A DNA stretch of 64,000 bases from a virus, in IMG/VR virus record IMGVR_UViG_3300020153_000001, positions 71,540 through 135,539 of that record; one strand, written 5' to 3'. A program made the translations under genes and the position numbers. Shown piece by piece: positions 1 to 64,000 of this stretch (positions within the stretch are counted from its first letter, which is position 1; each line of letters opens with the position of its first letter). The notes beneath the pieces are model-generated. The model ran no database searches. It was not told the DNA's origin and saw only the letters and a list, made by a program, of their open reading frames with translations.

Positions 1-21
1 CGGCTTACCGACTAAGCCGAA

Positions 22-41
22 TTTTGACTCCGGAGTCAAAA
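22..41. repeat. 20-bp palindrome TTTTGACTCCGGAGTCAAAA, copy 1
   Basis: Exact match, 20 nt upstream of the ATG at 62 and preceded by hairpin CGGCTTA/TAAGCCG (1-19). Confidence 0.95.
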
Positions 42-61
42 TTTTTAGAAAGAACCACCAA

Positions 62-763
62 ATGAGCCGACTGACAGCCATATTTGAAGACCCCGAATCG
101 ACCCCTCCCATTCTTTATCTTGCTCTTGCAGAAAAATATGGACCAAACGTATTAGACGGAGAGTATGCTGCTATTAAAGCCGAGCTAGAAGAAGAATTGG
201 GCCATGAAGTAAACGAGAGCATAATGAATAAGGTCATGGCGGCAATAAGCGTCATGACAAATGATTATTGGCAGAACCGCATTATAGACTTTAGCCGAGT
301 TACGATAGCGCTTGCGACGGGCGCATTTGATCTACTAAACTACAGACCACCTTCTGTCTACGAGATCGCGATCGCAAGCGTCGATATATGTCTGCTCAGG
401 ACGGGCTACCCGCTTATTTTCGCGGACAGGATAAAACGATTTGTTAATCTTTCCTGCAGCGCCGAGCAGTACGTATTAGTACCTAAGATCATCAACTACT
501 TATATGACGTAGACAACAACTTCCGCGCAATTAATGCTTGGCAGGGCGATAAGCCCATGATGGATGCCGTCTATGCGATAGCGAAAACGAAGGTTGATAA
601 GGTAGATATGGACGTGATTGAGCAGTTCCAGAGATTTATTGACTGCGCGTATCGGCACGGATATGAGGCGTCTGCTAAATATGCTACCGCGATGCTAACA
701 GCATATAGCGAAAGTAAGTCTGCGTTTTTCAGCTTCAAAAGCGCTGTAGAGGCAGAGAAATAA
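62..763 (+). CDS. hypothetical protein (233 aa)
   Basis: Long ORF; the only credible plus-strand gene; followed by a terminator-like hairpin. Confidence 0.6.
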   Translation: MSRLTAIFEDPESTPPILYLALAEKYGPNVLDGEYAAIKAELEEELGHEVNESIMNKVMAAISVMTNDYWQNRIIDFSRVTIALATGAFDLLNYRPPSVYEIAIASVDICLLRTGYPLIFADRIKRFVNLSCSAEQYVLVPKIINYLYDVDNNFRAINAWQGDKPMMDAVYAIAKTKVDKVDMDVIEQFQRFIDCAYRHGYEASAKYATAMLTAYSESKSAFFSFKSAVEAEK

Positions 764-793
764 ATAAAGTTCAATATCTAAAAAGAGAGCAGA

Positions 794-833
794 GAGGGGC
801 TGGTGGCTACAAATACCAGCCAACCAGCCCCTC
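794..833. terminator. intrinsic terminator between convergent genes
   Basis: GAGGGGCTGGT/ACCAGCCCCTC stem with T-rich runs nearby on both strands. Confidence 0.65.
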
Positions 834-863
834 CCCTTTTAATTTCTAATTTTGTCTTAATCT

Positions 864-1643
864 TTAGTCAGCAGATCTGCCCGGACGAGGGTGGGACAAC
901 AAGAACCACCCATCAAGGCCCCTAATCTCCTCATGCTCCGGGGCAGTAACCGGGCCTGTAATCTTGGCCAGAGCGTAGGCCGTATCCTTGTTCTCGTCAA
1001 ACCACCTTATCCAGGTCTGGACCGTAACTTTATGGTTATAAAGCGTCTTTACCAGGTCTTCATCAAATGGGTCCGGCGACACTCCATATAGATTGACGGG
1101 GATGATACTAAGGTTTCCCTGTTTTATTGGAACACACTCTGTATTTTCGTCAAATCTGATATCAACCGTCGGTATGTCGCCCGCCTCTTCTAGAATCCAT
1201 GCATAGCTTAGTCCGGATGCCACATACCATGAGACGGACTCGTATCCTCGGCTTCTGAACATATTCAATATGTTTTCTCCGCCTTTTCTTGCGTGGGCGG
1301 GCGGGAATATGTCTCTAACGTAACGCCATAACTTTAGTTTGCCGGGCAGCTCGGCCCGGTGACATCCCGACCGGCTTGTCAAATCCCGACCGATAAGCGC
1401 GAATCCTTCCGCCGCCTCGTACGTCCATGCTGGGATATCTTCTTCTCCTTTAATAGAATTGGGCATAACCGGATTTCCCTGTATCTTACGTATGCATAAA
1501 TGATCCTCAAAGTTAACGTTGACTTTATTAACGTAAAAGCCAGTCTGATATCCTTCATGGTCTACTTTGACTGCAGGGACAAATAAAAAGTTGGTCGCGT
1601 CGATAGTCACGTCAACAGCTTTCGGTTCGGTAGCGATAGACAT
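864..1643 (-). CDS. hypothetical protein (259 aa)
   Basis: ORF with a GGAGG Shine-Dalgarno upstream. Confidence 0.65.
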   Translation of the reverse strand: MSIATEPKAVDVTIDATNFLFVPAVKVDHEGYQTGFYVNKVNVNFEDHLCIRKIQGNPVMPNSIKGEEDIPAWTYEAAEGFALIGRDLTSRSGCHRAELPGKLKLWRYVRDIFPPAHARKGGENILNMFRSRGYESVSWYVASGLSYAWILEEAGDIPTVDIRFDENTECVPIKQGNLSIIPVNLYGVSPDPFDEDLVKTLYNHKVTVQTWIRWFDENKDTAYALAKITGPVTAPEHEEIRGLDGWFLLSHPRPGRSAD

Positions 1644-1682
1644 AAAACGCCTCCTTTTTTGAAAAAGGGTAACACTACAGAC

Positions 1683-1726
1683 AAAAAACGACGACCACCA
1701 GTAAAACCTGCTACTAATGGTCGTCG
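1683..1726 (-). terminator. intrinsic terminator downstream of csrA
   Basis: CGACGACCA/TGGTCGTCG stem followed by TTTTTT on the minus strand. Confidence 0.6.
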
Positions 1727-1748
1727 CCCACGCGGGTATACAAAAAAA

Positions 1749-1940
1749 TCACTCGGTTGACGCTTGCTTTTTCATCTTTTCTTCTAGCTCGCCCCGCCAT
1801 ATTTTTACTTCGGGAGGGGCGTCTATGGCCAATCTAACCTTCCCTGCCCGCTTGTCGATATCCGTTACGACTATCCTTATCGAAATGTTACCGTGGTTGA
1901 TGACAAGGGTTTCGTTCTTTCTTCGCGCAAGTACTAGCAT
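1749..1940 (-). CDS. csrA: carbon storage regulator CsrA/RsmA family RNA-binding protein
   Basis: MLVLARRKNETLVI...KVRLAIDAPPEVKIWRGEL matches the CsrA signature (MLvLtRk.gE.i.I...VrlgI.AP..v.I.R.E). Confidence 0.92.
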   Translation of the reverse strand: MLVLARRKNETLVINHGNISIRIVVTDIDKRAGKVRLAIDAPPEVKIWRGELEEKMKKQASTE

Positions 1941-1991
1941 TTCGACTCCTTTCTAAAAAGGGAAAGAAAAATATGGCCTGATACAAAAAAG

Positions 1992-2351
1992 TGGAGGCGG
2001 CGGGAATCGAACCCGCGTCCCGCGGCGGCCTTCGGATAGGCCTGGTACGTGCGTAGTCGGTTTTTGAATTTCGCCAGCCGGGGCCCAACCGACAGGGCCA
2101 TCTCGACGGCTAGCCGGCCTTGAAGTTTAATCTTGGGCCAAACCGGCGCCGACCCAAGACGAGCCGGAATTGCCGACCGGTTTTCGGGCCTCTCCGGCAA
2201 AAGCCCTCAACCGGGCTGCCTATCGACTAAGCAGCAATCGCGAGCGGCTGCTCGGCGTGTAATTTTGCAGTCGGCTTTTAACGTGGCCAGCCGACCAACC
2301 ACGGCACGGTGCCTATCGCCAGAGCCGTCCGGTCGAATCCAATTCGCCCCC
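1992..2351 (-). ncRNA. ssrA: tmRNA
   Basis: 5' GGGGGCGAATTGGATTCGAC; 3' T-arm GCGGGTTCGATTCCCGC and acceptor CGCCTCC-A with a G3:U pair; internal tag frame ending ...EQPLAIAA-TAG (stop at 2227-2229). Confidence 0.93.
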
Positions 2352-2500
2352 AATAATTAAATGCCACAATTATTAATGAAGACAGCTGTTTCTATCTATG
2401 AGCTTATTCGCTCTCAGGCAATTCAATGGATGTCGGTAGTCAAATACGAGTTCCCAGGCACGGCGAGGTTTGTACTCGTATAGTGCCTCGATGATTTGAT

Positions 2501-2722
2501 CTACCAAAGCGATACAATGGCCGACTCTGGGAACGCACACAGCCGATTTGCCTCTGCGAGAAAAGCTCGCACACTGGCCCACTTGTTCAGTTGCGCCCAG
2601 CGATCTCCATCAACGCGTAGGTCGAGGATGTACGTCGTAATATCGCTGAGTGCCTCAGAGATCAGATGGCTTGCGAGCGCACGTCTGTCTTTAGGTGACA
2701 ATATATTATGCTCCTCTGACAC
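2501..2722 (-). CDS. hypothetical protein (73 aa)
   Basis: Short ORF overlapping the stop of the upstream radical SAM gene. Confidence 0.5.
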   Translation of the reverse strand: MSEEHNILSPKDRRALASHLISEALSDITTYILDLRVDGDRWAQLNKWASVRAFLAEANRLCAFPESAIVSLW

Positions 2723-3476
2723 GATAAGGTACCTCTTGATGCTGTCGGTTTCTATAAGCTTCCCATTTTTCTGAAGATCTCAGCCACGTTTCAGACATTA
2801 ATATACCATATTTTTTCTTACAACTACTAGCAAACTTTTTGTCGAGTCCCAGCGTGCAACCACAATGAGAACATAACTTTCTTTGATGCTCGACGATAAA
2901 GTCTGGGTCGAATAGATCACTCAAGTTCGGTGTTCTGGCACCAAGCCCTAAAACGGCATCTAAAGCACCGCCTATACAGCAGAACGTATAGCCTACAGAG
3001 TCCAAGGAAATCCCACACCTACCCGGATTACAGGAACACAAATAGCACGGTTCCCGCGTAATACCTAAATCGATTGGCGCTACACAATAATCTAATATGC
3101 TATGGACGATACTATACCTTTGTGGTGCGTTACCTAACACGACTCCCTTGGCCAGAGCCCAACTTAACAATAGTTGCGAGTCTTGGGTGGCGCCGTTTGT
3201 GAAAACGTAGACTTCATTGAAATGTTTAAGCCCAAGATCGACAAAATTGAGAAAGTCAGGATGAAGCGTTGGCTCCCCACCAAGAATAATGACCGTATGG
3301 AATCCATACTTTGGAGCTTCTTCGCAACACTTCTTAGCGTCATCTAATGTCATATCCGGTGTATGTGTGTCGTTAAGAAACGCAAAACGATTACAACCAA
3401 CGCATCGTAGATTGCACTTATACGTGATATGCCATTCAACTTTGCCGCTTTTTGGTCTGTAGTCTTTGGTATTCAT
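2706..3476 (-). CDS. radical SAM protein
   Basis: CNLRCVGC (CX3CX2C), LGGEPTLHP and TNG motifs, Cys-rich C-terminus. Confidence 0.85.
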   Translation of the reverse strand: MNTKDYRPKSGKVEWHITYKCNLRCVGCNRFAFLNDTHTPDMTLDDAKKCCEEAPKYGFHTVIILGGEPTLHPDFLNFVDLGLKHFNEVYVFTNGATQDSQLLLSWALAKGVVLGNAPQRYSIVHSILDYCVAPIDLGITREPCYLCSCNPGRCGISLDSVGYTFCCIGGALDAVLGLGARTPNLSDLFDPDFIVEHQRKLCSHCGCTLGLDKKFASSCKKKYGILMSETWLRSSEKWEAYRNRQHQEVPYRVRGA

Positions 3477-4209
3477 ATCTGCTCGCCTTTAACCAGGAAT
3501 CGGACAGGTAAATCCTATCGACTAGATGCAGCATTGACTTTTGAACCTTCTTATCTAGTCCCATGAACGCGCCGCAACGCTTGCATAACTGTTCCGTCTG
3601 CCATCTAGCAAAGTCTGGGTCGAACAGATCGGCTAACTTTTTCGTCCTTACATTAAGGCTTCTTAATGAATCGATAACACCTCCGATGCAACACACAGTA
3701 TAACCTAGGCTATCTACCGAAAAACCACAACCCCAACCTGAACATCCCGAATGCCAGTCGCACGGTGTTGTTCTATTTATCCCAAAGTCAGACGGATCTA
3801 TAAATGTGTCTTTCACAAATGCTCGATAAAACGCCTTGATATTCTTCTTAAAAGAACCGCGGTCTATAAGAGCCCCTTTTGATTCAGCCCAAGCAAGAAT
3901 ATAATGCGTTGCCTCTGTAAAGCCGTTAGAAACAATCTTTATACGTGCAACGTGCGGATGTAGGCGATCAACGAAATTCAATATATCTGGGTGCAATGTC
4001 GGCTCGCCACCTAGTAACACTATTGTGAACCTTTTTCCCAACGCTAGCATTTGCTCGATAAACGAGTCAACATCTCGCATTGTCATATCGGGGACAGGAA
4101 TATCAGCAATAGAGAGGCCTCTATTGCAGCCCGGACAACGTAGATTACATCGATACGTTATATGGAACTCGGCCGCGTTATTCTTTGGTGTATAGTCTGG
4201 CGCTGTCAT
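3436..4209 (-). CDS. radical SAM protein (tandem paralog)
   Basis: CNLRCPGC, LGGEPTLHP and SNG motifs; shares SxDSxGYTxCCIGG with the adjacent paralog. Confidence 0.85.
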   Translation of the reverse strand: MTAPDYTPKNNAAEFHITYRCNLRCPGCNRGLSIADIPVPDMTMRDVDSFIEQMLALGKRFTIVLLGGEPTLHPDILNFVDRLHPHVARIKIVSNGFTEATHYILAWAESKGALIDRGSFKKNIKAFYRAFVKDTFIDPSDFGINRTTPCDWHSGCSGWGCGFSVDSLGYTVCCIGGVIDSLRSLNVRTKKLADLFDPDFARWQTEQLCKRCGAFMGLDKKVQKSMLHLVDRIYLSDSWLKASRYEYQRLQTKKRQS

Positions 4210-5891
4210 AGGGATCTGGCTCTATCGAGGGCATTGACTACCGTCTCTAATATCTTGTTATTATCAAACTGAGCCTCCGCGTACTCTCTAACAACGCTCC
4301 TGTCAAACTCCATCGCAGCACGCAAAGCGTCCACGTAGATTTTAAACTCAGGCAGGCTAGATTTGGCTTGAGGAATTGCGGGCACAAAAATGCCGGTAAC
4401 ACCGTCTGTTATAAACGGAGCGCCTCTTGTAACCCCTACGATAGGACAGCCGGAAAGGAGGATTTCCGCGGTAGCTATACCGCCAGACTCGTCTTGAGAT
4501 AGATACGCGCATGCCCTAGACCTGGCAGCAACGTGAAATAGCTCTTCACGCTTATAGCTGCCATATCTAATGATGACACTTTTTGGAAATAGTTTAACTA
4601 ATAGCTCAGTTAAACCTTCTGGTACGTAATTTTTGACATAAACAAGGAGGTCATACGTTGGATCTTTAGGGCCATCTGGCCAAGGATCGACGGGGTACGG
4701 CCATAAAACTATTTCGGCGTTATTGAGCGGCCCCCTATTAGCGATTACAAGATTTTTATACCACTCACTGTGGCAAAATATCATTCGACAGGTGGCGGCG
4801 TCTAATATGGAGGATTCTAGTTTGTCTATCCTAGGCCGACGTGAATTAATAAAGAAAACGTTAGGACCCACCACAAAAGGCCCAGTCTCATCTGCCCATC
4901 GGACGATCTTTTGCCTATCTCCTAGCCACCAAAACCAGGGCAATACTGCTTTGCTAATAGGCTGGTCTGTTATTTGCAACCAATCTAAACCCTTCTTTAT
5001 TCTGTCTTTCAGTAGCTTTTGAAGGGCGAACATCCCTATACCGGGACCAGCGTTAAATGGAGACTTCAAGTTGCCTATCAGATTAACTCTTTTGCCTGTA
5101 CCGGAAGTGTGAACCATCGGCGGCTTATCGCCGCTAGTATGCGGTGTCTGATGTTGTATGTCGGCTTTGACGTTGGGGGATGGGGGCTGGTTCAATAGCT
5201 GACCGCCTGGTAGTTCTATGGGAAACGTATTCCAAGGTCGACTCCATCGTATGTCTATTTTTTCGCATTTTTTAATCGTTCGTTGCCCTAATTTTACGTA
5301 GTCGCTCGCGCTCATGTGGTATGAATTCGTACCATCCCATCTATAAACAAGGTACGGCGGATAGTACTTGCACGGGTCAACTTCTTTGAACTTGGCTGCT
5401 ATCAGTCGACCACCAAACTCCTGATCTTCTCCGCTATTTAGATTCTTGTAGCCGCCTATTTTGTAGAAAGCATCTTTTCTAAACGCCCACGATGGATGAT
5501 ATACATTTTGTGATGGCATAGCCTTTAGCTTGTTATCTTTGAACGACAATACAAGACTAGGCCTGCAAAAATCGCCCTCCTTTAACGCCCTTGCGCAGGC
5601 AGAAAACCAGTGCGGCAGGTAAATATCATCGTCGTCGGCAACGAGGAATCCTTCTGCATCCGGGCTAGCCAGAGCAATACATGCGTTTCTTTTCTCGCCT
5701 AACGAGTTAAAGCGGCGAGGTATAGATATAATTCGCCATCCGTCACCCTCTTGATTACCATACTGGCCGGCGTCATCTAGTATAATTAGCTCTCTTAGCG
5801 CCTTTGGGTAATCTTGGTATAAAAAGCACTGGATGAGCTCGCCTAATAAATGGGGCCTATCATATGTTACGCAGACGGCTGTCAGCTTCAT
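4206..5891 (-). CDS. bifunctional glycosyltransferase (N-terminal GT2, C-terminal GT4/GT-B-like)
   Basis: CVTYDR...ILDD...DDDD GT-A motifs; C-terminal ESGGIATAEILLSGCPIV resembles the GT-B E-x7-E motif. Confidence 0.82.
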   Translation of the reverse strand: MKLTAVCVTYDRPHLLGELIQCFLYQDYPKALRELIILDDAGQYGNQEGDGWRIISIPRRFNSLGEKRNACIALASPDAEGFLVADDDDIYLPHWFSACARALKEGDFCRPSLVLSFKDNKLKAMPSQNVYHPSWAFRKDAFYKIGGYKNLNSGEDQEFGGRLIAAKFKEVDPCKYYPPYLVYRWDGTNSYHMSASDYVKLGQRTIKKCEKIDIRWSRPWNTFPIELPGGQLLNQPPSPNVKADIQHQTPHTSGDKPPMVHTSGTGKRVNLIGNLKSPFNAGPGIGMFALQKLLKDRIKKGLDWLQITDQPISKAVLPWFWWLGDRQKIVRWADETGPFVVGPNVFFINSRRPRIDKLESSILDAATCRMIFCHSEWYKNLVIANRGPLNNAEIVLWPYPVDPWPDGPKDPTYDLLVYVKNYVPEGLTELLVKLFPKSVIIRYGSYKREELFHVAARSRACAYLSQDESGGIATAEILLSGCPIVGVTRGAPFITDGVTGIFVPAIPQAKSSLPEFKIYVDALRAAMEFDRSVVREYAEAQFDNNKILETVVNALDRARSL

Positions 5892-7773
5892 GTGTTTTTG
5901 ACTCCGGAGTCAAAAACCGATGGCTAACGAGGCAGTTCTTATTCACGAGCTGTTTTAATACCCGCAGCCCGATACTTCTCCCCGTGTGTGGGTGAGCTGC
6001 CAGCTTAGTAATCTGGTCTTTATGTATTCTATAACGTACTAACACGTCAGGAATATTGTATAATTTACGACCACTCATATAAGCACGAAGCCATAAGTCT
6101 AGGTCGATACAACAACTTAAACGCTCGTCATATCCCCCTAAACTGGTTATACTCTTCTTCCTGTACATTACGCCTGGGTTATTAATGAACCAAGGCCGGT
6201 TCCATAAAACGTATTTCGCTAGCTCATAATAAGAAGGTATGGGCGTACTAGCATGATTTGTTACGTGCAGTATTCTACCTGTGTCATCGTCGAATGCTTC
6301 TAGCTGGCATCCGCAAATATCAATATCTGGGTTCGACTTCATTGCGGACACCATCCTTGCCAGCCACGTTGGGTACGCAATATCGTCGCTATCAAAACAG
6401 GCTACGAGCTCGTGTTTCGCCTCTTTAAGCCCTACATTTCTAGCAGCGCTAGCCCCTCTGTGGTCGGGTAGTACTATTAGCCTTACCCTGCTATCGGACT
6501 TGGCTATATCGTGTAGCTTGTTCTTTGTTGATTCGTTTGACGACCCATCGTCAACCAATATGAGCTCCCAACTGGGCCACGTCTGCGAAGATATTGACTG
6601 GTAGCATTCCTCTAGATATTTGGGTTTCGTGTTATACACAGGAACGACTATAGATACCGGCGTTTCGGTCGCAGTGAACGGCACATCTGGCGGCAAGGTG
6701 CCGTTGTAGACAGCTTGTAGATATTCGGCCCAGCGACGGCCGACTTCGTCCATATTATAGTTTGCCCTTATCACTTCTCTAGCGCGTAAGATATTTGCTT
6801 TATTGCTTTCGCTAGTAGCTTCTAGGATTGCAGTAGCTAGCGTCTTACCGTCGCGCGTCGGCCGAATGGTTACAGAAAATTTGCCATACTTAGACTCAAA
6901 ATATGGTACGCCACCAACTGGCGTAGCAACTGTCGGTATTCCCGCAGCCCACGCTTCCAGCAACGCCAAGCTGCAGCCTTCGCAACGGCTTACAAGGACA
7001 AAGCAGTCAACGGCAGATAAAATGTCGCCGACTTGTGCGCATTTTTCTACAAAACGGGCACGAGGGCATATAGAACGAATATAGTTAACCTCTTTTTCTT
7101 CCGCCGGCCCCACAAACACAGGGATGTATCTGTCACCTAGAACGTTGGCTGCGTTTGCGACCACGTCGACTATCTTGCAACCGTCATCGACAACCCTACC
7201 AACGTAACCTATCACAACGTCATCATCCGACACCTTCCAACGATTTCTTATTTCTTGTCTACCTAGGATGGTATTGCATCGATCCAGGTCAACGCCATTA
7301 ATAATGACAGTTGTAGCTTCCGGCTTTGGTAAAATCGCAGATGCGGCTGGAGATACAGCCACCCATCTATCCACAAGCGGCGCTACAGCAGCCGATAGTC
7401 TCCTTATATAATCGCTGCTGCTGTTCGAGACAAAAACGCTTATGCTGTTTTCACATTTATTAGGCGAAAAACAGCCTCTATACACCACGATCTTATTACT
7501 CGCGAAATTCCATATATCCGGCCTGTATAGTTGGACCGATCCCAAGAGAAGAGCTTCTTCGACAACCAACGGATTATTAAGCGAACTAAGAAACGCAATG
7601 CCGAGATAATTAAACACCTTACTGTCCAACGACTTTGCCAGATTGACAGCGGATCTTGAGTTGCCGCCGAAAGACAAATGATTTACGACAATCCCAACAG
7701 GTATTCTATTGGGATATAGCTCAGACATTAGTCTGGTCCTAATTTCATGCGAAACCTTAATGTCAGGAAACAT
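5860..7773 (-). CDS. bifunctional glycosyltransferase (GT4 + GT2)
   Basis: EGCSLALLEAWAAGIPTV (GT4); SIVVPVYN...VDDGS...FDSDD (GT2). Confidence 0.88.
   Translation of the reverse strand: MFPDIKVSHEIRTRLMSELYPNRIPVGIVVNHLSFGGNSRSAVNLAKSLDSKVFNYLGIAFLSSLNNPLVVEEALLLGSVQLYRPDIWNFASNKIVVYRGCFSPNKCENSISVFVSNSSSDYIRRLSAAVAPLVDRWVAVSPAASAILPKPEATTVIINGVDLDRCNTILGRQEIRNRWKVSDDDVVIGYVGRVVDDGCKIVDVVANAANVLGDRYIPVFVGPAEEKEVNYIRSICPRARFVEKCAQVGDILSAVDCFVLVSRCEGCSLALLEAWAAGIPTVATPVGGVPYFESKYGKFSVTIRPTRDGKTLATAILEATSESNKANILRAREVIRANYNMDEVGRRWAEYLQAVYNGTLPPDVPFTATETPVSIVVPVYNTKPKYLEECYQSISSQTWPSWELILVDDGSSNESTKNKLHDIAKSDSRVRLIVLPDHRGASAARNVGLKEAKHELVACFDSDDIAYPTWLARMVSAMKSNPDIDICGCQLEAFDDDTGRILHVTNHASTPIPSYYELAKYVLWNRPWFINNPGVMYRKKSITSLGGYDERLSCCIDLDLWLRAYMSGRKLYNIPDVLVRYRIHKDQITKLAAHPHTGRSIGLRVLKQLVNKNCLVSHRFLTPESKTHEADSRLRNI
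5896..5915. repeat. 20-bp palindrome, copy 2 (inside the CDS, encodes LTPESK)
   Basis: Exact match in the 3' end of 5860-7773, just upstream of the next gene start at 5891. Confidence 0.95.
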
Positions 7774-9586
7774 TTGCTAAGCTCTTGAGACACGACGAAA
7801 ATTCTCTTTTCAGGATAGCAGATCGATAGGCCATGTCTGGACTGGCTGTAAGCTGTTCTTTACCATGTTTTCGGTAGTTAACTAATATGTCTGGTATGTT
7901 GGTTATTTTCAGTCCTGCCTTAAACGCACGTAACCACAGATCTAAATCCTCGCAATATAGCGAGTTTTCGTTGTAACCCCCGATTTTCACTATTTTACTT
8001 CTTCTAAATATAACGCCAGGATTGTTGATGAGCCACAACCCTCCCGTATCTGCACGTGGCTTTATGCATTCATACGTAATTGCTTCTGGATGCTGCGTCG
8101 TATAGATTGTCTTACCGGTGGTGTCGTCAAATAAGCGTAACTGACACCCGCATATGTCAATATCGGGATTTGCCTTCATTGCAGCAACCATTCTTGCCAA
8201 CCACTTTTGATCGGCAACATCGTCGCTATCCATGTTAGCCACAAGATCGTACTTCGCTACATTAATTGCAACGTTACGGGCAGTAGCAACACCGCAGCGC
8301 ACTGGAAGTCGCACGAGTCTTACTCTAGAGTCCTTGGCAATTTCTTGCAGCTTTTCCGTAGTGCACGTCTGAGTAGACCCGTCATCTACGATCACAAGTT
8401 CCCAGTGTTTCCATGTCTGAGCCTTTATAGAATCCCAATATTCCTGCAAATATTCAGGTTTTGTGTTGTAAACTGGAGTCATTATGGAAACGTAAGTCTC
8501 TGACGGCGTAAATGGCTTATCGGCAGGAGCTTCGCCAGTATGAATAGCGCATAAATATTCTGTCCATCTACGTCCAAACTCGTGGATATTGTAGTTTGCC
8601 AGTATAATATCTTTTGCCCGTCTTCGGCTTTCTTTATCTACCATCACCTTCAATACTGCACGGGCAAGCTCGTCTGCAGAGCACGCGGAAACGTCGACTG
8701 TAGGGCTGCCATATTTGGCCCTGCAATAGGATACGACACCCACATCCGACGAAACCGTTGGTACGCCAGCCGCCCAGGCCTCCATAATAGCTAGACCGCA
8801 CCCTTCTGATAGGCTTGGAAGTACGAAGCAATCCATCGCAGCAAGCGCATCACCCACATGAATCGATGACGACACTATCTTGCTGGAAGGACAAACGGCA
8901 TATATCTTTTCGACTGTCAACTTGTTATAAATTTCGCCTACAAAGACAGGCACAAAACGCTTACCAAGCATCCGCGCAACTTCTGCTAAGAGTTCTGGCT
9001 TTTTGCTCCTGTCGTTTGCTATCCTGCCTAAGTAGCCTAATACGATCTGGTCTTCGCTTACTTTCCAGCGTCGTCTAATTTCGTCGCGTCCAATTATAGG
9101 CAAGCATCTGTTTATATCGACACCATTTAGGATTATCGTTACTGCACTATGGTTTGGCAAAGCGCTTGCCGCCGCAGGCGATACGGCAGCCCAATATTTA
9201 ACATATGGAATCAACGCATTGTGGCATGGTATTCCGGCGCCATGACCGACATATAAGACGTTACCGTCGTTATATAACAGAGGTAGCAGAGGAACTAACG
9301 GGCTACAATTTGCCACTATAGTGATTATGTTTTTGTAGCTTGACCATCGTGTAACGTCGCCATAGTTCACAAGTTTTGTAAATCGTTGTACTTCATCAAC
9401 TAGCTCGATACAATGTCCGTCGTAGTAACCTAGCGCTACGCCAAGAAAATCTATCTTATTCCGATCTACGGATTTAAGTAGATCGGCTATCCACCTTTCG
9501 TAGCCGCCCATAAACATCGCGTAGGCGCTAATTCCAACAACAGCTTTTCCTTTGTCGATTTGTACTTGGCTATGCGCTGCATTCAT
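7763..9586 (-). CDS. bifunctional glycosyltransferase (GT4 + GT2), paralog of 5860-7773
   Basis: EGCGLAIMEAWAAGVPTV; SIMTPVYN...VDDGS...MDSDD. Confidence 0.88.
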   Translation of the reverse strand: MNAAHSQVQIDKGKAVVGISAYAMFMGGYERWIADLLKSVDRNKIDFLGVALGYYDGHCIELVDEVQRFTKLVNYGDVTRWSSYKNIITIVANCSPLVPLLPLLYNDGNVLYVGHGAGIPCHNALIPYVKYWAAVSPAAASALPNHSAVTIILNGVDINRCLPIIGRDEIRRRWKVSEDQIVLGYLGRIANDRSKKPELLAEVARMLGKRFVPVFVGEIYNKLTVEKIYAVCPSSKIVSSSIHVGDALAAMDCFVLPSLSEGCGLAIMEAWAAGVPTVSSDVGVVSYCRAKYGSPTVDVSACSADELARAVLKVMVDKESRRRAKDIILANYNIHEFGRRWTEYLCAIHTGEAPADKPFTPSETYVSIMTPVYNTKPEYLQEYWDSIKAQTWKHWELVIVDDGSTQTCTTEKLQEIAKDSRVRLVRLPVRCGVATARNVAINVAKYDLVANMDSDDVADQKWLARMVAAMKANPDIDICGCQLRLFDDTTGKTIYTTQHPEAITYECIKPRADTGGLWLINNPGVIFRRSKIVKIGGYNENSLYCEDLDLWLRAFKAGLKITNIPDILVNYRKHGKEQLTASPDMAYRSAILKREFSSCLKSLANVS

Positions 9587-10964
9587 CGCACGCTCTAAAC
9601 TCGCTTATTAGGTCGGCGCTGTCTAATATTATGTCATAGCTTTCGCTTAACATAACCACTCCACACACTGGCTCATTTCTTGCGACGACTCTGACAATTT
9701 TACCGTCATAACAAGGTAGTGTGTCTTGTATATCGGCAACAAACACTTTGCTTAGCGTATTACAGTCAACTATAACCCAATGTCTTCCATCTGAGCATTC
9801 TGGCGATAGAGCAACTAAGCAATCTTCTGGCGCATAAATAGTCCCTCGTTGGTAGCAGTCATCGACAGCCCAATCGACGATGGCCCCTTCTGATAACGCC
9901 CCCTGCAAGGCTTTCATATAAGATGGGCGGGCGATGTATGCATATACCCGATATATAGACCTTGCCCTGACCACACCTAATATGCCGGTAGCTTGCGGCG
10001 GGGATGCGTGCTCGCACCCGAGTACGATACACTCCCAATCTTTCGGCACGCTTGCTAAGAATTCAGATACTTGTTCTGTGAAATTATCCGCAATATAGGC
10101 ACAGTCCTCCATGATAAGTACCGAGTCGACGCCGCTAGAAAAACCGTCATGCAGCGCTTGTAGGTGTGTCATTTGGCGGCCGAGGAGCCTATTATTTAGA
10201 CTTACTCGGCGTATAGCCTTGGATCTGTCTGCGTCCGTTAATTTATAAACAGTTGGGATGACAAACGGCCATCTAGACCCGTGTAGCGAGTCTATTAGCT
10301 TCGAGGCCAGGTTTGGACGATAGTCATTCTCAATTACATATGCACAACCGACAAACTTTTTAAGTTCTTCTTCCGAAAGCTTGCAGCCCCATTTACAAAT
10401 CGGACAGTGTTCTGTGGCCATTGCTATCTTATTCTGCCACGCTCTCGGGTCTCGACTTAATCGGCAACCACATATTTTGCATATCTTTTTGTCGTGGTCG
10501 TAATTAGAACAGGCTTGGCATATCTGTAGGATTTTATTTATCTCTTTGGCAGATCTAGTAGGTCTACCACTTGCTAGCCACCGTGTAAGCGCCTTTGAAT
10601 ATCTTACAGCGCGATTAATGATATTTGGCGTTTTCGAGCCTTGAACTTCTGTCGTGCCCTTTTTACATTGTGGTCTTCGAGATAATATAGTGATAGCTTC
10701 TTTGTTATTAACACTTCCTTTTAAAGCAACGTAGTCTCCGCATATCTTGCACGTCCAGTGTCGATTTCCGTCAGCTCTATAACTTTCTATCCATACGTGT
10801 CCGCCGACATTTAAAATCTCACTCTGCCAACCGCACGGCGGTAGCTTATCGAAGTCCGGCAATATTACAGAACCATCGGAGTTCCTAGCCAACCTAACAA
10901 TCGCGCCGCAACGGCTGCATTCAAGTAGAGTTTCTGTGATTTTGTTAAATGTGCAGGCCGACAT
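9570..10964 (-). CDS. Cys-rich protein with a central GT25-like glycosyltransferase domain and a C-terminal Cys4 repeat module
   Basis: Several CxxC clusters; THLQAL...VLIMEDC resembles GT25 SH..aw...vLIlEDD; the C-terminal module matches the repeats of the adjacent ORF. Confidence 0.55.
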   Translation of the reverse strand: MSACTFNKITETLLECSRCGAIVRLARNSDGSVILPDFDKLPPCGWQSEILNVGGHVWIESYRADGNRHWTCKICGDYVALKGSVNNKEAITILSRRPQCKKGTTEVQGSKTPNIINRAVRYSKALTRWLASGRPTRSAKEINKILQICQACSNYDHDKKICKICGCRLSRDPRAWQNKIAMATEHCPICKWGCKLSEEELKKFVGCAYVIENDYRPNLASKLIDSLHGSRWPFVIPTVYKLTDADRSKAIRRVSLNNRLLGRQMTHLQALHDGFSSGVDSVLIMEDCAYIADNFTEQVSEFLASVPKDWECIVLGCEHASPPQATGILGVVRARSIYRVYAYIARPSYMKALQGALSEGAIVDWAVDDCYQRGTIYAPEDCLVALSPECSDGRHWVIVDCNTLSKVFVADIQDTLPCYDGKIVRVVARNEPVCGVVMLSESYDIILDSADLISEFRACDECSA

Positions 10965-10971
10965 GACTCTA

Positions 10972-12993
10972 CTACTCCGGACAGCTAGACAATTCTGACA
11001 GGACTTCGACTGTAGGACGAACAGCGGTTACATATTCCAAGGCTGTCCCGTATTGTACAACGCCGTCTGCAATTCGCTTTATGGTATAAACCCGGTCTAG
11101 CGGCAATACACCGCCGTAATATTCGCTATCGCGGCTATCGCACAATTGCAGCCTTGTGTATATCTCAAAGTCGTAGCCACTACCCAACTCCGGACTATTA
11201 TTAGAACTAGACTCCGAACTGCTTTCATTACTTGACCCTGAAGAATCGATTGGGCTGGTCTGGGCGGGCAGAATCGGCTGGACTATGCGAGGGTCCTGTT
11301 GGCCTAAGAGCAATACGGCTTGGGCATTGGTAGCAGGGCAGTTAGATCCAATATAGATTGCCGGCCAAATTCGGTATCCTTCTGGCGTGGTTCTCCAGTC
11401 AACAGCAATGTAGGGGTCTTCATAATCGGTCCATACTCCTTCATACCAACCTTCTGCGTAAGCGACAGTCCCCGGGTCGTCGCAGAGATGAAAGATGGTG
11501 TAGGTCGTGCCCCCCGAACTGCTTTCGCTACTGGACTCGGAACTGGATTCACTACTAGACTCGCTACTGCTTTCGCTGCTGGATTCGGAGCTGGATTCGC
11601 TACTGGACTCGGAACTGCTTTCGCCGCATGGTAATACTAGTACGTCGTCCATTTGGGAAGAACTGCACAAGCAACCCTCCTTAAAGTAGAGCTCGATTAC
11701 GCTAAACTTTATGCAATTGCCATCGATAGTTGGTGGGCTTGCAAGGGCATAAGCCGTGGTTGTTATTCCATTACAACCACACAACGACTCTAGGCATTCT
11801 TCGCAAGATGAAAACGGCCCGGTTACATCTTCTGGAACAATAGACTCCGTCGGAGCGTTTTGGGTTACATAGCCACACGAGTAAATCCTACCATTAACCA
11901 TTACTCGTACTATAAGTCCTTGCAGAAACGGCAGTACGTCTTGATACCCCTCCAGCTTTATAAGCTTGTTAGGATCATTACAATCTTCTATAACCCAAGT
12001 ACAACGTAAGCAGTCGGTACTAACAACCTCGATAGTGAGAGTGTTAATGCCGACATATTTTTCGCCAGAGTAACCCTTTGTGACAGTGCCGCAGATGAGA
12101 ATATAGTCGCCTTCCTTTATCCTAATTACGACATTTCCTTCATACCGCCCGAGCTCGGTATGTAAAGATGGGAATAGTAGCTTTCTACTAGGATCATTAC
12201 AATCCTCTACTATATAGGTACATTCATCGCAATCATTTATGGTCTCCACGGTTAGCGTTTCGCTGGTATTAGTCTCTGTATATAGGCCCCTTTCCACTTT
12301 GCCGCACATAACAAAATTGGATCCTTCCAGGACGCGTACAAACTGACCTTCATAAGTGTCAAGACCAGGATATTCCGATAGATGGACTTTCCTGTTCTCG
12401 TCGGCACAGTCTTTTACATACCATTTCGGAATACACTCCTCGCAGTCTTTGTAAGGTCCAACAATCCGACGACCGCGCCGCTCTTCGCCGTCCTCGCTAT
12501 AAACAACCTTACCACACGCAACGACTTCATCGTTTTCGTCTAGTACTGCAACAATCAGGTCCACGTATCGCGATAATTCATAGTTTAATGCTGGAAAACG
12601 CAATATCGACTGCGTATTGCAGTCTTCTATACCATACTCGCACACGGAACACGTATCGAGAGGCTCGATTGTAGGTATATCGCTATGTTCTTCTTCTGTA
12701 TAATGCCCAAACTCAATCGTACCGCATACAACAACATGATCAACGTCAGTGACACGGACGAGAGTGCCCCGGCCAAGCTCTGCTAGCGCGTCCTGGCGAT
12801 GGACGACATAGACTCTTCTGTTACTGTCAAAACAGTCTACAACAACCCACACATCGGCGGCGCTAGAACTACTAGACGAACCTGAGCCGCCAGACGAACT
12901 AGATTCGCTAGATGAACTAGGCTCTTCACCGCTAATCGAACAAATATCGTCCGGCAACGGCTTAAACGCTAGTGTTGTATATCGCTTTGCCAT
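10972..12993 (-). CDS. Cys-repeat, Ser-rich protein (putative virion or surface protein)
   Basis: Five ~70-aa repeats (W/Y..EDC...CG.V...C..C) and poly-(SSSE) tracts; lies directly downstream of baseplate genes. Confidence 0.55.
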   Translation of the reverse strand: MAKRYTTLAFKPLPDDICSISGEEPSSSSESSSSGGSGSSSSSSAADVWVVVDCFDSNRRVYVVHRQDALAELGRGTLVRVTDVDHVVVCGTIEFGHYTEEEHSDIPTIEPLDTCSVCEYGIEDCNTQSILRFPALNYELSRYVDLIVAVLDENDEVVACGKVVYSEDGEERRGRRIVGPYKDCEECIPKWYVKDCADENRKVHLSEYPGLDTYEGQFVRVLEGSNFVMCGKVERGLYTETNTSETLTVETINDCDECTYIVEDCNDPSRKLLFPSLHTELGRYEGNVVIRIKEGDYILICGTVTKGYSGEKYVGINTLTIEVVSTDCLRCTWVIEDCNDPNKLIKLEGYQDVLPFLQGLIVRVMVNGRIYSCGYVTQNAPTESIVPEDVTGPFSSCEECLESLCGCNGITTTAYALASPPTIDGNCIKFSVIELYFKEGCLCSSSQMDDVLVLPCGESSSESSSESSSESSSESSSESSSESSSESSSESSSGGTTYTIFHLCDDPGTVAYAEGWYEGVWTDYEDPYIAVDWRTTPEGYRIWPAIYIGSNCPATNAQAVLLLGQQDPRIVQPILPAQTSPIDSSGSSNESSSESSSNNSPELGSGYDFEIYTRLQLCDSRDSEYYGGVLPLDRVYTIKRIADGVVQYGTALEYVTAVRPTVEVLSELSSCPE
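11516..11623 (-). repeat. 12-bp degenerate coding tandem repeat (SSSE)n
   Basis: About 9 synonymously diverged units encoding GESSSESSSE... Confidence 0.85.
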
Positions 12994-13018
12994 ACTACTA
13001 TCCTTTTTTAACTATTGA

Positions 13019-14407
13019 CTATTGCGCGTTCACTTGTAATAAAGGTTTCGTACCATCTTGAACGTACTCGACGACGGAAATAAATTGCATGTCCGGCGCT
13101 ACATTAGCAGGTAGTATAATCGCAGTAGCGCATCTATAGAAAAATCTAACCATTACTTCGGCTGGATTTATTGTGCTAAGGTCTTCATAGTATTCGGACA
13201 AAAGGTTGTATAACATAACATCCAACGTTCTCTCTCGCTCGCGTACTCGATCCCAAAACAGAGTCACATCGTTAGAGCTACCTTCTAATGGCCAGCTAAT
13301 CTCATAGCCACGCGCAGTTTCGACTATTGTTGTTTGAACAGTGTTGTTTACGGCGTATATAGTGTTCGATGGTCCTGATACGATAATCGAATCCTTTTCT
13401 AGGTGCCGTTGCGACACATCTTCTAGCTCTCTAACAGATGCGTTTTCGGCTGTACGCTCCGCACTCACCAGTGTCAATATACCATCGGGATATATCGGTA
13501 TCTTTGGAACATATGAAGGCACGACGCCGTCGTGAAAGTCTATAACATTGAAGCCTTCCACGAGCGGCGTCCATTTTGTGAGCTTGTCGTTTTCTGAAAC
13601 AGCAAGTTCAAACGATGACGATACAAAATATTCCATTTTATCTGTTTTAACAAGATTACCACCTGTAACCGGGGTAATGTCCAAAACTATTTCCGATTCG
13701 GCAACAGAGATGGGGATCTCATAGTATAAAGCTGCTAAACCCCTAAGCCTCGCTGGCGTTAGTCCTTTGGCTAGCGCCTCCACCATCAGCAGCGTAAAGA
13801 GTAAACGATCGTAGTAGTCGTCGACGCATTTGTTGTTGACATCAATGAGGTATGTGAAGAATCTATCTAGTAAGGATGAGTTCAGAAGCGTAGCATTCTT
13901 TAGCCACAAAACATAAAAGTACCGCTGCCCGCCGCCATAGTAACCATAAAAGGACGCTCGCGGATCGCTAAGAAAGTACAAGTAGTCGCCGTCTATATAG
14001 AACTCATCATCCCATGTAATAGTTGGATCGAACGGCTTATTTACAATAGCTTCTATGCTGAATATATGCGACGGCAACGGTACCCGATACTGTCCACTTA
14101 CAGCCTGAATATCGTCATCGCTGATAATTAATGGAATGTGCTTGTATTTAACGACCGGAGAGAATTTGTCGAGTATCGAGCTAAGATCGTAAGAGAAGTC
14201 GCTTATTATTAGCTCGTAAATCTTATAGTGCGACTTAAATACAGCATCTACCAAGGACTCATGTCCTGGCATCGCGGCCGTGAAGCTGTCCCTTATAGCC
14301 AAAAAGCTGTCCAAAGGGATGGATACATCTATAGATGGTATATCAATCGGTCTGTATATAGCGCTTATCGACCTGGATGTAGCCGTACCATCTCGCCAGG
14401 TAATCAT
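13019..14407 (-). CDS. putative baseplate/tail structural protein
   Basis: Long ORF directly after baseplate J; start reassigned to the ATG at 14407, immediately after the palindrome. Confidence 0.45.
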   Translation of the reverse strand: MITWRDGTATSRSISAIYRPIDIPSIDVSIPLDSFLAIRDSFTAAMPGHESLVDAVFKSHYKIYELIISDFSYDLSSILDKFSPVVKYKHIPLIISDDDIQAVSGQYRVPLPSHIFSIEAIVNKPFDPTITWDDEFYIDGDYLYFLSDPRASFYGYYGGGQRYFYVLWLKNATLLNSSLLDRFFTYLIDVNNKCVDDYYDRLLFTLLMVEALAKGLTPARLRGLAALYYEIPISVAESEIVLDITPVTGGNLVKTDKMEYFVSSSFELAVSENDKLTKWTPLVEGFNVIDFHDGVVPSYVPKIPIYPDGILTLVSAERTAENASVRELEDVSQRHLEKDSIIVSGPSNTIYAVNNTVQTTIVETARGYEISWPLEGSSNDVTLFWDRVRERERTLDVMLYNLLSEYYEDLSTINPAEVMVRFFYRCATAIILPANVAPDMQFISVVEYVQDGTKPLLQVNAQ

Positions 14408-14427
14408 TTTTGACTCCGGAGTCAAAA
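14408..14427. repeat. 20-bp palindrome, copy 3 (the entire intergenic spacer)
   Basis: Minus strand reads TAA-TTTTGACTCCGGAGTCAAAA-ATG. Confidence 0.97.
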
Positions 14428-16035
14428 TTATGAAACCAGGATAGACACGTTCTGGGGATATTGAACTAGTGCTGTGTTCTTTCCAGAAACGCCATAAGCA
14501 GATAATGTAGGCACACAAAGGCTGCTAGAAAATCCGATTGTGTAATAAGTAAGATTAGGTAGCAGGATAGATCCCCCAAATGTGGTATTTGTTATATAAA
14601 CTCCAGACGGTAGTAATGAATTAACTGCATCAGCTAGGTCGGCGCCGTAAACGCATTCTTCAAACATGAGCGAGTTGATAAACTCGCTTGCTTTTGCCTT
14701 TATCGCATTTGCTATTTCATCCGACACGGTTTTTGTTAAATAAATTCTCGTATTAACGTGGCAAATGAATGGCGCTTTTACCAGTATGTCTAGCCCGACA
14801 GGCCTAATCTCGTCACAAGATAGGTATTTTTGCGCGCTATCGACAGCGGGCATATGATAAATAGTAGCATAATAATCTTGCGTTCTTGTTCCGACCTCTT
14901 CCGGTAATACTTCAGTATCGGTGTCGACGAATTCAACTGTTATTTTATGAAACGGCGAAAAAACACCCTCTGCGATACTTGCTATATCCGGAACGAATGG
15001 AAAACCTGTAGGGTTTAGATCAAGGCTAGCTGTTTGCAATGTTATTTCGTATCCCTCGTCGGTAGGCAGCGACGTAATAGATCTTACTTTTGTGACTAAG
15101 TACGATACAGGACACAAGCCCCTCCCAACTGTAAACGACCAGATACCATCATTATTAGAGTTAATCCCTATCAATGTAGCTGTTACGCGTTTTGTTGTGT
15201 AAATAGGTGTTCGCAGAGTTCTTACATAGATATCAATCTTGCCGCCTATAGAAACGGGCAATATACCGCGACGGTCTCGCTGCATTTCGGCGTCATTGGC
15301 GCCAATAACAGATACTGCAATAGTTCCGAGTAGATTGTTGTCATAGTATTTGTTCGTGGAGGCTGTTCTTAGTAGCGAAAGAACCTGTGTGTTGTTAGCT
15401 AGCCCCCTAATCCCAAGACCAGCCAATATCCTGTTTGCAGCTTCTTTGGCGGTTTCGGGATCTGCGCCTCCGTAGAACGACGACGACAAGATCGCGTAAA
15501 GATTAGGTATTTCGAGCGTAGTCGAAAGCGGCGTGTTTTCTTGAATATTATAAACGGACCCGACGGACGTGGCCTTTAATGGCACATCAAACCCCCAATA
15601 AGGACCAACTCGTACTAATATCCGATCTTCCGGACTCAGTCTATATTCTTCAGAAGGAATAGCTCTTACAGTCTCTGTCGATTCGTACGACAGATTGCTG
15701 GTGGTAGTGAATATGGTACCGGCTGGTATCGTGATTACAGATGTCGAACTAACTAGTATTGTGGCCGAGCCTGTGGCGTAGAGACCGTCGCTAATAGAAA
15801 CGCCCAGCCCTTGTAAGAACGATCTAGCAACATCCTCATCGACCAGTCCCGCTACTATATTCTGTAGACCGACCGATTTGAGTTTTCGCTCCACGTCGTC
15901 GGAGATATATCCATATATGGCTGTGGCGGGCTGAACAAGCAATCGATCTATAATGTTGTTCTGGAATGATATATCAGGAAACTGAGAAGAAAGGATGCCT
16001 AATAGGGTTTGCCGAATTGTTGTCACATCAGCCAT
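14428..16035 (-). CDS. baseplate J-like wedge protein
   Basis: ATGSATI...ITIPAGTIF and GGADPETAKEAANRI motifs typical of baseplate J/gp47. Confidence 0.75.
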   Translation of the reverse strand: MADVTTIRQTLLGILSSQFPDISFQNNIIDRLLVQPATAIYGYISDDVERKLKSVGLQNIVAGLVDEDVARSFLQGLGVSISDGLYATGSATILVSSTSVITIPAGTIFTTTSNLSYESTETVRAIPSEEYRLSPEDRILVRVGPYWGFDVPLKATSVGSVYNIQENTPLSTTLEIPNLYAILSSSFYGGADPETAKEAANRILAGLGIRGLANNTQVLSLLRTASTNKYYDNNLLGTIAVSVIGANDAEMQRDRRGILPVSIGGKIDIYVRTLRTPIYTTKRVTATLIGINSNNDGIWSFTVGRGLCPVSYLVTKVRSITSLPTDEGYEITLQTASLDLNPTGFPFVPDIASIAEGVFSPFHKITVEFVDTDTEVLPEEVGTRTQDYYATIYHMPAVDSAQKYLSCDEIRPVGLDILVKAPFICHVNTRIYLTKTVSDEIANAIKAKASEFINSLMFEECVYGADLADAVNSLLPSGVYITNTTFGGSILLPNLTYYTIGFSSSLCVPTLSAYGVSGKNTALVQYPQNVSILVS

Positions 16036-16051
16036 GGTTTATTGTCCTTAT

Positions 16052-16492
16052 TTACTGTAAACTGAACTGGTATTTGCACGAAATATCGATACCGTCAAGA
16101 TCGTTAAGCTGAAACTGTACTTTCATGGTATTGTTTTCGATAGTGCTCGTTACGTTCCCGACAATCTGCACGACGTGCTCGTTAGAGATAGTTTTGACGA
16201 GAATGTTGGTATAATACCATCTTACAAAATCTCTTAGCGTCTTGCTGAATAAGTCGTTTACGATGCTACTTGTCAGGGCGCCCGCCGAGTAATATTGTCG
16301 ACACAGGACCAAAAACGGCGAGCCAAAATATGGATCTGAATACTCAGATATGCTTTCGGGCGTTGTTGACGCATACGCATATAATAGCTGTTCTATGTAG
16401 ATGTTTTTGTCTGTGGCTAGTTGATACGGCGGCGACAGGGCCGTTAGCTCGCCAGACTGATCTTTCTTGTACAAACAGATATCGTATATCAT
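16052..16492 (-). CDS. putative baseplate protein (gp25/GPW-like?)
   Basis: Position before baseplate J; weak T.P......P.FGS motif. Confidence 0.4.
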   Translation of the reverse strand: MIYDICLYKKDQSGELTALSPPYQLATDKNIYIEQLLYAYASTTPESISEYSDPYFGSPFLVLCRQYYSAGALTSSIVNDLFSKTLRDFVRWYYTNILVKTISNEHVVQIVGNVTSTIENNTMKVQFQLNDLDGIDISCKYQFSLQ

Positions 16493-16851
16493 CTCGTAGA
16501 TTCCCTTCCTTCTACCGCAAAGTCGTCGACTATAGTCTTGGTAAACATCGGCAGCCGCGTCGATAAATTGCTAGAAATAATAAACGCCCTGCTAGGCGTT
16601 AGGTTCCTCAATAAAAACGCCCTATACATCGCAAGACTGTAGGCAGACTTCAACTGAGCCGTTATCATCTTGCCATCGCTAGCGCGTCGTTCTTGTAACA
16701 CCTCAGCCGGTGTTTTGCCAGAGGCTTGTTTAAAGACGTTATATGCGCTTTCTCCACCATCGTTTAAAGATATATCTTCAGGAACAAACCAATCACTAGC
16801 GCCGTTACTGACGCTAATCATTTCCGACCACATATCGAATATATCAGACAC
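16489..16851 (-). CDS. hypothetical protein (120 aa)
   Basis: ORF overlapping both neighbours. Confidence 0.55.
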   Translation of the reverse strand: MSDIFDMWSEMISVSNGASDWFVPEDISLNDGGESAYNVFKQASGKTPAEVLQERRASDGKMITAQLKSAYSLAMYRAFLLRNLTPSRAFIISSNLSTRLPMFTKTIVDDFAVEGRESTR

Positions 16852-17659
16852 TGTATTTTCCTTTCTGTAACTGATACCAATACTTGATCCGCTCTTCTAT
16901 CTCGGCAATACGCTGACTAACCCTACCAGGGCTTAAGTGCAGCTTTTCTGCTATCTCTTTCTGCGGCGTTTTATTTCTGCCGTGAAGCCCGTAATAGAGC
17001 TCTATAATCGCCTTGTCAATTGGATCAGCATCTATGTAAGCTAGCTCAAGCAGCTGCGTAAAGGCATCCGTCGTGGCAAGCGGAGAAGTAGGGATTTCAG
17101 ATATTCCCTCCGCCGTTTGTCTGACAGTAGTAGCTTCGGGTAGTGCCATCCTGCCCTTTTGTCGTATTTTCTTTATCCTTTCAATGGAAAGACCCGTGTA
17201 GTCCGCCAATTCTTCCGTATTTGGTAGCCTGCCCAGCGTCTGCACTAGCTCCTCTTCAGCGTTATTAAGCATAGTAATATCCATCGACACCTGCTCTGAC
17301 TGCCGTATTATCTGTCTTGTCTGGCCGCCAAGTCGCTTCAGGCGTTGTAAATTTAGGAAAACATGGTTAGTTAGGGGGCCTTTAGATGGATCGTAAGATT
17401 TAATAGCGTCTATGACTAGTTTTTTGGCCCTCGTCCGAAGACTGGGCGTGTCGGCTATATCGGCGGCGTAGTAGTGAATGGCATAGTCTAGTAGACTATT
17501 CATTTTATCGACCAAAGCCGTCATGGCATCCGGTGACTTTGTCTTAACCCAGCTTTCGTACAGGGGAATATACTCTTCTTCCTTAAATTTGTATTTCGAT
17601 CCTGCCTGACCTGTTTGCCTTCTTTCTAGAATAATATCTAATAGCGACCTTTCCAGCAT
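16844..17659 (-). CDS. RNA polymerase sigma factor (sigma70 family, FliA/sigma28-like architecture)
   Basis: Region 2 (AIKSYDPSKG), region 3 (LGRLPNTEELADYTGLSIERI) and region 4 HTH (QKEIAEKLHLSPGRVSQ). Confidence 0.85.
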   Translation of the reverse strand: MLERSLLDIILERRQTGQAGSKYKFKEEEYIPLYESWVKTKSPDAMTALVDKMNSLLDYAIHYYAADIADTPSLRTRAKKLVIDAIKSYDPSKGPLTNHVFLNLQRLKRLGGQTRQIIRQSEQVSMDITMLNNAEEELVQTLGRLPNTEELADYTGLSIERIKKIRQKGRMALPEATTVRQTAEGISEIPTSPLATTDAFTQLLELAYIDADPIDKAIIELYYGLHGRNKTPQKEIAEKLHLSPGRVSQRIAEIEERIKYWYQLQKGKYSV

Positions 17660-17750
17660 AATATATCTCCGCGAAGTGATAGCTAAAAATAAAAAACTCC
17701 GCCAAAACCAATTATACCTTAAATAATCACAAGGCTCTATTTGCTACATA

Positions 17751-17770
17751 TTTTGACTCCGGAGTCAAAA
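17751..17770. repeat. 20-bp palindrome, copy 4
   Basis: Exact match, intergenic between csx15 and the sigma factor gene. Confidence 0.95.
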
Positions 17771-17800
17771 ATAGAACGTAGAAGCGTTCTAAAATTAGCT

Positions 17801-17837
17801 AAAAAGAGAGAGCACCGGCCGAGGGGGCTCGGCCGGT
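17801..17837 (-). terminator. intrinsic terminator after csx15
   Basis: ACCGGCCGAG/CTCGGCCGGT stem, then CTCTCTCTTTTT on the minus strand. Confidence 0.7.
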
Positions 17838-17846
17838 ACTTCCCCC

Positions 17847-18224
17847 TCATCGTTTATTCCGGGCCGAGTCCCGGGCCGCTTGCAGATTAATAATTTCCGC
17901 CACTTCGTATTGTGGCGGAGTAGTTTCGCCGGGGCGGAGGCGCAGGATGGGTGGGAAATAACCCATCCTGCCGTGCAGTTCGGCTAGAACGGCGCAGGCA
18001 GCCGAAGCCAGGGACGGCGGATTGACCAGAATGGGAAGGCTTTGCCACTGGTCGGGCGTGAGCCCGACCTCATCGAGCAAGGCGGCTGCCTGCTTGGGGA
18101 AGGAACAATTGTGGTCAAACTGGCACTTTACGTTTATCACTTTCGTGACCAGTTTACCCGTTAGAGCCTGGATCTGCTCCTGCTGTTGTGCCGTGATGGG
18201 GTGTGCAAAGTTGATCAAGATCAT
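17847..18224 (-). CDS. csx15: Csx15-family type III CRISPR ancillary protein (ring-nuclease-like)
   Basis: MILINFAHP...ILVNPPSL...LAELHGRMGYFP.ILRLRP...YEVAEIINLQ..R.. recognised from memory as the Csx15 signature; AAGGAG SD. Confidence 0.78.
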   Translation of the reverse strand: MILINFAHPITAQQQEQIQALTGKLVTKVINVKCQFDHNCSFPKQAAALLDEVGLTPDQWQSLPILVNPPSLASAACAVLAELHGRMGYFPPILRLRPGETTPPQYEVAEIINLQAARDSARNKR

Positions 18225-18391
18225 TTCACTTCTCCTTTAAAAAAAGCCCAACTCCGGCGCCGCCACGGCGGCAGCGCCACCAAACTTAATTGCCTAGAAA
18301 ATGGCCAAAATTTAGCCGCCTAGTCCCGGAAAACCGTTAATTTTTAGATTATGCGGGAGCCGACACGCGACAAACTATAGATTAGAAACAA

Positions 18392-18417
18392 AAAACTGCG
18401 CTAATTAGCGCAGTTTT
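18392..18417 (-). terminator. 26-bp palindromic terminator after the HD gene
   Basis: AAAACTGCGCTAATTAGCGCAGTTTT perfect palindrome. Confidence 0.6.
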
Positions 18418-18453
18418 CCGTGTTAAGAGTAAAAATTTAAGTAGATAAAAAGG

Positions 18454-19068
18454 TCATTGTGGCATATTTTGTGATCGTACTAGGTGCTTGCATAAAGCTC
18501 GCCTAAATATGGGCTTTGCAAGCCATCTTGCCTTAGCAAAGTCCCACCACGTAACGCATACACTGTCGGCGTAATCAGCATATTTCTCAAAGTCCATGTC
18601 CCATATTGGTAGCTCGCCCCTAGATGCCACAATTCGCTTTACTTCGTTTACTAAGGCGAGGTTGTCAGCAACTTTGACGCGTTTATCGTCGAGTATTGCT
18701 GGGTCCAAAAACGCGGCCTTGCTTATTACTTCTATTAGTTGACGTTCATATTTCTTATGGACGTGCATTCCGGGTAGGCCTCTTATTGGACTGATTATAT
18801 CTCCTATAAACGCTTCTGCCGCGTCGTGTATTAATGCGGCAATATGGATGTCCTTGTCCTGCGGCCATAGCTTCCTGGAAATGATGTGAGCGAGGACGCT
18901 GTGGCTCAAAACGCTAAAAAACTTTGTACAATGCCCCTGAAATCGGCAAATCTTGCTTAGACTGCTTATGATTTCCTCCCAGTCTATATCGTGCGGAGTT
19001 AGCTTTCTTATATCTATGACCCTGCCTGAGGCTGTTTCAAACCTTCCACGGTGCTTATAACGACTCAT
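18454..19068 (-). CDS. HD-domain phosphohydrolase (YfbR/YfdR-like 5'-deoxynucleotidase)
   Basis: CRFQGH...FSVLSHS...ALIHDAAEAFIGDI...VADN. Confidence 0.85.
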   Translation of the reverse strand: MSRYKHRGRFETASGRVIDIRKLTPHDIDWEEIISSLSKICRFQGHCTKFFSVLSHSVLAHIISRKLWPQDKDIHIAALIHDAAEAFIGDIISPIRGLPGMHVHKKYERQLIEVISKAAFLDPAILDDKRVKVADNLALVNEVKRIVASRGELPIWDMDFEKYADYADSVCVTWWDFAKARWLAKPIFRRALCKHLVRSQNMPQ

Positions 19069-19122
19069 AACGTTACTCCTACGGCTAAAGCGGCTTCATA
19101 TATTATAGCCAAAAAATCAACT

Positions 19123-19142
19123 TTTTGACTCCGGAGTCAAAA
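19123..19142. repeat. 20-bp palindrome, copy 5
   Basis: Exact match, upstream of a GGCTATAAT -10-like element for the HD gene. Confidence 0.95.
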
Positions 19143-19240
19143 ATTACATGGTCATTATAGTAGGCAAAATAGACTGATAAATCTAGTCGTGGGCAGTTTC
19201 TTAGGAAACATCCGTAAGAATCGTTTCGATAGAATAGCTA

Positions 19241-19291
19241 AAAAAGAGACAGCCGGCCTACCCGCAGTTTGTACAAACTACGGGTAGGCCG
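19241..19291 (-). terminator. intrinsic terminator
   Basis: CGGCCTACCCG/CGGGTAGGCCG stem, then GTCTCTTTTT on the minus strand. Confidence 0.7.
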
Positions 19292-19298
19292 ACCATTT

Positions 19299-19916
19299 TT
19301 AGCTTGTCTGAGCCGCCCTCTCCAGTGTCCCATCCAGCCACCAGGGCAGTACTTCCTTGTAATCCCCGGCTAAGCTCTGCCGCCAATTCTCCAAAAGCGG
19401 CAGGTTAACCAGGGTTGACAGCAGTGCGAGATTTTCCGGGGTCTGCAGGGCCTCGTCGAACGCGGCGAGGGCATCGACGTACCGATTCACCGCGTCCCAG
19501 AGCGGTATAGAAGCTGGCTCATTCCAGCTTGCCTCCTGGGCTTCCGAAAGGGCCTCCAAAACGAAGAGGGATTCCATTCGGGCCTCTAATAATTCGGCGC
19601 ATATTGCTTCTTCAAGTTCCGGCGCGGTTTGGCCGCGCCGGGCGCCTAACAGTTGAGCGTCCTCTGTCCACAGCCGAATGAAATCCTCACCTAGCTCCGC
19701 CGCGGCGATGGCTACTGGTGGGTGTAAGCAGCCATCCATATCCGGCGGGACTTGGACCCCAAATGCACGACAGCGCCCCAGTGCCGCGGCCAATTGGTAC
19801 GCCGCTAGTTTGGCCTCATAGGAGACCTCTTTCTGTTCCCGGTTCTCGAACTCTTCTAAGGCGGCCGCCTCAAGGGCCTCTTTTAGTTCATCCAGGAAGA
19901 AGAATTCTTGACACAT
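19299..19916 (-). CDS. hypothetical protein, GC-rich
   Basis: Start reassigned to MCQEFF (19916) behind a GGAGG SD. Confidence 0.6.
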   Translation of the reverse strand: MCQEFFFLDELKEALEAAALEEFENREQKEVSYEAKLAAYQLAAALGRCRAFGVQVPPDMDGCLHPPVAIAAAELGEDFIRLWTEDAQLLGARRGQTAPELEEAICAELLEARMESLFVLEALSEAQEASWNEPASIPLWDAVNRYVDALAAFDEALQTPENLALLSTLVNLPLLENWRQSLAGDYKEVLPWWLDGTLERAAQTS

Positions 19917-20140
19917 TTTATTCCCTCCAAAAGTAAAAAAAAAAGGACCGTTCCTCTTGGGGCGGCACCGCACCGCCCGCGTCCCATATTAATTGCCGCG
20001 AAAACTCCAAAAACTTTAGCGGTATCGGGGGGAGGCGGAGCAGTGTACCGCTCCGCCTCCTTTTTCTGCTGATTTCGCAATCAACAAATTTTAGGGCTTT
20101 CTCTATTTGGCTATTCTTTCAGCAGCGTCGAAAACCAACT

Positions 20141-20971
20141 CTATCGTTTGTCGGCCTCCTTGAATGTGCAAGCATAGCACTTGCTAAGCGTGTCTACTAC
20201 AATGTCTTCGTCGAGCTCGTGCCCAAAATATGTGGCGCATCCTATCTGATCACTACCATCATCGTCGACGATACAGACAACAACGTCATAGACACAACCG
20301 TTTAACGTGTCTTCCAGTGTTTTGTACAGCTTCTCCACAGTCGACTGGTCGTTCTGGTCTGTCACGTACTGGCAAATACGTTGCTTAAATTCCTCTATAG
20401 GCATATTACTGAGCGCTTTCGCAACGGTTTCATCAAAATCAAGGATATTAGATAGATTGAAGTTGCTAATACCGAAATCCAAATCCATTGCGTATCGAAC
20501 AGTTTTCATATCCGGCAGAAATAACCCTGCCGGGCAAACAACGTCCCATTGTCGATCAATCTGACATCCGCCAATAGGGTATATATAGATACCGCTATGT
20601 ATGTAGGCCTCAAATGGTATAAGTAGTGAGGCAAGGTATCTTGGCGCGTTGCTATCCTCGCGCAACGGTTCTTCGCATTTGTAGTACCGGTATAGTTTCC
20701 TTGCGAGCTCTTCGTCTTTTACCAAGTCTTTTAGAAAGAACAAAGGCACTACACCATAATGCTCAAGATATTCGTTACCAACGTAAGCTGGTTCGACGAA
20801 GGCAATCGTCAGATCGCCGTTGCCGGTTTCGATAACCCACAGCGCTGTATCGTCAATTTCAACGATATCGTCGTATCTCAAATCTGCGTAACGAATTTTT
20901 TGCAGGTTTCGTGCTTTTAGCTGACGAAAGTCACGCACATCATTTAAACTAAGGCGTAATACTTCGGGCAC
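20141..20971 (-). CDS. hypothetical protein (276 aa)
   Basis: Acidic ORF with an AAGGAGG SD. Confidence 0.6.
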   Translation of the reverse strand: MPEVLRLSLNDVRDFRQLKARNLQKIRYADLRYDDIVEIDDTALWVIETGNGDLTIAFVEPAYVGNEYLEHYGVVPLFFLKDLVKDEELARKLYRYYKCEEPLREDSNAPRYLASLLIPFEAYIHSGIYIYPIGGCQIDRQWDVVCPAGLFLPDMKTVRYAMDLDFGISNFNLSNILDFDETVAKALSNMPIEEFKQRICQYVTDQNDQSTVEKLYKTLEDTLNGCVYDVVVCIVDDDGSDQIGCATYFGHELDEDIVVDTLSKCYACTFKEADKR

Positions 20972-21005
20972 GGTCCAGATCCTCCTTAAGGGTAGCGTTA
21001 ATAAT

Positions 21006-21025
21006 TTTTGACTCCGGAGTCAAAA
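21006..21025. repeat. 20-bp palindrome, copy 6
   Basis: Exact match, intergenic. Confidence 0.95.
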
Positions 21026-21146
21026 TTAAGCCTATAAGATCCCAACCGTCCGATCCACCGACTGTGTAAGTGATAGCTAGTCTGCGCTGTTCTGTGATGG
21101 AACTCGCGTAGGAAGATTGTGGCTGTCGCCTATTGATAAAAAATAA

Positions 21147-21219
21147 TAGGCCGGGCAGGAATCGAACCTGCAGCCGGCGGATTAGAAGTCCGCTGCTCTA
21201 TCCTTTGAGCTACCGGCCC
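21147..21219 (-). tRNA. tRNA-Arg(TCT)
   Basis: GGGCCGG/CCGGCCT acceptor, anticodon loop CTTCTAA, GGTTCGATTCC T-arm; CCA not encoded. Confidence 0.92.
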
Positions 21220-21260
21220 TTGGCTTTTCCTTTAAGATCAGGGAGAAATGCGCCCGCCTC

Positions 21261-22271
21261 CTATCCGGTTATTTGTCTAAACGCCTCGTTGCACGCAGAT
21301 ATCGCAAATTTGCTATCTAGACCGTCGGAGAACGCGGCTATTTCGTCGTGGTCGACAAGCTGTTTGGACAGATTGTTATAAGCAGCATAATAGTCCGGCG
21401 CGAGTAGCTCTTTTCTTTCTGCTAGCTGTTGACCTAACTGGATGATGTTTTCGCGTGTCGTCTTGCAGGGGCTGGCCAAGAAGGTGCAGAGCGCCCGCCT
21501 TACATCTCCTGCTGTTAGGAAATAGCTGATAGCTTCATTAAGAGCGCTCTCATTAAACGTAGGCGGAATGCCGTGTCCAAACTGCGAATAGTATGAAAGC
21601 AAGCTGACCTCTGATATATATGTCCTATTTACAAGCGGCCAAATAGCTGGCGTGACGCAGCCGTCAAATGCGAGGTTTGTCACTATATTACCGTTTATCG
21701 AAGAGCGACTATTTTCGTCGGCTGGCAAGACGACTATATTGTAGCTGTCGAAGTCGTAGTCTACAGCTTTCAAGTTATGACAAGCACACAAGTCATGGAG
21801 CCTACGCGTTGCATATTCTTCTGTCTGTCTTATAAACGACCCGCCCGACATGTAACAGCGCGGAGCAAGCCTGCACAAAACCTTTACAGCTAGCAGATCG
21901 ATAATACGCTCCGACGTATGATATTGGCGAGACATGGCGAAATCGTATATGGCGTAGATTTCCTCCTTTGTCAGATACTTGGCTGCGCGGAACAAAGTTA
22001 AGATCGGAGCATTTACGATAACCGGATATCGCTCTTCAACGCTGGCAAAAGGTATAAGGCCAAGATCGGCGACGGCTATCGGGCACGTTTCAATAAGCCG
22101 ACGTAATAGGCGACGACAGTCGGGAGCAGACCAGTCGTTATATATAGCAGATAGCAGCGTGTATTTTGGGTCACAAAACTTCTCCCTAATATTGCTAATA
22201 GAAACCGACCCGAAGTCTATTCCTCTAGATTTGAAATCCCTTAGCAGGGCTAAAAACGGGTCGTAGACCAT
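21261..22271 (-). CDS. hypothetical protein (336 aa)
   Basis: Long ORF between the two tRNAs. Confidence 0.65.
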   Translation of the reverse strand: MVYDPFLALLRDFKSRGIDFGSVSISNIREKFCDPKYTLLSAIYNDWSAPDCRRLLRRLIETCPIAVADLGLIPFASVEERYPVIVNAPILTLFRAAKYLTKEEIYAIYDFAMSRQYHTSERIIDLLAVKVLCRLAPRCYMSGGSFIRQTEEYATRRLHDLCACHNLKAVDYDFDSYNIVVLPADENSRSSINGNIVTNLAFDGCVTPAIWPLVNRTYISEVSLLSYYSQFGHGIPPTFNESALNEAISYFLTAGDVRRALCTFLASPCKTTRENIIQLGQQLAERKELLAPDYYAAYNNLSKQLVDHDEIAAFSDGLDSKFAISACNEAFRQITG

Positions 22272-22363
22272 GCTAAGTCTCCCATATGACCGCTGCTCGA
22301 AGAGAAACTAAATAATCTTATGGGTGCCCGTAATTTGTTTAACTTGCGGCAAGCGGCCGTAAA

Positions 22364-22436
22364 TAGGCCAGGCAGGACTCGAACCTGCGACCCGTTGCTT
22401 ATAAGGCAACCGCTCTCACCCCTGAGCTACTGGCCT
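22364..22436 (-). tRNA. tRNA-Ile(TAT)
   Basis: AGGCCAG/CTGGCCT acceptor, GTTGC-CTTATAA-GCAAC anticodon arm, GGTTCGAGTCC T-arm. Confidence 0.9.
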
Positions 22437-22457
22437 ACCTCAATTGCTACTGACATG

Positions 22458-23378
22458 CTACACGCATATCATACTCGAGCGCTGTTCTGCATTAGTCGAT
22501 GTTGTCGGCGTACTTGCTATGTAATCGTATAGCGTCAGTAGAAAAGACGCGTTCTTCGTTTTTCCCTGCAACACTTCGATACATCGCCTGGGTAAAGACC
22601 CTATATACCTGAAAGCAATGGCTTCTGCAAGGTCATACATTGCGTTGGCCGTTGCTTTGTCAAATAAACTTTCCCTGGCATAATAAGCTAGCATATATGG
22701 AATAGAATTGACCGGCTCGTTAACATGCTTTAGCAAATCTAACAAAGGCGGTTCGTGTTCGTTATTCGGCTTATATCCGAGAAACAGCGGCATAATAGAT
22801 GGCAGGAAAAATTTATCGTTATCGACTATCTCCTTGAAAGTCTTACCGCAGCAGATCCTGCAAGCATCGGCGAACGTTAATCTACGCGTGTTGAAGTACT
22901 TAGGAATAGCACACGGCTCAAGTAGCTCTGTGTGTCTTAGACTATCAATGTCTGAAACGTCGACGTTGCTTACTACGCATTTGTGTTCTTCTCCAACGAC
23001 ATCTTCAAATACGCTATCGAACACCTTTTTTGTCTGTTCAGTTCTTAGCGTCTTTACAAATAGTTCTCTAAATAGCTTTCTAACAGGCGGTTTAAGCTCC
23101 GGATACAGATCGATAACAACCAGTCTAATATCTTCGACGAAATATACCATGCTGGCCTTAAACAAAGATTCGTCAACAGTCGATGGCATTATACTTATCA
23201 TTGCTTTCGTGTTACACAGCTCGTATGCCATTTGTATAATGACGTTTTTGCCGCCGATTAGTGTTGATGTTTCGCCACTGTCGTAATTAACTATACTGCT
23301 AAGTCTGTATAACATACCGGCGTTTCTATATAGAAATAACATGCTACTACCCTCCCGCAAACGCACTGTCAACCACAT
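22458..23378 (-). CDS. hypothetical protein (306 aa)
   Basis: Long ORF in an operon-like run. Confidence 0.6.
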   Translation of the reverse strand: MWLTVRLREGSSMLFLYRNAGMLYRLSSIVNYDSGETSTLIGGKNVIIQMAYELCNTKAMISIMPSTVDESLFKASMVYFVEDIRLVVIDLYPELKPPVRKLFRELFVKTLRTEQTKKVFDSVFEDVVGEEHKCVVSNVDVSDIDSLRHTELLEPCAIPKYFNTRRLTFADACRICCGKTFKEIVDNDKFFLPSIMPLFLGYKPNNEHEPPLLDLLKHVNEPVNSIPYMLAYYARESLFDKATANAMYDLAEAIAFRYIGSLPRRCIEVLQGKTKNASFLLTLYDYIASTPTTSTNAEQRSSMICV

Positions 23379-24333
23379 CCGTGATATACAAGCTATCTAG
23401 TTTATTAATGTCTTCGGCAGATAGAGAATAACGCATAAATGTTCTAAACATTGTGTAAGCTTCCGTTTTTACAAGCGCAGATGCTGTTTTAAGCGCAACA
23501 TCTGGTAATACTGAAAACGGCGAATTGAACACAATACTAGCAAGATATATCGGATCTGCTTTACTGTATATGTTACTGACGTATTCGTTCAGTATGAAAG
23601 GATTAAATAGTACTGGTAAGGTCGAATGATGCTCTGATATTAAATGTCCTGGTGGAATGTACAGTTCCCACAAATAGGACATTGTTACAGGTCCGCGCAC
23701 AGCACCTTCGTCGGATATTCCCTCTACGAACCTGAACTTCGTCCTGGCAGTGTGGTGTCGCTTAGCCTGCTTGAAATGCGTCATGTTTGCCAAATACGCC
23801 GGCAAATCGGCAAAGTCGTTAATATCACTGGAACTGGTAAATTCGCGCAAACTGGCTGTGGTCGCTTCTGTAACCTCGGCGACTGCGTTTTTCGACCGAC
23901 GGCTAACGGCTTTGGCAACTAGCTGGCAAGCACAAATGACGGAGATGTTAGATTTTATCTCATATAACTTTTGCTCGTATATTATGTCGAATATTTTTCT
24001 TATCTCTTCTTTCGATAAATATGGGAATACCTGCAAAGCTGCGAATATTGGCGCTGAACGAATAGCAAGGTCTCGCTGCTCCGGACTTAGTCTATGAATC
24101 AGGGTCTCAAGAAGCGTCTCCGGGCAGCGCGTTGCTGCGTCTAGACGTTGTTCTTCCGTTAATGCGCCATATCCGTAGATTACAGCCATAACGGGGTAGT
24201 CGTCGTAAGCCTTTGCTATATCTTCAACGGAACCATACAACAACGCTAGCAATACGTTACATGAGTCTGTCTTCTTCGCCTCTTTCGGCACCACGATTTG
24301 TCGTCCTGCGACAAGTTTCGGGTCTGGCCACAT
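23347..24333 (-). CDS. hypothetical protein (328 aa)
   Basis: Long ORF directly after the vWA gene. Confidence 0.65.
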   Translation of the reverse strand: MWPDPKLVAGRQIVVPKEAKKTDSCNVLLALLYGSVEDIAKAYDDYPVMAVIYGYGALTEEQRLDAATRCPETLLETLIHRLSPEQRDLAIRSAPIFAALQVFPYLSKEEIRKIFDIIYEQKLYEIKSNISVICACQLVAKAVSRRSKNAVAEVTEATTASLREFTSSSDINDFADLPAYLANMTHFKQAKRHHTARTKFRFVEGISDEGAVRGPVTMSYLWELYIPPGHLISEHHSTLPVLFNPFILNEYVSNIYSKADPIYLASIVFNSPFSVLPDVALKTASALVKTEAYTMFRTFMRYSLSAEDINKLDSLYITDVVDSAFAGG

Positions 24334-24336
24334 CGG

Positions 24337-25704
24337 TCATTTCCTTTTTAAGTGCGGAAATAGGTCGTCTAGCATAACATATTGTACCCAGTCTGGAATC
24401 TGCCAGTGATCCGGCTTTGTTATAACCGCAATAACCTTCGTCGTTTTCGGCTCTTCGCCCCACGGCGTCCAACCGTCTGTGAATACAATAAGGTAATCTA
24501 GGGGTTTGCCCTGATTCATCTCCTCGATCTGCTTTATCATTTTACCCACGTCCGTGCCGCCTTCGCCTATTAGAATAGGCTTTTGGCCTCGGCATAGTTT
24601 CTGCACACTATTGACGTCGGTATCGCCGGAATAGAACATGATCTCGCTATATTTATCGTTTCTTACAAACGCGTTTACGCATTGAATGCACATGCGAAGC
24701 TCGTGTTCAAGCTCCATACTTCCAGATGTGTCAATGAGTACCCCTACACGAGCGTAGTTACCTGTATATGGCGGAATGACATAGCCCATTCTATATTGTT
24801 CAACGTACTGTCTGCGGCGTACTCGTGTAATGTCGAGATTCGATGACCCGCTCTTATGAGACATTCGCCTTGCGTCGGTAAGTAATTTAATGAGCTTTCC
24901 TATACTCGCGTTACAACCAAATTCTTCTAGTTCTCTAAGTACGTTACCCCTTGACGTACCGCGCTGCAAGTGCATAATGGTCTCCCTTGCTATATCTATT
25001 AAGTTGGAGACCGTCTGTTGAGATGGGGCCGCATTGGTATCGCTCTCCCATGGTTGAGGCTGCCCGTGCACGGCGGAACCGGCGTGAGCACGAATAATGT
25101 CTTCATCTATATTACCGCCAGACTTGGTGTTACTTACACCATTAGAACATTCTGAGGCGTTGCCTGACTCACCGGTATTGGACTGATCGTCCGCCGATCT
25201 TATCTTGTCCTTTATCTCCTGAAGCTTTCTATATAGATCGTTTAGTCTATTCTGTGCCTCTTTTGGTAGCTGGTCGATGCTTGACGACGACAATCTACTA
25301 ACATAGTCCTCTACGGTAAGACCGTAAGGTAGGCCATAAAAGATAGGGTCAATAAGAAAACGCTTAGCAAAGTCGTGTGATAAAGCTCCGAGGTCCTTCA
25401 TGAACGAATATAGCGCCATCCTTGCAGCTATTGTCCATGTTTCTGGAGAACAAACCTTAAACTGTTCATATCTGTCAGCGTGGTGCAATACAAGATGGAA
25501 CATGTCCCTGATAATGAAGAACGGCAGAAGGAGGATATCCTCTTCTGTGACACGACGGTCGACGTACATTACCATACGCTTTGATAGCCCAGCTACTGGG
25601 AGCATTGGATGATCGACAACGACAATTGGCATTTCCATAATCATCTCTTTTAGATACGGGAACTTACTGGCTGCTTGTAGCTTGGCAACAGCAAAGTCTT
25701 CCAT
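24337..25704 (-). CDS. vWA-domain protein with an N-terminal DUF2201-like (peptidase-like) domain
   Basis: VLIDTSGSM, GGTD and VFTDG MIDAS motifs; start reassigned to MEDFAV behind AAGGAG. Confidence 0.82.
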   Translation of the reverse strand: MEDFAVAKLQAASKFPYLKEMIMEMPIVVVDHPMLPVAGLSKRMVMYVDRRVTEEDILLLPFFIIRDMFHLVLHHADRYEQFKVCSPETWTIAARMALYSFMKDLGALSHDFAKRFLIDPIFYGLPYGLTVEDYVSRLSSSSIDQLPKEAQNRLNDLYRKLQEIKDKIRSADDQSNTGESGNASECSNGVSNTKSGGNIDEDIIRAHAGSAVHGQPQPWESDTNAAPSQQTVSNLIDIARETIMHLQRGTSRGNVLRELEEFGCNASIGKLIKLLTDARRMSHKSGSSNLDITRVRRRQYVEQYRMGYVIPPYTGNYARVGVLIDTSGSMELEHELRMCIQCVNAFVRNDKYSEIMFYSGDTDVNSVQKLCRGQKPILIGEGGTDVGKMIKQIEEMNQGKPLDYLIVFTDGWTPWGEEPKTTKVIAVITKPDHWQIPDWVQYVMLDDLFPHLKRK

Positions 25705-25714
25705 ATCGGTCTCC

Positions 25715-26824
25715 TTACATTGCGCTACGAAGTTTTGTTGCAAGCGGCATGATAAGTGATACGATATCAGGCGGTAATACAAGGTCGGGCTTTCTGCGAT
25801 GCAATAAATGCACCATCAAGGCCGAGAATTCGCCGTGCCCGTTATGATATAGCTCTTCAATAAGATTAAACACACCGCGGCATTCTTCGCTGTTCTCTAG
25901 ATCAACAGCGGCACAGGCTGACCCGACAATGATATATAGCTGATCCAACCGGTACCCTCTTAATACCTTAAGCCCTTTTGCGGCTTTCTGAATCAATTCC
26001 TTAACATCTGGCAGATCTAACTGTTCGAGATATTCACAGAATGCCCCGGCTGCTTGTTTGCCGACACAACCGCTCGCGATACGGAAGATATTTTCCTTAT
26101 AGATACCAGCGGCTTTAGCGCCGGCAAGCGCCCGACGCGCCAGATCCCATGACCGGCGCGTAGGAACGGGCTGATTTGTCATGCCCTTGACGTCCTTTGC
26201 AGCGAATGTGATGAACTGATGCGACGTCTTAAGAAAACCGCTGATGTAGCCGCCAATCTCAGGCAGATATTTGCTCCAATCCTCCTTCGATATTTTCGGG
26301 ACGCTTGGAACCTCAATATCAAAGCTCATATCAGGTGAGATCATGTGGGTCATCCACCTATCATCGTCAGGCTGCCAGTCGAAGCAGCATACACGTGTAA
26401 TAAATGGAATAGAGAATAGTGACGAGTTTGTGCCGGTTTCGACAGGGTTACCGGCGAGAACGAACCACGTGTGATCTGGGATTTTATAGGCTCCAACGCG
26501 GCGATGGGACAGAATTGTCAGCATTCGCAATTGATATGACTCGTCAAGTCCAGACGCCTCGTCAAAGAAGATAATCGACGGTTCTGAGCTAGCTACCTGT
26601 ACCCACTCTGGAGGGGTATATTTCATGACGCCTTCTTTAATATCGATATATGGCAGACCCGTTACTTCGATGGGGTCACCCTGATGGACAATAGCACTAT
26701 AGCACCGTCGCCCGAGTTTCTTGGCAACGAGCTCGATAGACGTTGTTTTTCCGCTCCCAGCAGGACCGCACAGATAGATAGGAACACCGGTCTGCATAAC
26801 AACGAACGGCGTACTGTCAAACAT
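25715..26824 (-). CDS. MoxR-like AAA+ ATPase
   Basis: Walker A GPAGSGKT, Walker B IIFFDE, LAGNP and PFITR; paired with the vWA gene. Confidence 0.85.
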   Translation of the reverse strand: MFDSTPFVVMQTGVPIYLCGPAGSGKTTSIELVAKKLGRRCYSAIVHQGDPIEVTGLPYIDIKEGVMKYTPPEWVQVASSEPSIIFFDEASGLDESYQLRMLTILSHRRVGAYKIPDHTWFVLAGNPVETGTNSSLFSIPFITRVCCFDWQPDDDRWMTHMISPDMSFDIEVPSVPKISKEDWSKYLPEIGGYISGFLKTSHQFITFAAKDVKGMTNQPVPTRRSWDLARRALAGAKAAGIYKENIFRIASGCVGKQAAGAFCEYLEQLDLPDVKELIQKAAKGLKVLRGYRLDQLYIIVGSACAAVDLENSEECRGVFNLIEELYHNGHGEFSALMVHLLHRRKPDLVLPPDIVSLIMPLATKLRSAM

Positions 26825-27191
26825 TCGCAGTCTCCTTAGTTAAAGGGGTTTCTACTAGCCGCAACAGAACGTAGTTTCGGTTGGCAGCTTCGGGGTCGCA
26901 GTGTGGTAACTCTTTATGAATGTTCTCTATGTGAATGCTATATTTCTTGTCGTCGTACTTAAGCTCCAGCACATCTCCTATCTTTCGAGTTGTGACAATA
27001 ATAGAATACTTTCTTGGTGGTTTCTTATGACCAGGGTATAAAAGCTCGATCTCGCGCCAGAATTGCAGTCGAAGGCTGACTCTAGATCTAGTCATTTTCT
27101 TAACAGAAAATGTAATAGGAGGGCTAGCCACATAGAGCTTAGCCTTCTGGTAAAGGACGAGTAATTCCATCTTGTTAGCTCCACGCCCCAA
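26817..27191 (-). CDS. hypothetical basic protein (124 aa), coupled to the RT
   Basis: Overlaps the RT stop and the AAA start; alternative start at 27170. Confidence 0.55.
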   Translation of the reverse strand: MGRGANKMELLVLYQKAKLYVASPPITFSVKKMTRSRVSLRLQFWREIELLYPGHKKPPRKYSIIVTTRKIGDVLELKYDDKKYSIHIENIHKELPHCDPEAANRNYVLLRLVETPLTKETANV

Positions 27192-28140
27192 AGGTTGTCG
27201 AGATCGTCGATTTTGCCCATTCTTCGTTCTTCCTTTCTACAAACTTCTTCCACGATAAAAGTCCTTTTGTCTGATTTGATTCGGGGTAAAACTTCATCAT
27301 AAATCGAAGTCTACGCTTAACAGCTCTCGTAATATGACAACCGTGTTCGTCCACGGCTAGGCCAAGGATGTGTTTGCGACCCTCTTTCACGTCTTGTAAT
27401 TTTACCTTACACAAGGAGAACTCTTTTAGACATTCTTTGAGATAATTTAGCACCTCATCCGCCATACTCTTGTCGTTAAATGAGAAGACCATATCGTCTG
27501 CATACCGCGTGTATACGACATTATTACGCATCGCCCATTGCCATATGCGTATATCATTTTCTAGAAACGCGAAATTAGACAGAATGGGACTTGTTGGGAA
27601 TCCTTGGGGAAGCGCTAACGAGCTTGCAAAATTGTATGGCGGACTAAACGTTCTATTTTCAAAATCGTATGGCGAGATAAATTTGTTATCTGCAAAATCG
27701 AACGATAGCGGTGATAGAAGTGGCCTCCTTATCAGTTCAAATGAAAATTTTCGCATAACGTTGTGGTAATTCTCAACAGCGCGGCTCAGCTTGCAATTGT
27801 GGAAGAAATCTACGATATCTACGGACAGGCTATACCTACAGCCACAGTGGGGTATCGCGGCGTCGACGACATTACCGCCAATCGTAAAACCGTATACGGG
27901 GATATTTTTGTATCTTCGCGTTTGCACAAAATGCTTGTAATTGCGAGTAAGCTGTCGCGCAATTTTTCTCATTATTTTTCTCTGTGCTTTGTCGGGAATA
28001 AAAATTAATCGAATCCTGCCGTCCGGCTTTTTAATCTCCCGTCTATAAATATTTCCGCCTGGCAGCTTGTAATATCTCAACCGTAGTGAGTTGTCCCTAA
28101 TAATAACAACACGCTCTGGCACCTCGTAAACTTTTCCCAT
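27175..28140 (-). CDS. retron-type reverse transcriptase
   Basis: EIKKPDGRIRLI (RT0/1), DAAIPH (NAxxH-like), VDIVDFF, LPQGFPTSPILSN, YTRYADD, ILGL (VTG-like); no maturase or endonuclease domain. Confidence 0.9.
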   Translation of the reverse strand: MGKVYEVPERVVIIRDNSLRLRYYKLPGGNIYRREIKKPDGRIRLIFIPDKAQRKIMRKIARQLTRNYKHFVQTRRYKNIPVYGFTIGGNVVDAAIPHCGCRYSLSVDIVDFFHNCKLSRAVENYHNVMRKFSFELIRRPLLSPLSFDFADNKFISPYDFENRTFSPPYNFASSLALPQGFPTSPILSNFAFLENDIRIWQWAMRNNVVYTRYADDMVFSFNDKSMADEVLNYLKECLKEFSLCKVKLQDVKEGRKHILGLAVDEHGCHITRAVKRRLRFMMKFYPESNQTKGLLSWKKFVERKNEEWAKSTISTTFGAWS

Positions 28141-28179
28141 AACAGTCCTTTCAGGCGCAGCGGCAACTGAACAAAAAAT

Positions 28180-28342
28180 GGGCGGCCGCCGTCGAGGGGG
28201 GTATCGGTGCTGTGGACGGCTTTAGCCGGGCCACAGTAATACCGATGCCTACCTGACAGACCTGGTTTTTTTTAGCTCGGGTCTCCGGTCGGGTCATCAA
28301 CCAGCCGAGCGCACCGAGCGAATAAATGCACGGCGGCCGCCC
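28180..28342 (-). ncRNA. retron msr-msd ncRNA, unit A (RT-proximal)
   Basis: 13-bp a1/a2 arms GGGCGGCCGCCGT (28180-28192 / 28330-28342), unpaired G at 28329, msr stem GCTCGG/CCGAGC, long msd hairpin 28200-28249. Confidence 0.85.
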
Positions 28343-28357
28343 TTTTACCGTTTAGAT

Positions 28358-28377
28358 TTTTGACTCCGGAGTCAAAA
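28358..28377. repeat. 20-bp palindrome, copy 7
   Basis: Exact match, 15 nt upstream of retron unit A. Confidence 0.95.
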
Positions 28378-28569
28378 ACTTACGCCACGACAAAACCCTG
28401 CGGTTGCAATAAGTGTATCAGCAGGGTCCGGCGCAGATAGCCACCGCCCCTAGGAACTAGAATGGTGTGCCGGCGGCAGAACCGTTCTGCCGAACTACCG
28501 GCGGCGCCAGACCCTTATCGACTAAAAAATAGTAATCTGATGAAGGCTAAATATTTTTGTTAATATATT

Positions 28570-28731
28570 CTGCCGCGCTAGCCAGTCCGTATCGAACGGA
28601 TAACTAGAACTGCGAAGCGAAGCAACCGCTGCAGCGAGCAAGTTCTAGTTAGTCCTGTGTTCTAGGGCATTTTTTCGCCGATCATTCGTTCGTACGTCGG
28701 CGACACGCATACGGACTGGCTAGCGCGGCAG
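28570..28731 (-). ncRNA. retron-like msr-msd ncRNA, unit B
   Basis: 23-bp perfect arms (28570-28592 / 28709-28731), branch G 28708, msr stem TCGCCGA/TCGGCGA, msd stem TAACTAGAACT/AGTTCTAGTTA. Confidence 0.78.
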
Positions 28732-28748
28732 GGCGGACGGGTCAATAT

Positions 28749-28842
28749 GCTGCTATCGTATGGGATTTAGCCGGCTCCGGGCTAACTCTCATAACCACGC
28801 AGGATTTACGCCGGGCTCGTGCCCGGCGTCAGGCATAGCAGC
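28749..28842 (-). ncRNA. retron-like msr-msd ncRNA, unit C
   Basis: 8-bp arms GCTGCTAT (28749-28756 / 28835-28842), branch G 28834, msr stem ACGCCGGGC/GCCCGGCGT, msd hairpin 28759-28793; extra 11-bp outer stem 28729-28739 / 28859-28869. Confidence 0.72.
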
Positions 28843-28920
28843 TGCGTTGTAAACAATTCGTCCGCCCTGTAGCTTATATATCAAAGCAACCTCGCATTAA
28901 ACAGAGGATTAGTTGCTAAT

Positions 28921-28954
28921 AAAAAACGCCAGCGGGGTTTTATGGCCGCTGGCG
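28921..28954 (-). terminator. intrinsic terminator between ncRNA units D and C
   Basis: CGCCAGCGG/CCGCTGGCG stem followed by TTTTTT on the minus strand. Confidence 0.65.
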
Positions 28955-28983
28955 ACTGACCAGCGTCAGGCTGGTCAGATTGT

Positions 28984-29124
28984 GCCGACATCGCTGCGAA
29001 AACTTCCTTACGAGGCGATGGCCGAGACGTTCACCCGTCGAGGCCGAGCCGAGTGAGCCGAAGTTTTACCAGCCATCCACCTTGGTTTTCGCCGGTCGGT
29101 TAAACCGGCGTCAAGCATGTCGGC
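28984..29124 (-). ncRNA. retron-like msr-msd ncRNA, unit D
   Basis: 8-bp arms GCCGACAT (28984-28991 / 29117-29124), branch G 29116, msr stem CGCCGGT/ACCGGCG, msd stem AAAACTTC/GAAGTTTT (28999-29067). Confidence 0.72.
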
Positions 29125-29224
29125 TTTTCGGCCTAAAAGGCCGATAGATAAAAAAACAAATGGAGACCATTAAATTGGTCCCCAATATTAAATGCCGGTG
29201 TTTTCAAAAAATATTCAGGGATAA

Positions 29225-29833
29225 CTAAGTCTCCGGCCGCTTAAATACAGCATCGACGTTTTTTAGACTCCAAACACCCCTCTTGTTTTTACGAGCCTGT
29301 TCCTCTTCGCTTTTCCACCATTTGCCCGTGCATCTAGCTAACCCTTCTTTTACCAATTGCTGCTGCACGCACTGGCCATATTCGTTATACACGACACCGC
29401 AGTCGTCCGGTTCTCCTTTGATTTGCTTTACGAATATACGCTGTCCAGCCACAAGTTTATTGAGTGCCCGCCTTGCTTCGTCGCCAAACGGAGCTTCAAT
29501 AGCCGGTGTTTCAATACCGGAGAGGTATATTCTGTCGCGCAATAGTATGGCTCTTTTGATAAGAATTGTTCTCCCGTTTACAGCCCTGATAGCGTCGACA
29601 TAATATTCATTTACGAAAACGTCGTCTGAACTATCGGGCGCGCAGCTAAAGCTTAGTATGGAAAGGCTTATCGCTATTGCGGTTGCAGTACTAAATCCGA
29701 TGACGAATTCAGGATGTTCGTTGACCATATATTTCATACCCTCATAAATGCAATTAAAAAACAGAGCCAATAAGCTAAATAACGTCCTTAGTATGGATAG
29801 CAGAATGCTGAGAATGGACTGCACTATCGTCAT
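29225..29833 (-). CDS. membrane-anchored thermonuclease (SNase)-fold protein, degenerate active site
   Basis: VNGRTI...IYLSGIETP...FGDEARRAL...LVKEGLA...EEQARKNKRGVWS; hydrophobic N-terminus. Confidence 0.75.
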   Translation of the reverse strand: MTIVQSILSILLSILRTLFSLLALFFNCIYEGMKYMVNEHPEFVIGFSTATAIAISLSILSFSCAPDSSDDVFVNEYYVDAIRAVNGRTILIKRAILLRDRIYLSGIETPAIEAPFGDEARRALNKLVAGQRIFVKQIKGEPDDCGVVYNEYGQCVQQQLVKEGLARCTGKWWKSEEEQARKNKRGVWSLKNVDAVFKRPET

Positions 29834-29839
29834 TTGGTT

Positions 29840-30082
29840 TTACCTCTTTTTTATGATCTTATAGACCGGCACTAAAGTGCTCTTGCCGGTTATATCGTAT
29901 CCTCGTCTGAAGCTAACTTTAACTAGACCGCGTTCATACAGCCGACGAAGCCGTCTTTGAACTGTAGTGATAGACAGGCCCGTCTTTTCGGCGATCTCTC
30001 TAGACGACATACCATCGATAGCATTTTCTATACGACGCAGCTCAGAAACGACTTCATTGATAGTTATTTTATCGTTTGACAT
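29840..30082 (-). CDS. winged HTH DNA-binding protein
   Basis: MSSREIAEKTGLSITTVQRRLRRLYERGLV. Confidence 0.8.
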   Translation of the reverse strand: MSNDKITINEVVSELRRIENAIDGMSSREIAEKTGLSITTVQRRLRRLYERGLVKVSFRRGYDITGKSTLVPVYKIIKKR

Positions 30083-30941
30083 ATACGACCTCCGGACGCT
30101 CGTGCTCTATATTACGAATAAACGCTTGTGTAAACAGGGTTGCCTTATGCCAACGGATTACTATACCTCCTATTTGTGGCAGCGCTTGTCTAGCGCCTGG
30201 TATTTTATAAGCGAAAGGCGTCTTAAGTTGCCAGCCTGGTGTTGTCACAACTGTAGTAAGACCTGACGCTGTATAGCACCGCACTTCCATGTGTCTGTGT
30301 CTATGGCTTCTTACGATCATGTCCGGGTGTCGCGAACCCCATCTTGTACATTCGACAAAGGACTCAGAGAGTTCCTTCATTAGTGCGGTGCTCTCATAGT
30401 GCATCGATCCTGTTACTGAGATATGATGGGCAAAATGCGCTAAACCGCCTCCTATTTCTAATAATAAGTCATATCTCGACGATTTGCCGTCCCTATTTTT
30501 TACAGTTCCTAGCTTACGGGCCAGTAGCTCTTCATATTCCGCGCTTGGACCTACGTGTGCCTCTGTACCACGAACGAGAAATATACGACCGTCGCATTTT
30601 TCCGCAATAGGCGCCAATACCTCGTATGCGATCTTTATCTGATCCGCTAAGTTATGCGTAATCTGCGTTACAGATCTATGATGAACGCCATCTATTGTAT
30701 CGCCGTTTATTACAACACAATAGTCTTCGTCGCCTAGTACGGAAGGAACCCAGCCGTTCCAAAACTCTTGCCACCAAGCCCAAAGCTTCTTTTGCAGTTC
30801 AGATGGCGAATAGTAGCCGCCCTCGTCGAGCGTCACGCCCTTGTCAGGACAAAGCCCTAACTGACATCCACAATGTAGATCCGAGACAACAACGCACGCC
30901 TCAATCTTCTTTCTCCCGGTCGTTCTTCTGCTCTGACTCAT
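30069..30941 (-). CDS. calcineurin-like metallophosphoesterase
   Basis: VSDLHCG, INGDTIDG, GTEAH, HFAHH and RSHRH motifs; start reassigned to MSQSRR. Confidence 0.8.
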   Translation of the reverse strand: MSQSRRTTGRKKIEACVVVSDLHCGCQLGLCPDKGVTLDEGGYYSPSELQKKLWAWWQEFWNGWVPSVLGDEDYCVVINGDTIDGVHHRSVTQITHNLADQIKIAYEVLAPIAEKCDGRIFLVRGTEAHVGPSAEYEELLARKLGTVKNRDGKSSRYDLLLEIGGGLAHFAHHISVTGSMHYESTALMKELSESFVECTRWGSRHPDMIVRSHRHRHMEVRCYTASGLTTVVTTPGWQLKTPFAYKIPGARQALPQIGGIVIRWHKATLFTQAFIRNIEHERPEVVYVKR

Positions 30942-31326
30942 ACAGCGACCTCGTAGGAGCCCTGATATTAACTGCAAATACGTTTTTAAGAAGCATCGAC
31001 GCAACACCGTAACACGCTATCAGCACGGCACTGAAAAACTGAGACGATGGGAATAACGACGACACGGCGGTCAGTACGGCAATAACCATCAATATAGCAC
31101 CATTAATAATATATTTATTCCTCCAGATAGGGCCTTCGTCTTCCTTTTTAGCCTGATACCACCCATGTCTCCATGACCAATATTCCGGCGTACCAAATTT
31201 ATATGGATTGTCTTCTTCTCCTATCTTTTCTCGATAAGAAAAGAAACCCTCCATAAACGGTTGGGACGTCTGCAAAGTCTTATGAAGATTTTTTGCGCTT
31301 ACGAGCTCGAACTTTTTTATCTCCAT
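30901..31326 (-). CDS. membrane protein with an Rmf-like N-terminal motif
   Basis: EG....G...NPY......W..GW motif followed by two hydrophobic helices. Confidence 0.45.
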   Translation of the reverse strand: MEIKKFELVSAKNLHKTLQTSQPFMEGFFSYREKIGEEDNPYKFGTPEYWSWRHGWYQAKKEDEGPIWRNKYIINGAILMVIAVLTAVSSLFPSSQFFSAVLIACYGVASMLLKNVFAVNIRAPTRSLYESEQKNDREKED

Positions 31327-32095
31327 TCTGTTCGCCCTTAGCGCTAAAAGTGGTCACTCGGATGGCCCAAGCGTCGACACCATATCGTGTATTGAAGTAG
31401 GTTTCTGGAATGTAGCAAATGCCGCCTTTGCCCCACCTTTCGCTCCACGAATTCTGCGTCTCGACCCACCAACGGTCTCTATATTTCTTTAAACCAACTC
31501 CAAGCATTGCATGAAGCCCGACAACGTTACTAACTCGCTCTGGTACGAATCCGTCTTTGGTTACACTTTCAACAAATCCTCTCGTAACAGGTATCCCGAA
31601 AGACACGGCAAACCCGGATAGTATCGCAGAGCAAATTTCGTCGAAGCTTGTACAATCATAGCTCTCAGTTATACGATACTTTTTCGCTTCTTCTTTCCAG
31701 TTTCTAGGCCATCGGCTAGGTCGCCACTCATAGTGCGATATAAGCGATACAGGGCAGCAGCCGACGTTGGTGAGCGCCGTAATAGACCTGTCAAGCGTCG
31801 ATCCGCCATCGACGCCACCGTTGATTTGGCCATACAAGCTACCTATGGACAGTTCAACGTCGCTCAAACCTGTCTGTATCCGACACAGCATAACAGCAGC
31901 AACACCTGACGCGGCCACACAGCTTCCTTGACCGTCTTGGTCTAGGATTCGCGGGATATAGTGCGACAAAGAAAAGTCATGCCACTGGTCACGAGGGATA
32001 ACTGGCATGACCTCAGAGTAGATAGGACTTACTTCGCCGTAGGCAACGGTACGAGGCAATAAGCCAAAATGAAAGCCTTTATAGCTATCAGCCAT
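31280..32095 (-). CDS. papain-like (C1) cysteine peptidase
   Basis: DQDGQGSCVA (catalytic Cys), GLHAMLGVG (His), QNSWSERWGKGG (Asn). Confidence 0.88.
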   Translation of the reverse strand: MADSYKGFHFGLLPRTVAYGEVSPIYSEVMPVIPRDQWHDFSLSHYIPRILDQDGQGSCVAASGVAAVMLCRIQTGLSDVELSIGSLYGQINGGVDGGSTLDRSITALTNVGCCPVSLISHYEWRPSRWPRNWKEEAKKYRITESYDCTSFDEICSAILSGFAVSFGIPVTRGFVESVTKDGFVPERVSNVVGLHAMLGVGLKKYRDRWWVETQNSWSERWGKGGICYIPETYFNTRYGVDAWAIRVTTFSAKGEQNGDKKVRARKRKKSS

Positions 32096-32106
32096 ATTTT
32101 ACTCCT

Positions 32107-33129
32107 TTACCATCCGATATAGTAACGAGGAGTCGGACAATATCCACCTGGACACGACTGTGGTACAACCGGCCAGGGACTGTTTTGTATGACAGGAGCC
32201 GTAGACCAGCGGACGCTCGTATCTTTCTTCTCCTGCTGCGTCGTTGGCATATCCTTGACCCTGCTCTTTATACTATCGAAATCGTCGTTTCCTATCTTCG
32301 TGAGCACCCTTAAAAGATCATCTGACGTTCTAGGAAGCGGAAATTCGTGTAGACGCGTACCTTTTTCCGAGATTACAAACACATACGGCAGTCCTCGCCG
32401 AATTGCAAGATTAATCCACTCAATGTACTCCTTGGGCGGCGTGTTGCTCGGAGTAACGATATCCTTGTCTATTTTGAAAAACGCCCAGTTCTTAGACTTA
32501 ACATATCTGTCGACTTCGCGCGAGAAGATAACCGACGCTAACTGGGGGGTACGTTTGCTGCTTTCCTCTACTATAATCACACCCCATACTTTTTCGACTA
32601 TAGGCTTAGGCTCAGGTTTCGGTTCTGGCTTTGGTTCAGGTTTTGGCTCAGGTTTAGGTTCTGGCTCAGGTTTTGGCTCAGGTTTCGGTTCTGGCTTTGG
32701 TTCAGGTTTGGGTTCTGGTCCTGGCGGCACCGACACTTCAATAGGCCATTCAGCGTATCCGACGAGCTTGCCGGTATTGACAGTTAACCAAACGAGATAC
32801 TTCGACGGATTATCCGCAGTAAAGAATATAAACGGTTTCGAGTCCCACGATATGGCAGGAACTATCTTTACATTATCGCGCGGCCACACATAAACTTTCG
32901 CCGAATTGAGAACTTCAAGCGGCAAACCAGAAATTGTGAGAATAGCCACTTCTCCATACGTTACTTCGTTCGGGCCACTAAATGAGACGTTTAGTTCTTC
33001 AGGCGGGGCAGGGGGCATTGGTGGTTCGTCCTTTCCGCAACCGAGAATCGGAATCAACAAAATCGTAGCAATAGCGAAAACGCGTTTCATAAGCACACTC
33101 CGGGCGAATGAAAGGGAAGGTCTATTCAT
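32107..33129 (-). CDS. lipoprotein with a (PEPK)n linker
   Basis: Signal peptide with lipobox ILG-C; Pro/Glu/Lys repeat; C-terminal SCPGGYCP tail. Confidence 0.7.
   Translation of the reverse strand: MNRPSLSFARSVLMKRVFAIATILLIPILGCGKDEPPMPPAPPEELNVSFSGPNEVTYGEVAILTISGLPLEVLNSAKVYVWPRDNVKIVPAISWDSKPFIFFTADNPSKYLVWLTVNTGKLVGYAEWPIEVSVPPGPEPKPEPKPEPKPEPKPEPEPKPEPKPEPKPEPKPEPKPIVEKVWGVIIVEESSKRTPQLASVIFSREVDRYVKSKNWAFFKIDKDIVTPSNTPPKEYIEWINLAIRRGLPYVFVISEKGTRLHEFPLPRTSDDLLRVLTKIGNDDFDSIKSRVKDMPTTQQEKKDTSVRWSTAPVIQNSPWPVVPQSCPGGYCPTPRYYIGW
32602..32722 (-). repeat. 12-bp degenerate coding tandem repeat (PEPK)n
   Basis: About 10 synonymously varied units. Confidence 0.85.
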
Positions 33130-33158
33130 AATTCATTATAGCCTATACCTTACCGAGC

Positions 33159-35411
33159 TCAAGATATAACAGCTCGCAAAATCCCGGCAAGCATGCCGCT
33201 CTGTTGTAGTTTTTCCCTGAATGCTGGGCTCAATGCGAGTATGGCACCGGCAAGCGTACCAATTTTATGTCCGATTATGGCTCCAAGGCCCGCCTTTAGA
33301 GCTGTATATGCAATCTCTCCCGGAGTTACAGAGTTTCGCCCAGCAGCTAATGCTGTAGCATATACCGGTCCGGCCATGATTGCCTTTTCTATGCTGTCTA
33401 AATATCGATCACGTAGTATAACGTCCCGCCAATGCGGCTCGTTAACAACGTAGGTCGGTACAGAGACGACCGGCTCCTTCGTCTTATCGTTAATCGGCGT
33501 AAACGGTGGATATTGAATCGTTAAATCCTGCCCCTTCTTCACCGGCCATGGTTCTAGGAAGCTTTCTAGGCCCTTTCCCTGATACATCCTGGAAAATCCG
33601 GCAAGGAGACCCGGCAGTGCCCCTAGCACACCGCCGAGCAGCGCTAGCCTGACTACTAGTTTGTTTGTGTCTACTGGTTTGCCGCGCTCTAACAGGTTCA
33701 TAAGACCTGCCGCGGCAAGTGCCCCTATAGCACTAAGACCCGCAGCCAGCGCTCCACCGGCTAAACTCATAGATAGCGGCGTCGGCCCCCCAATCGGTTG
33801 GGTCATGGCTTCCATTGTATCATATACCCAGCCAAGGGGCGACCACTCGTTGCCTGCGACCTTTAATATACCTCCTTCTTCCGTTTGGACGTATAGCCTA
33901 TTTTCCTTTATAGCACGGGCGGCTTCGTCCTTATATTTATCAAACAGCCGCCTCACTTCATCGAACACATTAAGCCACTTATCGCGCTCGTTTGGGTCAT
34001 CGACGATATTAAGATAAGCAACTTTTATCCTCGGCGGCGGGCTTGCTGGCGGCACGACAACTTGCGGCTTATCTTCGTCGATGGCGATAAATACTGGTGC
34101 TCGCAGCGCTCCGGTTGGGAACTGCCCCTGTGCCTTCACTCTGGCAACTCTACCTATATACTGATCTTTATTTTTCCACATATCTTCTCTGAATTCATCG
34201 CTAAATCCGGTTCCAACATATCCAGCAATGGGACCATCCGGCTCAAACGAATAATAAAATCCGCCAGCAGCTTTATCTTTATACTTACCTTCGCCCGGGG
34301 TTATACCGCGAATGTAGACGTTGAACTCCTCGACAAGCTTGGCTTTCATTGGCTCTTTGCCAGCCGGACGCAATATGACGCCTTCCTCTGTCCTTGGATG
34401 CTCTCCTTTCAGTATAGAATTCCACAGCTTTCTTGCTGACTCGGAAGTCGCTGCGGTTTGTACTATGTCGAACGTATCTTTCGGCAGGTATGGCAGTACC
34501 TGTTCTTGTAATATTTTTAGTCGTTCTTGGTATTCTTTGTCTGCTATTGGTTTACCCCCGATCCGAACTATGTCAAAAAGACTTACTTTTAGCTTTGTGC
34601 CGGTCTCTAGCTGCTTTATAAGGCTTTTTGCAATAACGGAATTGAGGAATGACCCTAACTCTTGTGGAGGTATTGCTTTACCTTCTCTTTCGCCCCATAT
34701 TTCGCCGCCAAGTATAGAGTTTCTTATATCTGGAGGAAGTTCGATTTTCGGTCTGCCTCTGAGTATGCGCTCTGTATGAACTATCGGACGACCTGTCACA
34801 GATTTTCTAACGCTGTAAACTTCCACCGCGTCTTTAAGGAGCTTAATGATGCCGTGCGCACCGTCAATTTTCTCCTGAAGCGTGTCGCCATTTTTCATTT
34901 TGTTAATGAATTCTTCGACCTTCTCCGGGTCTACAGACTTCATCCTTGGCTTTTCGTATTCAGGATATTCCGATGGCGTATTGTTAATAAGGTACCATCT
35001 TCGCCAGTCTTTTTTATCTCTAACGATAGTAAATCTTGATGGTAGACGTTGCTCGGCGGTTGTAAAGCTAATGGATTCTGGCGTTACATTTGTTATGAGG
35101 ACTTGTGTTTCTAGTACCTTCTTGACATTACCAGCCCCGTAGCCGGACCGTATTCTCCCGCCGTAGTCTTTATAATCGTAGTCATGCAGCGGCTGTTGGA
35201 TCGCAAGTATCTTGTCTCCTGTATCGGGTAAAAACTTACGAGCAGACCAAGAGAGTAGACCAAGATCCGGAGTACCAATACGGATATCATAGTGCTTACC
35301 CGCTCGCAAAGCGTCGTGTTCTTGTATCACGAGCGTGACAAGCTGCCCGGGTTTGAGAGCGGTGAAGTTACCAAACCTAGACTTGTCTTGTATTCCGGGA
35401 GCAAAAGCCAT
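33159..35411 (-). CDS. ATP-dependent DNA ligase with an N-terminal LigD-type 3'-phosphoesterase domain and a long C-terminal extension
   Basis: VIQEHDALRAGKHYDIRI (phosphoesterase), QEKIDG (KxDG), EGVIL, KAK, OB-fold VGTGFSD and LRAPVF; start at the ATG at 35411 after the palindrome. Confidence 0.85.
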   Translation of the reverse strand: MAFAPGIQDKSRFGNFTALKPGQLVTLVIQEHDALRAGKHYDIRIGTPDLGLLSWSARKFLPDTGDKILAIQQPLHDYDYKDYGGRIRSGYGAGNVKKVLETQVLITNVTPESISFTTAEQRLPSRFTIVRDKKDWRRWYLINNTPSEYPEYEKPRMKSVDPEKVEEFINKMKNGDTLQEKIDGAHGIIKLLKDAVEVYSVRKSVTGRPIVHTERILRGRPKIELPPDIRNSILGGEIWGEREGKAIPPQELGSFLNSVIAKSLIKQLETGTKLKVSLFDIVRIGGKPIADKEYQERLKILQEQVLPYLPKDTFDIVQTAATSESARKLWNSILKGEHPRTEEGVILRPAGKEPMKAKLVEEFNVYIRGITPGEGKYKDKAAGGFYYSFEPDGPIAGYVGTGFSDEFREDMWKNKDQYIGRVARVKAQGQFPTGALRAPVFIAIDEDKPQVVVPPASPPPRIKVAYLNIVDDPNERDKWLNVFDEVRRLFDKYKDEAARAIKENRLYVQTEEGGILKVAGNEWSPLGWVYDTMEAMTQPIGGPTPLSMSLAGGALAAGLSAIGALAAAGLMNLLERGKPVDTNKLVVRLALLGGVLGALPGLLAGFSRMYQGKGLESFLEPWPVKKGQDLTIQYPPFTPINDKTKEPVVSVPTYVVNEPHWRDVILRDRYLDSIEKAIMAGPVYATALAAGRNSVTPGEIAYTALKAGLGAIIGHKIGTLAGAILALSPAFREKLQQSGMLAGILRAVIS

Positions 35412-35431
35412 TTTTGACTCCGGAGTCAAAA
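35412..35431. repeat. 20-bp palindrome, copy 8 (the entire intergenic spacer)
   Basis: Minus strand reads TAG-TTTTGACTCCGGAGTCAAAA-ATG. Confidence 0.97.
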
Positions 35432-37180
35432 CTAGACAAACTGAGGCTTAGTTACCACCTCCATGAGGGGTTTGATACCCATCCTTTCTTCCGGGCCGCT
35501 TAACGTTGTTGCTATCGCGAGCAAAGCTTCCGGCAAATCTATCTTACCTCTTTCCTTCTGGTCTTTTGTTTTAGCGACCTGGGTTTTTCGCTCTGGCGAT
35601 ATTTTCGTAATTTTCTGGTTATCCTGCCCCTGTCCAGGTCGAGGCTCAACAGTTTCGGCAGGATAATAGTCCATCGTAGCGCCGAGTACACGCATTAAAG
35701 TATCCCACCAATTGGTGGGCGGATTCTCGGCAACGTCTTTTATGGCACTTATGAGTCTTATGCCGGTCTTATTTCGTCCAAGAACTGGCGATTGCGGTCT
35801 TTCCATGTTCTCCCTAACAAGCTTATCAACCTCTACAAATAAGTTGGGATCATAACGTCTAATAATTTGTTCCGCCTCTGGGTATGTATACCCTATAAGT
35901 CCAGCAAAGTTCGCCGCGGCCGCCATTCTCGCGAGGCCGGGCGAGACGCCACCACGTATAAGCCCGGCTGCTAGCATACTCACATTGCGTTCAAACTCCA
36001 TTAACTGGGCGCCTCTCAGCGCGTGTTGTACTCTCTGATCGTTAAAGTACGGCTTGTACAGATTTGGACTTTGTAGAAGTATCAAAGCGTCTTGCGCCGA
36101 CAGCCCGCTCTGTACTAGTAATGTATACGCCTGGTTGGCGTTAAATATTGGAATAGGCCGACCGGACAGAATCTGCTGAGCAGCAGCATATCCCGGCGAA
36201 CCAGGACGTAACTTTCCTTCGCTATATGCAAATACAAGGGCGCCGTACCATCTACCGCCCATAGAGTTTATAGCATGAACTATTCTTTCGGCATCTTTTT
36301 TTAGCGCTTCATCCGCGGCAAGCTGACCAGCCCCGGCAGGGGCGAATATCGCCCTGAGCCTATTTACTGTGAACCGTAAACGCTCTACCTGCTCGGCCGT
36401 AGCACCGCCTACCTTTTCTGGCGCAAGACTGGGAATCAGCGATTGGTACGCTACAACTGCGTCGCTAATATCGACGCTTTGACCGAGATCTTCCAGCAAT
36501 AGAGCAGTTTTTACTACTGCAGGACCGTGTCTGTTTATGTCTCTTATAATCTCGTCAAAGCCGGCGTTATATTTAATAAGACCCATCGTCATCATGTGGT
36601 ATACCATTTCGCCGTATGCGCCGGCCGGCATACCGCCTGTCTTGGCTATAAATTCGTGGCTCTTCAGGTCAGCATTGGCATATATGTTCTTGGCTATGTA
36701 GTCGGCTACATCTCTAAACAATAGTCTTCCAGACGGCCCTTTCCACGAAAGAGATGGGTCAAACTTCTGGAAAGCTGCCCCAACATAGTCGTATAGTTGG
36801 GTCAAGCTTCCCGTAGGCGCTAACAAATAGTCTAATGCCTCCGGGAAAAACAAATTTATGTAGTACACAATATCATAAATTAGCTTTCTGGTGTCATCCG
36901 GCGCGACACCGACATCTGGAAATCCAAACCACTTTGCGACTGAATTTACAATACGGTCAACCTCCTTTTTCTCGAGCTCTGCTACTTCACCTCTTTCTGC
37001 AAGCCTTTTCCTAAACGCGGTAAGATCTCTTTTTGCGGCAGCGCTACGAGGCACTAAGCCCATCTGATGCATGTACATGAGGGCGAACATTTTAAGAAGC
37101 GACCAGACCGCCTCAAGCGCGCTTGGCCCTTCTTCGGCCGTTTGCTGTTGAAATTGCTGTCCGACAGGAACTCTGGTCAT
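35432..37180 (-). CDS. hypothetical protein (582 aa), possibly virion
   Basis: Long ORF in the structural region. Confidence 0.65.
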   Translation of the reverse strand: MTRVPVGQQFQQQTAEEGPSALEAVWSLLKMFALMYMHQMGLVPRSAAAKRDLTAFRKRLAERGEVAELEKKEVDRIVNSVAKWFGFPDVGVAPDDTRKLIYDIVYYINLFFPEALDYLLAPTGSLTQLYDYVGAAFQKFDPSLSWKGPSGRLLFRDVADYIAKNIYANADLKSHEFIAKTGGMPAGAYGEMVYHMMTMGLIKYNAGFDEIIRDINRHGPAVVKTALLLEDLGQSVDISDAVVAYQSLIPSLAPEKVGGATAEQVERLRFTVNRLRAIFAPAGAGQLAADEALKKDAERIVHAINSMGGRWYGALVFAYSEGKLRPGSPGYAAAQQILSGRPIPIFNANQAYTLLVQSGLSAQDALILLQSPNLYKPYFNDQRVQHALRGAQLMEFERNVSMLAAGLIRGGVSPGLARMAAAANFAGLIGYTYPEAEQIIRRYDPNLFVEVDKLVRENMERPQSPVLGRNKTGIRLISAIKDVAENPPTNWWDTLMRVLGATMDYYPAETVEPRPGQGQDNQKITKISPERKTQVAKTKDQKERGKIDLPEALLAIATTLSGPEERMGIKPLMEVVTKPQFV

Positions 37181-37182
37181 GG

Positions 37183-37551
37183 TTATAGCAAGGCGTCGAT
37201 TATAGCTCTAATGGCTTTAAAGATATTATTTCCGTCTATTATGACCCCCGTGATAACACCACCTATGGCTCCGGTTAGAAGACTACGAAGGACGTTAAAC
37301 CGCTTCTCCTGACATTGAAGACGATGCACCGATAACTTTTTATCGACATATTCTCTCATGTCATCTGATAGTTTACACGACCACTCTTTTAGAGTTCGCA
37401 TAAACTCATCGTGGAGCTTGGTATTTTCGTTTTTAACTTCGATAAGTGCTTTGGATACGGCTGAATCTATCAAAGCTGATACCCACTCACGGTCCTGCGC
37501 TGTCAGTGGCGGCATCGGACTGCTCCTTAGTAAACTTAACAAGCCTAGCAC
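37183..37551 (-). CDS. hypothetical protein with a C-terminal hydrophobic helix
   Basis: LLTGAIGGVITGVII segment. Confidence 0.5.
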   Translation of the reverse strand: MLGLLSLLRSSPMPPLTAQDREWVSALIDSAVSKALIEVKNENTKLHDEFMRTLKEWSCKLSDDMREYVDKKLSVHRLQCQEKRFNVLRSLLTGAIGGVITGVIIDGNNIFKAIRAIIDALL

Positions 37552-37735
37552 GTACTCTCGAATTGACTATATAGTCCTCGTATTCCACGTCGTATCCTGT
37601 TCGCAGATCGACAAACGGTACGTCGCCGACGTAGACTTTTACATGGAAGAATACGTCAGCGCCACCCCCAACAGGAGTGATAAAACCATAGCCCTTTTCG
37701 CGGAATATCTTCTTTATTTTGCCTTTCTTGAACAT
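37487..37735 (-). CDS. cold-shock domain protein
   Basis: KGYGFI (RNP1) and DVFFH (RNP2). Confidence 0.85.
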   Translation of the reverse strand: MFKKGKIKKIFREKGYGFITPVGGGADVFFHVKVYVGDVPFVDLRTGYDVEYEDYIVNSRVRARLVKFTKEQSDAATDSAGP

Positions 37736-37753
37736 AGCGAGCCTACCTCCATA

Positions 37754-38236
37754 CTAATCAACCATTAGCACGGATTTGAAATGACTTATAAGCGCCAGTA
37801 TAATAGCCTCGGCCTCGATAGTGCCGACGTGCCGACTGAGCGACTTGAAGACTATATCCGGTACACCGGCTATAACGCACAACTTGTCTTCCGTCAATAG
37901 TTTCGACCAAAAGTCCAACACTTTACCGCCGCCCAACGTGCTATAATCGAACTTATCTAACCGTATCGCAGACGAAACAACCGACGCGACTTCTGTCGAA
38001 CTTTCTGGCTCAGCGCCACCATAAACAAGCTCGACAATTCGGTCGAGAGGAATACGCATTACCTGGTTTAGGCCGTGTGTCGCCACAAAATATATAATAG
38101 CTTTGACAATGTCTGACTCTGTGGCTCGCCCTGCCGAAACATTATGTAGTATTTCTTCTTCCGATACGGACAGAAACGAATCCGGATCTGAGAAAAATTC
38201 CGCTACTTTATTATTTAGAAGCTCCCTTAACGACAC
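37754..38236 (-). CDS. hypothetical protein (160 aa)
   Basis: ORF in an operon-like run. Confidence 0.6.
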   Translation of the reverse strand: MSLRELLNNKVAEFFSDPDSFLSVSEEEILHNVSAGRATESDIVKAIIYFVATHGLNQVMRIPLDRIVELVYGGAEPESSTEVASVVSSAIRLDKFDYSTLGGGKVLDFWSKLLTEDKLCVIAGVPDIVFKSLSRHVGTIEAEAIILALISHFKSVLMVD

Positions 38237-38250
38237 CGTACTCTATCCTT

Positions 38251-41139
38251 TCATTTGTCTTTTATTTCCCCAGCCTCTTTTAGAGCTTTGTATAACGCGT
38301 TTAGCATAGAATCGTTACCACGATTAAGCGCGGGTAACAGCAGCCATTGCGTGGCGACCGGGGCGCTTTGAGAACGCACTTCCTCAATACCTTCGACAGC
38401 ACCTATAAGACCGTAACCAACGGCGCCCGGGGCAATACTAGAAACCCATCCTGGAATCCAGCTATTTGGAATCGCTCTTTGAATCACTTTACCTGCTGGC
38501 GTAACTATAACTAGCGGTGCTGCAGTACGACCCACGCCCAGCCAGAAGTCAGCTGTTCCCGGCGTGAGAATGAATTTATTCCCTGCTAACGACGAAGCGA
38601 GAGCAAGACTAGGAGACGTTGGCACAGAGACCGCATAATGGCTGCCAACATTCGTAGCCAAACTCAAAGCAGCCTGCAGGGCGGGAACACCTTCGGCTCT
38701 CAGCGTCGGCTGTTCTCTGCCAGACGCCTCGCCAGCGACCTGTGGCGGGCTGTAAATGTAGTTAATCAGCGCGGGCCATCCTTCCTTTGTTAGCAGTCCG
38801 GCAACCTCACGGGCTAATGTCGGAGAATATCTTGCTACGTTGTTCAACAATCGTTCGGTGATTTTTGGGCTACCGCCGGAAGCTATCACTATATTTCGCG
38901 CAACATACCTTCTATCAAACACATTGTTGAGTATCAGCGCGTCAAGCGTGGGATCAACGCGCGGCCTGTATTCAAACAGATACAACCGCTCCATATCATT
39001 TATTATTTCTCTCGAAATTATCTCTGACATTAGCAGCCGGTGCATACCTGATGGCATACGCCCAGCTAACACGTCGCCTGCACCGCTTCGGCGTGCCAAA
39101 AAGTGCTGTTTAGCTAGCCGCGGCAGTTCTATATTCTGGTACCACTCTAATAATATATTAAACTTAACAACGTCATTCATCGCTTTCTTGAACTTTTCCT
39201 CGTCTTTTAGCACATCTTCCTTAATACCTATAAGCGGTCTGCCATTCACTCGCTGGTTTCTCTCAAAATCATATATCTGTTCATGACCGACCGACTCAAA
39301 ACGGGATAACGTTCTAAACAAGTACCGTACAAATTCTTCGTAATTTAGCTTCATATTCTCTATTTCTTCTGTCGTTATAACTGTAACAGGCTTACCGCGG
39401 AAATTCATCACGCCACCGGCACCTATCACAGGTCCTGCAACATACCTTGTCGCTATAAGCGCCGGGGCTAAGACGTATGAAACATCGCGCTCGTCCTTTA
39501 CGTCAAGCTCGCTTGCTAAAAAGCTCAGACCCATTTCCGCTGGCGAACTGTCACTACCAGTCACTCCTTCAATAGCCCGGTCGTTACTAATAATGTTGCT
39601 AATCGCATCGCGGTCTTCCAACGACAGTTTAATGATCTCCCTAGCTTTAACTTGGCTATATACCGGCGCGGTCGCCGGTACAGCTGGTACAAGCAAGGGT
39701 GAAAATAAAATAAACGGCATAACGCCCTCGGGTGGTATCGGTTTATCTGTTTTGGCGAGCTTTTTAAATGACGTTATGACTTTCGGAGAAGTTTCAGCTC
39801 CCAGCTTCGCTAAATAGTCGGCTACGGCTATATGCTTGTTTTCTATGTCATCCGGCCATATACCAAGTGCTGCCCGTGAGCCTGATATGAGTAGATAATC
39901 AAGGCGTTTTTGATCAACGAATAGTCCGCCGTGAAGCGACAAAAGACCGAAGGCCGACTGGCCTCCTTCGTGTGCCGGTGCTGTTGCTAGATACATTGCA
40001 GTATTTCTCAGAGTAGCTTCGCGATTTTCTTTTGCACGAAGGAATGAAAGATCGGTTGATGATAATGCAGGCCCGGCTATCGCAAGCCACTTGTAAAATT
40101 TCATAGCTTGCGACACAGCCTGCATGGATCCGGTTGGCGTGAACAGTCCGATTAGAATCGAACCAACCGAATCGATCAAACGTGTCGCTTCACTACCAAC
40201 ATCTATGTAGTCTCCGAAGATATCATACGCAATCTGTTCTGGCACCGTGCCGCCAAGCCATCGGGTAACTGTCGCGTATAAACCAGTCACTGGCCGTTGT
40301 CTAGCCCATTCCGGCGCCTCTTTTCCTGTAAGCCGACCATATAAATGGGCTGTCCCCACACGTAGGTCTTGGAAAGGAATCCCTGCTGACTCTCCGATGT
40401 ATCTCGCAGCATGTTGTATATAAGATGTTAGAGAACGCGGCGATGCACCTAATATCTCGAGATAGTGGTTACGTAACTCTACGAAGTTGCGTATTGTTTG
40501 CTTCTGTGCGTCTGTGAGGCTGTAGTTATATATTGCACTTTGATATCGCGTATCTTCGTCCTTACTTATCAGCTTTAGTAATTCTATAAGGAATGCACGA
40601 CTTGCTACGGTCAATAACTCCTCTTTGCTTAACGGGTTCGTTCCCTCGATGCGAAGTCTGCGGTGTAGGTTGGGTGTTGTACCAACTAGTTTAAGTGCAT
40701 ATGGGTCTATCGGTGGAACGTGTATAATCGCCGAACTCTCCGGCTTTTGTGCAGGAAAGATGTCCGGACCAACAGGTCGGTTTATGGGGCGTTTAGACCG
40801 TTCTAGCAACCAATGTGCCTGTTCGCCAGTAACAAAAACGTCCGGGTCCGGAAACGGCAGCGTCCGAAAAGGCGGTTCGCTAATTATATGTAGTGCTTTC
40901 GGTTCTGTAGAACCCGTTTGATATCGCGGTGTTGCGGTACTTTGAGGAACAACTTTGAGCGATTTTGGTGGCAACGGTATATTTATATTGTCGCCTCCGA
41001 CAACGACAGCCTTACTCCGGTCGTCCGTCAACCTTCCCCTTAGGTCATCCAAGATACTGCCGAAATCCTCAGCGTACTTTATATTTACCAGCCTTAGAAT
41101 GTCGTCAATCGTTAATGCTATCGAAAGCCTATTCATCAT
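38251..41139 (-). CDS. large hypothetical protein (962 aa), possibly virion
   Basis: Long ORF near the portal-like gene. Confidence 0.7.
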   Translation of the reverse strand: MMNRLSIALTIDDILRLVNIKYAEDFGSILDDLRGRLTDDRSKAVVVGGDNINIPLPPKSLKVVPQSTATPRYQTGSTEPKALHIISEPPFRTLPFPDPDVFVTGEQAHWLLERSKRPINRPVGPDIFPAQKPESSAIIHVPPIDPYALKLVGTTPNLHRRLRIEGTNPLSKEELLTVASRAFLIELLKLISKDEDTRYQSAIYNYSLTDAQKQTIRNFVELRNHYLEILGASPRSLTSYIQHAARYIGESAGIPFQDLRVGTAHLYGRLTGKEAPEWARQRPVTGLYATVTRWLGGTVPEQIAYDIFGDYIDVGSEATRLIDSVGSILIGLFTPTGSMQAVSQAMKFYKWLAIAGPALSSTDLSFLRAKENREATLRNTAMYLATAPAHEGGQSAFGLLSLHGGLFVDQKRLDYLLISGSRAALGIWPDDIENKHIAVADYLAKLGAETSPKVITSFKKLAKTDKPIPPEGVMPFILFSPLLVPAVPATAPVYSQVKAREIIKLSLEDRDAISNIISNDRAIEGVTGSDSSPAEMGLSFLASELDVKDERDVSYVLAPALIATRYVAGPVIGAGGVMNFRGKPVTVITTEEIENMKLNYEEFVRYLFRTLSRFESVGHEQIYDFERNQRVNGRPLIGIKEDVLKDEEKFKKAMNDVVKFNILLEWYQNIELPRLAKQHFLARRSGAGDVLAGRMPSGMHRLLMSEIISREIINDMERLYLFEYRPRVDPTLDALILNNVFDRRYVARNIVIASGGSPKITERLLNNVARYSPTLAREVAGLLTKEGWPALINYIYSPPQVAGEASGREQPTLRAEGVPALQAALSLATNVGSHYAVSVPTSPSLALASSLAGNKFILTPGTADFWLGVGRTAAPLVIVTPAGKVIQRAIPNSWIPGWVSSIAPGAVGYGLIGAVEGIEEVRSQSAPVATQWLLLPALNRGNDSMLNALYKALKEAGEIKDK

Positions 41140-41468
41140 TTACCTCCTGCCATATTACGAAGCTTATTTATAAGGTTTGTATTCTGTTGTTGCTGTATTG
41201 GATTGCTAACAACTTCTGTACGTACCGCTTCTTCAACTTCGTCGAAGCTTTGCGGAGGCATAACTGGTACATCTACAGGCCTAAGATCATCTACGTTTAT
41301 TGTTTCGCTTGATAATTCGATGTCGGACTTTATGTTAATAAAACAACTTAATATTCGATTCCTGTCCAAGCCGTTGCGTCCATGGATACGGTCGTAAAGC
41401 GTCGGCGCACCTGGAATGACTAACGAGGTTGGATTAAGGGGAAGTTTATTTACCCAGAATATTTCCAT
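41136..41468 (-). CDS. hypothetical protein
   Basis: ATG at 41468 immediately follows the palindrome. Confidence 0.55.
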   Translation of the reverse strand: MEIFWVNKLPLNPTSLVIPGAPTLYDRIHGRNGLDRNRILSCFINIKSDIELSSETINVDDLRPVDVPVMPPQSFDEVEEAVRTEVVSNPIQQQQNTNLINKLRNMAGGK

Positions 41469-41488
41469 TTTTGACTCCGGAGTCAAAA
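41469..41488. repeat. 20-bp palindrome, copy 9
   Basis: Minus strand reads TAA-GAT-palindrome-ATG. Confidence 0.97.
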
Positions 41489-41491
41489 ATC

Positions 41492-43414
41492 TTACCTAGG
41501 CATCATGGCGCGTCTTGCCATACGGCCCATTTCTCTATCCATTTCTTCTATCTTGGCCTTAACGAGAGCGTGGACGGTCGGATTCTTGACACGAAGCTTA
41601 CGCAACTCGCTAATTCTCTGCCCAAGCGGCAGGCTAAATAGCTGTTGAGCAAGAGTTGTTGCAATCTGCTCTAGGTCTTGTACGGTCATAGTCGACTGCC
41701 GCATTGTAAGCTGCGCCAGTGTCTGCTCGGCAGGCGATACTGGTCCCGGCGGAACAGGCGGCTGCCCTTGAGCAGGAGGCGGACCAGCCATACCACCAGC
41801 CTGGGGCGGCATTGGCCCCCCGGCGATGGCTGGCGGCTGACCACCAATAACGGCTTCCGCGTCGCCCGTGCCAACAGGAATGCTGAGGAGCTGACGCATA
41901 GCTTGGCTTTTCTCGATGTCTTCCTTGGCCTTCTCCATAAGCGCCGTAAGCTGTTTTTCCTCCGTAAGCGACTGCTGCGTTTCTTCGATGAAATCCTCTA
42001 TGCCAAGCCCGCGCAGTGCCGTCGATTTGGATACGAGACCTGCCTGCATGAGTTGTATTTTGGCAAGCTGTTTATTGATATCATCGCTGATAGACGGCTT
42101 CAGTAACTTGACTTGTACTCTGTCCCAGTCCAACAATGCCGCTATCTTGTCTACAACCCATTGCAGGAATCTATTAAATATATGAATCACGTAAGACCAG
42201 TTCGTCTCGAATAGGCGTAACGCGGCAGGAGCAGCCTGGACGGAAAGGGACCCCTTATACAATTCCATGGGTATCCCGACCGATTCCAGAAGCTCGGCTC
42301 GAATGTATTCGAGCAGCTGTACCGGGGCAAGATGCGAAGCTTCTGCTCCAACGAACTGGTATTGAACAGGAAATGGGAATATGGCCCAGCTTGTTGGATC
42401 GTATCTCCTAGCTTGCACGGCGAAGTGCAGCTGTTGTGCTATAACGCCGGCGTCATCGGCTGCTAGCGCATCCCCGATAGCGCCGCCTCTAGCGGCTGGT
42501 GTCAATATCCTAAGAGGTATTATGTAGTCTAATGCTACAGCTTCATTGTGTCTGTGAAATAGGGCAACAAGCCAGGCTTGGCGGAAATGAGCTAGTAATG
42601 GACTTATTCCCCATCCCCTAAGAATATGCCCGGCAAGCGTGGGAACTTTAGCGTGGAATAGCTCGGACGGATAAAATCGGATATTCTGGTTTTTGGCAGC
42701 AGCCTGAAGTACCTCGTCCGGAGCATTGGCTATAACCAGGGGAGATCCTCTCGCAACTTCTGTCCTAAAATATGCCGGTATTCGCCATATATGTCTCGTA
42801 GCACCTGAAAATGGATCGAATTCGATTTCAATCTCGAATGGCGACCAACGCTTTATTATGAGCTTTTCTGCCACAATGTTGCGGCGAGTTACGGTCTGCC
42901 AATTTGTGGGACGTTTACACTGCGGGCATATTGCACGCAGATTACCATCAGCCCACTTAGCTTTCGTACTTTCACTATTGTCTAGCAATCGAAGAACGGT
43001 CGTTTCAAACGAGCAGTTTTTATGCTCGCACCTGGCAAACTTCTCGAACGGCGCTATGACACTAACAAAAGCGTTGCCATACGTAAAGTAATCCAACCCA
43101 AAGGATTTTAGATGACTATGAATACCGAGAATGTTCTCAAGAAGATCCTTATAGCTTCGTTTGCCTTCCCTATCCGTACCTATGATGTCTATTTCCGTAA
43201 TAAAGTACGATATAACGCGCTCTATCGCCGACCTATATACGGGCTGCGTGGTTACAAGAAACTCACAAAGGCGCAGCGCATCCCACAACGTTGCGGGAAG
43301 CTGCGTACTGGCATAGTCAAACCAGGGCGCAGGGAAGGGTTGGAATCTAGCACGATATGTGTACGCATCGCCAAACGCGCCTGCCCCTGTTGTTTGAAAT
43401 GGGTTGTCTATCAT
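41492..43414 (-). CDS. putative portal protein
   Basis: Size and position near terminase; YFTYGNAFV-type motif, Zn-finger insert, helical core and Pro/Gln-rich C-terminus. Confidence 0.55.
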   Translation of the reverse strand: MIDNPFQTTGAGAFGDAYTYRARFQPFPAPWFDYASTQLPATLWDALRLCEFLVTTQPVYRSAIERVISYFITEIDIIGTDREGKRSYKDLLENILGIHSHLKSFGLDYFTYGNAFVSVIAPFEKFARCEHKNCSFETTVLRLLDNSESTKAKWADGNLRAICPQCKRPTNWQTVTRRNIVAEKLIIKRWSPFEIEIEFDPFSGATRHIWRIPAYFRTEVARGSPLVIANAPDEVLQAAAKNQNIRFYPSELFHAKVPTLAGHILRGWGISPLLAHFRQAWLVALFHRHNEAVALDYIIPLRILTPAARGGAIGDALAADDAGVIAQQLHFAVQARRYDPTSWAIFPFPVQYQFVGAEASHLAPVQLLEYIRAELLESVGIPMELYKGSLSVQAAPAALRLFETNWSYVIHIFNRFLQWVVDKIAALLDWDRVQVKLLKPSISDDINKQLAKIQLMQAGLVSKSTALRGLGIEDFIEETQQSLTEEKQLTALMEKAKEDIEKSQAMRQLLSIPVGTGDAEAVIGGQPPAIAGGPMPPQAGGMAGPPPAQGQPPVPPGPVSPAEQTLAQLTMRQSTMTVQDLEQIATTLAQQLFSLPLGQRISELRKLRVKNPTVHALVKAKIEEMDREMGRMARRAMMPR

Positions 43415-43416
43415 GA

Positions 43417-44094
43417 CTAGACGTTCTGATCGGGAAAGCGTTCTTCTAGGATTTTGAATACCTGAAACTTTAATCCGTCGAACTCAAAGTGCCCGTATTC
43501 GCTTGTTTTGGTTATCAACACACTATTCTCGCCGTTAATATAGATACCAATAACCGAGTCTGTCGAAGTAACGAAATCTAGCATTTCGTCCTTTTCGTCG
43601 TCGAGCGACCTTATCAAGACGATATACCTGCCGCCTTCTGTAATCACGTATTTGTGATATTTGCTCGTAATAAGGATGGGAGAATTGGTAACGGCAAACG
43701 TTACTTTGATGTCGTTTTTGCGTTTAGTTTCCGGAACAACAGGAGCGATACTTGCCGTCGACACTATGTTGTTCGCGCCTGTCGGAGTTTGATGGTTTTG
43801 CATAACAGAGCGCAGTAGATCTGTCCCCTTTGCGTTACGTACAGGTTCTACTTTGCCTGTAGTCGGATCAAAAATACGTTCAAACTCCGTACCAGGGTCA
43901 ATAATGACAGGATTTGCTTTTTTGGGATCATACCAGGACATGACACCTCCCTTAGATCTTGGGACTTGGTACGACGGACCACGAAAACCATACATCTCGG
44001 CCAAATTTGGAATCTCAATGATTCCCATCATTTGGCCGTCTGGATCTTTTCTAGACAGAGCGCGCGCCTCTGCTGAAGAATAACTAAATGACAT
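43417..44094 (-). CDS. hypothetical protein (225 aa)
   Basis: ORF. Confidence 0.6.
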   Translation of the reverse strand: MSFSYSSAEARALSRKDPDGQMMGIIEIPNLAEMYGFRGPSYQVPRSKGGVMSWYDPKKANPVIIDPGTEFERIFDPTTGKVEPVRNAKGTDLLRSVMQNHQTPTGANNIVSTASIAPVVPETKRKNDIKVTFAVTNSPILITSKYHKYVITEGGRYIVLIRSLDDEKDEMLDFVTSTDSVIGIYINGENSVLITKTSEYGHFEFDGLKFQVFKILEERFPDQNV

Positions 44095-44440
44095 CTATAT
44101 CTTCCTGCGCCGCGTTATCAAGACATATTGGATAGTATTGCCCACTAGGAGAAACAACAGATAACGGATTATTGCGTATGCTCCACTTCTGACCTTCAAA
44201 CATATAAACGAATAAAGGATAGTCCTTCTTCGTCTGATGTAGCTCTAACAGCTTAGATTTGCACTGCTCTACGTCATCAAGTTCAACCAATGTCGGCTTC
44301 CCGGCCATCGAAGCTATAACAAGATAGAACTTATTACGGCCAGACTTCTTTAATGCTTCGGCGGCCTGTTTTAACGCCACGGCTAGACCTTCAATTACGC
44401 CGACATCTTCAGCCTTAAATTGGTCTTCCATACTTGGCAA
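44084..44440 (-). CDS. hypothetical protein (118 aa)
   Basis: ORF overlapping its neighbours. Confidence 0.55.
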   Translation of the reverse strand: MPSMEDQFKAEDVGVIEGLAVALKQAAEALKKSGRNKFYLVIASMAGKPTLVELDDVEQCKSKLLELHQTKKDYPLFVYMFEGQKWSIRNNPLSVVSPSGQYYPICLDNAAQEDIDVI

Positions 44441-45578
44441 GCTCCACCCACACGGACTCTGGAATCTTATAGCCGCGTTCGACCCTCATAATCGGCGTTA
44501 TACCCATACCCGCTACAACGTCGTCAAAAATATCGCCGTGTTTGAACGACGCAAGCGCCTCTTGCAAACGTGCCTTGTCGAACTTATCAAAGTCAGGATC
44601 TGAAGCAAGTTTAGTAAATGTCTCTCCGAGCGAGTCCTTCAGCATAGACGGCGTGATGGCATCAAATGCTTTGGCGTCGTAGATCGCGCCAGTTGTTGGA
44701 TTGACGATTATATCGACGGCTTCGGCGTCCTTTTCGGTTATAGTAAATACATAGTCCTCCGGAAGCCCCGCTAAACGGTAGTGCCGAGTCCACCTATTAG
44801 CGTTATCGATCTGGTCGATAAGCTCAAGGACAGATTGCGCCTCTGCTATCTTAACAGCGGCAGATTTTTCTCCGCCAGCCATCTTCTTTGCCAAAACTTC
44901 TAGCTCTTTTGCAAGATCGTATTTACCGTCGGCACGAGCCATATTTACCCGGCTTCTAATAATATTGCATAACCCCTCTATAGAGGGGATGCCGATACAT
45001 GCTGACTTTAGTATGCAATCTAGTTCGTCTTTAATAAAGGCGCTTTCTCGCTCGGCCGCTGCCAGTATTTTAGTCGCCATCTGCTGTCTGTCGGCGAAGC
45101 TGGAAATATCTGTTCTGTTTTCGCTGAAATACTTTGCAGCCGCCTTAACTTCGTGTCGGTTCCTCAGCGGATAATACCGGCGCTTATGGCCCGCGACGAC
45201 CTTAACAAGAGCAAAATAGTCGTCTGGAAGATCGTTGTCGCTGGCTGTCTTCTCTAAAGCCTCGACTATGTCCTTCTTAAGCTTCAGAACCTCGTCTGTT
45301 ATATTGAATAGGTCGGCTGCCTCTAAAATACGCCGCTCCACGTTTTCGTCTGCATTCTTCTCCAACCAAAAATAAGCCGCCGAAACCCATACGGCAGCGG
45401 GATTTGTTATTGGATAGCGTTTCCTATATGGATCAGCGTAGTCAAGGCTGCCCTTAGCATCCTTGCCGTAAATAGCATCAGCAGACGCTAACTTTACAAA
45501 TTCCGGCGCGTTAAAGCTAGAGATTATGTTGGCAGTTCTTTGCCCGCTTTGGTCAGTACGTTGATCAAAAATGGCCAT
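44415..45578 (-). CDS. hypothetical protein (387 aa) with a repeated YP......V..A..YF motif
   Basis: YPITNPAAVWVSAAYF and YPLRNRHEVKAAAKYF; GGAGG SD. Confidence 0.65.
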   Translation of the reverse strand: MAIFDQRTDQSGQRTANIISSFNAPEFVKLASADAIYGKDAKGSLDYADPYRKRYPITNPAAVWVSAAYFWLEKNADENVERRILEAADLFNITDEVLKLKKDIVEALEKTASDNDLPDDYFALVKVVAGHKRRYYPLRNRHEVKAAAKYFSENRTDISSFADRQQMATKILAAAERESAFIKDELDCILKSACIGIPSIEGLCNIIRSRVNMARADGKYDLAKELEVLAKKMAGGEKSAAVKIAEAQSVLELIDQIDNANRWTRHYRLAGLPEDYVFTITEKDAEAVDIIVNPTTGAIYDAKAFDAITPSMLKDSLGETFTKLASDPDFDKFDKARLQEALASFKHGDIFDDVVAGMGITPIMRVERGYKIPESVWVELAKYGRPI

Positions 45579-45600
45579 ATTATTAGACCTCCGTTGGAAA

Positions 45601-45620
45601 TTTTGACTCCGGAGTCAAAA
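45601..45620. repeat. 20-bp palindrome, copy 10
   Basis: Exact match between the terminase stop and the SD of the next gene. Confidence 0.95.
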
Positions 45621-45647
45621 ATTATCTCTAAACTCTATTATAACTTA

Positions 45648-47420
45648 TTAGGCCGTCGTCTCTGAGGCATAGCTGGCAAGTATATTGGCCAAATCCGGCC
45701 AGCGGGTACGTATCCATATAGCCGAGCAGGCGTAGTTTACGGCGTGAACGAAGTCGTCTATCGACCCTGGCTGCTTAGAAATATGATAACGCTCCCTGAT
45801 AATAGACTGCGTCCGATCCTCTTTCAAAGATAGAAAGTCCGTAGTAAGACAACTATCCGGATCGTCCTTCTTATATGCAAAGAACTGTATATGGCCTAGC
45901 TTGATAAGTGCACATAGAAGCTGTAGCGTTTTTGACTTATGCAACAATACATATGGACGAGGTTGTAACGGCGACGGTTCCTTTATCTTATAGACAGCCT
46001 CCATGCTTGTTCCGCTATATAGCATAGGAATTATCTTGTTGTCTGGAAATCCTGCGTTAATAAGTATGGTTTCACGAACCATGCCGCCGCCGCCGTAGTC
46101 GTGAGCCAGAATAGTTGGATTAAAATGATAACAGTATCGACATATTTCGGCAGCCTCGCGTAGATGATCGTTTGGGGTAAGTAATCGCTTACCCCAAATT
46201 ACGTGCAGCTTACCATCGGGGCACAGTCCTACAAGAGCCAATGTCGTAAAGCTTGTCATTTCTTCCCCGCCACCACCCCAGTCTATACCTAATGCCGTAA
46301 TAATGTAGTCTTTTGCTTTCTCTATAGCAGTCTCGTCCTTATTCTCCCACAGAGTTGATGCTCGCTGTAGATCTACTTCGCCGACTAGAGCCGCAGAAGC
46401 GTCATACGGCCAACCCATGACCTCGTTATAGAATATGTACGCCGGCCCGTTTATTTTCTTAAGAAGCGTCGCCCAGTTCCGCTGGTTTGCATAATGATGT
46501 GGCAGCAATATCTGTGGAACGTGGTATCCAGTAAATTCGTGAACGCGATCCTTGAACCTATGGACCCACATACCATTTCTGGGGGATATGGGCTGCCGAC
46601 ATTTGTGGCATAAAAGAGCAGGGTATCGTTCGGATATCTTATCGTGAACTGGCCCGAGTAACTTTTCGAGATGATAGTCTGGCGACGGTATATTCCATGT
46701 CGTAAGACCATTTGTAGTGCAATGGGTGCATCGAATAAACCATTCAGCTTGGCTGCTTCGGTACCATAGCGTCGCTAACGTGTTGCTTGTTGTTTTCGGC
46801 GTCCCAGCGTAAAGAGCCTGTACCCCAAATTTAGCGTGGGAGAGAGTCTCTTTAATGATGTCTATGGTCGGCAATAGCATGTCTTGCGTCTCGTCGCACA
46901 ATAGTCTTGTGGACGCGATACCTCTTGTACGGTCAGGATTATCGTAGGCATAAGTGAGTATCACGTGAGAACCGTTAGTAAAGTCCTTCTGGAATACCTG
47001 GTCGACGCTGTCTTTGCCCATTAATATCCTACCAATTACAGAAGAACGCAGTATTGGACTAAGATATAGTGTGCTGAAGCGGGTAGCGTGTATTTCTCTG
47101 GGAAATACGACCGTAACCGTAAAATATGGTACGCTAGCTGCCAAAAGAAGGCTCTGGACGGCGATATTAGTGGTTTTGCCGACCTGCCTGCCGCACATTA
47201 GGACCGTTTCCATCGGCTGGCGGAGGCTAAAGAGAGGCGAGAAGACAAAATGATCTTCTAGAGTTAGTGGTTCGCCGTTTATGCTGAATAGAAAAGGCAG
47301 AAGCGGTACAGCGCTGCTATTGTTCTGTGCTATCAACGCCAGCTCTGAAAGAGCTTTTTCGACATCTCTTTGGTGTCCGACGCTAGAACCGTTAGTTGAA
47401 ACAGGAGCCGACTCGAACAT
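45648..47420 (-). CDS. terminase large subunit
   Basis: Walker A-like CGRQVGKT, Walker B LLCDETQD, nuclease GIDWG and DDFVHA. Confidence 0.82.
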   Translation of the reverse strand: MFESAPVSTNGSSVGHQRDVEKALSELALIAQNNSSAVPLLPFLFSINGEPLTLEDHFVFSPLFSLRQPMETVLMCGRQVGKTTNIAVQSLLLAASVPYFTVTVVFPREIHATRFSTLYLSPILRSSVIGRILMGKDSVDQVFQKDFTNGSHVILTYAYDNPDRTRGIASTRLLCDETQDMLLPTIDIIKETLSHAKFGVQALYAGTPKTTSNTLATLWYRSSQAEWFIRCTHCTTNGLTTWNIPSPDYHLEKLLGPVHDKISERYPALLCHKCRQPISPRNGMWVHRFKDRVHEFTGYHVPQILLPHHYANQRNWATLLKKINGPAYIFYNEVMGWPYDASAALVGEVDLQRASTLWENKDETAIEKAKDYIITALGIDWGGGGEEMTSFTTLALVGLCPDGKLHVIWGKRLLTPNDHLREAAEICRYCYHFNPTILAHDYGGGGMVRETILINAGFPDNKIIPMLYSGTSMEAVYKIKEPSPLQPRPYVLLHKSKTLQLLCALIKLGHIQFFAYKKDDPDSCLTTDFLSLKEDRTQSIIRERYHISKQPGSIDDFVHAVNYACSAIWIRTRWPDLANILASYASETTA

Positions 47421-48622
47421 AATATTATTGGAACCAAGCTTTCCCTGACAATCGCCTTAACAATCGCCGATCTAACAGCGCCTGACATGACGGTCGCGCC
47501 GTGCATCGATACCGTTGTAATAATCTTTCTCCCATCTATATATGTTATCTCAACAACCAGTTTATCTCTACGCACGTCGACTATTTTGGCGGCAAAATTG
47601 GTTATTGGGGTCATGTTAAGCGCATCCAGCCAGCAGTTTTTCCTCATGATTATATACGCACCACTGCCAAGTAGTATTACACCATCATGTTCATTAATCT
47701 TTTCTACAACAAGCTTATCTTTTTGCAATTTAAATGGCTTATTATAAACAACAAAGGACACGTCGTGCGCACGTACGGCTCTTTTTTCTATAGCCGATAT
47801 TAACGCATCAACATCGTCTATCTCTGCCGGGTCATAGGTGGATATGTAGGCGCCTACCGCGTCGGCAACACATATCGTCTTGTTGATCTCACGGTGGCCG
47901 CATCCTTCAGGAATTGCAATGATAATATCCGCTTTACGGTTTATATTCAGAAAAGATATCGGGAAGTTATTATCTGTTTCGACAGAAGTGCGCGGGCTGC
48001 TACGCCTTTTGCGAAAGCTCCATCCGGCAAACGAGTAAATAGGAATATCTAGATTGCCCTTCAACCGTGCGTTAGAAACATAGCACTTTAGCGTGTCTAA
48101 TGGAGATATAAATATCGCTAGATCGCTCTTAAATACACTGTCGCGCGGCAGTATACCGCCTATTTTTTTACCCCCACCAAAATAGAACAGCGACCGGCCT
48201 TTGAATATTAGATGCCCCGTAACCAAACCTTCGCAAATATATAATCGACAAGCAAAACGTAATCTGCCGGCGTAGTTTACGTAGCAGAATATGTTTCTTA
48301 AAACGTGCGCCGCGTCTGCCGTTGAAATAAGCGGATCGAAGTATCTTTTGAGCCAAGATATGAACTCGGGGATGTCGTCATCAGTGATAGGGTGCTCTTC
48401 GCGCAATCTTCGACGCGGCGATAGCGGAGGTCTCTCAATGTGTTCAAATAAATCCGGAAACCGCTTAATGCCACATCTAGGGCAGCAGATAACAGGCATT
48501 AGGCTGTCGCTACAATATATCGTAGCGGTTCCACCACAGTCGCGACATTCCAAGTCCGATGGTATCGGGATGGCTACGTTATCGCTAATGTAGCGCCGTA
48601 CGGTGGGGTCTCTGTAGCTCAT
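47333..48622 (-). CDS. hypothetical protein with an N-terminal Zn ribbon
   Basis: CRDCGG...CPRCG. Confidence 0.6.
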   Translation of the reverse strand: MSYRDPTVRRYISDNVAIPIPSDLECRDCGGTATIYCSDSLMPVICCPRCGIKRFPDLFEHIERPPLSPRRRLREEHPITDDDIPEFISWLKRYFDPLISTADAAHVLRNIFCYVNYAGRLRFACRLYICEGLVTGHLIFKGRSLFYFGGGKKIGGILPRDSVFKSDLAIFISPLDTLKCYVSNARLKGNLDIPIYSFAGWSFRKRRSSPRTSVETDNNFPISFLNINRKADIIIAIPEGCGHREINKTICVADAVGAYISTYDPAEIDDVDALISAIEKRAVRAHDVSFVVYNKPFKLQKDKLVVEKINEHDGVILLGSGAYIIMRKNCWLDALNMTPITNFAAKIVDVRRDKLVVEITYIDGRKIITTVSMHGATVMSGAVRSAIVKAIVRESLVPIILCSSRLLFQLTVLASDTKEMSKKLFQSWR

Positions 48623-49056
48623 TTTAGTTTGATTGTCGTGGATATCGTCTTTGCCGCATCTTGAATCTTATCGGCTATCGGAGCCTTCGTCATTTCGATA
48701 TCTAATATCCACCTTATAGAAGTATGCGTAGCCGCCAGAAATATCTGACCTATCTTTGTATATACAGCCATTTGAACCGGTATAGGCAAGTCAAAAAAGC
48801 CGGCCGTTCCTAGCGCTTCTCTTACATCTACTGTCATATTACTAAGAGCCTTTGCGATACGCTCCGCCGCTATCGCAAGTTGTCCGTCACTGATATTATT
48901 TTTCACAAGGAAATCGTTGAACCACGGCTCCCTAGCAGACGGCTCAAGCTGTGCTATAGCTTCCCTTATCAACAGCGGACCGACATGAGCCAGGTCTCTT
49001 TCTGGGTTGTAAAAAGGAACCTCCGACGGGTTTGCAATAGGTCTGAACTGTAGCAT
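48619..49056 (-). CDS. hypothetical protein (145 aa)
   Basis: GGAGG SD upstream. Confidence 0.6.
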   Translation of the reverse strand: MLQFRPIANPSEVPFYNPERDLAHVGPLLIREAIAQLEPSAREPWFNDFLVKNNISDGQLAIAAERIAKALSNMTVDVREALGTAGFFDLPIPVQMAVYTKIGQIFLAATHTSIRWILDIEMTKAPIADKIQDAAKTISTTIKLK

Positions 49057-49073
49057 TTATCGTTCCTCCATAG

Positions 49074-49817
49074 CTAAAAAGAAATAACAAGGTCTTTCGT
49101 GTATTTACCGCCTATGACGACAGGTATGTAGTATGCATTCCTGGCTATTATCTGTGTATATTCTGTCTTGGATCTATACCACAAGTCCATCAGCAAGGCA
49201 TTACGTTGTCGTATCTTTTTAGTAGTGCCGACTGAGCTAATACTAAACCTTGGATATTTAGCCCTTGACGGCTGTAGAACGCACACAAAGGTTATCGCCG
49301 ACAGCTGCGACATTCGGAATATGCCCTTGTCAAATGATAACCGCCTGCATACTAAGACTCCGGCGTCGTTAGATAAGTATATTCTACCTGTTACCCCGGC
49401 AGCCAGCCCTGTAAGGACGTGGTATCTCATATAACCGCTAATTTCGGCTTCTGGGTCTTCCGGGCATATGAACTGACATATTGCTGGCTCCTCCTTCGTC
49501 TGCCCTACCCAATAAGGAACTGGTATTGAATTTCTTATCCTCTTAGCATTAGCAGCCAGCCGCCATGACATAATCTCCAGTTCGTTCTTATCTGGCGTGG
49601 TATCGTAAAGCGGCAGTACGCAGTCAATAATAGTTTCCGGTTTGGGCGGTTTGAATATATCTACTAACCGTTTCGACATTTCGAGTAGCTCGTCGCTACC
49701 TATCTTTCTATCGGCGAACAGCAAGAGGCGGCTATATATCTTACTAGCTAGCCGTTTTATGAGTTTAAGAGATATGTATGGCTTTTTGCGCCCGTCCATA
49801 GTTAAATATTTAGCCAT
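49074..49817 (-). CDS. hypothetical protein (247 aa)
   Basis: ORF. Confidence 0.6.
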   Translation of the reverse strand: MAKYLTMDGRKKPYISLKLIKRLASKIYSRLLLFADRKIGSDELLEMSKRLVDIFKPPKPETIIDCVLPLYDTTPDKNELEIMSWRLAANAKRIRNSIPVPYWVGQTKEEPAICQFICPEDPEAEISGYMRYHVLTGLAAGVTGRIYLSNDAGVLVCRRLSFDKGIFRMSQLSAITFVCVLQPSRAKYPRFSISSVGTTKKIRQRNALLMDLWYRSKTEYTQIIARNAYYIPVVIGGKYTKDLVISF

Positions 49818-49850
49818 CTTAGCCGACCTTTAATAGCTAAGCCGCCTTGA

Positions 49851-50237
49851 CCCCGGGTCCAGCGGCTGTCGGAGGCGAGGGTGTGTTGTGGCAAGACAAC
49901 ATCGCAGTATTCAGGGCAGTCGTTGCTACCGCCCGTACGGGTGGGCCTGAACCCACCAATACATCCTCACGTTCACCTACTGCTAGCCTCATGGTAAAGA
50001 CCATTCTAAGCATATCGATTGTTAGGCCAGCGATGTCTTACAAAGACTGACAGTCCGGTAATATCTAACTGGGTTGAATTGTACTTGTCGAACCATTTCT
50101 GATTCGATAATGAAGACATCAATGCGAACTCAAGTCCTGGATGTATTGGACCAATACACGACTGGAGCAAGGCATGACCTCGTCAATGTTGCCTTGCCAC
50201 AACACACCCTCGCCTCCGACAGCCGCTGGACCCGGGG
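49851..50237. repeat. non-coding element bounded by a 45-bp perfect inverted repeat
   Basis: 49851-49895 is the exact reverse complement of 50193-50237; nested inner stems. Confidence 0.9.
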
Positions 50238-50340
50238 AATGGGGGGGACGTGGGACGGTTCGGAAAGTGGAATGTGTTGTTTAAGGCAAAGATCAGCCTG
50301 ACTACTTCAGGCCCAATAATCCAGGAAATATCAAAAAGGG

Positions 50341-51549
50341 TTATGACTTGGACAACGCCTTACTAATGGCGTCCATTAAAATCTGCAAATCATCTAGAAC
50401 GCCGCCGATTGATTTTGCCAGATTTTCCAATAGTTTATAAATTTGGTCATCAAGCTCAATATCGGCCAGATCGGAGACAAATTCCTTGTCGTCGCATAAC
50501 GCCTTTACAGTTCGCTCTAGTGGAACTAATTGTCTATACAACTTAGCGAGCCTATGCTCCATAGACGATGGTAGCACCGTCTCTGGACCTCTGCCTCTCG
50601 GCTTGCCTTTACCTTTTAGCAGGATTTCTAGGTCTCTTGCCGGAATGCCTTTATTTACAACCTCTTCTGCATACTCAACAACTTCTTCATCGTTGTCCAA
50701 ACGGGACAACGCCAGCATATGCCTAAAACTTAAAGAGCCTTTGGCGCCTTCTTTGTCGTTATAGGCTATGAGCTGCTTAAACTCCTTCTCTTCCCATCTA
50801 TCATATACCTGCTTTGCCTTATACAAAGTCCGTATTGTATTATTTCCTAGCATCCCTGCCAGGACGGCCATTCGATCTCTAAAATCATGTCCTGCCTTTT
50901 CTGCAGCTCGCCTTAGCTTATCGACGTAGCTTCCTAGTTTCCAATACCACATAAGGCTATCTTTTAAGTACGAGTTAATATGCCTACAAATATCTCGAAC
51001 GATGGGTTTCTCAAAATCGTACAATGCATCAAAGTTTATGCTTCTTATCGAATCGAATACGCCTTCAGCAACATGTCCTGATTCCGGTAACTGACTCTTA
51101 GACGCCACGACAAGACTATCGTCTGGGCGCTCGCTTTTGTCTCTCATCTTCTCGCTTCCCTCTTTCTTATCGACGCGAAACACAAACAGCCATTGATAAT
51201 CTGTTCCAAAACTAGATATATCAAACGATAAGTCACTTGTAGCGCCTATATCGTAGAAAAACTTCAAAACGTCGGCATCGCCCTGCTCATCGGCACCGTC
51301 TTTCTCAGATAAGAATGCTATACTGCTTACATTAATGCTAGGTATCTTATTCAAATATTTATGGAACCCTTTCCTATCGACTATTAACAAGTCGTATTGA
51401 ACATCAGGATGTACTTGCTCGATCCTAATTGAGTCGCCGACGGCTATTCTACCAACGACCGCCAGTCTTGCATCGACAATCCTCGTAACGTCATATATCT
51501 CCAAAGTTGTTCGTAGAAACTGCCAAAGCTTATCAATTTTGTGGCTCAT
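50341..51549 (-). CDS. hypothetical protein (402 aa)
   Basis: Long ORF. Confidence 0.65.
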   Translation of the reverse strand: MSHKIDKLWQFLRTTLEIYDVTRIVDARLAVVGRIAVGDSIRIEQVHPDVQYDLLIVDRKGFHKYLNKIPSINVSSIAFLSEKDGADEQGDADVLKFFYDIGATSDLSFDISSFGTDYQWLFVFRVDKKEGSEKMRDKSERPDDSLVVASKSQLPESGHVAEGVFDSIRSINFDALYDFEKPIVRDICRHINSYLKDSLMWYWKLGSYVDKLRRAAEKAGHDFRDRMAVLAGMLGNNTIRTLYKAKQVYDRWEEKEFKQLIAYNDKEGAKGSLSFRHMLALSRLDNDEEVVEYAEEVVNKGIPARDLEILLKGKGKPRGRGPETVLPSSMEHRLAKLYRQLVPLERTVKALCDDKEFVSDLADIELDDQIYKLLENLAKSIGGVLDDLQILMDAISKALSKS

Positions 51550-52811
51550 AACGCGTCCTCCTCAAAGCTAATGTCCAGTGTACCATCTTTAATGTTTTCC
51601 ATAGGACTGTCGTAGTCGTCGCCAGTCTCAACCTTGGACTTAACTAGAGGTTTCTCTGCGTCATAAAGGTCTATCACGTTAATACCGAATATCTTATAGA
51701 GTTCCTGCAATATGTCTTTTTGCTCTTCAATCTTGATACCCATGTCATGGGCAGAAATGGGATCTGACTGTGGCACTTTTAGCTGTTCGCAATAGAACAG
51801 GTCGCCTCGGGCACGTTTTTTGATGTCCAATATCTTCTTAACCTTTGGAAGAAGTATCTCCTTATCTGCCTTTGGCATACCTGTCCCATCGTAAAGCATC
51901 CATGTTGTGGCTTCCCACCACTCAAAATTGCTAATAAGCATTGGCTTATCGTCAACCACTTCGTTCCACTGCCTCAGCACGACTGCTATCTTCTTATCCT
52001 GTGCCCCTCGGCAATTTTTGGATGTGTATAGCTGGATGAGGGTCTCGTGATAGCTTATATCACCGGCCTTTTTCTGTTCTGTACGGCTGCGTGTCACTCT
52101 GATTTCTATAGAGTTCTGATGCCTTAGATACTGACCTCCCGGCGTGCGATATACCGGCAGCCCTGTTATTGGATGGACCGATTCCTTAAGATGGTTTACC
52201 CCTATCAGGTTATATGGATATCCCTGTACGGCTGAGGTATAGGCGCTCAACCAGTCGCCGATCAGCATAGCAGCTTCGCCAAAGTGCCTCTGGGCGAATC
52301 CTTGCCTTAGTACATCGTTAAATAGCTTACTGGGGAGCTTACCCATGTAGCTATCTACTATAAACGCAATAGGTTTCTGATCCTCTCCTTGCCGGTCTTT
52401 CATTATCTTAACGGCTTCTATGATAGCGCGCTGCCATTCCTCAAGAAACCTGCACTCGTACACTACCACTCTAGGGGGGTCACTTCCGATAATACTTTCC
52501 CGCAGTGCGGGGGTGGGTTTTGTTTCGGCTTCGCAGATAATTATAGCCCCACCGCAAGCGTGGTGCCACCTACCTATTTCTACGGCAAGCGTAGATTTAA
52601 ACGAAGCCGGAGGTCCGACAAGGTGGTATACCACCCCTAACGGCATCCCTGTATTTTGTAGTAAATACCGAACTGCAAGCGACGGTACAGGCAACCCCAA
52701 CAGAAGCGTAGGGGGACTTCCTAGTATCTTATCGCCCTTAGATAGTTTGTTTTGTAGAACTTTCAGTGCGCTGTCTAGACTATCATCTACAGGGTAGTTT
52801 CTTTGTGACAT
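51546..52811 (-). CDS. RecA/UvsX-like recombinase
   Basis: VYHLVGPPASFKSTLA (Walker A), FIVDS (Walker B), VNHLKE, TPGG...SIEIRV; start at MSQRNY behind GGAGG. Confidence 0.8.
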   Translation of the reverse strand: MSQRNYPVDDSLDSALKVLQNKLSKGDKILGSPPTLLLGLPVPSLAVRYLLQNTGMPLGVVYHLVGPPASFKSTLAVEIGRWHHACGGAIIICEAETKPTPALRESIIGSDPPRVVVYECRFLEEWQRAIIEAVKIMKDRQGEDQKPIAFIVDSYMGKLPSKLFNDVLRQGFAQRHFGEAAMLIGDWLSAYTSAVQGYPYNLIGVNHLKESVHPITGLPVYRTPGGQYLRHQNSIEIRVTRSRTEQKKAGDISYHETLIQLYTSKNCRGAQDKKIAVVLRQWNEVVDDKPMLISNFEWWEATTWMLYDGTGMPKADKEILLPKVKKILDIKKRARGDLFYCEQLKVPQSDPISAHDMGIKIEEQKDILQELYKIFGINVIDLYDAEKPLVKSKVETGDDYDSPMENIKDGTLDISFEEDAL

Positions 52812-52826
52812 TACGACGCCTCCAAT

Positions 52827-52846
52827 TTTTGACTCCGGAGTCAAAA
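52827..52846. repeat. 20-bp palindrome, copy 11
   Basis: Exact match between a terminator hairpin (52850-52874) and the SD of the recA-like gene. Confidence 0.95.
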
Positions 52847-52849
52847 AAT

Positions 52850-52874
52850 GGTATAGGCTATACTAGCCTATACC
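52850..52874 (-). terminator. intrinsic terminator
   Basis: GGTATAGGCTA/TAGCCTATACC stem, then ATTTTTT on the minus strand. Confidence 0.65.
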
Positions 52875-52891
52875 AACCAACCCCCGACAAA

Positions 52892-53926
52892 TTATTTATC
52901 TGTACTGAAATCCTCTAATGCTTTACGAAGCATATCCCTAATCTCGGATATGTCATTATCTGGCTTATCGGCCTCGTTAGGCTGACCATCGTCAGCCGGG
53001 ACGTCGAACGGAATATCATCAAATGAAGGCAAACCATTGTCTGCCTCGTTTTGATCAATTGGCTCGTTAAATAAGTATGCAGACACTTCTCGTGGAAGTA
53101 GCTCCTTAAATGTTCGTTTTTGTTCTTCGTCGCTAGCAAATTCAAGGATGTCTTTCCACGGCCTTATTACCTGCAGCTTTTCAGGTTCAACGGGAGCCGT
53201 CGGCGGCTCGCGTAGCACGTCAACGGCAAATCCCACGTTGCTGCGTTCCGTACATAATACAACGCGTTGTGGATCAATAACCTGGGATGGGCGGATATTC
53301 ACAAGCGCGCCGTCCGTAGATTTAATAATGTCCTTACCGTACCCATAAGCCATCCTTGCCGCCTGGGCAAGTGCTTGTCCAGCAGTTTGTTGAAGAACTA
53401 GTACAGATAGTTTATTTGGATCGATCTCGCTTTTTCTCGAATGTTCCACAACCTCGGCAAACGCAAGATACAAAACGCCCGGGCGCCTCAATACAGGCTT
53501 ATTCAGAGGATCGAACGCAGATCCGCGTAGTCTTACCAAATTGTAATGTTCCCAGGCAGGCTTTGCGCCGCTAGCTACGACATCGTAGATCGTCTTATAG
53601 ACGCGATATGCCAACGTATTCTGGATGCTGTATTCATCAAACATCGTCCTGTCGCCTATAATGATCGTTTTTTGCCGTGTTGGCGACGAGATTGTTATAC
53701 CGTAGACGGGATACAACCACGGACCGCATTTACCGTTATAGGCGACGCTGTCTACCAGGTCTCCGTTTTGTAGTCTACCCGGTAGTACCCTAAAAATGTT
53801 AGCCGAGCTACCCCACATAGGGTACACTATGTTGTACTGATTGGCAAACTCGGGTTTCAGCAGCACAGTAGTTCTAGAGCTGAGTTCGTCGACGTCAAAC
53901 ATCTTCCTTCTCCTTTCCACTAACAA
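52892..53926 (-). CDS. putative single-stranded DNA-binding protein
   Basis: Between the polymerase and the recombinase; acidic C-terminus with DDIPF. Confidence 0.45.
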   Translation of the reverse strand: MLVERRRKMFDVDELSSRTTVLLKPEFANQYNIVYPMWGSSANIFRVLPGRLQNGDLVDSVAYNGKCGPWLYPVYGITISSPTRQKTIIIGDRTMFDEYSIQNTLAYRVYKTIYDVVASGAKPAWEHYNLVRLRGSAFDPLNKPVLRRPGVLYLAFAEVVEHSRKSEIDPNKLSVLVLQQTAGQALAQAARMAYGYGKDIIKSTDGALVNIRPSQVIDPQRVVLCTERSNVGFAVDVLREPPTAPVEPEKLQVIRPWKDILEFASDEEQKRTFKELLPREVSAYLFNEPIDQNEADNGLPSFDDIPFDVPADDGQPNEADKPDNDISEIRDMLRKALEDFSTDK

Positions 53927-54176
53927 GGACCCTTTCTACATACGCCTTACCTGTACGAAGAAAATCATCATATATCTTGTTCTCGTCCTCTTCTTTTAAT
54001 TGTTTAACGATATTCTTCGCTCTATCGACAATGTCCTGAACCGGATATGTCGAATTGATTCTATAACCGCACATTGGGCAGACGGCGTCCACGATGAGAT
54101 CCTCTTCCCTGTAAAGCATAAACCTGCGGTAACCGCACACAGGACAGGTTTCGTTGTTGCTAATGTATCTAGCCAC
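53895..54176 (-). CDS. small Zn-ribbon protein
   Basis: CPVCG...CPMCG. Confidence 0.6.
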   Translation of the reverse strand: MARYISNNETCPVCGYRRFMLYREEDLIVDAVCPMCGYRINSTYPVQDIVDRAKNIVKQLKEEDENKIYDDFLRTGKAYVERVLVSGKEKEDV

Positions 54177-54194
54177 ACCAGACTCCTTGTTGCA

Positions 54195-57101
54195 TTAACC
54201 CAGAGGAATTCCCCACCTTTGATATACCTCTATATCCGAGAAGAAATGATAGTAGTCTCCGTATGCTTCTCCGTCTGCTGTACAAGGCCGGAACTTGACG
54301 CTACTAACGCATTCAGGAATTATTTCGTTCTTTACTACGTCTACGTGTTTCTCTGGAACTTCAAGAAGACAAGCATCATGCATTTGAAGAACTATTCTAT
54401 ACCCTATTTGCTTTCTCATATTGTGTGAATATAGCTTATAAAGGGTGAGATTCATAGCGTCTGCTACGGTGGACTGCATAACAAAGTTTCTAGCTTGCCT
54501 CTTTTGATGACCAAGCTCGGCAGGATCTGATGTAGGGTGAAACCGTCGTACCCTACCAAAATATGTTCTTATCCATCCAGGCTTTTCTACGCGGAGCTCC
54601 AATCCATTAAGATAAGCTGCGGCGGTCTTGTACGTCGAGAATATAGATTCCATGATCTTGTCCGCATCTTCGACAGTCAAACTGACCCCTTCCTGCTGAC
54701 ACTGACGTGCAATGGCTTCGCCGCCGCGGCCGTACATACCACCAAACAGCACCGCCTTAGCCCCCACTCTTAGGTGGGACTTTCCTGCTTCAGCGAGCGC
54801 CTTTTTCGTCGGCGCGCAGTCTAACTGAAAGGCTTTAACAGCAATGTTTGAATGGATGTCGTAGTAGTCAGGATGATCTTCCGGTAGCATTGCTCTCATA
54901 CAATGATCTAGAAGTAGCTCGTCTTGAGACATGACAGCCAGACAGAATACCTCTGCAACCTTAAAATCAGCCTCGACAAGCAAATATCCAGGCTCGGCCA
55001 CAAATATGCTTCGGATAGGGCCAGGATATTTGTCTCCTGCTATCGCCTCATATGCGCTTTCGCGGCTTTTGGCCATATTTTGCAAATTTGGTCTGGAACT
55101 CCGCATACGACCCGTTTCTGCAAGTATAGAGAATGTGCCATGTATTCTACCGTCATCACAAATAAACGAGGCAATTCCTTCTTCATAGTCGAGATTACCC
55201 TCTTCATCTGTTACAAACTGATCGCCGTCTTCATCCGTCTTTGGCAGCCTCAATACACTCTTCAAAATGTGGTCGATGAATTTGATATCCCTAAGCTCGC
55301 CAGCAAGCGGATCTTGCGCTGCCAGTATACCGCAGACCTCCTTGTCTGTGCTTGGACTTTCTGTTGGGCTTCCGGTCCATGCTTTCTTCTTTGTTGTTTT
55401 TATAGGCGTAAGTCCCAACGTCTTTGCGCCGCTTGGTCGAACGCATATCTTACTGCCGTCTTTATCTGCCTGCCTATTGAATTTATCGCCGAATAGAAAT
55501 TCAGCTACATGGTAATAACTCCTGGGATTGAAGCTCGGCCAGCTTATCTTTTTTCTAAAATCATCCAACTTGGATTGCAGCACTTCCAAATACGATAGGG
55601 TTAGCTTGTCGATCTGACTCCTGTCTACCTTAACACCAACGTCGTGCATGTGCATAACGGCGGCCAGGCCTTTCGTTGACGTCTTGAAGGCTGAGAATAC
55701 TTCATTGCCAGTAAACATATCGCCTGCCCGCAAAATAGCCGATTCGGCGTCCATAAGGTCTCGTGTAGCTGCCACGTCCATTGCTGCGTATGGGATAAGA
55801 ATATGATCCGGACAAGCGCCATATCCCGTCAGTTTGTTTGAAGAGATGCCAAGCTCGCTACATCGCGCTGCTTTCCATTTTTCCAAACTTTCAGACCAAG
55901 GTTTGAAACCACACCTAGAAATTGCGAGGCTTTCTAAATCGTACTTAGCGTTTTCGTTATGGGCGTGTTCAGCTAAAGCTACATCAAAAATACCGGGATA
56001 GTCCGGCCCGGATGCGTCATCTGGGATGGTATCTCGGCCTTCTAAAATATCAATGCCGAGTGACTTTAGCCAAGGATAGTCTGCCGATATATGGGCACCG
56101 CCTATCTGCAAGTTGCGGAGCGAGAACAGATCCTTTAGTAGCGCAACAGCGGAATCTACAGATGGTTCAAAGCACGGTTCGCCTTTTTCATTACGTAGTA
56201 CTATTACCGCAGCATATTCCGGCTTATGGGATATTTGTACCGTTCTTACATGAGAACCCTGATTTACTGGAAACAGTCCTTCCCATTCTAAATCGACAGC
56301 TAGCTTAATAAGTCCTTCTTCGCGCTTTATGTCGCTAATAATATCCGATAGCTTGTTTGCGTCGCGGATAACATCAATAATTACCCGACTGTTCTTTGTC
56401 GCGATGCTTTTCCCAAGAACGGCCCCTGCAAAGTCAGCCAGCTCAGAAACAAAAAGAGAGAACAGCTCTGGATTTCTGGCAATCATGGCAGGGTGTGTTG
56501 CTGCAAAGATTCGTGTCTCGTACTCTTTGCAAAATGCCTTTTTAATCTCCTTATGCAAGCACGACTTCAACGTATATTTAGCGCCAAGAACTGCCTTTAC
56601 TGCATCGGCCCCCAAGAGAAGCAAAAATTTGGGCTTTAGCTCGATGAGTTCTAAAAAAAGGATATATCTACCGACATCTACCCAGTTTGACGGAAACGCT
56701 TCGCTCTGTATAGCTTTGGAATACCACTTTATAACGTTAGTAACATAGATATTATCTAGCTGCTCGTCGGCAAACCCGTGCTGTTTTAAGGCCCTGCGCA
56801 GTATTTCGCCGCTAGGGCCTACGAAGTTCCGTTTCTGCAACATTTCAGTGTAACCGGGATTCTTTCCGACAATTACTATATTGGAACGTCCAGACTTGCC
56901 ACTCCATAAATGACCGCCGAGCACGGGACACGTAGCAGTTGTACCTTTATATTTCAGCGTTATGTTGCAATCGCACTTGGCCGAGATTATGGACTGACAC
57001 ATATCTAATAAATTATCTGTGAAATTACCTCGACCAAGCATCGCCTTCATTTGAGCTGGCTTGGCCAATTCTGGAGGGACCTCTCCCAACATCTCAAACA
57101 T
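54195..57101 (-). CDS. family A DNA polymerase with an N-terminal uracil-DNA glycosylase-like domain
   Basis: VGKNPG...FVGPSG...HPA (UDG family 4-like); DLEWEG exonuclease; TGRMRSSRPNLQN, ADFKVAE, KAVLFGGMYG and MHD polymerase motifs. Confidence 0.9.
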   Translation of the reverse strand: MFEMLGEVPPELAKPAQMKAMLGRGNFTDNLLDMCQSIISAKCDCNITLKYKGTTATCPVLGGHLWSGKSGRSNIVIVGKNPGYTEMLQKRNFVGPSGEILRRALKQHGFADEQLDNIYVTNVIKWYSKAIQSEAFPSNWVDVGRYILFLELIELKPKFLLLLGADAVKAVLGAKYTLKSCLHKEIKKAFCKEYETRIFAATHPAMIARNPELFSLFVSELADFAGAVLGKSIATKNSRVIIDVIRDANKLSDIISDIKREEGLIKLAVDLEWEGLFPVNQGSHVRTVQISHKPEYAAVIVLRNEKGEPCFEPSVDSAVALLKDLFSLRNLQIGGAHISADYPWLKSLGIDILEGRDTIPDDASGPDYPGIFDVALAEHAHNENAKYDLESLAISRCGFKPWSESLEKWKAARCSELGISSNKLTGYGACPDHILIPYAAMDVAATRDLMDAESAILRAGDMFTGNEVFSAFKTSTKGLAAVMHMHDVGVKVDRSQIDKLTLSYLEVLQSKLDDFRKKISWPSFNPRSYYHVAEFLFGDKFNRQADKDGSKICVRPSGAKTLGLTPIKTTKKKAWTGSPTESPSTDKEVCGILAAQDPLAGELRDIKFIDHILKSVLRLPKTDEDGDQFVTDEEGNLDYEEGIASFICDDGRIHGTFSILAETGRMRSSRPNLQNMAKSRESAYEAIAGDKYPGPIRSIFVAEPGYLLVEADFKVAEVFCLAVMSQDELLLDHCMRAMLPEDHPDYYDIHSNIAVKAFQLDCAPTKKALAEAGKSHLRVGAKAVLFGGMYGRGGEAIARQCQQEGVSLTVEDADKIMESIFSTYKTAAAYLNGLELRVEKPGWIRTYFGRVRRFHPTSDPAELGHQKRQARNFVMQSTVADAMNLTLYKLYSHNMRKQIGYRIVLQMHDACLLEVPEKHVDVVKNEIIPECVSSVKFRPCTADGEAYGDYYHFFSDIEVYQRWGIPLG

Positions 57102-57174
57102 CGCACACTCCTAGCTAAAAACAACGGCAAGTGGACGGCAAACGCCGTCCCTTACCATATTTAAATGCCGCTAG

Positions 57175-57192
57175 TTTGACTCCGGAGTCAAA
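57175..57192. repeat. palindrome copy 12 (18-bp core), overlapping the primase stop codon
   Basis: TTTGACTCCGGAGTCAAA; the TGA stop at 57188-57190 lies inside it. Confidence 0.92.
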
Positions 57193-58192
57193 AACTGGCC
57201 ATAGCCTGCTTTATAAGACCGTCGCAGACCTCTTTCGTTAGCTTGCCAGGATCTGCAGGGTGACCCTTTACGCATACTACGCGAATATTGTTCGATCTTA
57301 GCGTATTTGCAATTTTTTCTGCGCTATCCGCGGCATCAGGATCTAAGAATACGATACATCTATCCCAGGCCAAGCTTATAAGCGTCAACTGCTGTAGACT
57401 CAATGTCTTGCCAAACAGAGCTCCAGCATACCCTATCCGGGCGGCATCGAACACACCCTCTACTAGTATGCCAACGTTAGATAGCTTAGCCTTGTCGTAG
57501 TTGTAAATGTATCGCTTAATACTCATTCCTGGAGCCGAAAAGTACTTCGGCATCTTTCCAGGAGGCGTCCCTATATATCGACATTGCCAACCCACTCTCT
57601 GGCCATTAAAGTCTATGGGAAAGACGAGCTTATCGATGGCATAGGGATATTGAGAAGAGTCATAGCAATAACAGACTCCAAAATTATCCTGCAAATGCGC
57701 TGGATCGAACCCCCTTTCGCGTAAGAACTTTATCGCTTTGTGGGAGCTGTCCAGCTCTTTCAGCGGTATGCAGTCCCCCGGTAGAGGTGGGAGCTGAATA
57801 TTATCGCTTTGCTTATCGTACACAAAGTTATGTGTGGATATATCATAATTGGATATAAAAACCGAATCAATGAGCGAACTTAGCACATTCCAGTCGCTTA
57901 GACAATCATTGTGAAAACATTTTGCAGCTGCCCAAAGTCTTTTATCGAGCTCTGGCAGATAGCAACCCCATACATGGCTTATCCACAGTCTATATCGTCT
58001 GTCGGCATCCCCTCTTTTGGCGCAGAAGGGACAGCATATACGGTATGTTTCGCCGTAGTCTAATATTTCTAAATAAGGAGAGCCGGCGAACTCTCCCGCG
58101 TTATAACGGAACGGCTCGCCGGCTTTTGCTATTTTTACGGAACCGAATGTCCTTTCCAGAAGAGAAAACAAAGTGACATTAATAGGATTCAT
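57188..58192 (-). CDS. DNA primase (Zn finger + TOPRIM)
   Basis: CCPFC, VEGVFDA and FLDPDA. Confidence 0.8.
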   Translation of the reverse strand: MNPINVTLFSLLERTFGSVKIAKAGEPFRYNAGEFAGSPYLEILDYGETYRICCPFCAKRGDADRRYRLWISHVWGCYLPELDKRLWAAAKCFHNDCLSDWNVLSSLIDSVFISNYDISTHNFVYDKQSDNIQLPPLPGDCIPLKELDSSHKAIKFLRERGFDPAHLQDNFGVCYCYDSSQYPYAIDKLVFPIDFNGQRVGWQCRYIGTPPGKMPKYFSAPGMSIKRYIYNYDKAKLSNVGILVEGVFDAARIGYAGALFGKTLSLQQLTLISLAWDRCIVFLDPDAADSAEKIANTLRSNNIRVVCVKGHPADPGKLTKEVCDGLIKQAMASF

Positions 58193-58201
58193 TTAGTACT
58201 C

Positions 58202-59725
58202 CTAGAAATCAACGCTAACGACTCTAGACTTCATACTTCTTTCGCGAGGCACAATTCGCTTAACGGTATAGTCGTACTGATATAGATCGTCAACGGTAAT
58301 AAACCGAGAAAGCTCACCATCAAGCTGACAAACAACGGGTGGCGGTGTTTTTCCGTCTCGTGTCTTAGTCCATGTCAGCAGGCACATGTTTGTTTCTGGG
58401 TCTTTGAAACCTAGGCAAAATACATAAGATGCATTGACCCCGAAATCTGCGCACCAAGCCGCATCTGCGTGCGAAATGGGTACGGAAACGCTTCTATTCC
58501 GCTGTAATGCGCCCCTTACTTGATGTACTACTAAGACAGAGCAGTCAAACGGATATGCAATTTTGTTGTAAACATTGTCTACAAAACGACCTAGCTCTAA
58601 GATTATATTCTTATCCTGCTGTTTAGTGCTTTGCAGATATCTTTGCACGACCATACCCGCCCAGTCTATCACTAGCAACCGGAGAGGGATCCCTAGCTGG
58701 TTACAGTAACGATCTATAAAGCTCACTATTTCGTTAATACCGCCGTATCCATATACAGCGCCCGTTTCATCAGGAACACCAGAGAAGTTAAATATCTTTA
58801 TGTAGCTTTCAAGGACATCCTTACTTGCTTCGATCCTCTCCCTTTGCCCCATAAGCCGCGGGATCTCGCCACGATGCATTAGCTCCTTATCCGAAGGGGC
58901 AGGGTTATCTGTTGTGGATAACTCGTCAAGGCTGTTGATATTCATGAGAATAGATCTTGGTATCTTCGCGATATAGCTAGTGAAAATAGACGCTGGGCGT
59001 TTTATAAGCCCCTCATAACCGAAGTACGCAAACCATCCTGACTGCGACCTACCATGTAGCTTGTCGTCGGCATTCAACGTAAGTGCAGCTTGTGCTAGTA
59101 TTTGACATGATAGTATCGTTTTGCCTCCCCCTGTCGGCCCCAGCAAGACATTCACATTCTTCGTATACATCTGCATGTTGGAATCTATAAACGGTAGCCG
59201 CGTTTTTATAACAGTTCCGGAATCGGACTGGCAAAGTCCCTTTAGCACAGATCCGTCTGGAAGCGAGACAGCTATCGAAGACACCTGCCGCATCTTTTGT
59301 TCCGCCTCCTGCAATATCTTCGGAAGCTTTGATGCTGGCGCCTCGACAGCCGTCTCAAGGTCTTTTGATAGGGATCGCTTGACAACGTCTGCAAGAAAGT
59401 CTTGTAATATCTGACTTCCGTGTGCAGTATCTTTGAAGTCGCTGGCAGGTTGGTCATATAACGTAAGGAGACTAGCAGCTTCTGTTTTTAGCTGCGACAA
59501 TACCGCACTGTGGCTTATTCTGCTAAGCTCGGATAGGACAACGCTTCGACTAGGGACTCTGCCAAATTTCTCATAGTATGCCTTTATAAGCAACCATATG
59601 ATCTTATAATGCTGCTCGGTCGATAAAAAATGATCTTCCCTAATGAGGGGGGCTGCTATGCGCATAAAAGCAGGGTTATGGATAGCGTAAGACAATATTG
59701 CGTTAAGACGATAGTTGTGTTGCAT
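58202..59725 (-). CDS. DnaB-like replicative helicase
   Basis: LLGPTGGGKT, LLVIDWAG, VVHQ, KTRDG. Confidence 0.8.
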   Translation of the reverse strand: MQHNYRLNAILSYAIHNPAFMRIAAPLIREDHFLSTEQHYKIIWLLIKAYYEKFGRVPSRSVVLSELSRISHSAVLSQLKTEAASLLTLYDQPASDFKDTAHGSQILQDFLADVVKRSLSKDLETAVEAPASKLPKILQEAEQKMRQVSSIAVSLPDGSVLKGLCQSDSGTVIKTRLPFIDSNMQMYTKNVNVLLGPTGGGKTILSCQILAQAALTLNADDKLHGRSQSGWFAYFGYEGLIKRPASIFTSYIAKIPRSILMNINSLDELSTTDNPAPSDKELMHRGEIPRLMGQRERIEASKDVLESYIKIFNFSGVPDETGAVYGYGGINEIVSFIDRYCNQLGIPLRLLVIDWAGMVVQRYLQSTKQQDKNIILELGRFVDNVYNKIAYPFDCSVLVVHQVRGALQRNRSVSVPISHADAAWCADFGVNASYVFCLGFKDPETNMCLLTWTKTRDGKTPPPVVCQLDGELSRFITVDDLYQYDYTVKRIVPRERSMKSRVVSVDF

Positions 59726-59729
59726 GCTG

Positions 59730-60443
59730 CTACCCTTTCAATTTTGACTCCGGAGTCAAAATTCCGGCGTCGACCATAAATTTCTCGATAATATCGCCAA
59801 AGTATCTACCCCAAACCCTTATGTAGCCCTTCGGATCCATCTTAGCTTGCGTTGCGGCCGCGTTTCGCCACATACTGGCTATGTCGTAAAACTTGGTATC
59901 TACGGCACAAAGATACCTAATAAGAGGCGACAAACCGCTGGAAGAGCTAGTTAGTATGTGCCGCCAGCACTGTTCTGTCGAGTCGAAGTATGGCTCATTG
60001 ACAGCCACTTCTAGTTCAAAACGAGCAATTTCGGCTTCCAGCTTGGACTTTAGCGTGTCGTCGGCTATGCTATTGTAATCATGATAATTCTTCAGTGCCT
60101 TCTTCCCCAACAAGAAAGTTGGATAAAGTTCAGAAGGTTTCTCGCTATAAACAAACTGTGCATGTACGTATCTATGAACATCGTCTATGCCGTGATCTAT
60201 CAGAAACTGGGCAATCCTACGCCAAATATTGCAACCGTCAACCTTTGATGGCCTGTCCCATCTTGTTTCTTCTTTTCCATATTCAGATTCGCTGTCACCA
60301 GAATAATATCTCCTATTTTCCACGTAGCATTCTCTGACAGTTTTCTCTATCTCAGATATATTAGATACCGTCGTGGACGATTCAGATAAGACATTAGGAG
60401 GTAGTCGTTTCACAGGGCCTATTGTATGTGATTGGCCAGCCAT
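59730..60443 (-). CDS. hypothetical protein (237 aa)
   Basis: ORF between the two helicase genes. Confidence 0.6.
   Translation of the reverse strand: MAGQSHTIGPVKRLPPNVLSESSTTVSNISEIEKTVRECYVENRRYYSGDSESEYGKEETRWDRPSKVDGCNIWRRIAQFLIDHGIDDVHRYVHAQFVYSEKPSELYPTFLLGKKALKNYHDYNSIADDTLKSKLEAEIARFELEVAVNEPYFDSTEQCWRHILTSSSSGLSPLIRYLCAVDTKFYDIASMWRNAAATQAKMDPKGYIRVWGRYFGDIIEKFMVDAGILTPESKLKG
59742..59761. repeat. 20-bp palindrome, copy 13 (in the last codons of the CDS, LTPESK)
   Basis: Exact match, 16 nt upstream of the DnaB-like ATG. Confidence 0.95.
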
Positions 60444-61884
60444 TGTTCCTATAGCTCCTAAGGCGGGCTAGAGATCTGGCGTTTGCCCAAGCGTCAAACC
60501 TGTCTAAACAATCTACTAGAATACCGTATGATTTACCAGTAGCGGGGTCTATCCTAGCCACCCGACCAGGCCACTGCTGGTTGTTTGTCTCGCTATAGCC
60601 GCCATCAGCGCGGATGAGAACTTGAAGGCTATCAAAGCTAACGCCCTGTGTCCATATGGTGGTCGCTATACAGCCCATTATATCACGAGACTCAAATCGT
60701 GCCTTTATGGACATCCTATCACGATACGATAGCTTTGGGATCTTGTCAAGAAGTCCTCTCTTTTTAAGGAACCTTATTGACGGCCGGTCCAGATTCATAT
60801 TGCTATAGCAGACATGAAATTCCGGCAAAAGGTCCTTCAAATATACCATATGCTCAACCGTTTCAACAAGAATAAGCGTTTGAAAGCCGAGTTGAACGAA
60901 TTGGCGGGCTGTTTCGGCTATCTTCTTGTTTCTAGCCGCATTTCGCCAATACGCAAAACGTTTCATACTAACTTGATTATGGTAATACTTCGACACATTT
61001 ACGCCCTGTGCAATATCCAACAAGTAGACTTTTATTGGCACGACAAGACCGGCGCGGACAGCTTCCTCCCAGTTAATCTCAAATATCACCGGCCCAAATA
61101 GCCCTTCCATCCTACGATGTGCATTATCCATCCTAGTGTCGGGCGTAGCCGTAAGACCAAACATACATGCATGGTCATATCTCGCCAATTCTTTTACCGC
61201 TCTGTCTGTCATAAGTTTATGAACTTCGTCAGCCAGTACGATATCCGCATCCCCATCTACGTACTTCATACTCATGTCAGATACAATTGTGATACGTTTC
61301 TTGTCGCAACTGCCCCTTGCGATAACGCCGACCTCGGGCGACACTGCTATAAGATGTCTGTAAAGATCCTCTATGAGCTCGTTTCCGTGCGTGATAACAT
61401 CGATTTTTGCTTCTGGGTAGAGAAGGCAAATCGCCGATATCAGCTTAGTTTTACCAAAAGCAGGAGGGGCGACCACGATGCCGCCCCTACGTCTTCTTAT
61501 CCTTGCCATAATTGCAGCAATACAGTCCAACTGTTTTGGCCTAAACTGAAAATTCTTTGCCAATGCGCTTACGTCTTCTCGATATCGTCTAGCATCAAAC
61601 GATTTACAATCTTCCTCGACTGTAACATCGAAACCTTCTGATGATAGTATGCCATATATCTTGTCTATCCAGCCGCGCTGGCAAACGATTATGCCGGTGC
61701 TATCAATGTGATACAACGCGCAGCGTTCTACTTGTTTACTAAACCGACCTCGTTTGTAGCTTACGTTGATCTTCGTAAATACAAGCTGCTTAGTAATCTT
61801 ATCAACAATGTCTCCATTAAGTGGTAAGTGTCCGTCTGCGGATATTTCGATAACAGGACCGTTAACACGAATCAGAGCTTTCAT
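60394..61884 (-). CDS. superfamily 2 helicase (UvsW-like)
   Basis: VAPPAFGKT, DEVH, GLTATP, QGVS and QWPGRVAR. Confidence 0.88.
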   Translation of the reverse strand: MKALIRVNGPVIEISADGHLPLNGDIVDKITKQLVFTKINVSYKRGRFSKQVERCALYHIDSTGIIVCQRGWIDKIYGILSSEGFDVTVEEDCKSFDARRYREDVSALAKNFQFRPKQLDCIAAIMARIRRRRGGIVVAPPAFGKTKLISAICLLYPEAKIDVITHGNELIEDLYRHLIAVSPEVGVIARGSCDKKRITIVSDMSMKYVDGDADIVLADEVHKLMTDRAVKELARYDHACMFGLTATPDTRMDNAHRRMEGLFGPVIFEINWEEAVRAGLVVPIKVYLLDIAQGVNVSKYYHNQVSMKRFAYWRNAARNKKIAETARQFVQLGFQTLILVETVEHMVYLKDLLPEFHVCYSNMNLDRPSIRFLKKRGLLDKIPKLSYRDRMSIKARFESRDIMGCIATTIWTQGVSFDSLQVLIRADGGYSETNNQQWPGRVARIDPATGKSYGILVDCLDRFDAWANARSLARLRSYRNNGWPITYNRPCETTTS

Positions 61885-61893
61885 ATTACCTCC
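61838..61893 (-). repeat. 56-bp direct repeat: SD plus the 5' end of the helicase gene (second copy at 62566-62621)
   Basis: 5 mismatches in 56 bp; copies encode MKALIRVNGPVIEISA vs MKALIRVDGHVIEITA. Confidence 0.9.
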
Positions 61894-62003
61894 AGATACT
61901 TCAACCCGACGCCAACAGGGTAACGGCTCCTATGCTTGGAATCGCCATTGCAAGTGCTATCGAACGAGCACGCAAATGTTCAACCCATGTTTTCGTTGGC
62001 TTC

Positions 62004-62411
62004 CTACTCTTCTTTTTCTTTACCTTCGGCTATACTCTGCACCTTCCGGATGTACTTCCGCACCTCCTCGCTCCATGGTAGGCGGACGGGGAGATGGCTA
62101 GCCAAAAAATCGCAAAACTCATAGAATTCGTGGGGATCGCTACGCCGCACCTCACAATCGTCTATCGCCGATTGTATTGCTTCGATTATTCGCATTTCCG
62201 TTTCATCGATGACTGCTTCCCGCAGGTCGTTGATGTGCTCATGCTCATCGACGATCTCTTGCGCTACTTCCTCGGCGTTGTCTATACCGCACAAGTCCCG
62301 TCCTCGTGCCAGTATCCTCCGCAGCTCGACAAGCGGCGCATTGCGGGCGTTATCTAACATGGTTTCTAGTTCGGCGATGACTGTCTTGTAGTGCTGAATT
62401 GCGCTTGTCAT
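62004..62411 (-). CDS. hypothetical protein (135 aa)
   Basis: GAGGAG SD upstream. Confidence 0.6.
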   Translation of the reverse strand: MTSAIQHYKTVIAELETMLDNARNAPLVELRRILARGRDLCGIDNAEEVAQEIVDEHEHINDLREAVIDETEMRIIEAIQSAIDDCEVRRSDPHEFYEFCDFLASHLPVRLPWSEEVRKYIRKVQSIAEGKEKEE

Positions 62412-62488
62412 AGTTGGCTCCTCTTCGCAGGCTACCTCTATTGGCCAGTCCAGATGCCTGCTACCCGGACTGCCTTACTTGGTTATAC

Positions 62489-62561
62489 TGGAGGCGGGCG
62501 GGCTTGAACCGCCAACCCCTAGCCTGCAAGGCTAGTGCTCTCCCATTTGAGCTACGCCCCC
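62489..62561 (-). tRNA. tRNA-Ala(TGC)
   Basis: GGGGGCG/CGCCTCC acceptor with G3:U70; CTAGC-CTTGCAG-GCTAG anticodon arm. Confidence 0.9.
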
Positions 62562-62624
62562 TGCGGCAGTTATTTCGATAACATGGCCGTCAACACGAAT
62601 CAGAGCTTTCATATTACCTCCCGT

Positions 62625-62659
62625 AAAACAAAAACCTCGGCAGTACAGTATGCCGAGGT
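62625..62659 (-). terminator. intrinsic terminator
   Basis: ACCTCGGCA/TGCCGAGGT stem, then TTTTGTTTT on the minus strand. Confidence 0.7.
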
Positions 62660-62693
62660 CATCTTAAGCTGTCAATAACGTCCGCGACACGAA

Positions 62694-64000
62694 TTACGCA
62701 AAATCTTTAAGTACCGTCATGCTGCCAATAACGAGGGTTATTTTCTGGTTATCTTTAATGGCTTCTATTTCGTAAGATACCGAGTTATGTCCGGCAGGGA
62801 GCAGCGAAGTGTTCGCAGACGTAAGCTCAACAGTTACTATCTGCTTACCGTTCTGGATAGACAGCGTAGGCGTAACTACAAGTTTCTGATCACCATTCGA
62901 CGAGTCAACAGCTACAAACTTTAATGTTCTATCTTGCAGATTAGGAGACGAGCCGAACACAAACTTTAAGGCTCTTCCGTCGCTTTCTAAATAAGAGTCG
63001 CCGCGTATAAGAGTTATTTGCTTGGTTACCGGGTTAACCGGCGCAAATATAATTGTTGTTTCTTGTATTCTCAATGTCGCACTGACGACGTCCTGCAACG
63101 CTTTACCTGTTGTACCGGCGTTCTGATGTTCGCTTAGTGTAACGTCCCACACGGCGGCTAACGATTCTGGTTCGATTTCGACCCCGCCGACTTGCGCGCG
63201 CACTAGGTTCTCTTCCGTAAACTGCAAACGATCCGTCTTGGCCTTGATCGCCGCAATAGAAGCATTATCTGGCGCTGTGTATTCGGACGCAGCGAGCGCT
63301 GTCTTTGCCCGATCATAATCAGAAGTTAGACTGTAGTCGGTCTTGTCGGCCACTGTCTCCGCTTTGGCCTTGACGTAGTTTTCTGATGTGAACTGTAGTT
63401 TGTCGGTTTGTGTTTTAATAGCGTCAACACTGGATTGCGATGCCGCCGTTTTAGCAGCATCGTAGGCGCTCGTCAGACTGTACCCTGTCTTATCTTCGTT
63501 GGTCGAAACGGTTACAGTTTCGCCGTCTAGAGTGGCTTTGACGTCGTTTTCCGTCGTAAATTGCAGTTTATCTGTTTGCGCCTTAATGGCATCCACTGTG
63601 GTTTGTGAAGCCGCTGTTTTGGCAGCTTCGTAATCAGCCGTCAGCGAAAAGCCTGATTTATCGGTCAAAGTCCTATTGGAATAAGTCCAGACCTCTTCTG
63701 CACTCGCTCCGCCTGCACCGTACGCATAAACAGCATTGGACTCGTTAAAAGTCAGCTTATCGGTTTTGGCTTTGATGGCGTCAGCGGTTTCTTGATTAGC
63801 CGCCGTTTTGGCGGCGTCATAAGCCGAAGTTAACGAGTACCCGGTTTTGTCTTGGTTGGTCGAAACGGTTACGGTTTCGCCGTCCAAGGTAGCTTTGACG
63901 TCGTTTTCCGTTGTGAATTGAAGCTTATCTGTCTGAGCCTTGATTGCCGCAATACCGGCGTTATCTGGTGCTGTATATTCCGAGACCGCTAAAGCAGTTT
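62694..64000 (-). CDS. repeat-rich putative tail/fibre protein (5' end beyond the window)
   Basis: Repeats of AIKAQTDKLQFT.EN.V...DKTGYSLTSAYDAAKTAA; the frame stays open to the window edge. Confidence 0.55.
   Translation of the reverse strand, partial: TALAVSEYTAPDNAGIAAIKAQTDKLQFTTENDVKATLDGETVTVSTNQDKTGYSLTSAYDAAKTAANQETADAIKAKTDKLTFNESNAVYAYGAGGASAEEVWTYSNRTLTDKSGFSLTADYEAAKTAASQTTVDAIKAQTDKLQFTTENDVKATLDGETVTVSTNEDKTGYSLTSAYDAAKTAASQSSVDAIKTQTDKLQFTSENYVKAKAETVADKTDYSLTSDYDRAKTALAASEYTAPDNASIAAIKAKTDRLQFTEENLVRAQVGGVEIEPESLAAVWDVTLSEHQNAGTTGKALQDVVSATLRIQETTIIFAPVNPVTKQITLIRGDSYLESDGRALKFVFGSSPNLQDRTLKFVAVDSSNGDQKLVVTPTLSIQNGKQIVTVELTSANTSLLPAGHNSVSYEIEAIKDNQKITLVIGSMTVLKDFA

Follow-up and report, generated by a model that had tools for sequence, protein, structure and literature searches.

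What does a phage do with Csx15, a protein of type III CRISPR loci, when no CRISPR system stands beside the gene? The question is raised by an open reading frame for a protein of 125 residues in the 64-kb window analysed here (the whole stretch of DNA, 64,000 nucleotides). An initial annotation of the window recognised the gene as Csx15-like and proposed that it was a host gene captured as an anti-CRISPR. The background on which that proposal drew is found in the literature. Papers on Csx15 report cA4 binding, with action as a sponge or as a ring nuclease, in agreement with the supposed link to cyclic oligoadenylate (cOA) turnover, and the role of viral ring nucleases as anti-CRISPRs is likewise backed by papers.

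Csx15 dimers bind cA4 in a site shared by head-to-tail stacked dimers (Chi et al., 10.64898/2026.01.21.700848). According to the same work, PfCsx15 is a sponge, and CliCsx15 is a slow, metal-independent, cA4-specific ring nuclease that needs H13 and H90 and relieves cA4-dependent plasmid immunity in E. coli (10.64898/2026.01.21.700848). HaCsx15 and CsCsx15 cleave cA3 to cA6, 3'3'3'-cAAG and 2'3'3'-cAAA in vitro, and the composite Csx15 active site arises by filament assembly (Klimavicius et al., 10.64898/2026.10.26.761840). In HaCsx15, an enzyme of slow multiple turnover, the substitutions H8A and R125A abolish catalysis and R118A abolishes binding (10.64898/2026.10.26.761840).

Family assignment and conserved residues

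The gene (Table 1) encodes a protein that matches the NCBIfam equivalog model NF040560, CAS_Csx15, from end to end (model positions 1-125 of 125) with an E-value of 2.4e-49 and a score of 166.7 bits; the curated cut-off of this model is 35 bits. The HMM search thus bears out the Csx15 signature that was first read from the translation. The Csx15 model of PADLOC also recognises the protein, at E 3.3e-38. Solved structures matched by sequence include 9teu, whose chain is named csx15 (E 2.1e-19, full length), and 9ylu, the Csx15 domain of the Schlafen fusion CbCash (E 1.8e-23), while 9tet is matched weakly (E 0.0019). When 5.8 billion proteins were searched, 3210 relatives came back. Among the cellular ones the best reach 65-70% identity, and those with names are Csx15 proteins from Thermoguttaceae MAGs. 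No Pfam family, DUF1874 included, was found at E-values up to 1, and no PHROGs model matched. Judged from these sequence comparisons, the assignment of the phage protein to the Csx15 family is unambiguous.

Residues H8, H84, R118, R122 and R125 carry the same numbers in the phage protein as in HaCsx15. In an alignment of 41 sequences the first four are invariant and R125 is nearly so; the phage copy has all five. Its H8 and H84 align with H13 and H90 of 9teu (CliCsx15), and its C-terminal arginine cluster R118/R122/R125 is complete, R125 being the last residue of the protein. With these functional residues intact, the phage protein is a canonical Csx15 that is predicted to be catalytically competent.

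The AlphaFold2 model of the protein shows a beta-alpha pattern, and its mean pLDDT is 94.2. In structure it comes closest to SAVED and CARF domains, with Z from 5 to 7.6, a range that the search tool calls common; first among these is 9r8s, a viral SAVED ring nuclease, with 109 residues aligned at Z 7.6 and rmsd 3.4. Neighbours of this kind, with Z in the common range, fit the description of Csx15 in the literature as a half-SAVED unit. The Csx15 crystal structures are absent among the fold-search matches of the model, and Foldseek searches against PDB and BFVD gave no match below an E-value of 0.001. Since Z is in the common range and Foldseek gave no significant match, membership in the Csx15 family is assigned from sequence and not from fold.

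Table 1. Features of the Csx15 locus, in positions of the window.
Feature	Position	Strand	Basis or remarks
Csx15 coding sequence, 125 aa	17847..18224	minus	ATG start, TGA stop (ORF list)
Csx15 codon H8	18203-18201	minus	functional residue
Csx15 codon H84	17975-17973	minus	functional residue
Csx15 codon R118	17873-17871	minus	functional residue
Csx15 codon R122	17861-17859	minus	functional residue
Csx15 codon R125	17852-17850	minus	functional residue
Shine-Dalgarno AAGGAG	18232..18237	minus	7 nt before Csx15 ATG; read from sequence
Intrinsic terminator of Csx15	17801..17840	minus	13-bp stem then CTCTCTTTTT; terminator scan and folding
Hairpin and T-run	18390..18417	minus	37 nt past stop of upstream HD gene; sequence and folding
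Palindrome copy, 20 bp, TTTTGACTCCGGAGTCAAAA	17751..17770	none	just past Csx15 terminator; 1 of 28 perfect genome-wide copies
Cassette of 794 bp	17660..18453	none	two terminators, Csx15 and one palindrome copy; between HD and sigma genes; missing in sister phage
HD-domain phosphohydrolase	18454..19068	minus	upstream neighbour, phage backbone; phrog_318 E 4e-34, weak Pfam HD matches
Sigma-70-family factor	16844..17659	minus	downstream neighbour, followed by baseplate module; Sigma70_r3, Sigma70_r4, phrog_351
Baseplate_J ORF	14428-16035		downstream of sigma factor; Pfam match

The phage and the search for CRISPR-Cas genes

The window forms the final part of an IMG/VR record that is 135,539 bp long; the record is classed as linear, and CheckV puts its completeness at 94%. 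Nearly all genes of the phage lie on one strand. A Pfam scan of 136 ORFs recognised DNA polymerase A, RNA polymerase beta/beta' domains, baseplate J, a gpA-type large terminase, a sigma-70 factor, a reverse transcriptase and a DNA ligase, among others. The phage that carries Csx15, which we take to come from a hot spring, is large and probably virulent, and no tyrosine integrase was found in its record. Known phages, as represented in the GenBank phage collection, gave neither DNA nor protein matches. Two sequencing runs, labelled hot-springs metagenome and sediment metagenome, contain the DNA of the stretch, with 99% of its sampled words present in them, and either may be the source of the record. 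No RNA run turned up for this DNA.

The initial annotation saw neither cas genes nor an array in the window, and this holds for the entire record. A spaced-repeat scan of the whole 135.5 kb found no CRISPR array; the spaced repeats that it returned all lie in frame within coding sequence, at periods of 48 to 72 bases. A PADLOC scan of the 136 ORFs, from which the 25 families with the largest numbers of matching ORFs were listed, was dominated by reverse transcriptase models. Because such a listing by itself cannot exclude weak cas matches, targeted six-frame profile searches of the 135.5-kb record were run, and these gave no match to Cmr2, Csm1, RAMP or Cas1 and none to SAVED or APE2256-type CARF. 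About 6% of the phage genome may be missing, so that the negatives for cas, CARF and SAVED cover a record that is 94% complete. A phage-borne type III locus to which the gene might have belonged was rejected over that extent, and Csx15 stands alone in the phage. We also considered a cyclase or cOA sensor of the phage that Csx15 would regulate; this was rejected, as SAVED and CARF matches are lacking and a lone SMODS match of 13 bits contains an internal stop and was treated as noise.

The nearest cellular homologs do have the type III linkage that is lacking in the phage record. Such linkage is typical but not obligatory, since about 25% of the Csx15 genes of cells occur in genomes without type III.

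Other features of the window may be recorded here. ARAGORN predicts a tmRNA gene at 1991-2351 on the minus strand, with the tag peptide AEQPLAIAA, and there is a tRNA-Ala(TGC) at 62489-62561. The reverse transcriptase (27175-28140, minus strand) matches PADLOC retron/RT models with E-values down to 3e-35. It is followed by AAA and DUF2201 genes to about 24337, and the block is conserved in the related phages L101 and L105. A tandem pair of radical-SAM genes for proteins of about 256 aa each (2706-3476 and 3436-4209, minus strand) shows weak matches to PADLOC pVip (viperin-like) models, with a best E-value of 7e-12. In-frame tandem repeats at 32602-32719 and 11508-11613 are low-complexity and linker-like. 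They match many Thermoguttaceae-family genomes at 71-88% DNA identity, a likeness that may reflect a shared protein style or chance low complexity.

Insertion site and apparent transcription unit

The site at which Csx15 lies can be compared with that in a sister phage, L105 (IMGVR_UViG_3300031950_000001), whose record of 144 kb has terminal repeats and is rated complete. The gene order is the same in both, and the L105 proteins are 77% (sigma factor), 62% (baseplate J) and 54.5% (HD protein) identical to their counterparts. In L105 nothing lies between the HD gene and the sigma gene, which overlap (7415-8044 and 8001-8822, respectively), and no match to Csx15 is found across the complete 144-kb record. 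The present phage has at this point the 794-bp cassette listed in Table 1.

The wider region 17660-22457, between a conserved gene for a 306-aa protein and the sigma gene, is variable in comparison with L105. It holds Csx15, the HD gene, three orphan ORFs, a tRNA-Arg(TCT) and a tRNA-Ile(TAT), whereas the corresponding region of L105 consists of a 155-aa ORF and the HD gene only. The palindrome TTTTGACTCCGGAGTCAAAA is present in 28 perfect copies in the 135.5 kb and is the dominant intergenic motif, found in about 15 of 44 upstream regions. Its copies in the window start at 22, 5896, 14408, 17751, 19123, 21006, 28358, 35412, 41469, 45601, 52827 and 59742.

The terminator of Csx15 has its stem at 17840-17811, beginning 7 nt past the stop codon, with 9 G-C pairs and a T-rich tail. 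It folds at -42 kcal/mol with a z-score of -6.5, and none of 200 shuffles did as well. The hairpin behind the HD gene folds at -20.6 kcal/mol, with a z-score of -5.2 against shuffles. As this second terminator sits between the HD gene and Csx15, the latter looks like a transcription unit of its own. The gene had been credited at the outset with a Shine-Dalgarno sequence, a promoter-like motif and a terminator. The first and the last of these stand, but the promoter-like motif does not: a consensus scan of the minus strand from 18225 to 18453 found no sigma-70-like promoter. BLAST of the region upstream of Csx15 against the genome and k-mer enrichment over the 44 upstream regions yielded nothing but the known palindrome, and no recurring motif was found upstream of Csx15.

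Probable cellular origin of the gene

Csx15 differs from its genome in composition. Its GC content of 56.9% and GC3 of 65.9% stand against means of 46.9% and 47.1% (z +2.8 and +3.6) for the 109 phage ORFs of at least 100 aa that served as reference, among which it ranks third in GC and second in GC3. The Thermoguttaceae contigs that bear its nearest homologs have 55-58% GC. In an IQ-TREE phylogeny of 61 sequences, the phage protein falls into a clade with seven Thermoguttaceae-like/Planctomycetota sequences (ultrafast bootstrap 98, SH-aLRT 86). Its position inside this clade, weakly supported (91/60), is that of a sister to the seven rather than one nested among them, and the direction of transfer does not follow from the tree alone.

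The nearest cellular homologs are linked to type III-B loci. One of them, P0007 (65% identical), lies directly upstream of cmr2, cmr3, a RAMP gene (cmr4), cmr5 and a Cmr6/Cmr1 fusion, with RT-cas1 and cas2 nearby. Downstream in the same locus are genes whose domain matches identify TM-CARF and CARF-PD-(D/E)xK proteins, which we take to resemble the cA4-activated Cam1 and Can2/Card1 classes. Another homolog, P0003 (69% identical), likewise has the beginning of cmr2 behind it. Among Thermoguttaceae type III-B loci, the one closest to the phage Csx15 (contig L019, 14509-16818) has TM-CARF and CARF-PD-(D/E)xK genes side by side, together with RT-Cas1 and an 826-aa Cmr6/Cmr1 fusion.

With dS near saturation, pairwise dN/dS between the phage gene and its nearest cellular counterparts lies at 0.08-0.22. 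The gene shows no sign of decay, its frame being intact and its family-invariant residues retained, although the protein differs from its nearest cellular counterpart at about 30% of amino-acid positions. Divergence is uneven along the protein: identity to the nearest cellular proteins is 45-53% over residues 1-60 and 83-92% in the C-terminal half, and a three-residue N-terminal extension of those cellular proteins is missing in the phage copy.

The gene is foreign to the phage and was apparently taken from a Thermoguttaceae-like (Planctomycetota) bacterium. Four independent results, namely composition, phylogeny, the type III-B linkage of the nearest cellular homologs and absence from the complete sister phage, support capture of a cellular gene, as had been supposed from the start. 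The putative assignment of the phage to a host draws on gene phylogeny, GC content and shared genes only.

An orphan ORF of 205-224 aa (19299-19973, minus strand) is as foreign-looking as Csx15, with 57% GC and 62% GC3. It has only 18 relatives among the 5.8 billion proteins. Two Thermoguttaceae genomes (L113 and L114) encode homologs 51-55% identical to it. Being GC-rich and having homologs in the same Thermoguttaceae genomes, it is an independent pointer to that host group. A homolog 75% identical is present in the related phage contig L101, between an SNase gene and the reverse transcriptase. Neither this ORF nor that at 20141-20971 has a Pfam or PHROG match, or a usable match in the ESM Atlas.

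Searches for CRISPR spacers were carried out in both directions. Cellular Csx15 loci compared with the phage gave only gene-level matches or chance matches of 17-18 nt. With the phage as query, 40 kb of the 135 kb were covered. One stretch of 20 kb against six genomes (five of Thermoguttaceae/Planctomycetota and one of Fimbriimonadia) found only Csx15, tRNA and gene homologs, and another 20 kb against 201 Thermoguttaceae-family genomes found low-complexity linker repeats and gene homologs. A 38-nt spacer candidate was rejected as coding sequence without an array.

Csx15 homologs in other viral genomes

Scans of 2.9 million IMG/VR contigs with protein and alignment patterns found 13 further contigs that encode a Csx15 relative. 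Cmr2 is absent from all 13, and two have weak, sub-threshold RAMP matches only. On the tree these viral relatives are scattered among clades of Chloroflexota and Armatimonadota, which suggests several independent captures. One of the contigs, L008 (IMGVR_UViG_3300033141_004211; 100 kb, terminal repeats), has two RAMP-like ORFs at about 56.3-58.3 kb with E-values of 1e-4 and 1e-3, below the cut-off, and could carry a phage- or plasmid-borne CRISPR-type module.

In 28,114 genomes of cultured phages, Hoikkala et al. found no Csx15, and Chi et al. saw in this absence a sign that Csx15 may not serve as an anti-CRISPR (10.64898/2026.01.21.700848). Klimavicius et al. (October 2026, 10.64898/2026.10.26.761840), who describe viral Csx15 as rare, reported one viral protein in NCBI clustered nr. 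With metagenomes searched as well, their total of viral sequences rose to more than 20, most of them in prophage regions. From the protein URC17498 of the Lokiarchaeota virus Skoll and the metagenomic sequences they put forward viral Csx15, as 'vCsx15 / AcrIII-3', as a proposed anti-CRISPR, without a functional test. The anti-CRISPR idea is therefore not new.

Discussion

We consider it fairly probable that the phage took a canonical Csx15 from a Thermoguttaceae-like bacterium and uses it to clear the cA4 of a host type III-B system. On analysis of the gene and its setting, the protein is a credible candidate anti-CRISPR. Its role would most likely be the removal of cA4, and perhaps of other cyclic oligonucleotides, blunting type III immunity. 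The observation made in the initial annotation is confirmed, and its interpretation is supported as far as computation reaches, anti-CRISPR activity being the part that we infer.

From the published biochemistry of close family members, we infer the following mechanism. A host Cmr complex would recognise phage RNA and make cA4. Csx15, expressed during infection, would bind it as dimers at dimer-dimer interfaces, stacking head to tail into filaments. The composite site would then combine H8 of one dimer with R118/R122/R125 of the next and convert cA4 to linear A2 products. Filament-dependent cleavage, helped by sequestration, would in this way remove cA4, and the CARF effectors of the host would stay off. 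Against this reading it may be counted that the gene adjoins a late-looking sigma-baseplate module, that the promoter scans found nothing, and that the limited spacer searches were negative. The published Csx15 enzymes turn over slowly, and the expectation of Klimavicius et al. that viruses should favour faster enzymes (10.64898/2026.10.26.761840) also counts against it.

It is unlikely that the phage protein works mainly as a stoichiometric sponge, with cA4 trapped in filaments and cleavage minor. The slow multiple turnover of HaCsx15 would suit such a role, but the phage protein keeps every catalytic residue and belongs to the major clade, whose tested members cleave (10.64898/2026.10.26.761840). 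The large amounts of cOA made by type III systems also argue against pure sponging, and Chi et al. regard sponging as a poor counter to such an output (10.64898/2026.01.21.700848).

Somewhat less likely again is that the protein acts broadly in counter-defence, with CBASS or other cyclic tri- or oligonucleotide signals among its relevant targets as well as the cA4 of type III systems. The nearest cellular relatives speak against it, being tied to type III-B loci with CARF effectors of families that are presumably cA4-activated. The substrate range of CsCsx15 and HaCsx15 in vitro agrees with broad targets, and the possibility has been raised for viral homologs, but co-occurrence of Csx15 with CBASS is only weak (10.64898/2026.10.26.761840) and CliCsx15 is specific for cA4 (10.64898/2026.01.21.700848).

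A recently transferred passenger without a role in infection, or an assembly chimera, would account for the foreign composition and for the absence from the sister phage, yet either is very improbable for a gene with an intact frame, family-invariant residues, a dN/dS of 0.08-0.22 and a ribosome-binding site and terminator of its own, flanked on one contig by backbone genes and a palindrome copy, in DNA of which 99% of sampled words recur in two runs, and with at least 12 other IMG/VR contigs carrying Csx15 independently.

Clearance of host cA4 by a captured Csx15, the reading that we prefer, can be set beside several known systems. Cellular Csx15 proteins of the major clade (HaCsx15, CsCsx15 and CliCsx15/9teu) resemble the phage protein in single-domain size (125 aa), full-length HMM match and key residues; the phage copy differs in being encoded by a phage without CRISPR-Cas of its own. 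PfCsx15 (9tet) is of the same family and shares the idea of cA4-induced filaments, but is non-catalytic, whereas the phage protein keeps its histidines. With the AcrIII class in general the phage protein has in common that a predicted ring nuclease is encoded by a virus lacking the corresponding CRISPR system. It is like vCsx15/AcrIII-3 as a Csx15 homolog in a viral genome with a proposed role as an anti-CRISPR ring nuclease. Those cases lie mostly in prophage regions; here the 135-kb phage that carries the gene encodes an RNA polymerase of its own and yielded no integrase, and in comparison with them its donor lineage and insertion site are traceable.

AcrIII-1 (DUF1874/Crn2) has the same proposed role, that of a stand-alone viral enzyme that destroys cA4 against type III immunity. 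Its fold is unrelated, and it uses in-line 2'-OH attack inside a single dimer, in contrast to the filament assembly and composite site of Csx15. Identity of the phage protein with AcrIII-1/Crn2 was rejected, as there is no DUF1874 match and DUF1874 is not among the structural neighbours, which are SAVED and CARF domains. AcrIII-2 (SAVED, 9r8s) and Csx15 both have a composite active site formed head to tail, with a catalytic histidine. AcrIII-2 is a fused double domain of about 235 aa, whereas Csx15 is a half-size unit that must dimerise, and sequence identity between the two is 6%.

The locus adds nothing categorically new, an anti-CRISPR of this kind having been proposed in October 2026. A stronger claim may also be considered, namely that a large virulent-type phage uses a fully active Csx15, derived from the type III-B locus of its Thermoguttaceae host, as an effective and possibly broad-spectrum ring nuclease, against type III and CBASS-type systems alike. 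We regard this as possible but doubtful. If true, an effective phage Csx15 would contradict the published expectation that Csx15 is too slow to be of use to viruses, and the fast-diverging N-terminal 'head' half of the protein could reflect adaptation to such a role. Two preprints of 2026 are at odds over the usefulness of Csx15 to viruses. The present locus is a clean natural case, with a copy predicted to be catalytically intact, what looks like a transcription unit of its own, a large phage in which no integrase was found, a traceable donor lineage with CARF effectors in its type III-B loci, and a sister phage without the gene at this junction. It offers a defined protein with which to ask whether a filament-forming ring nuclease of slow turnover can defeat type III immunity.
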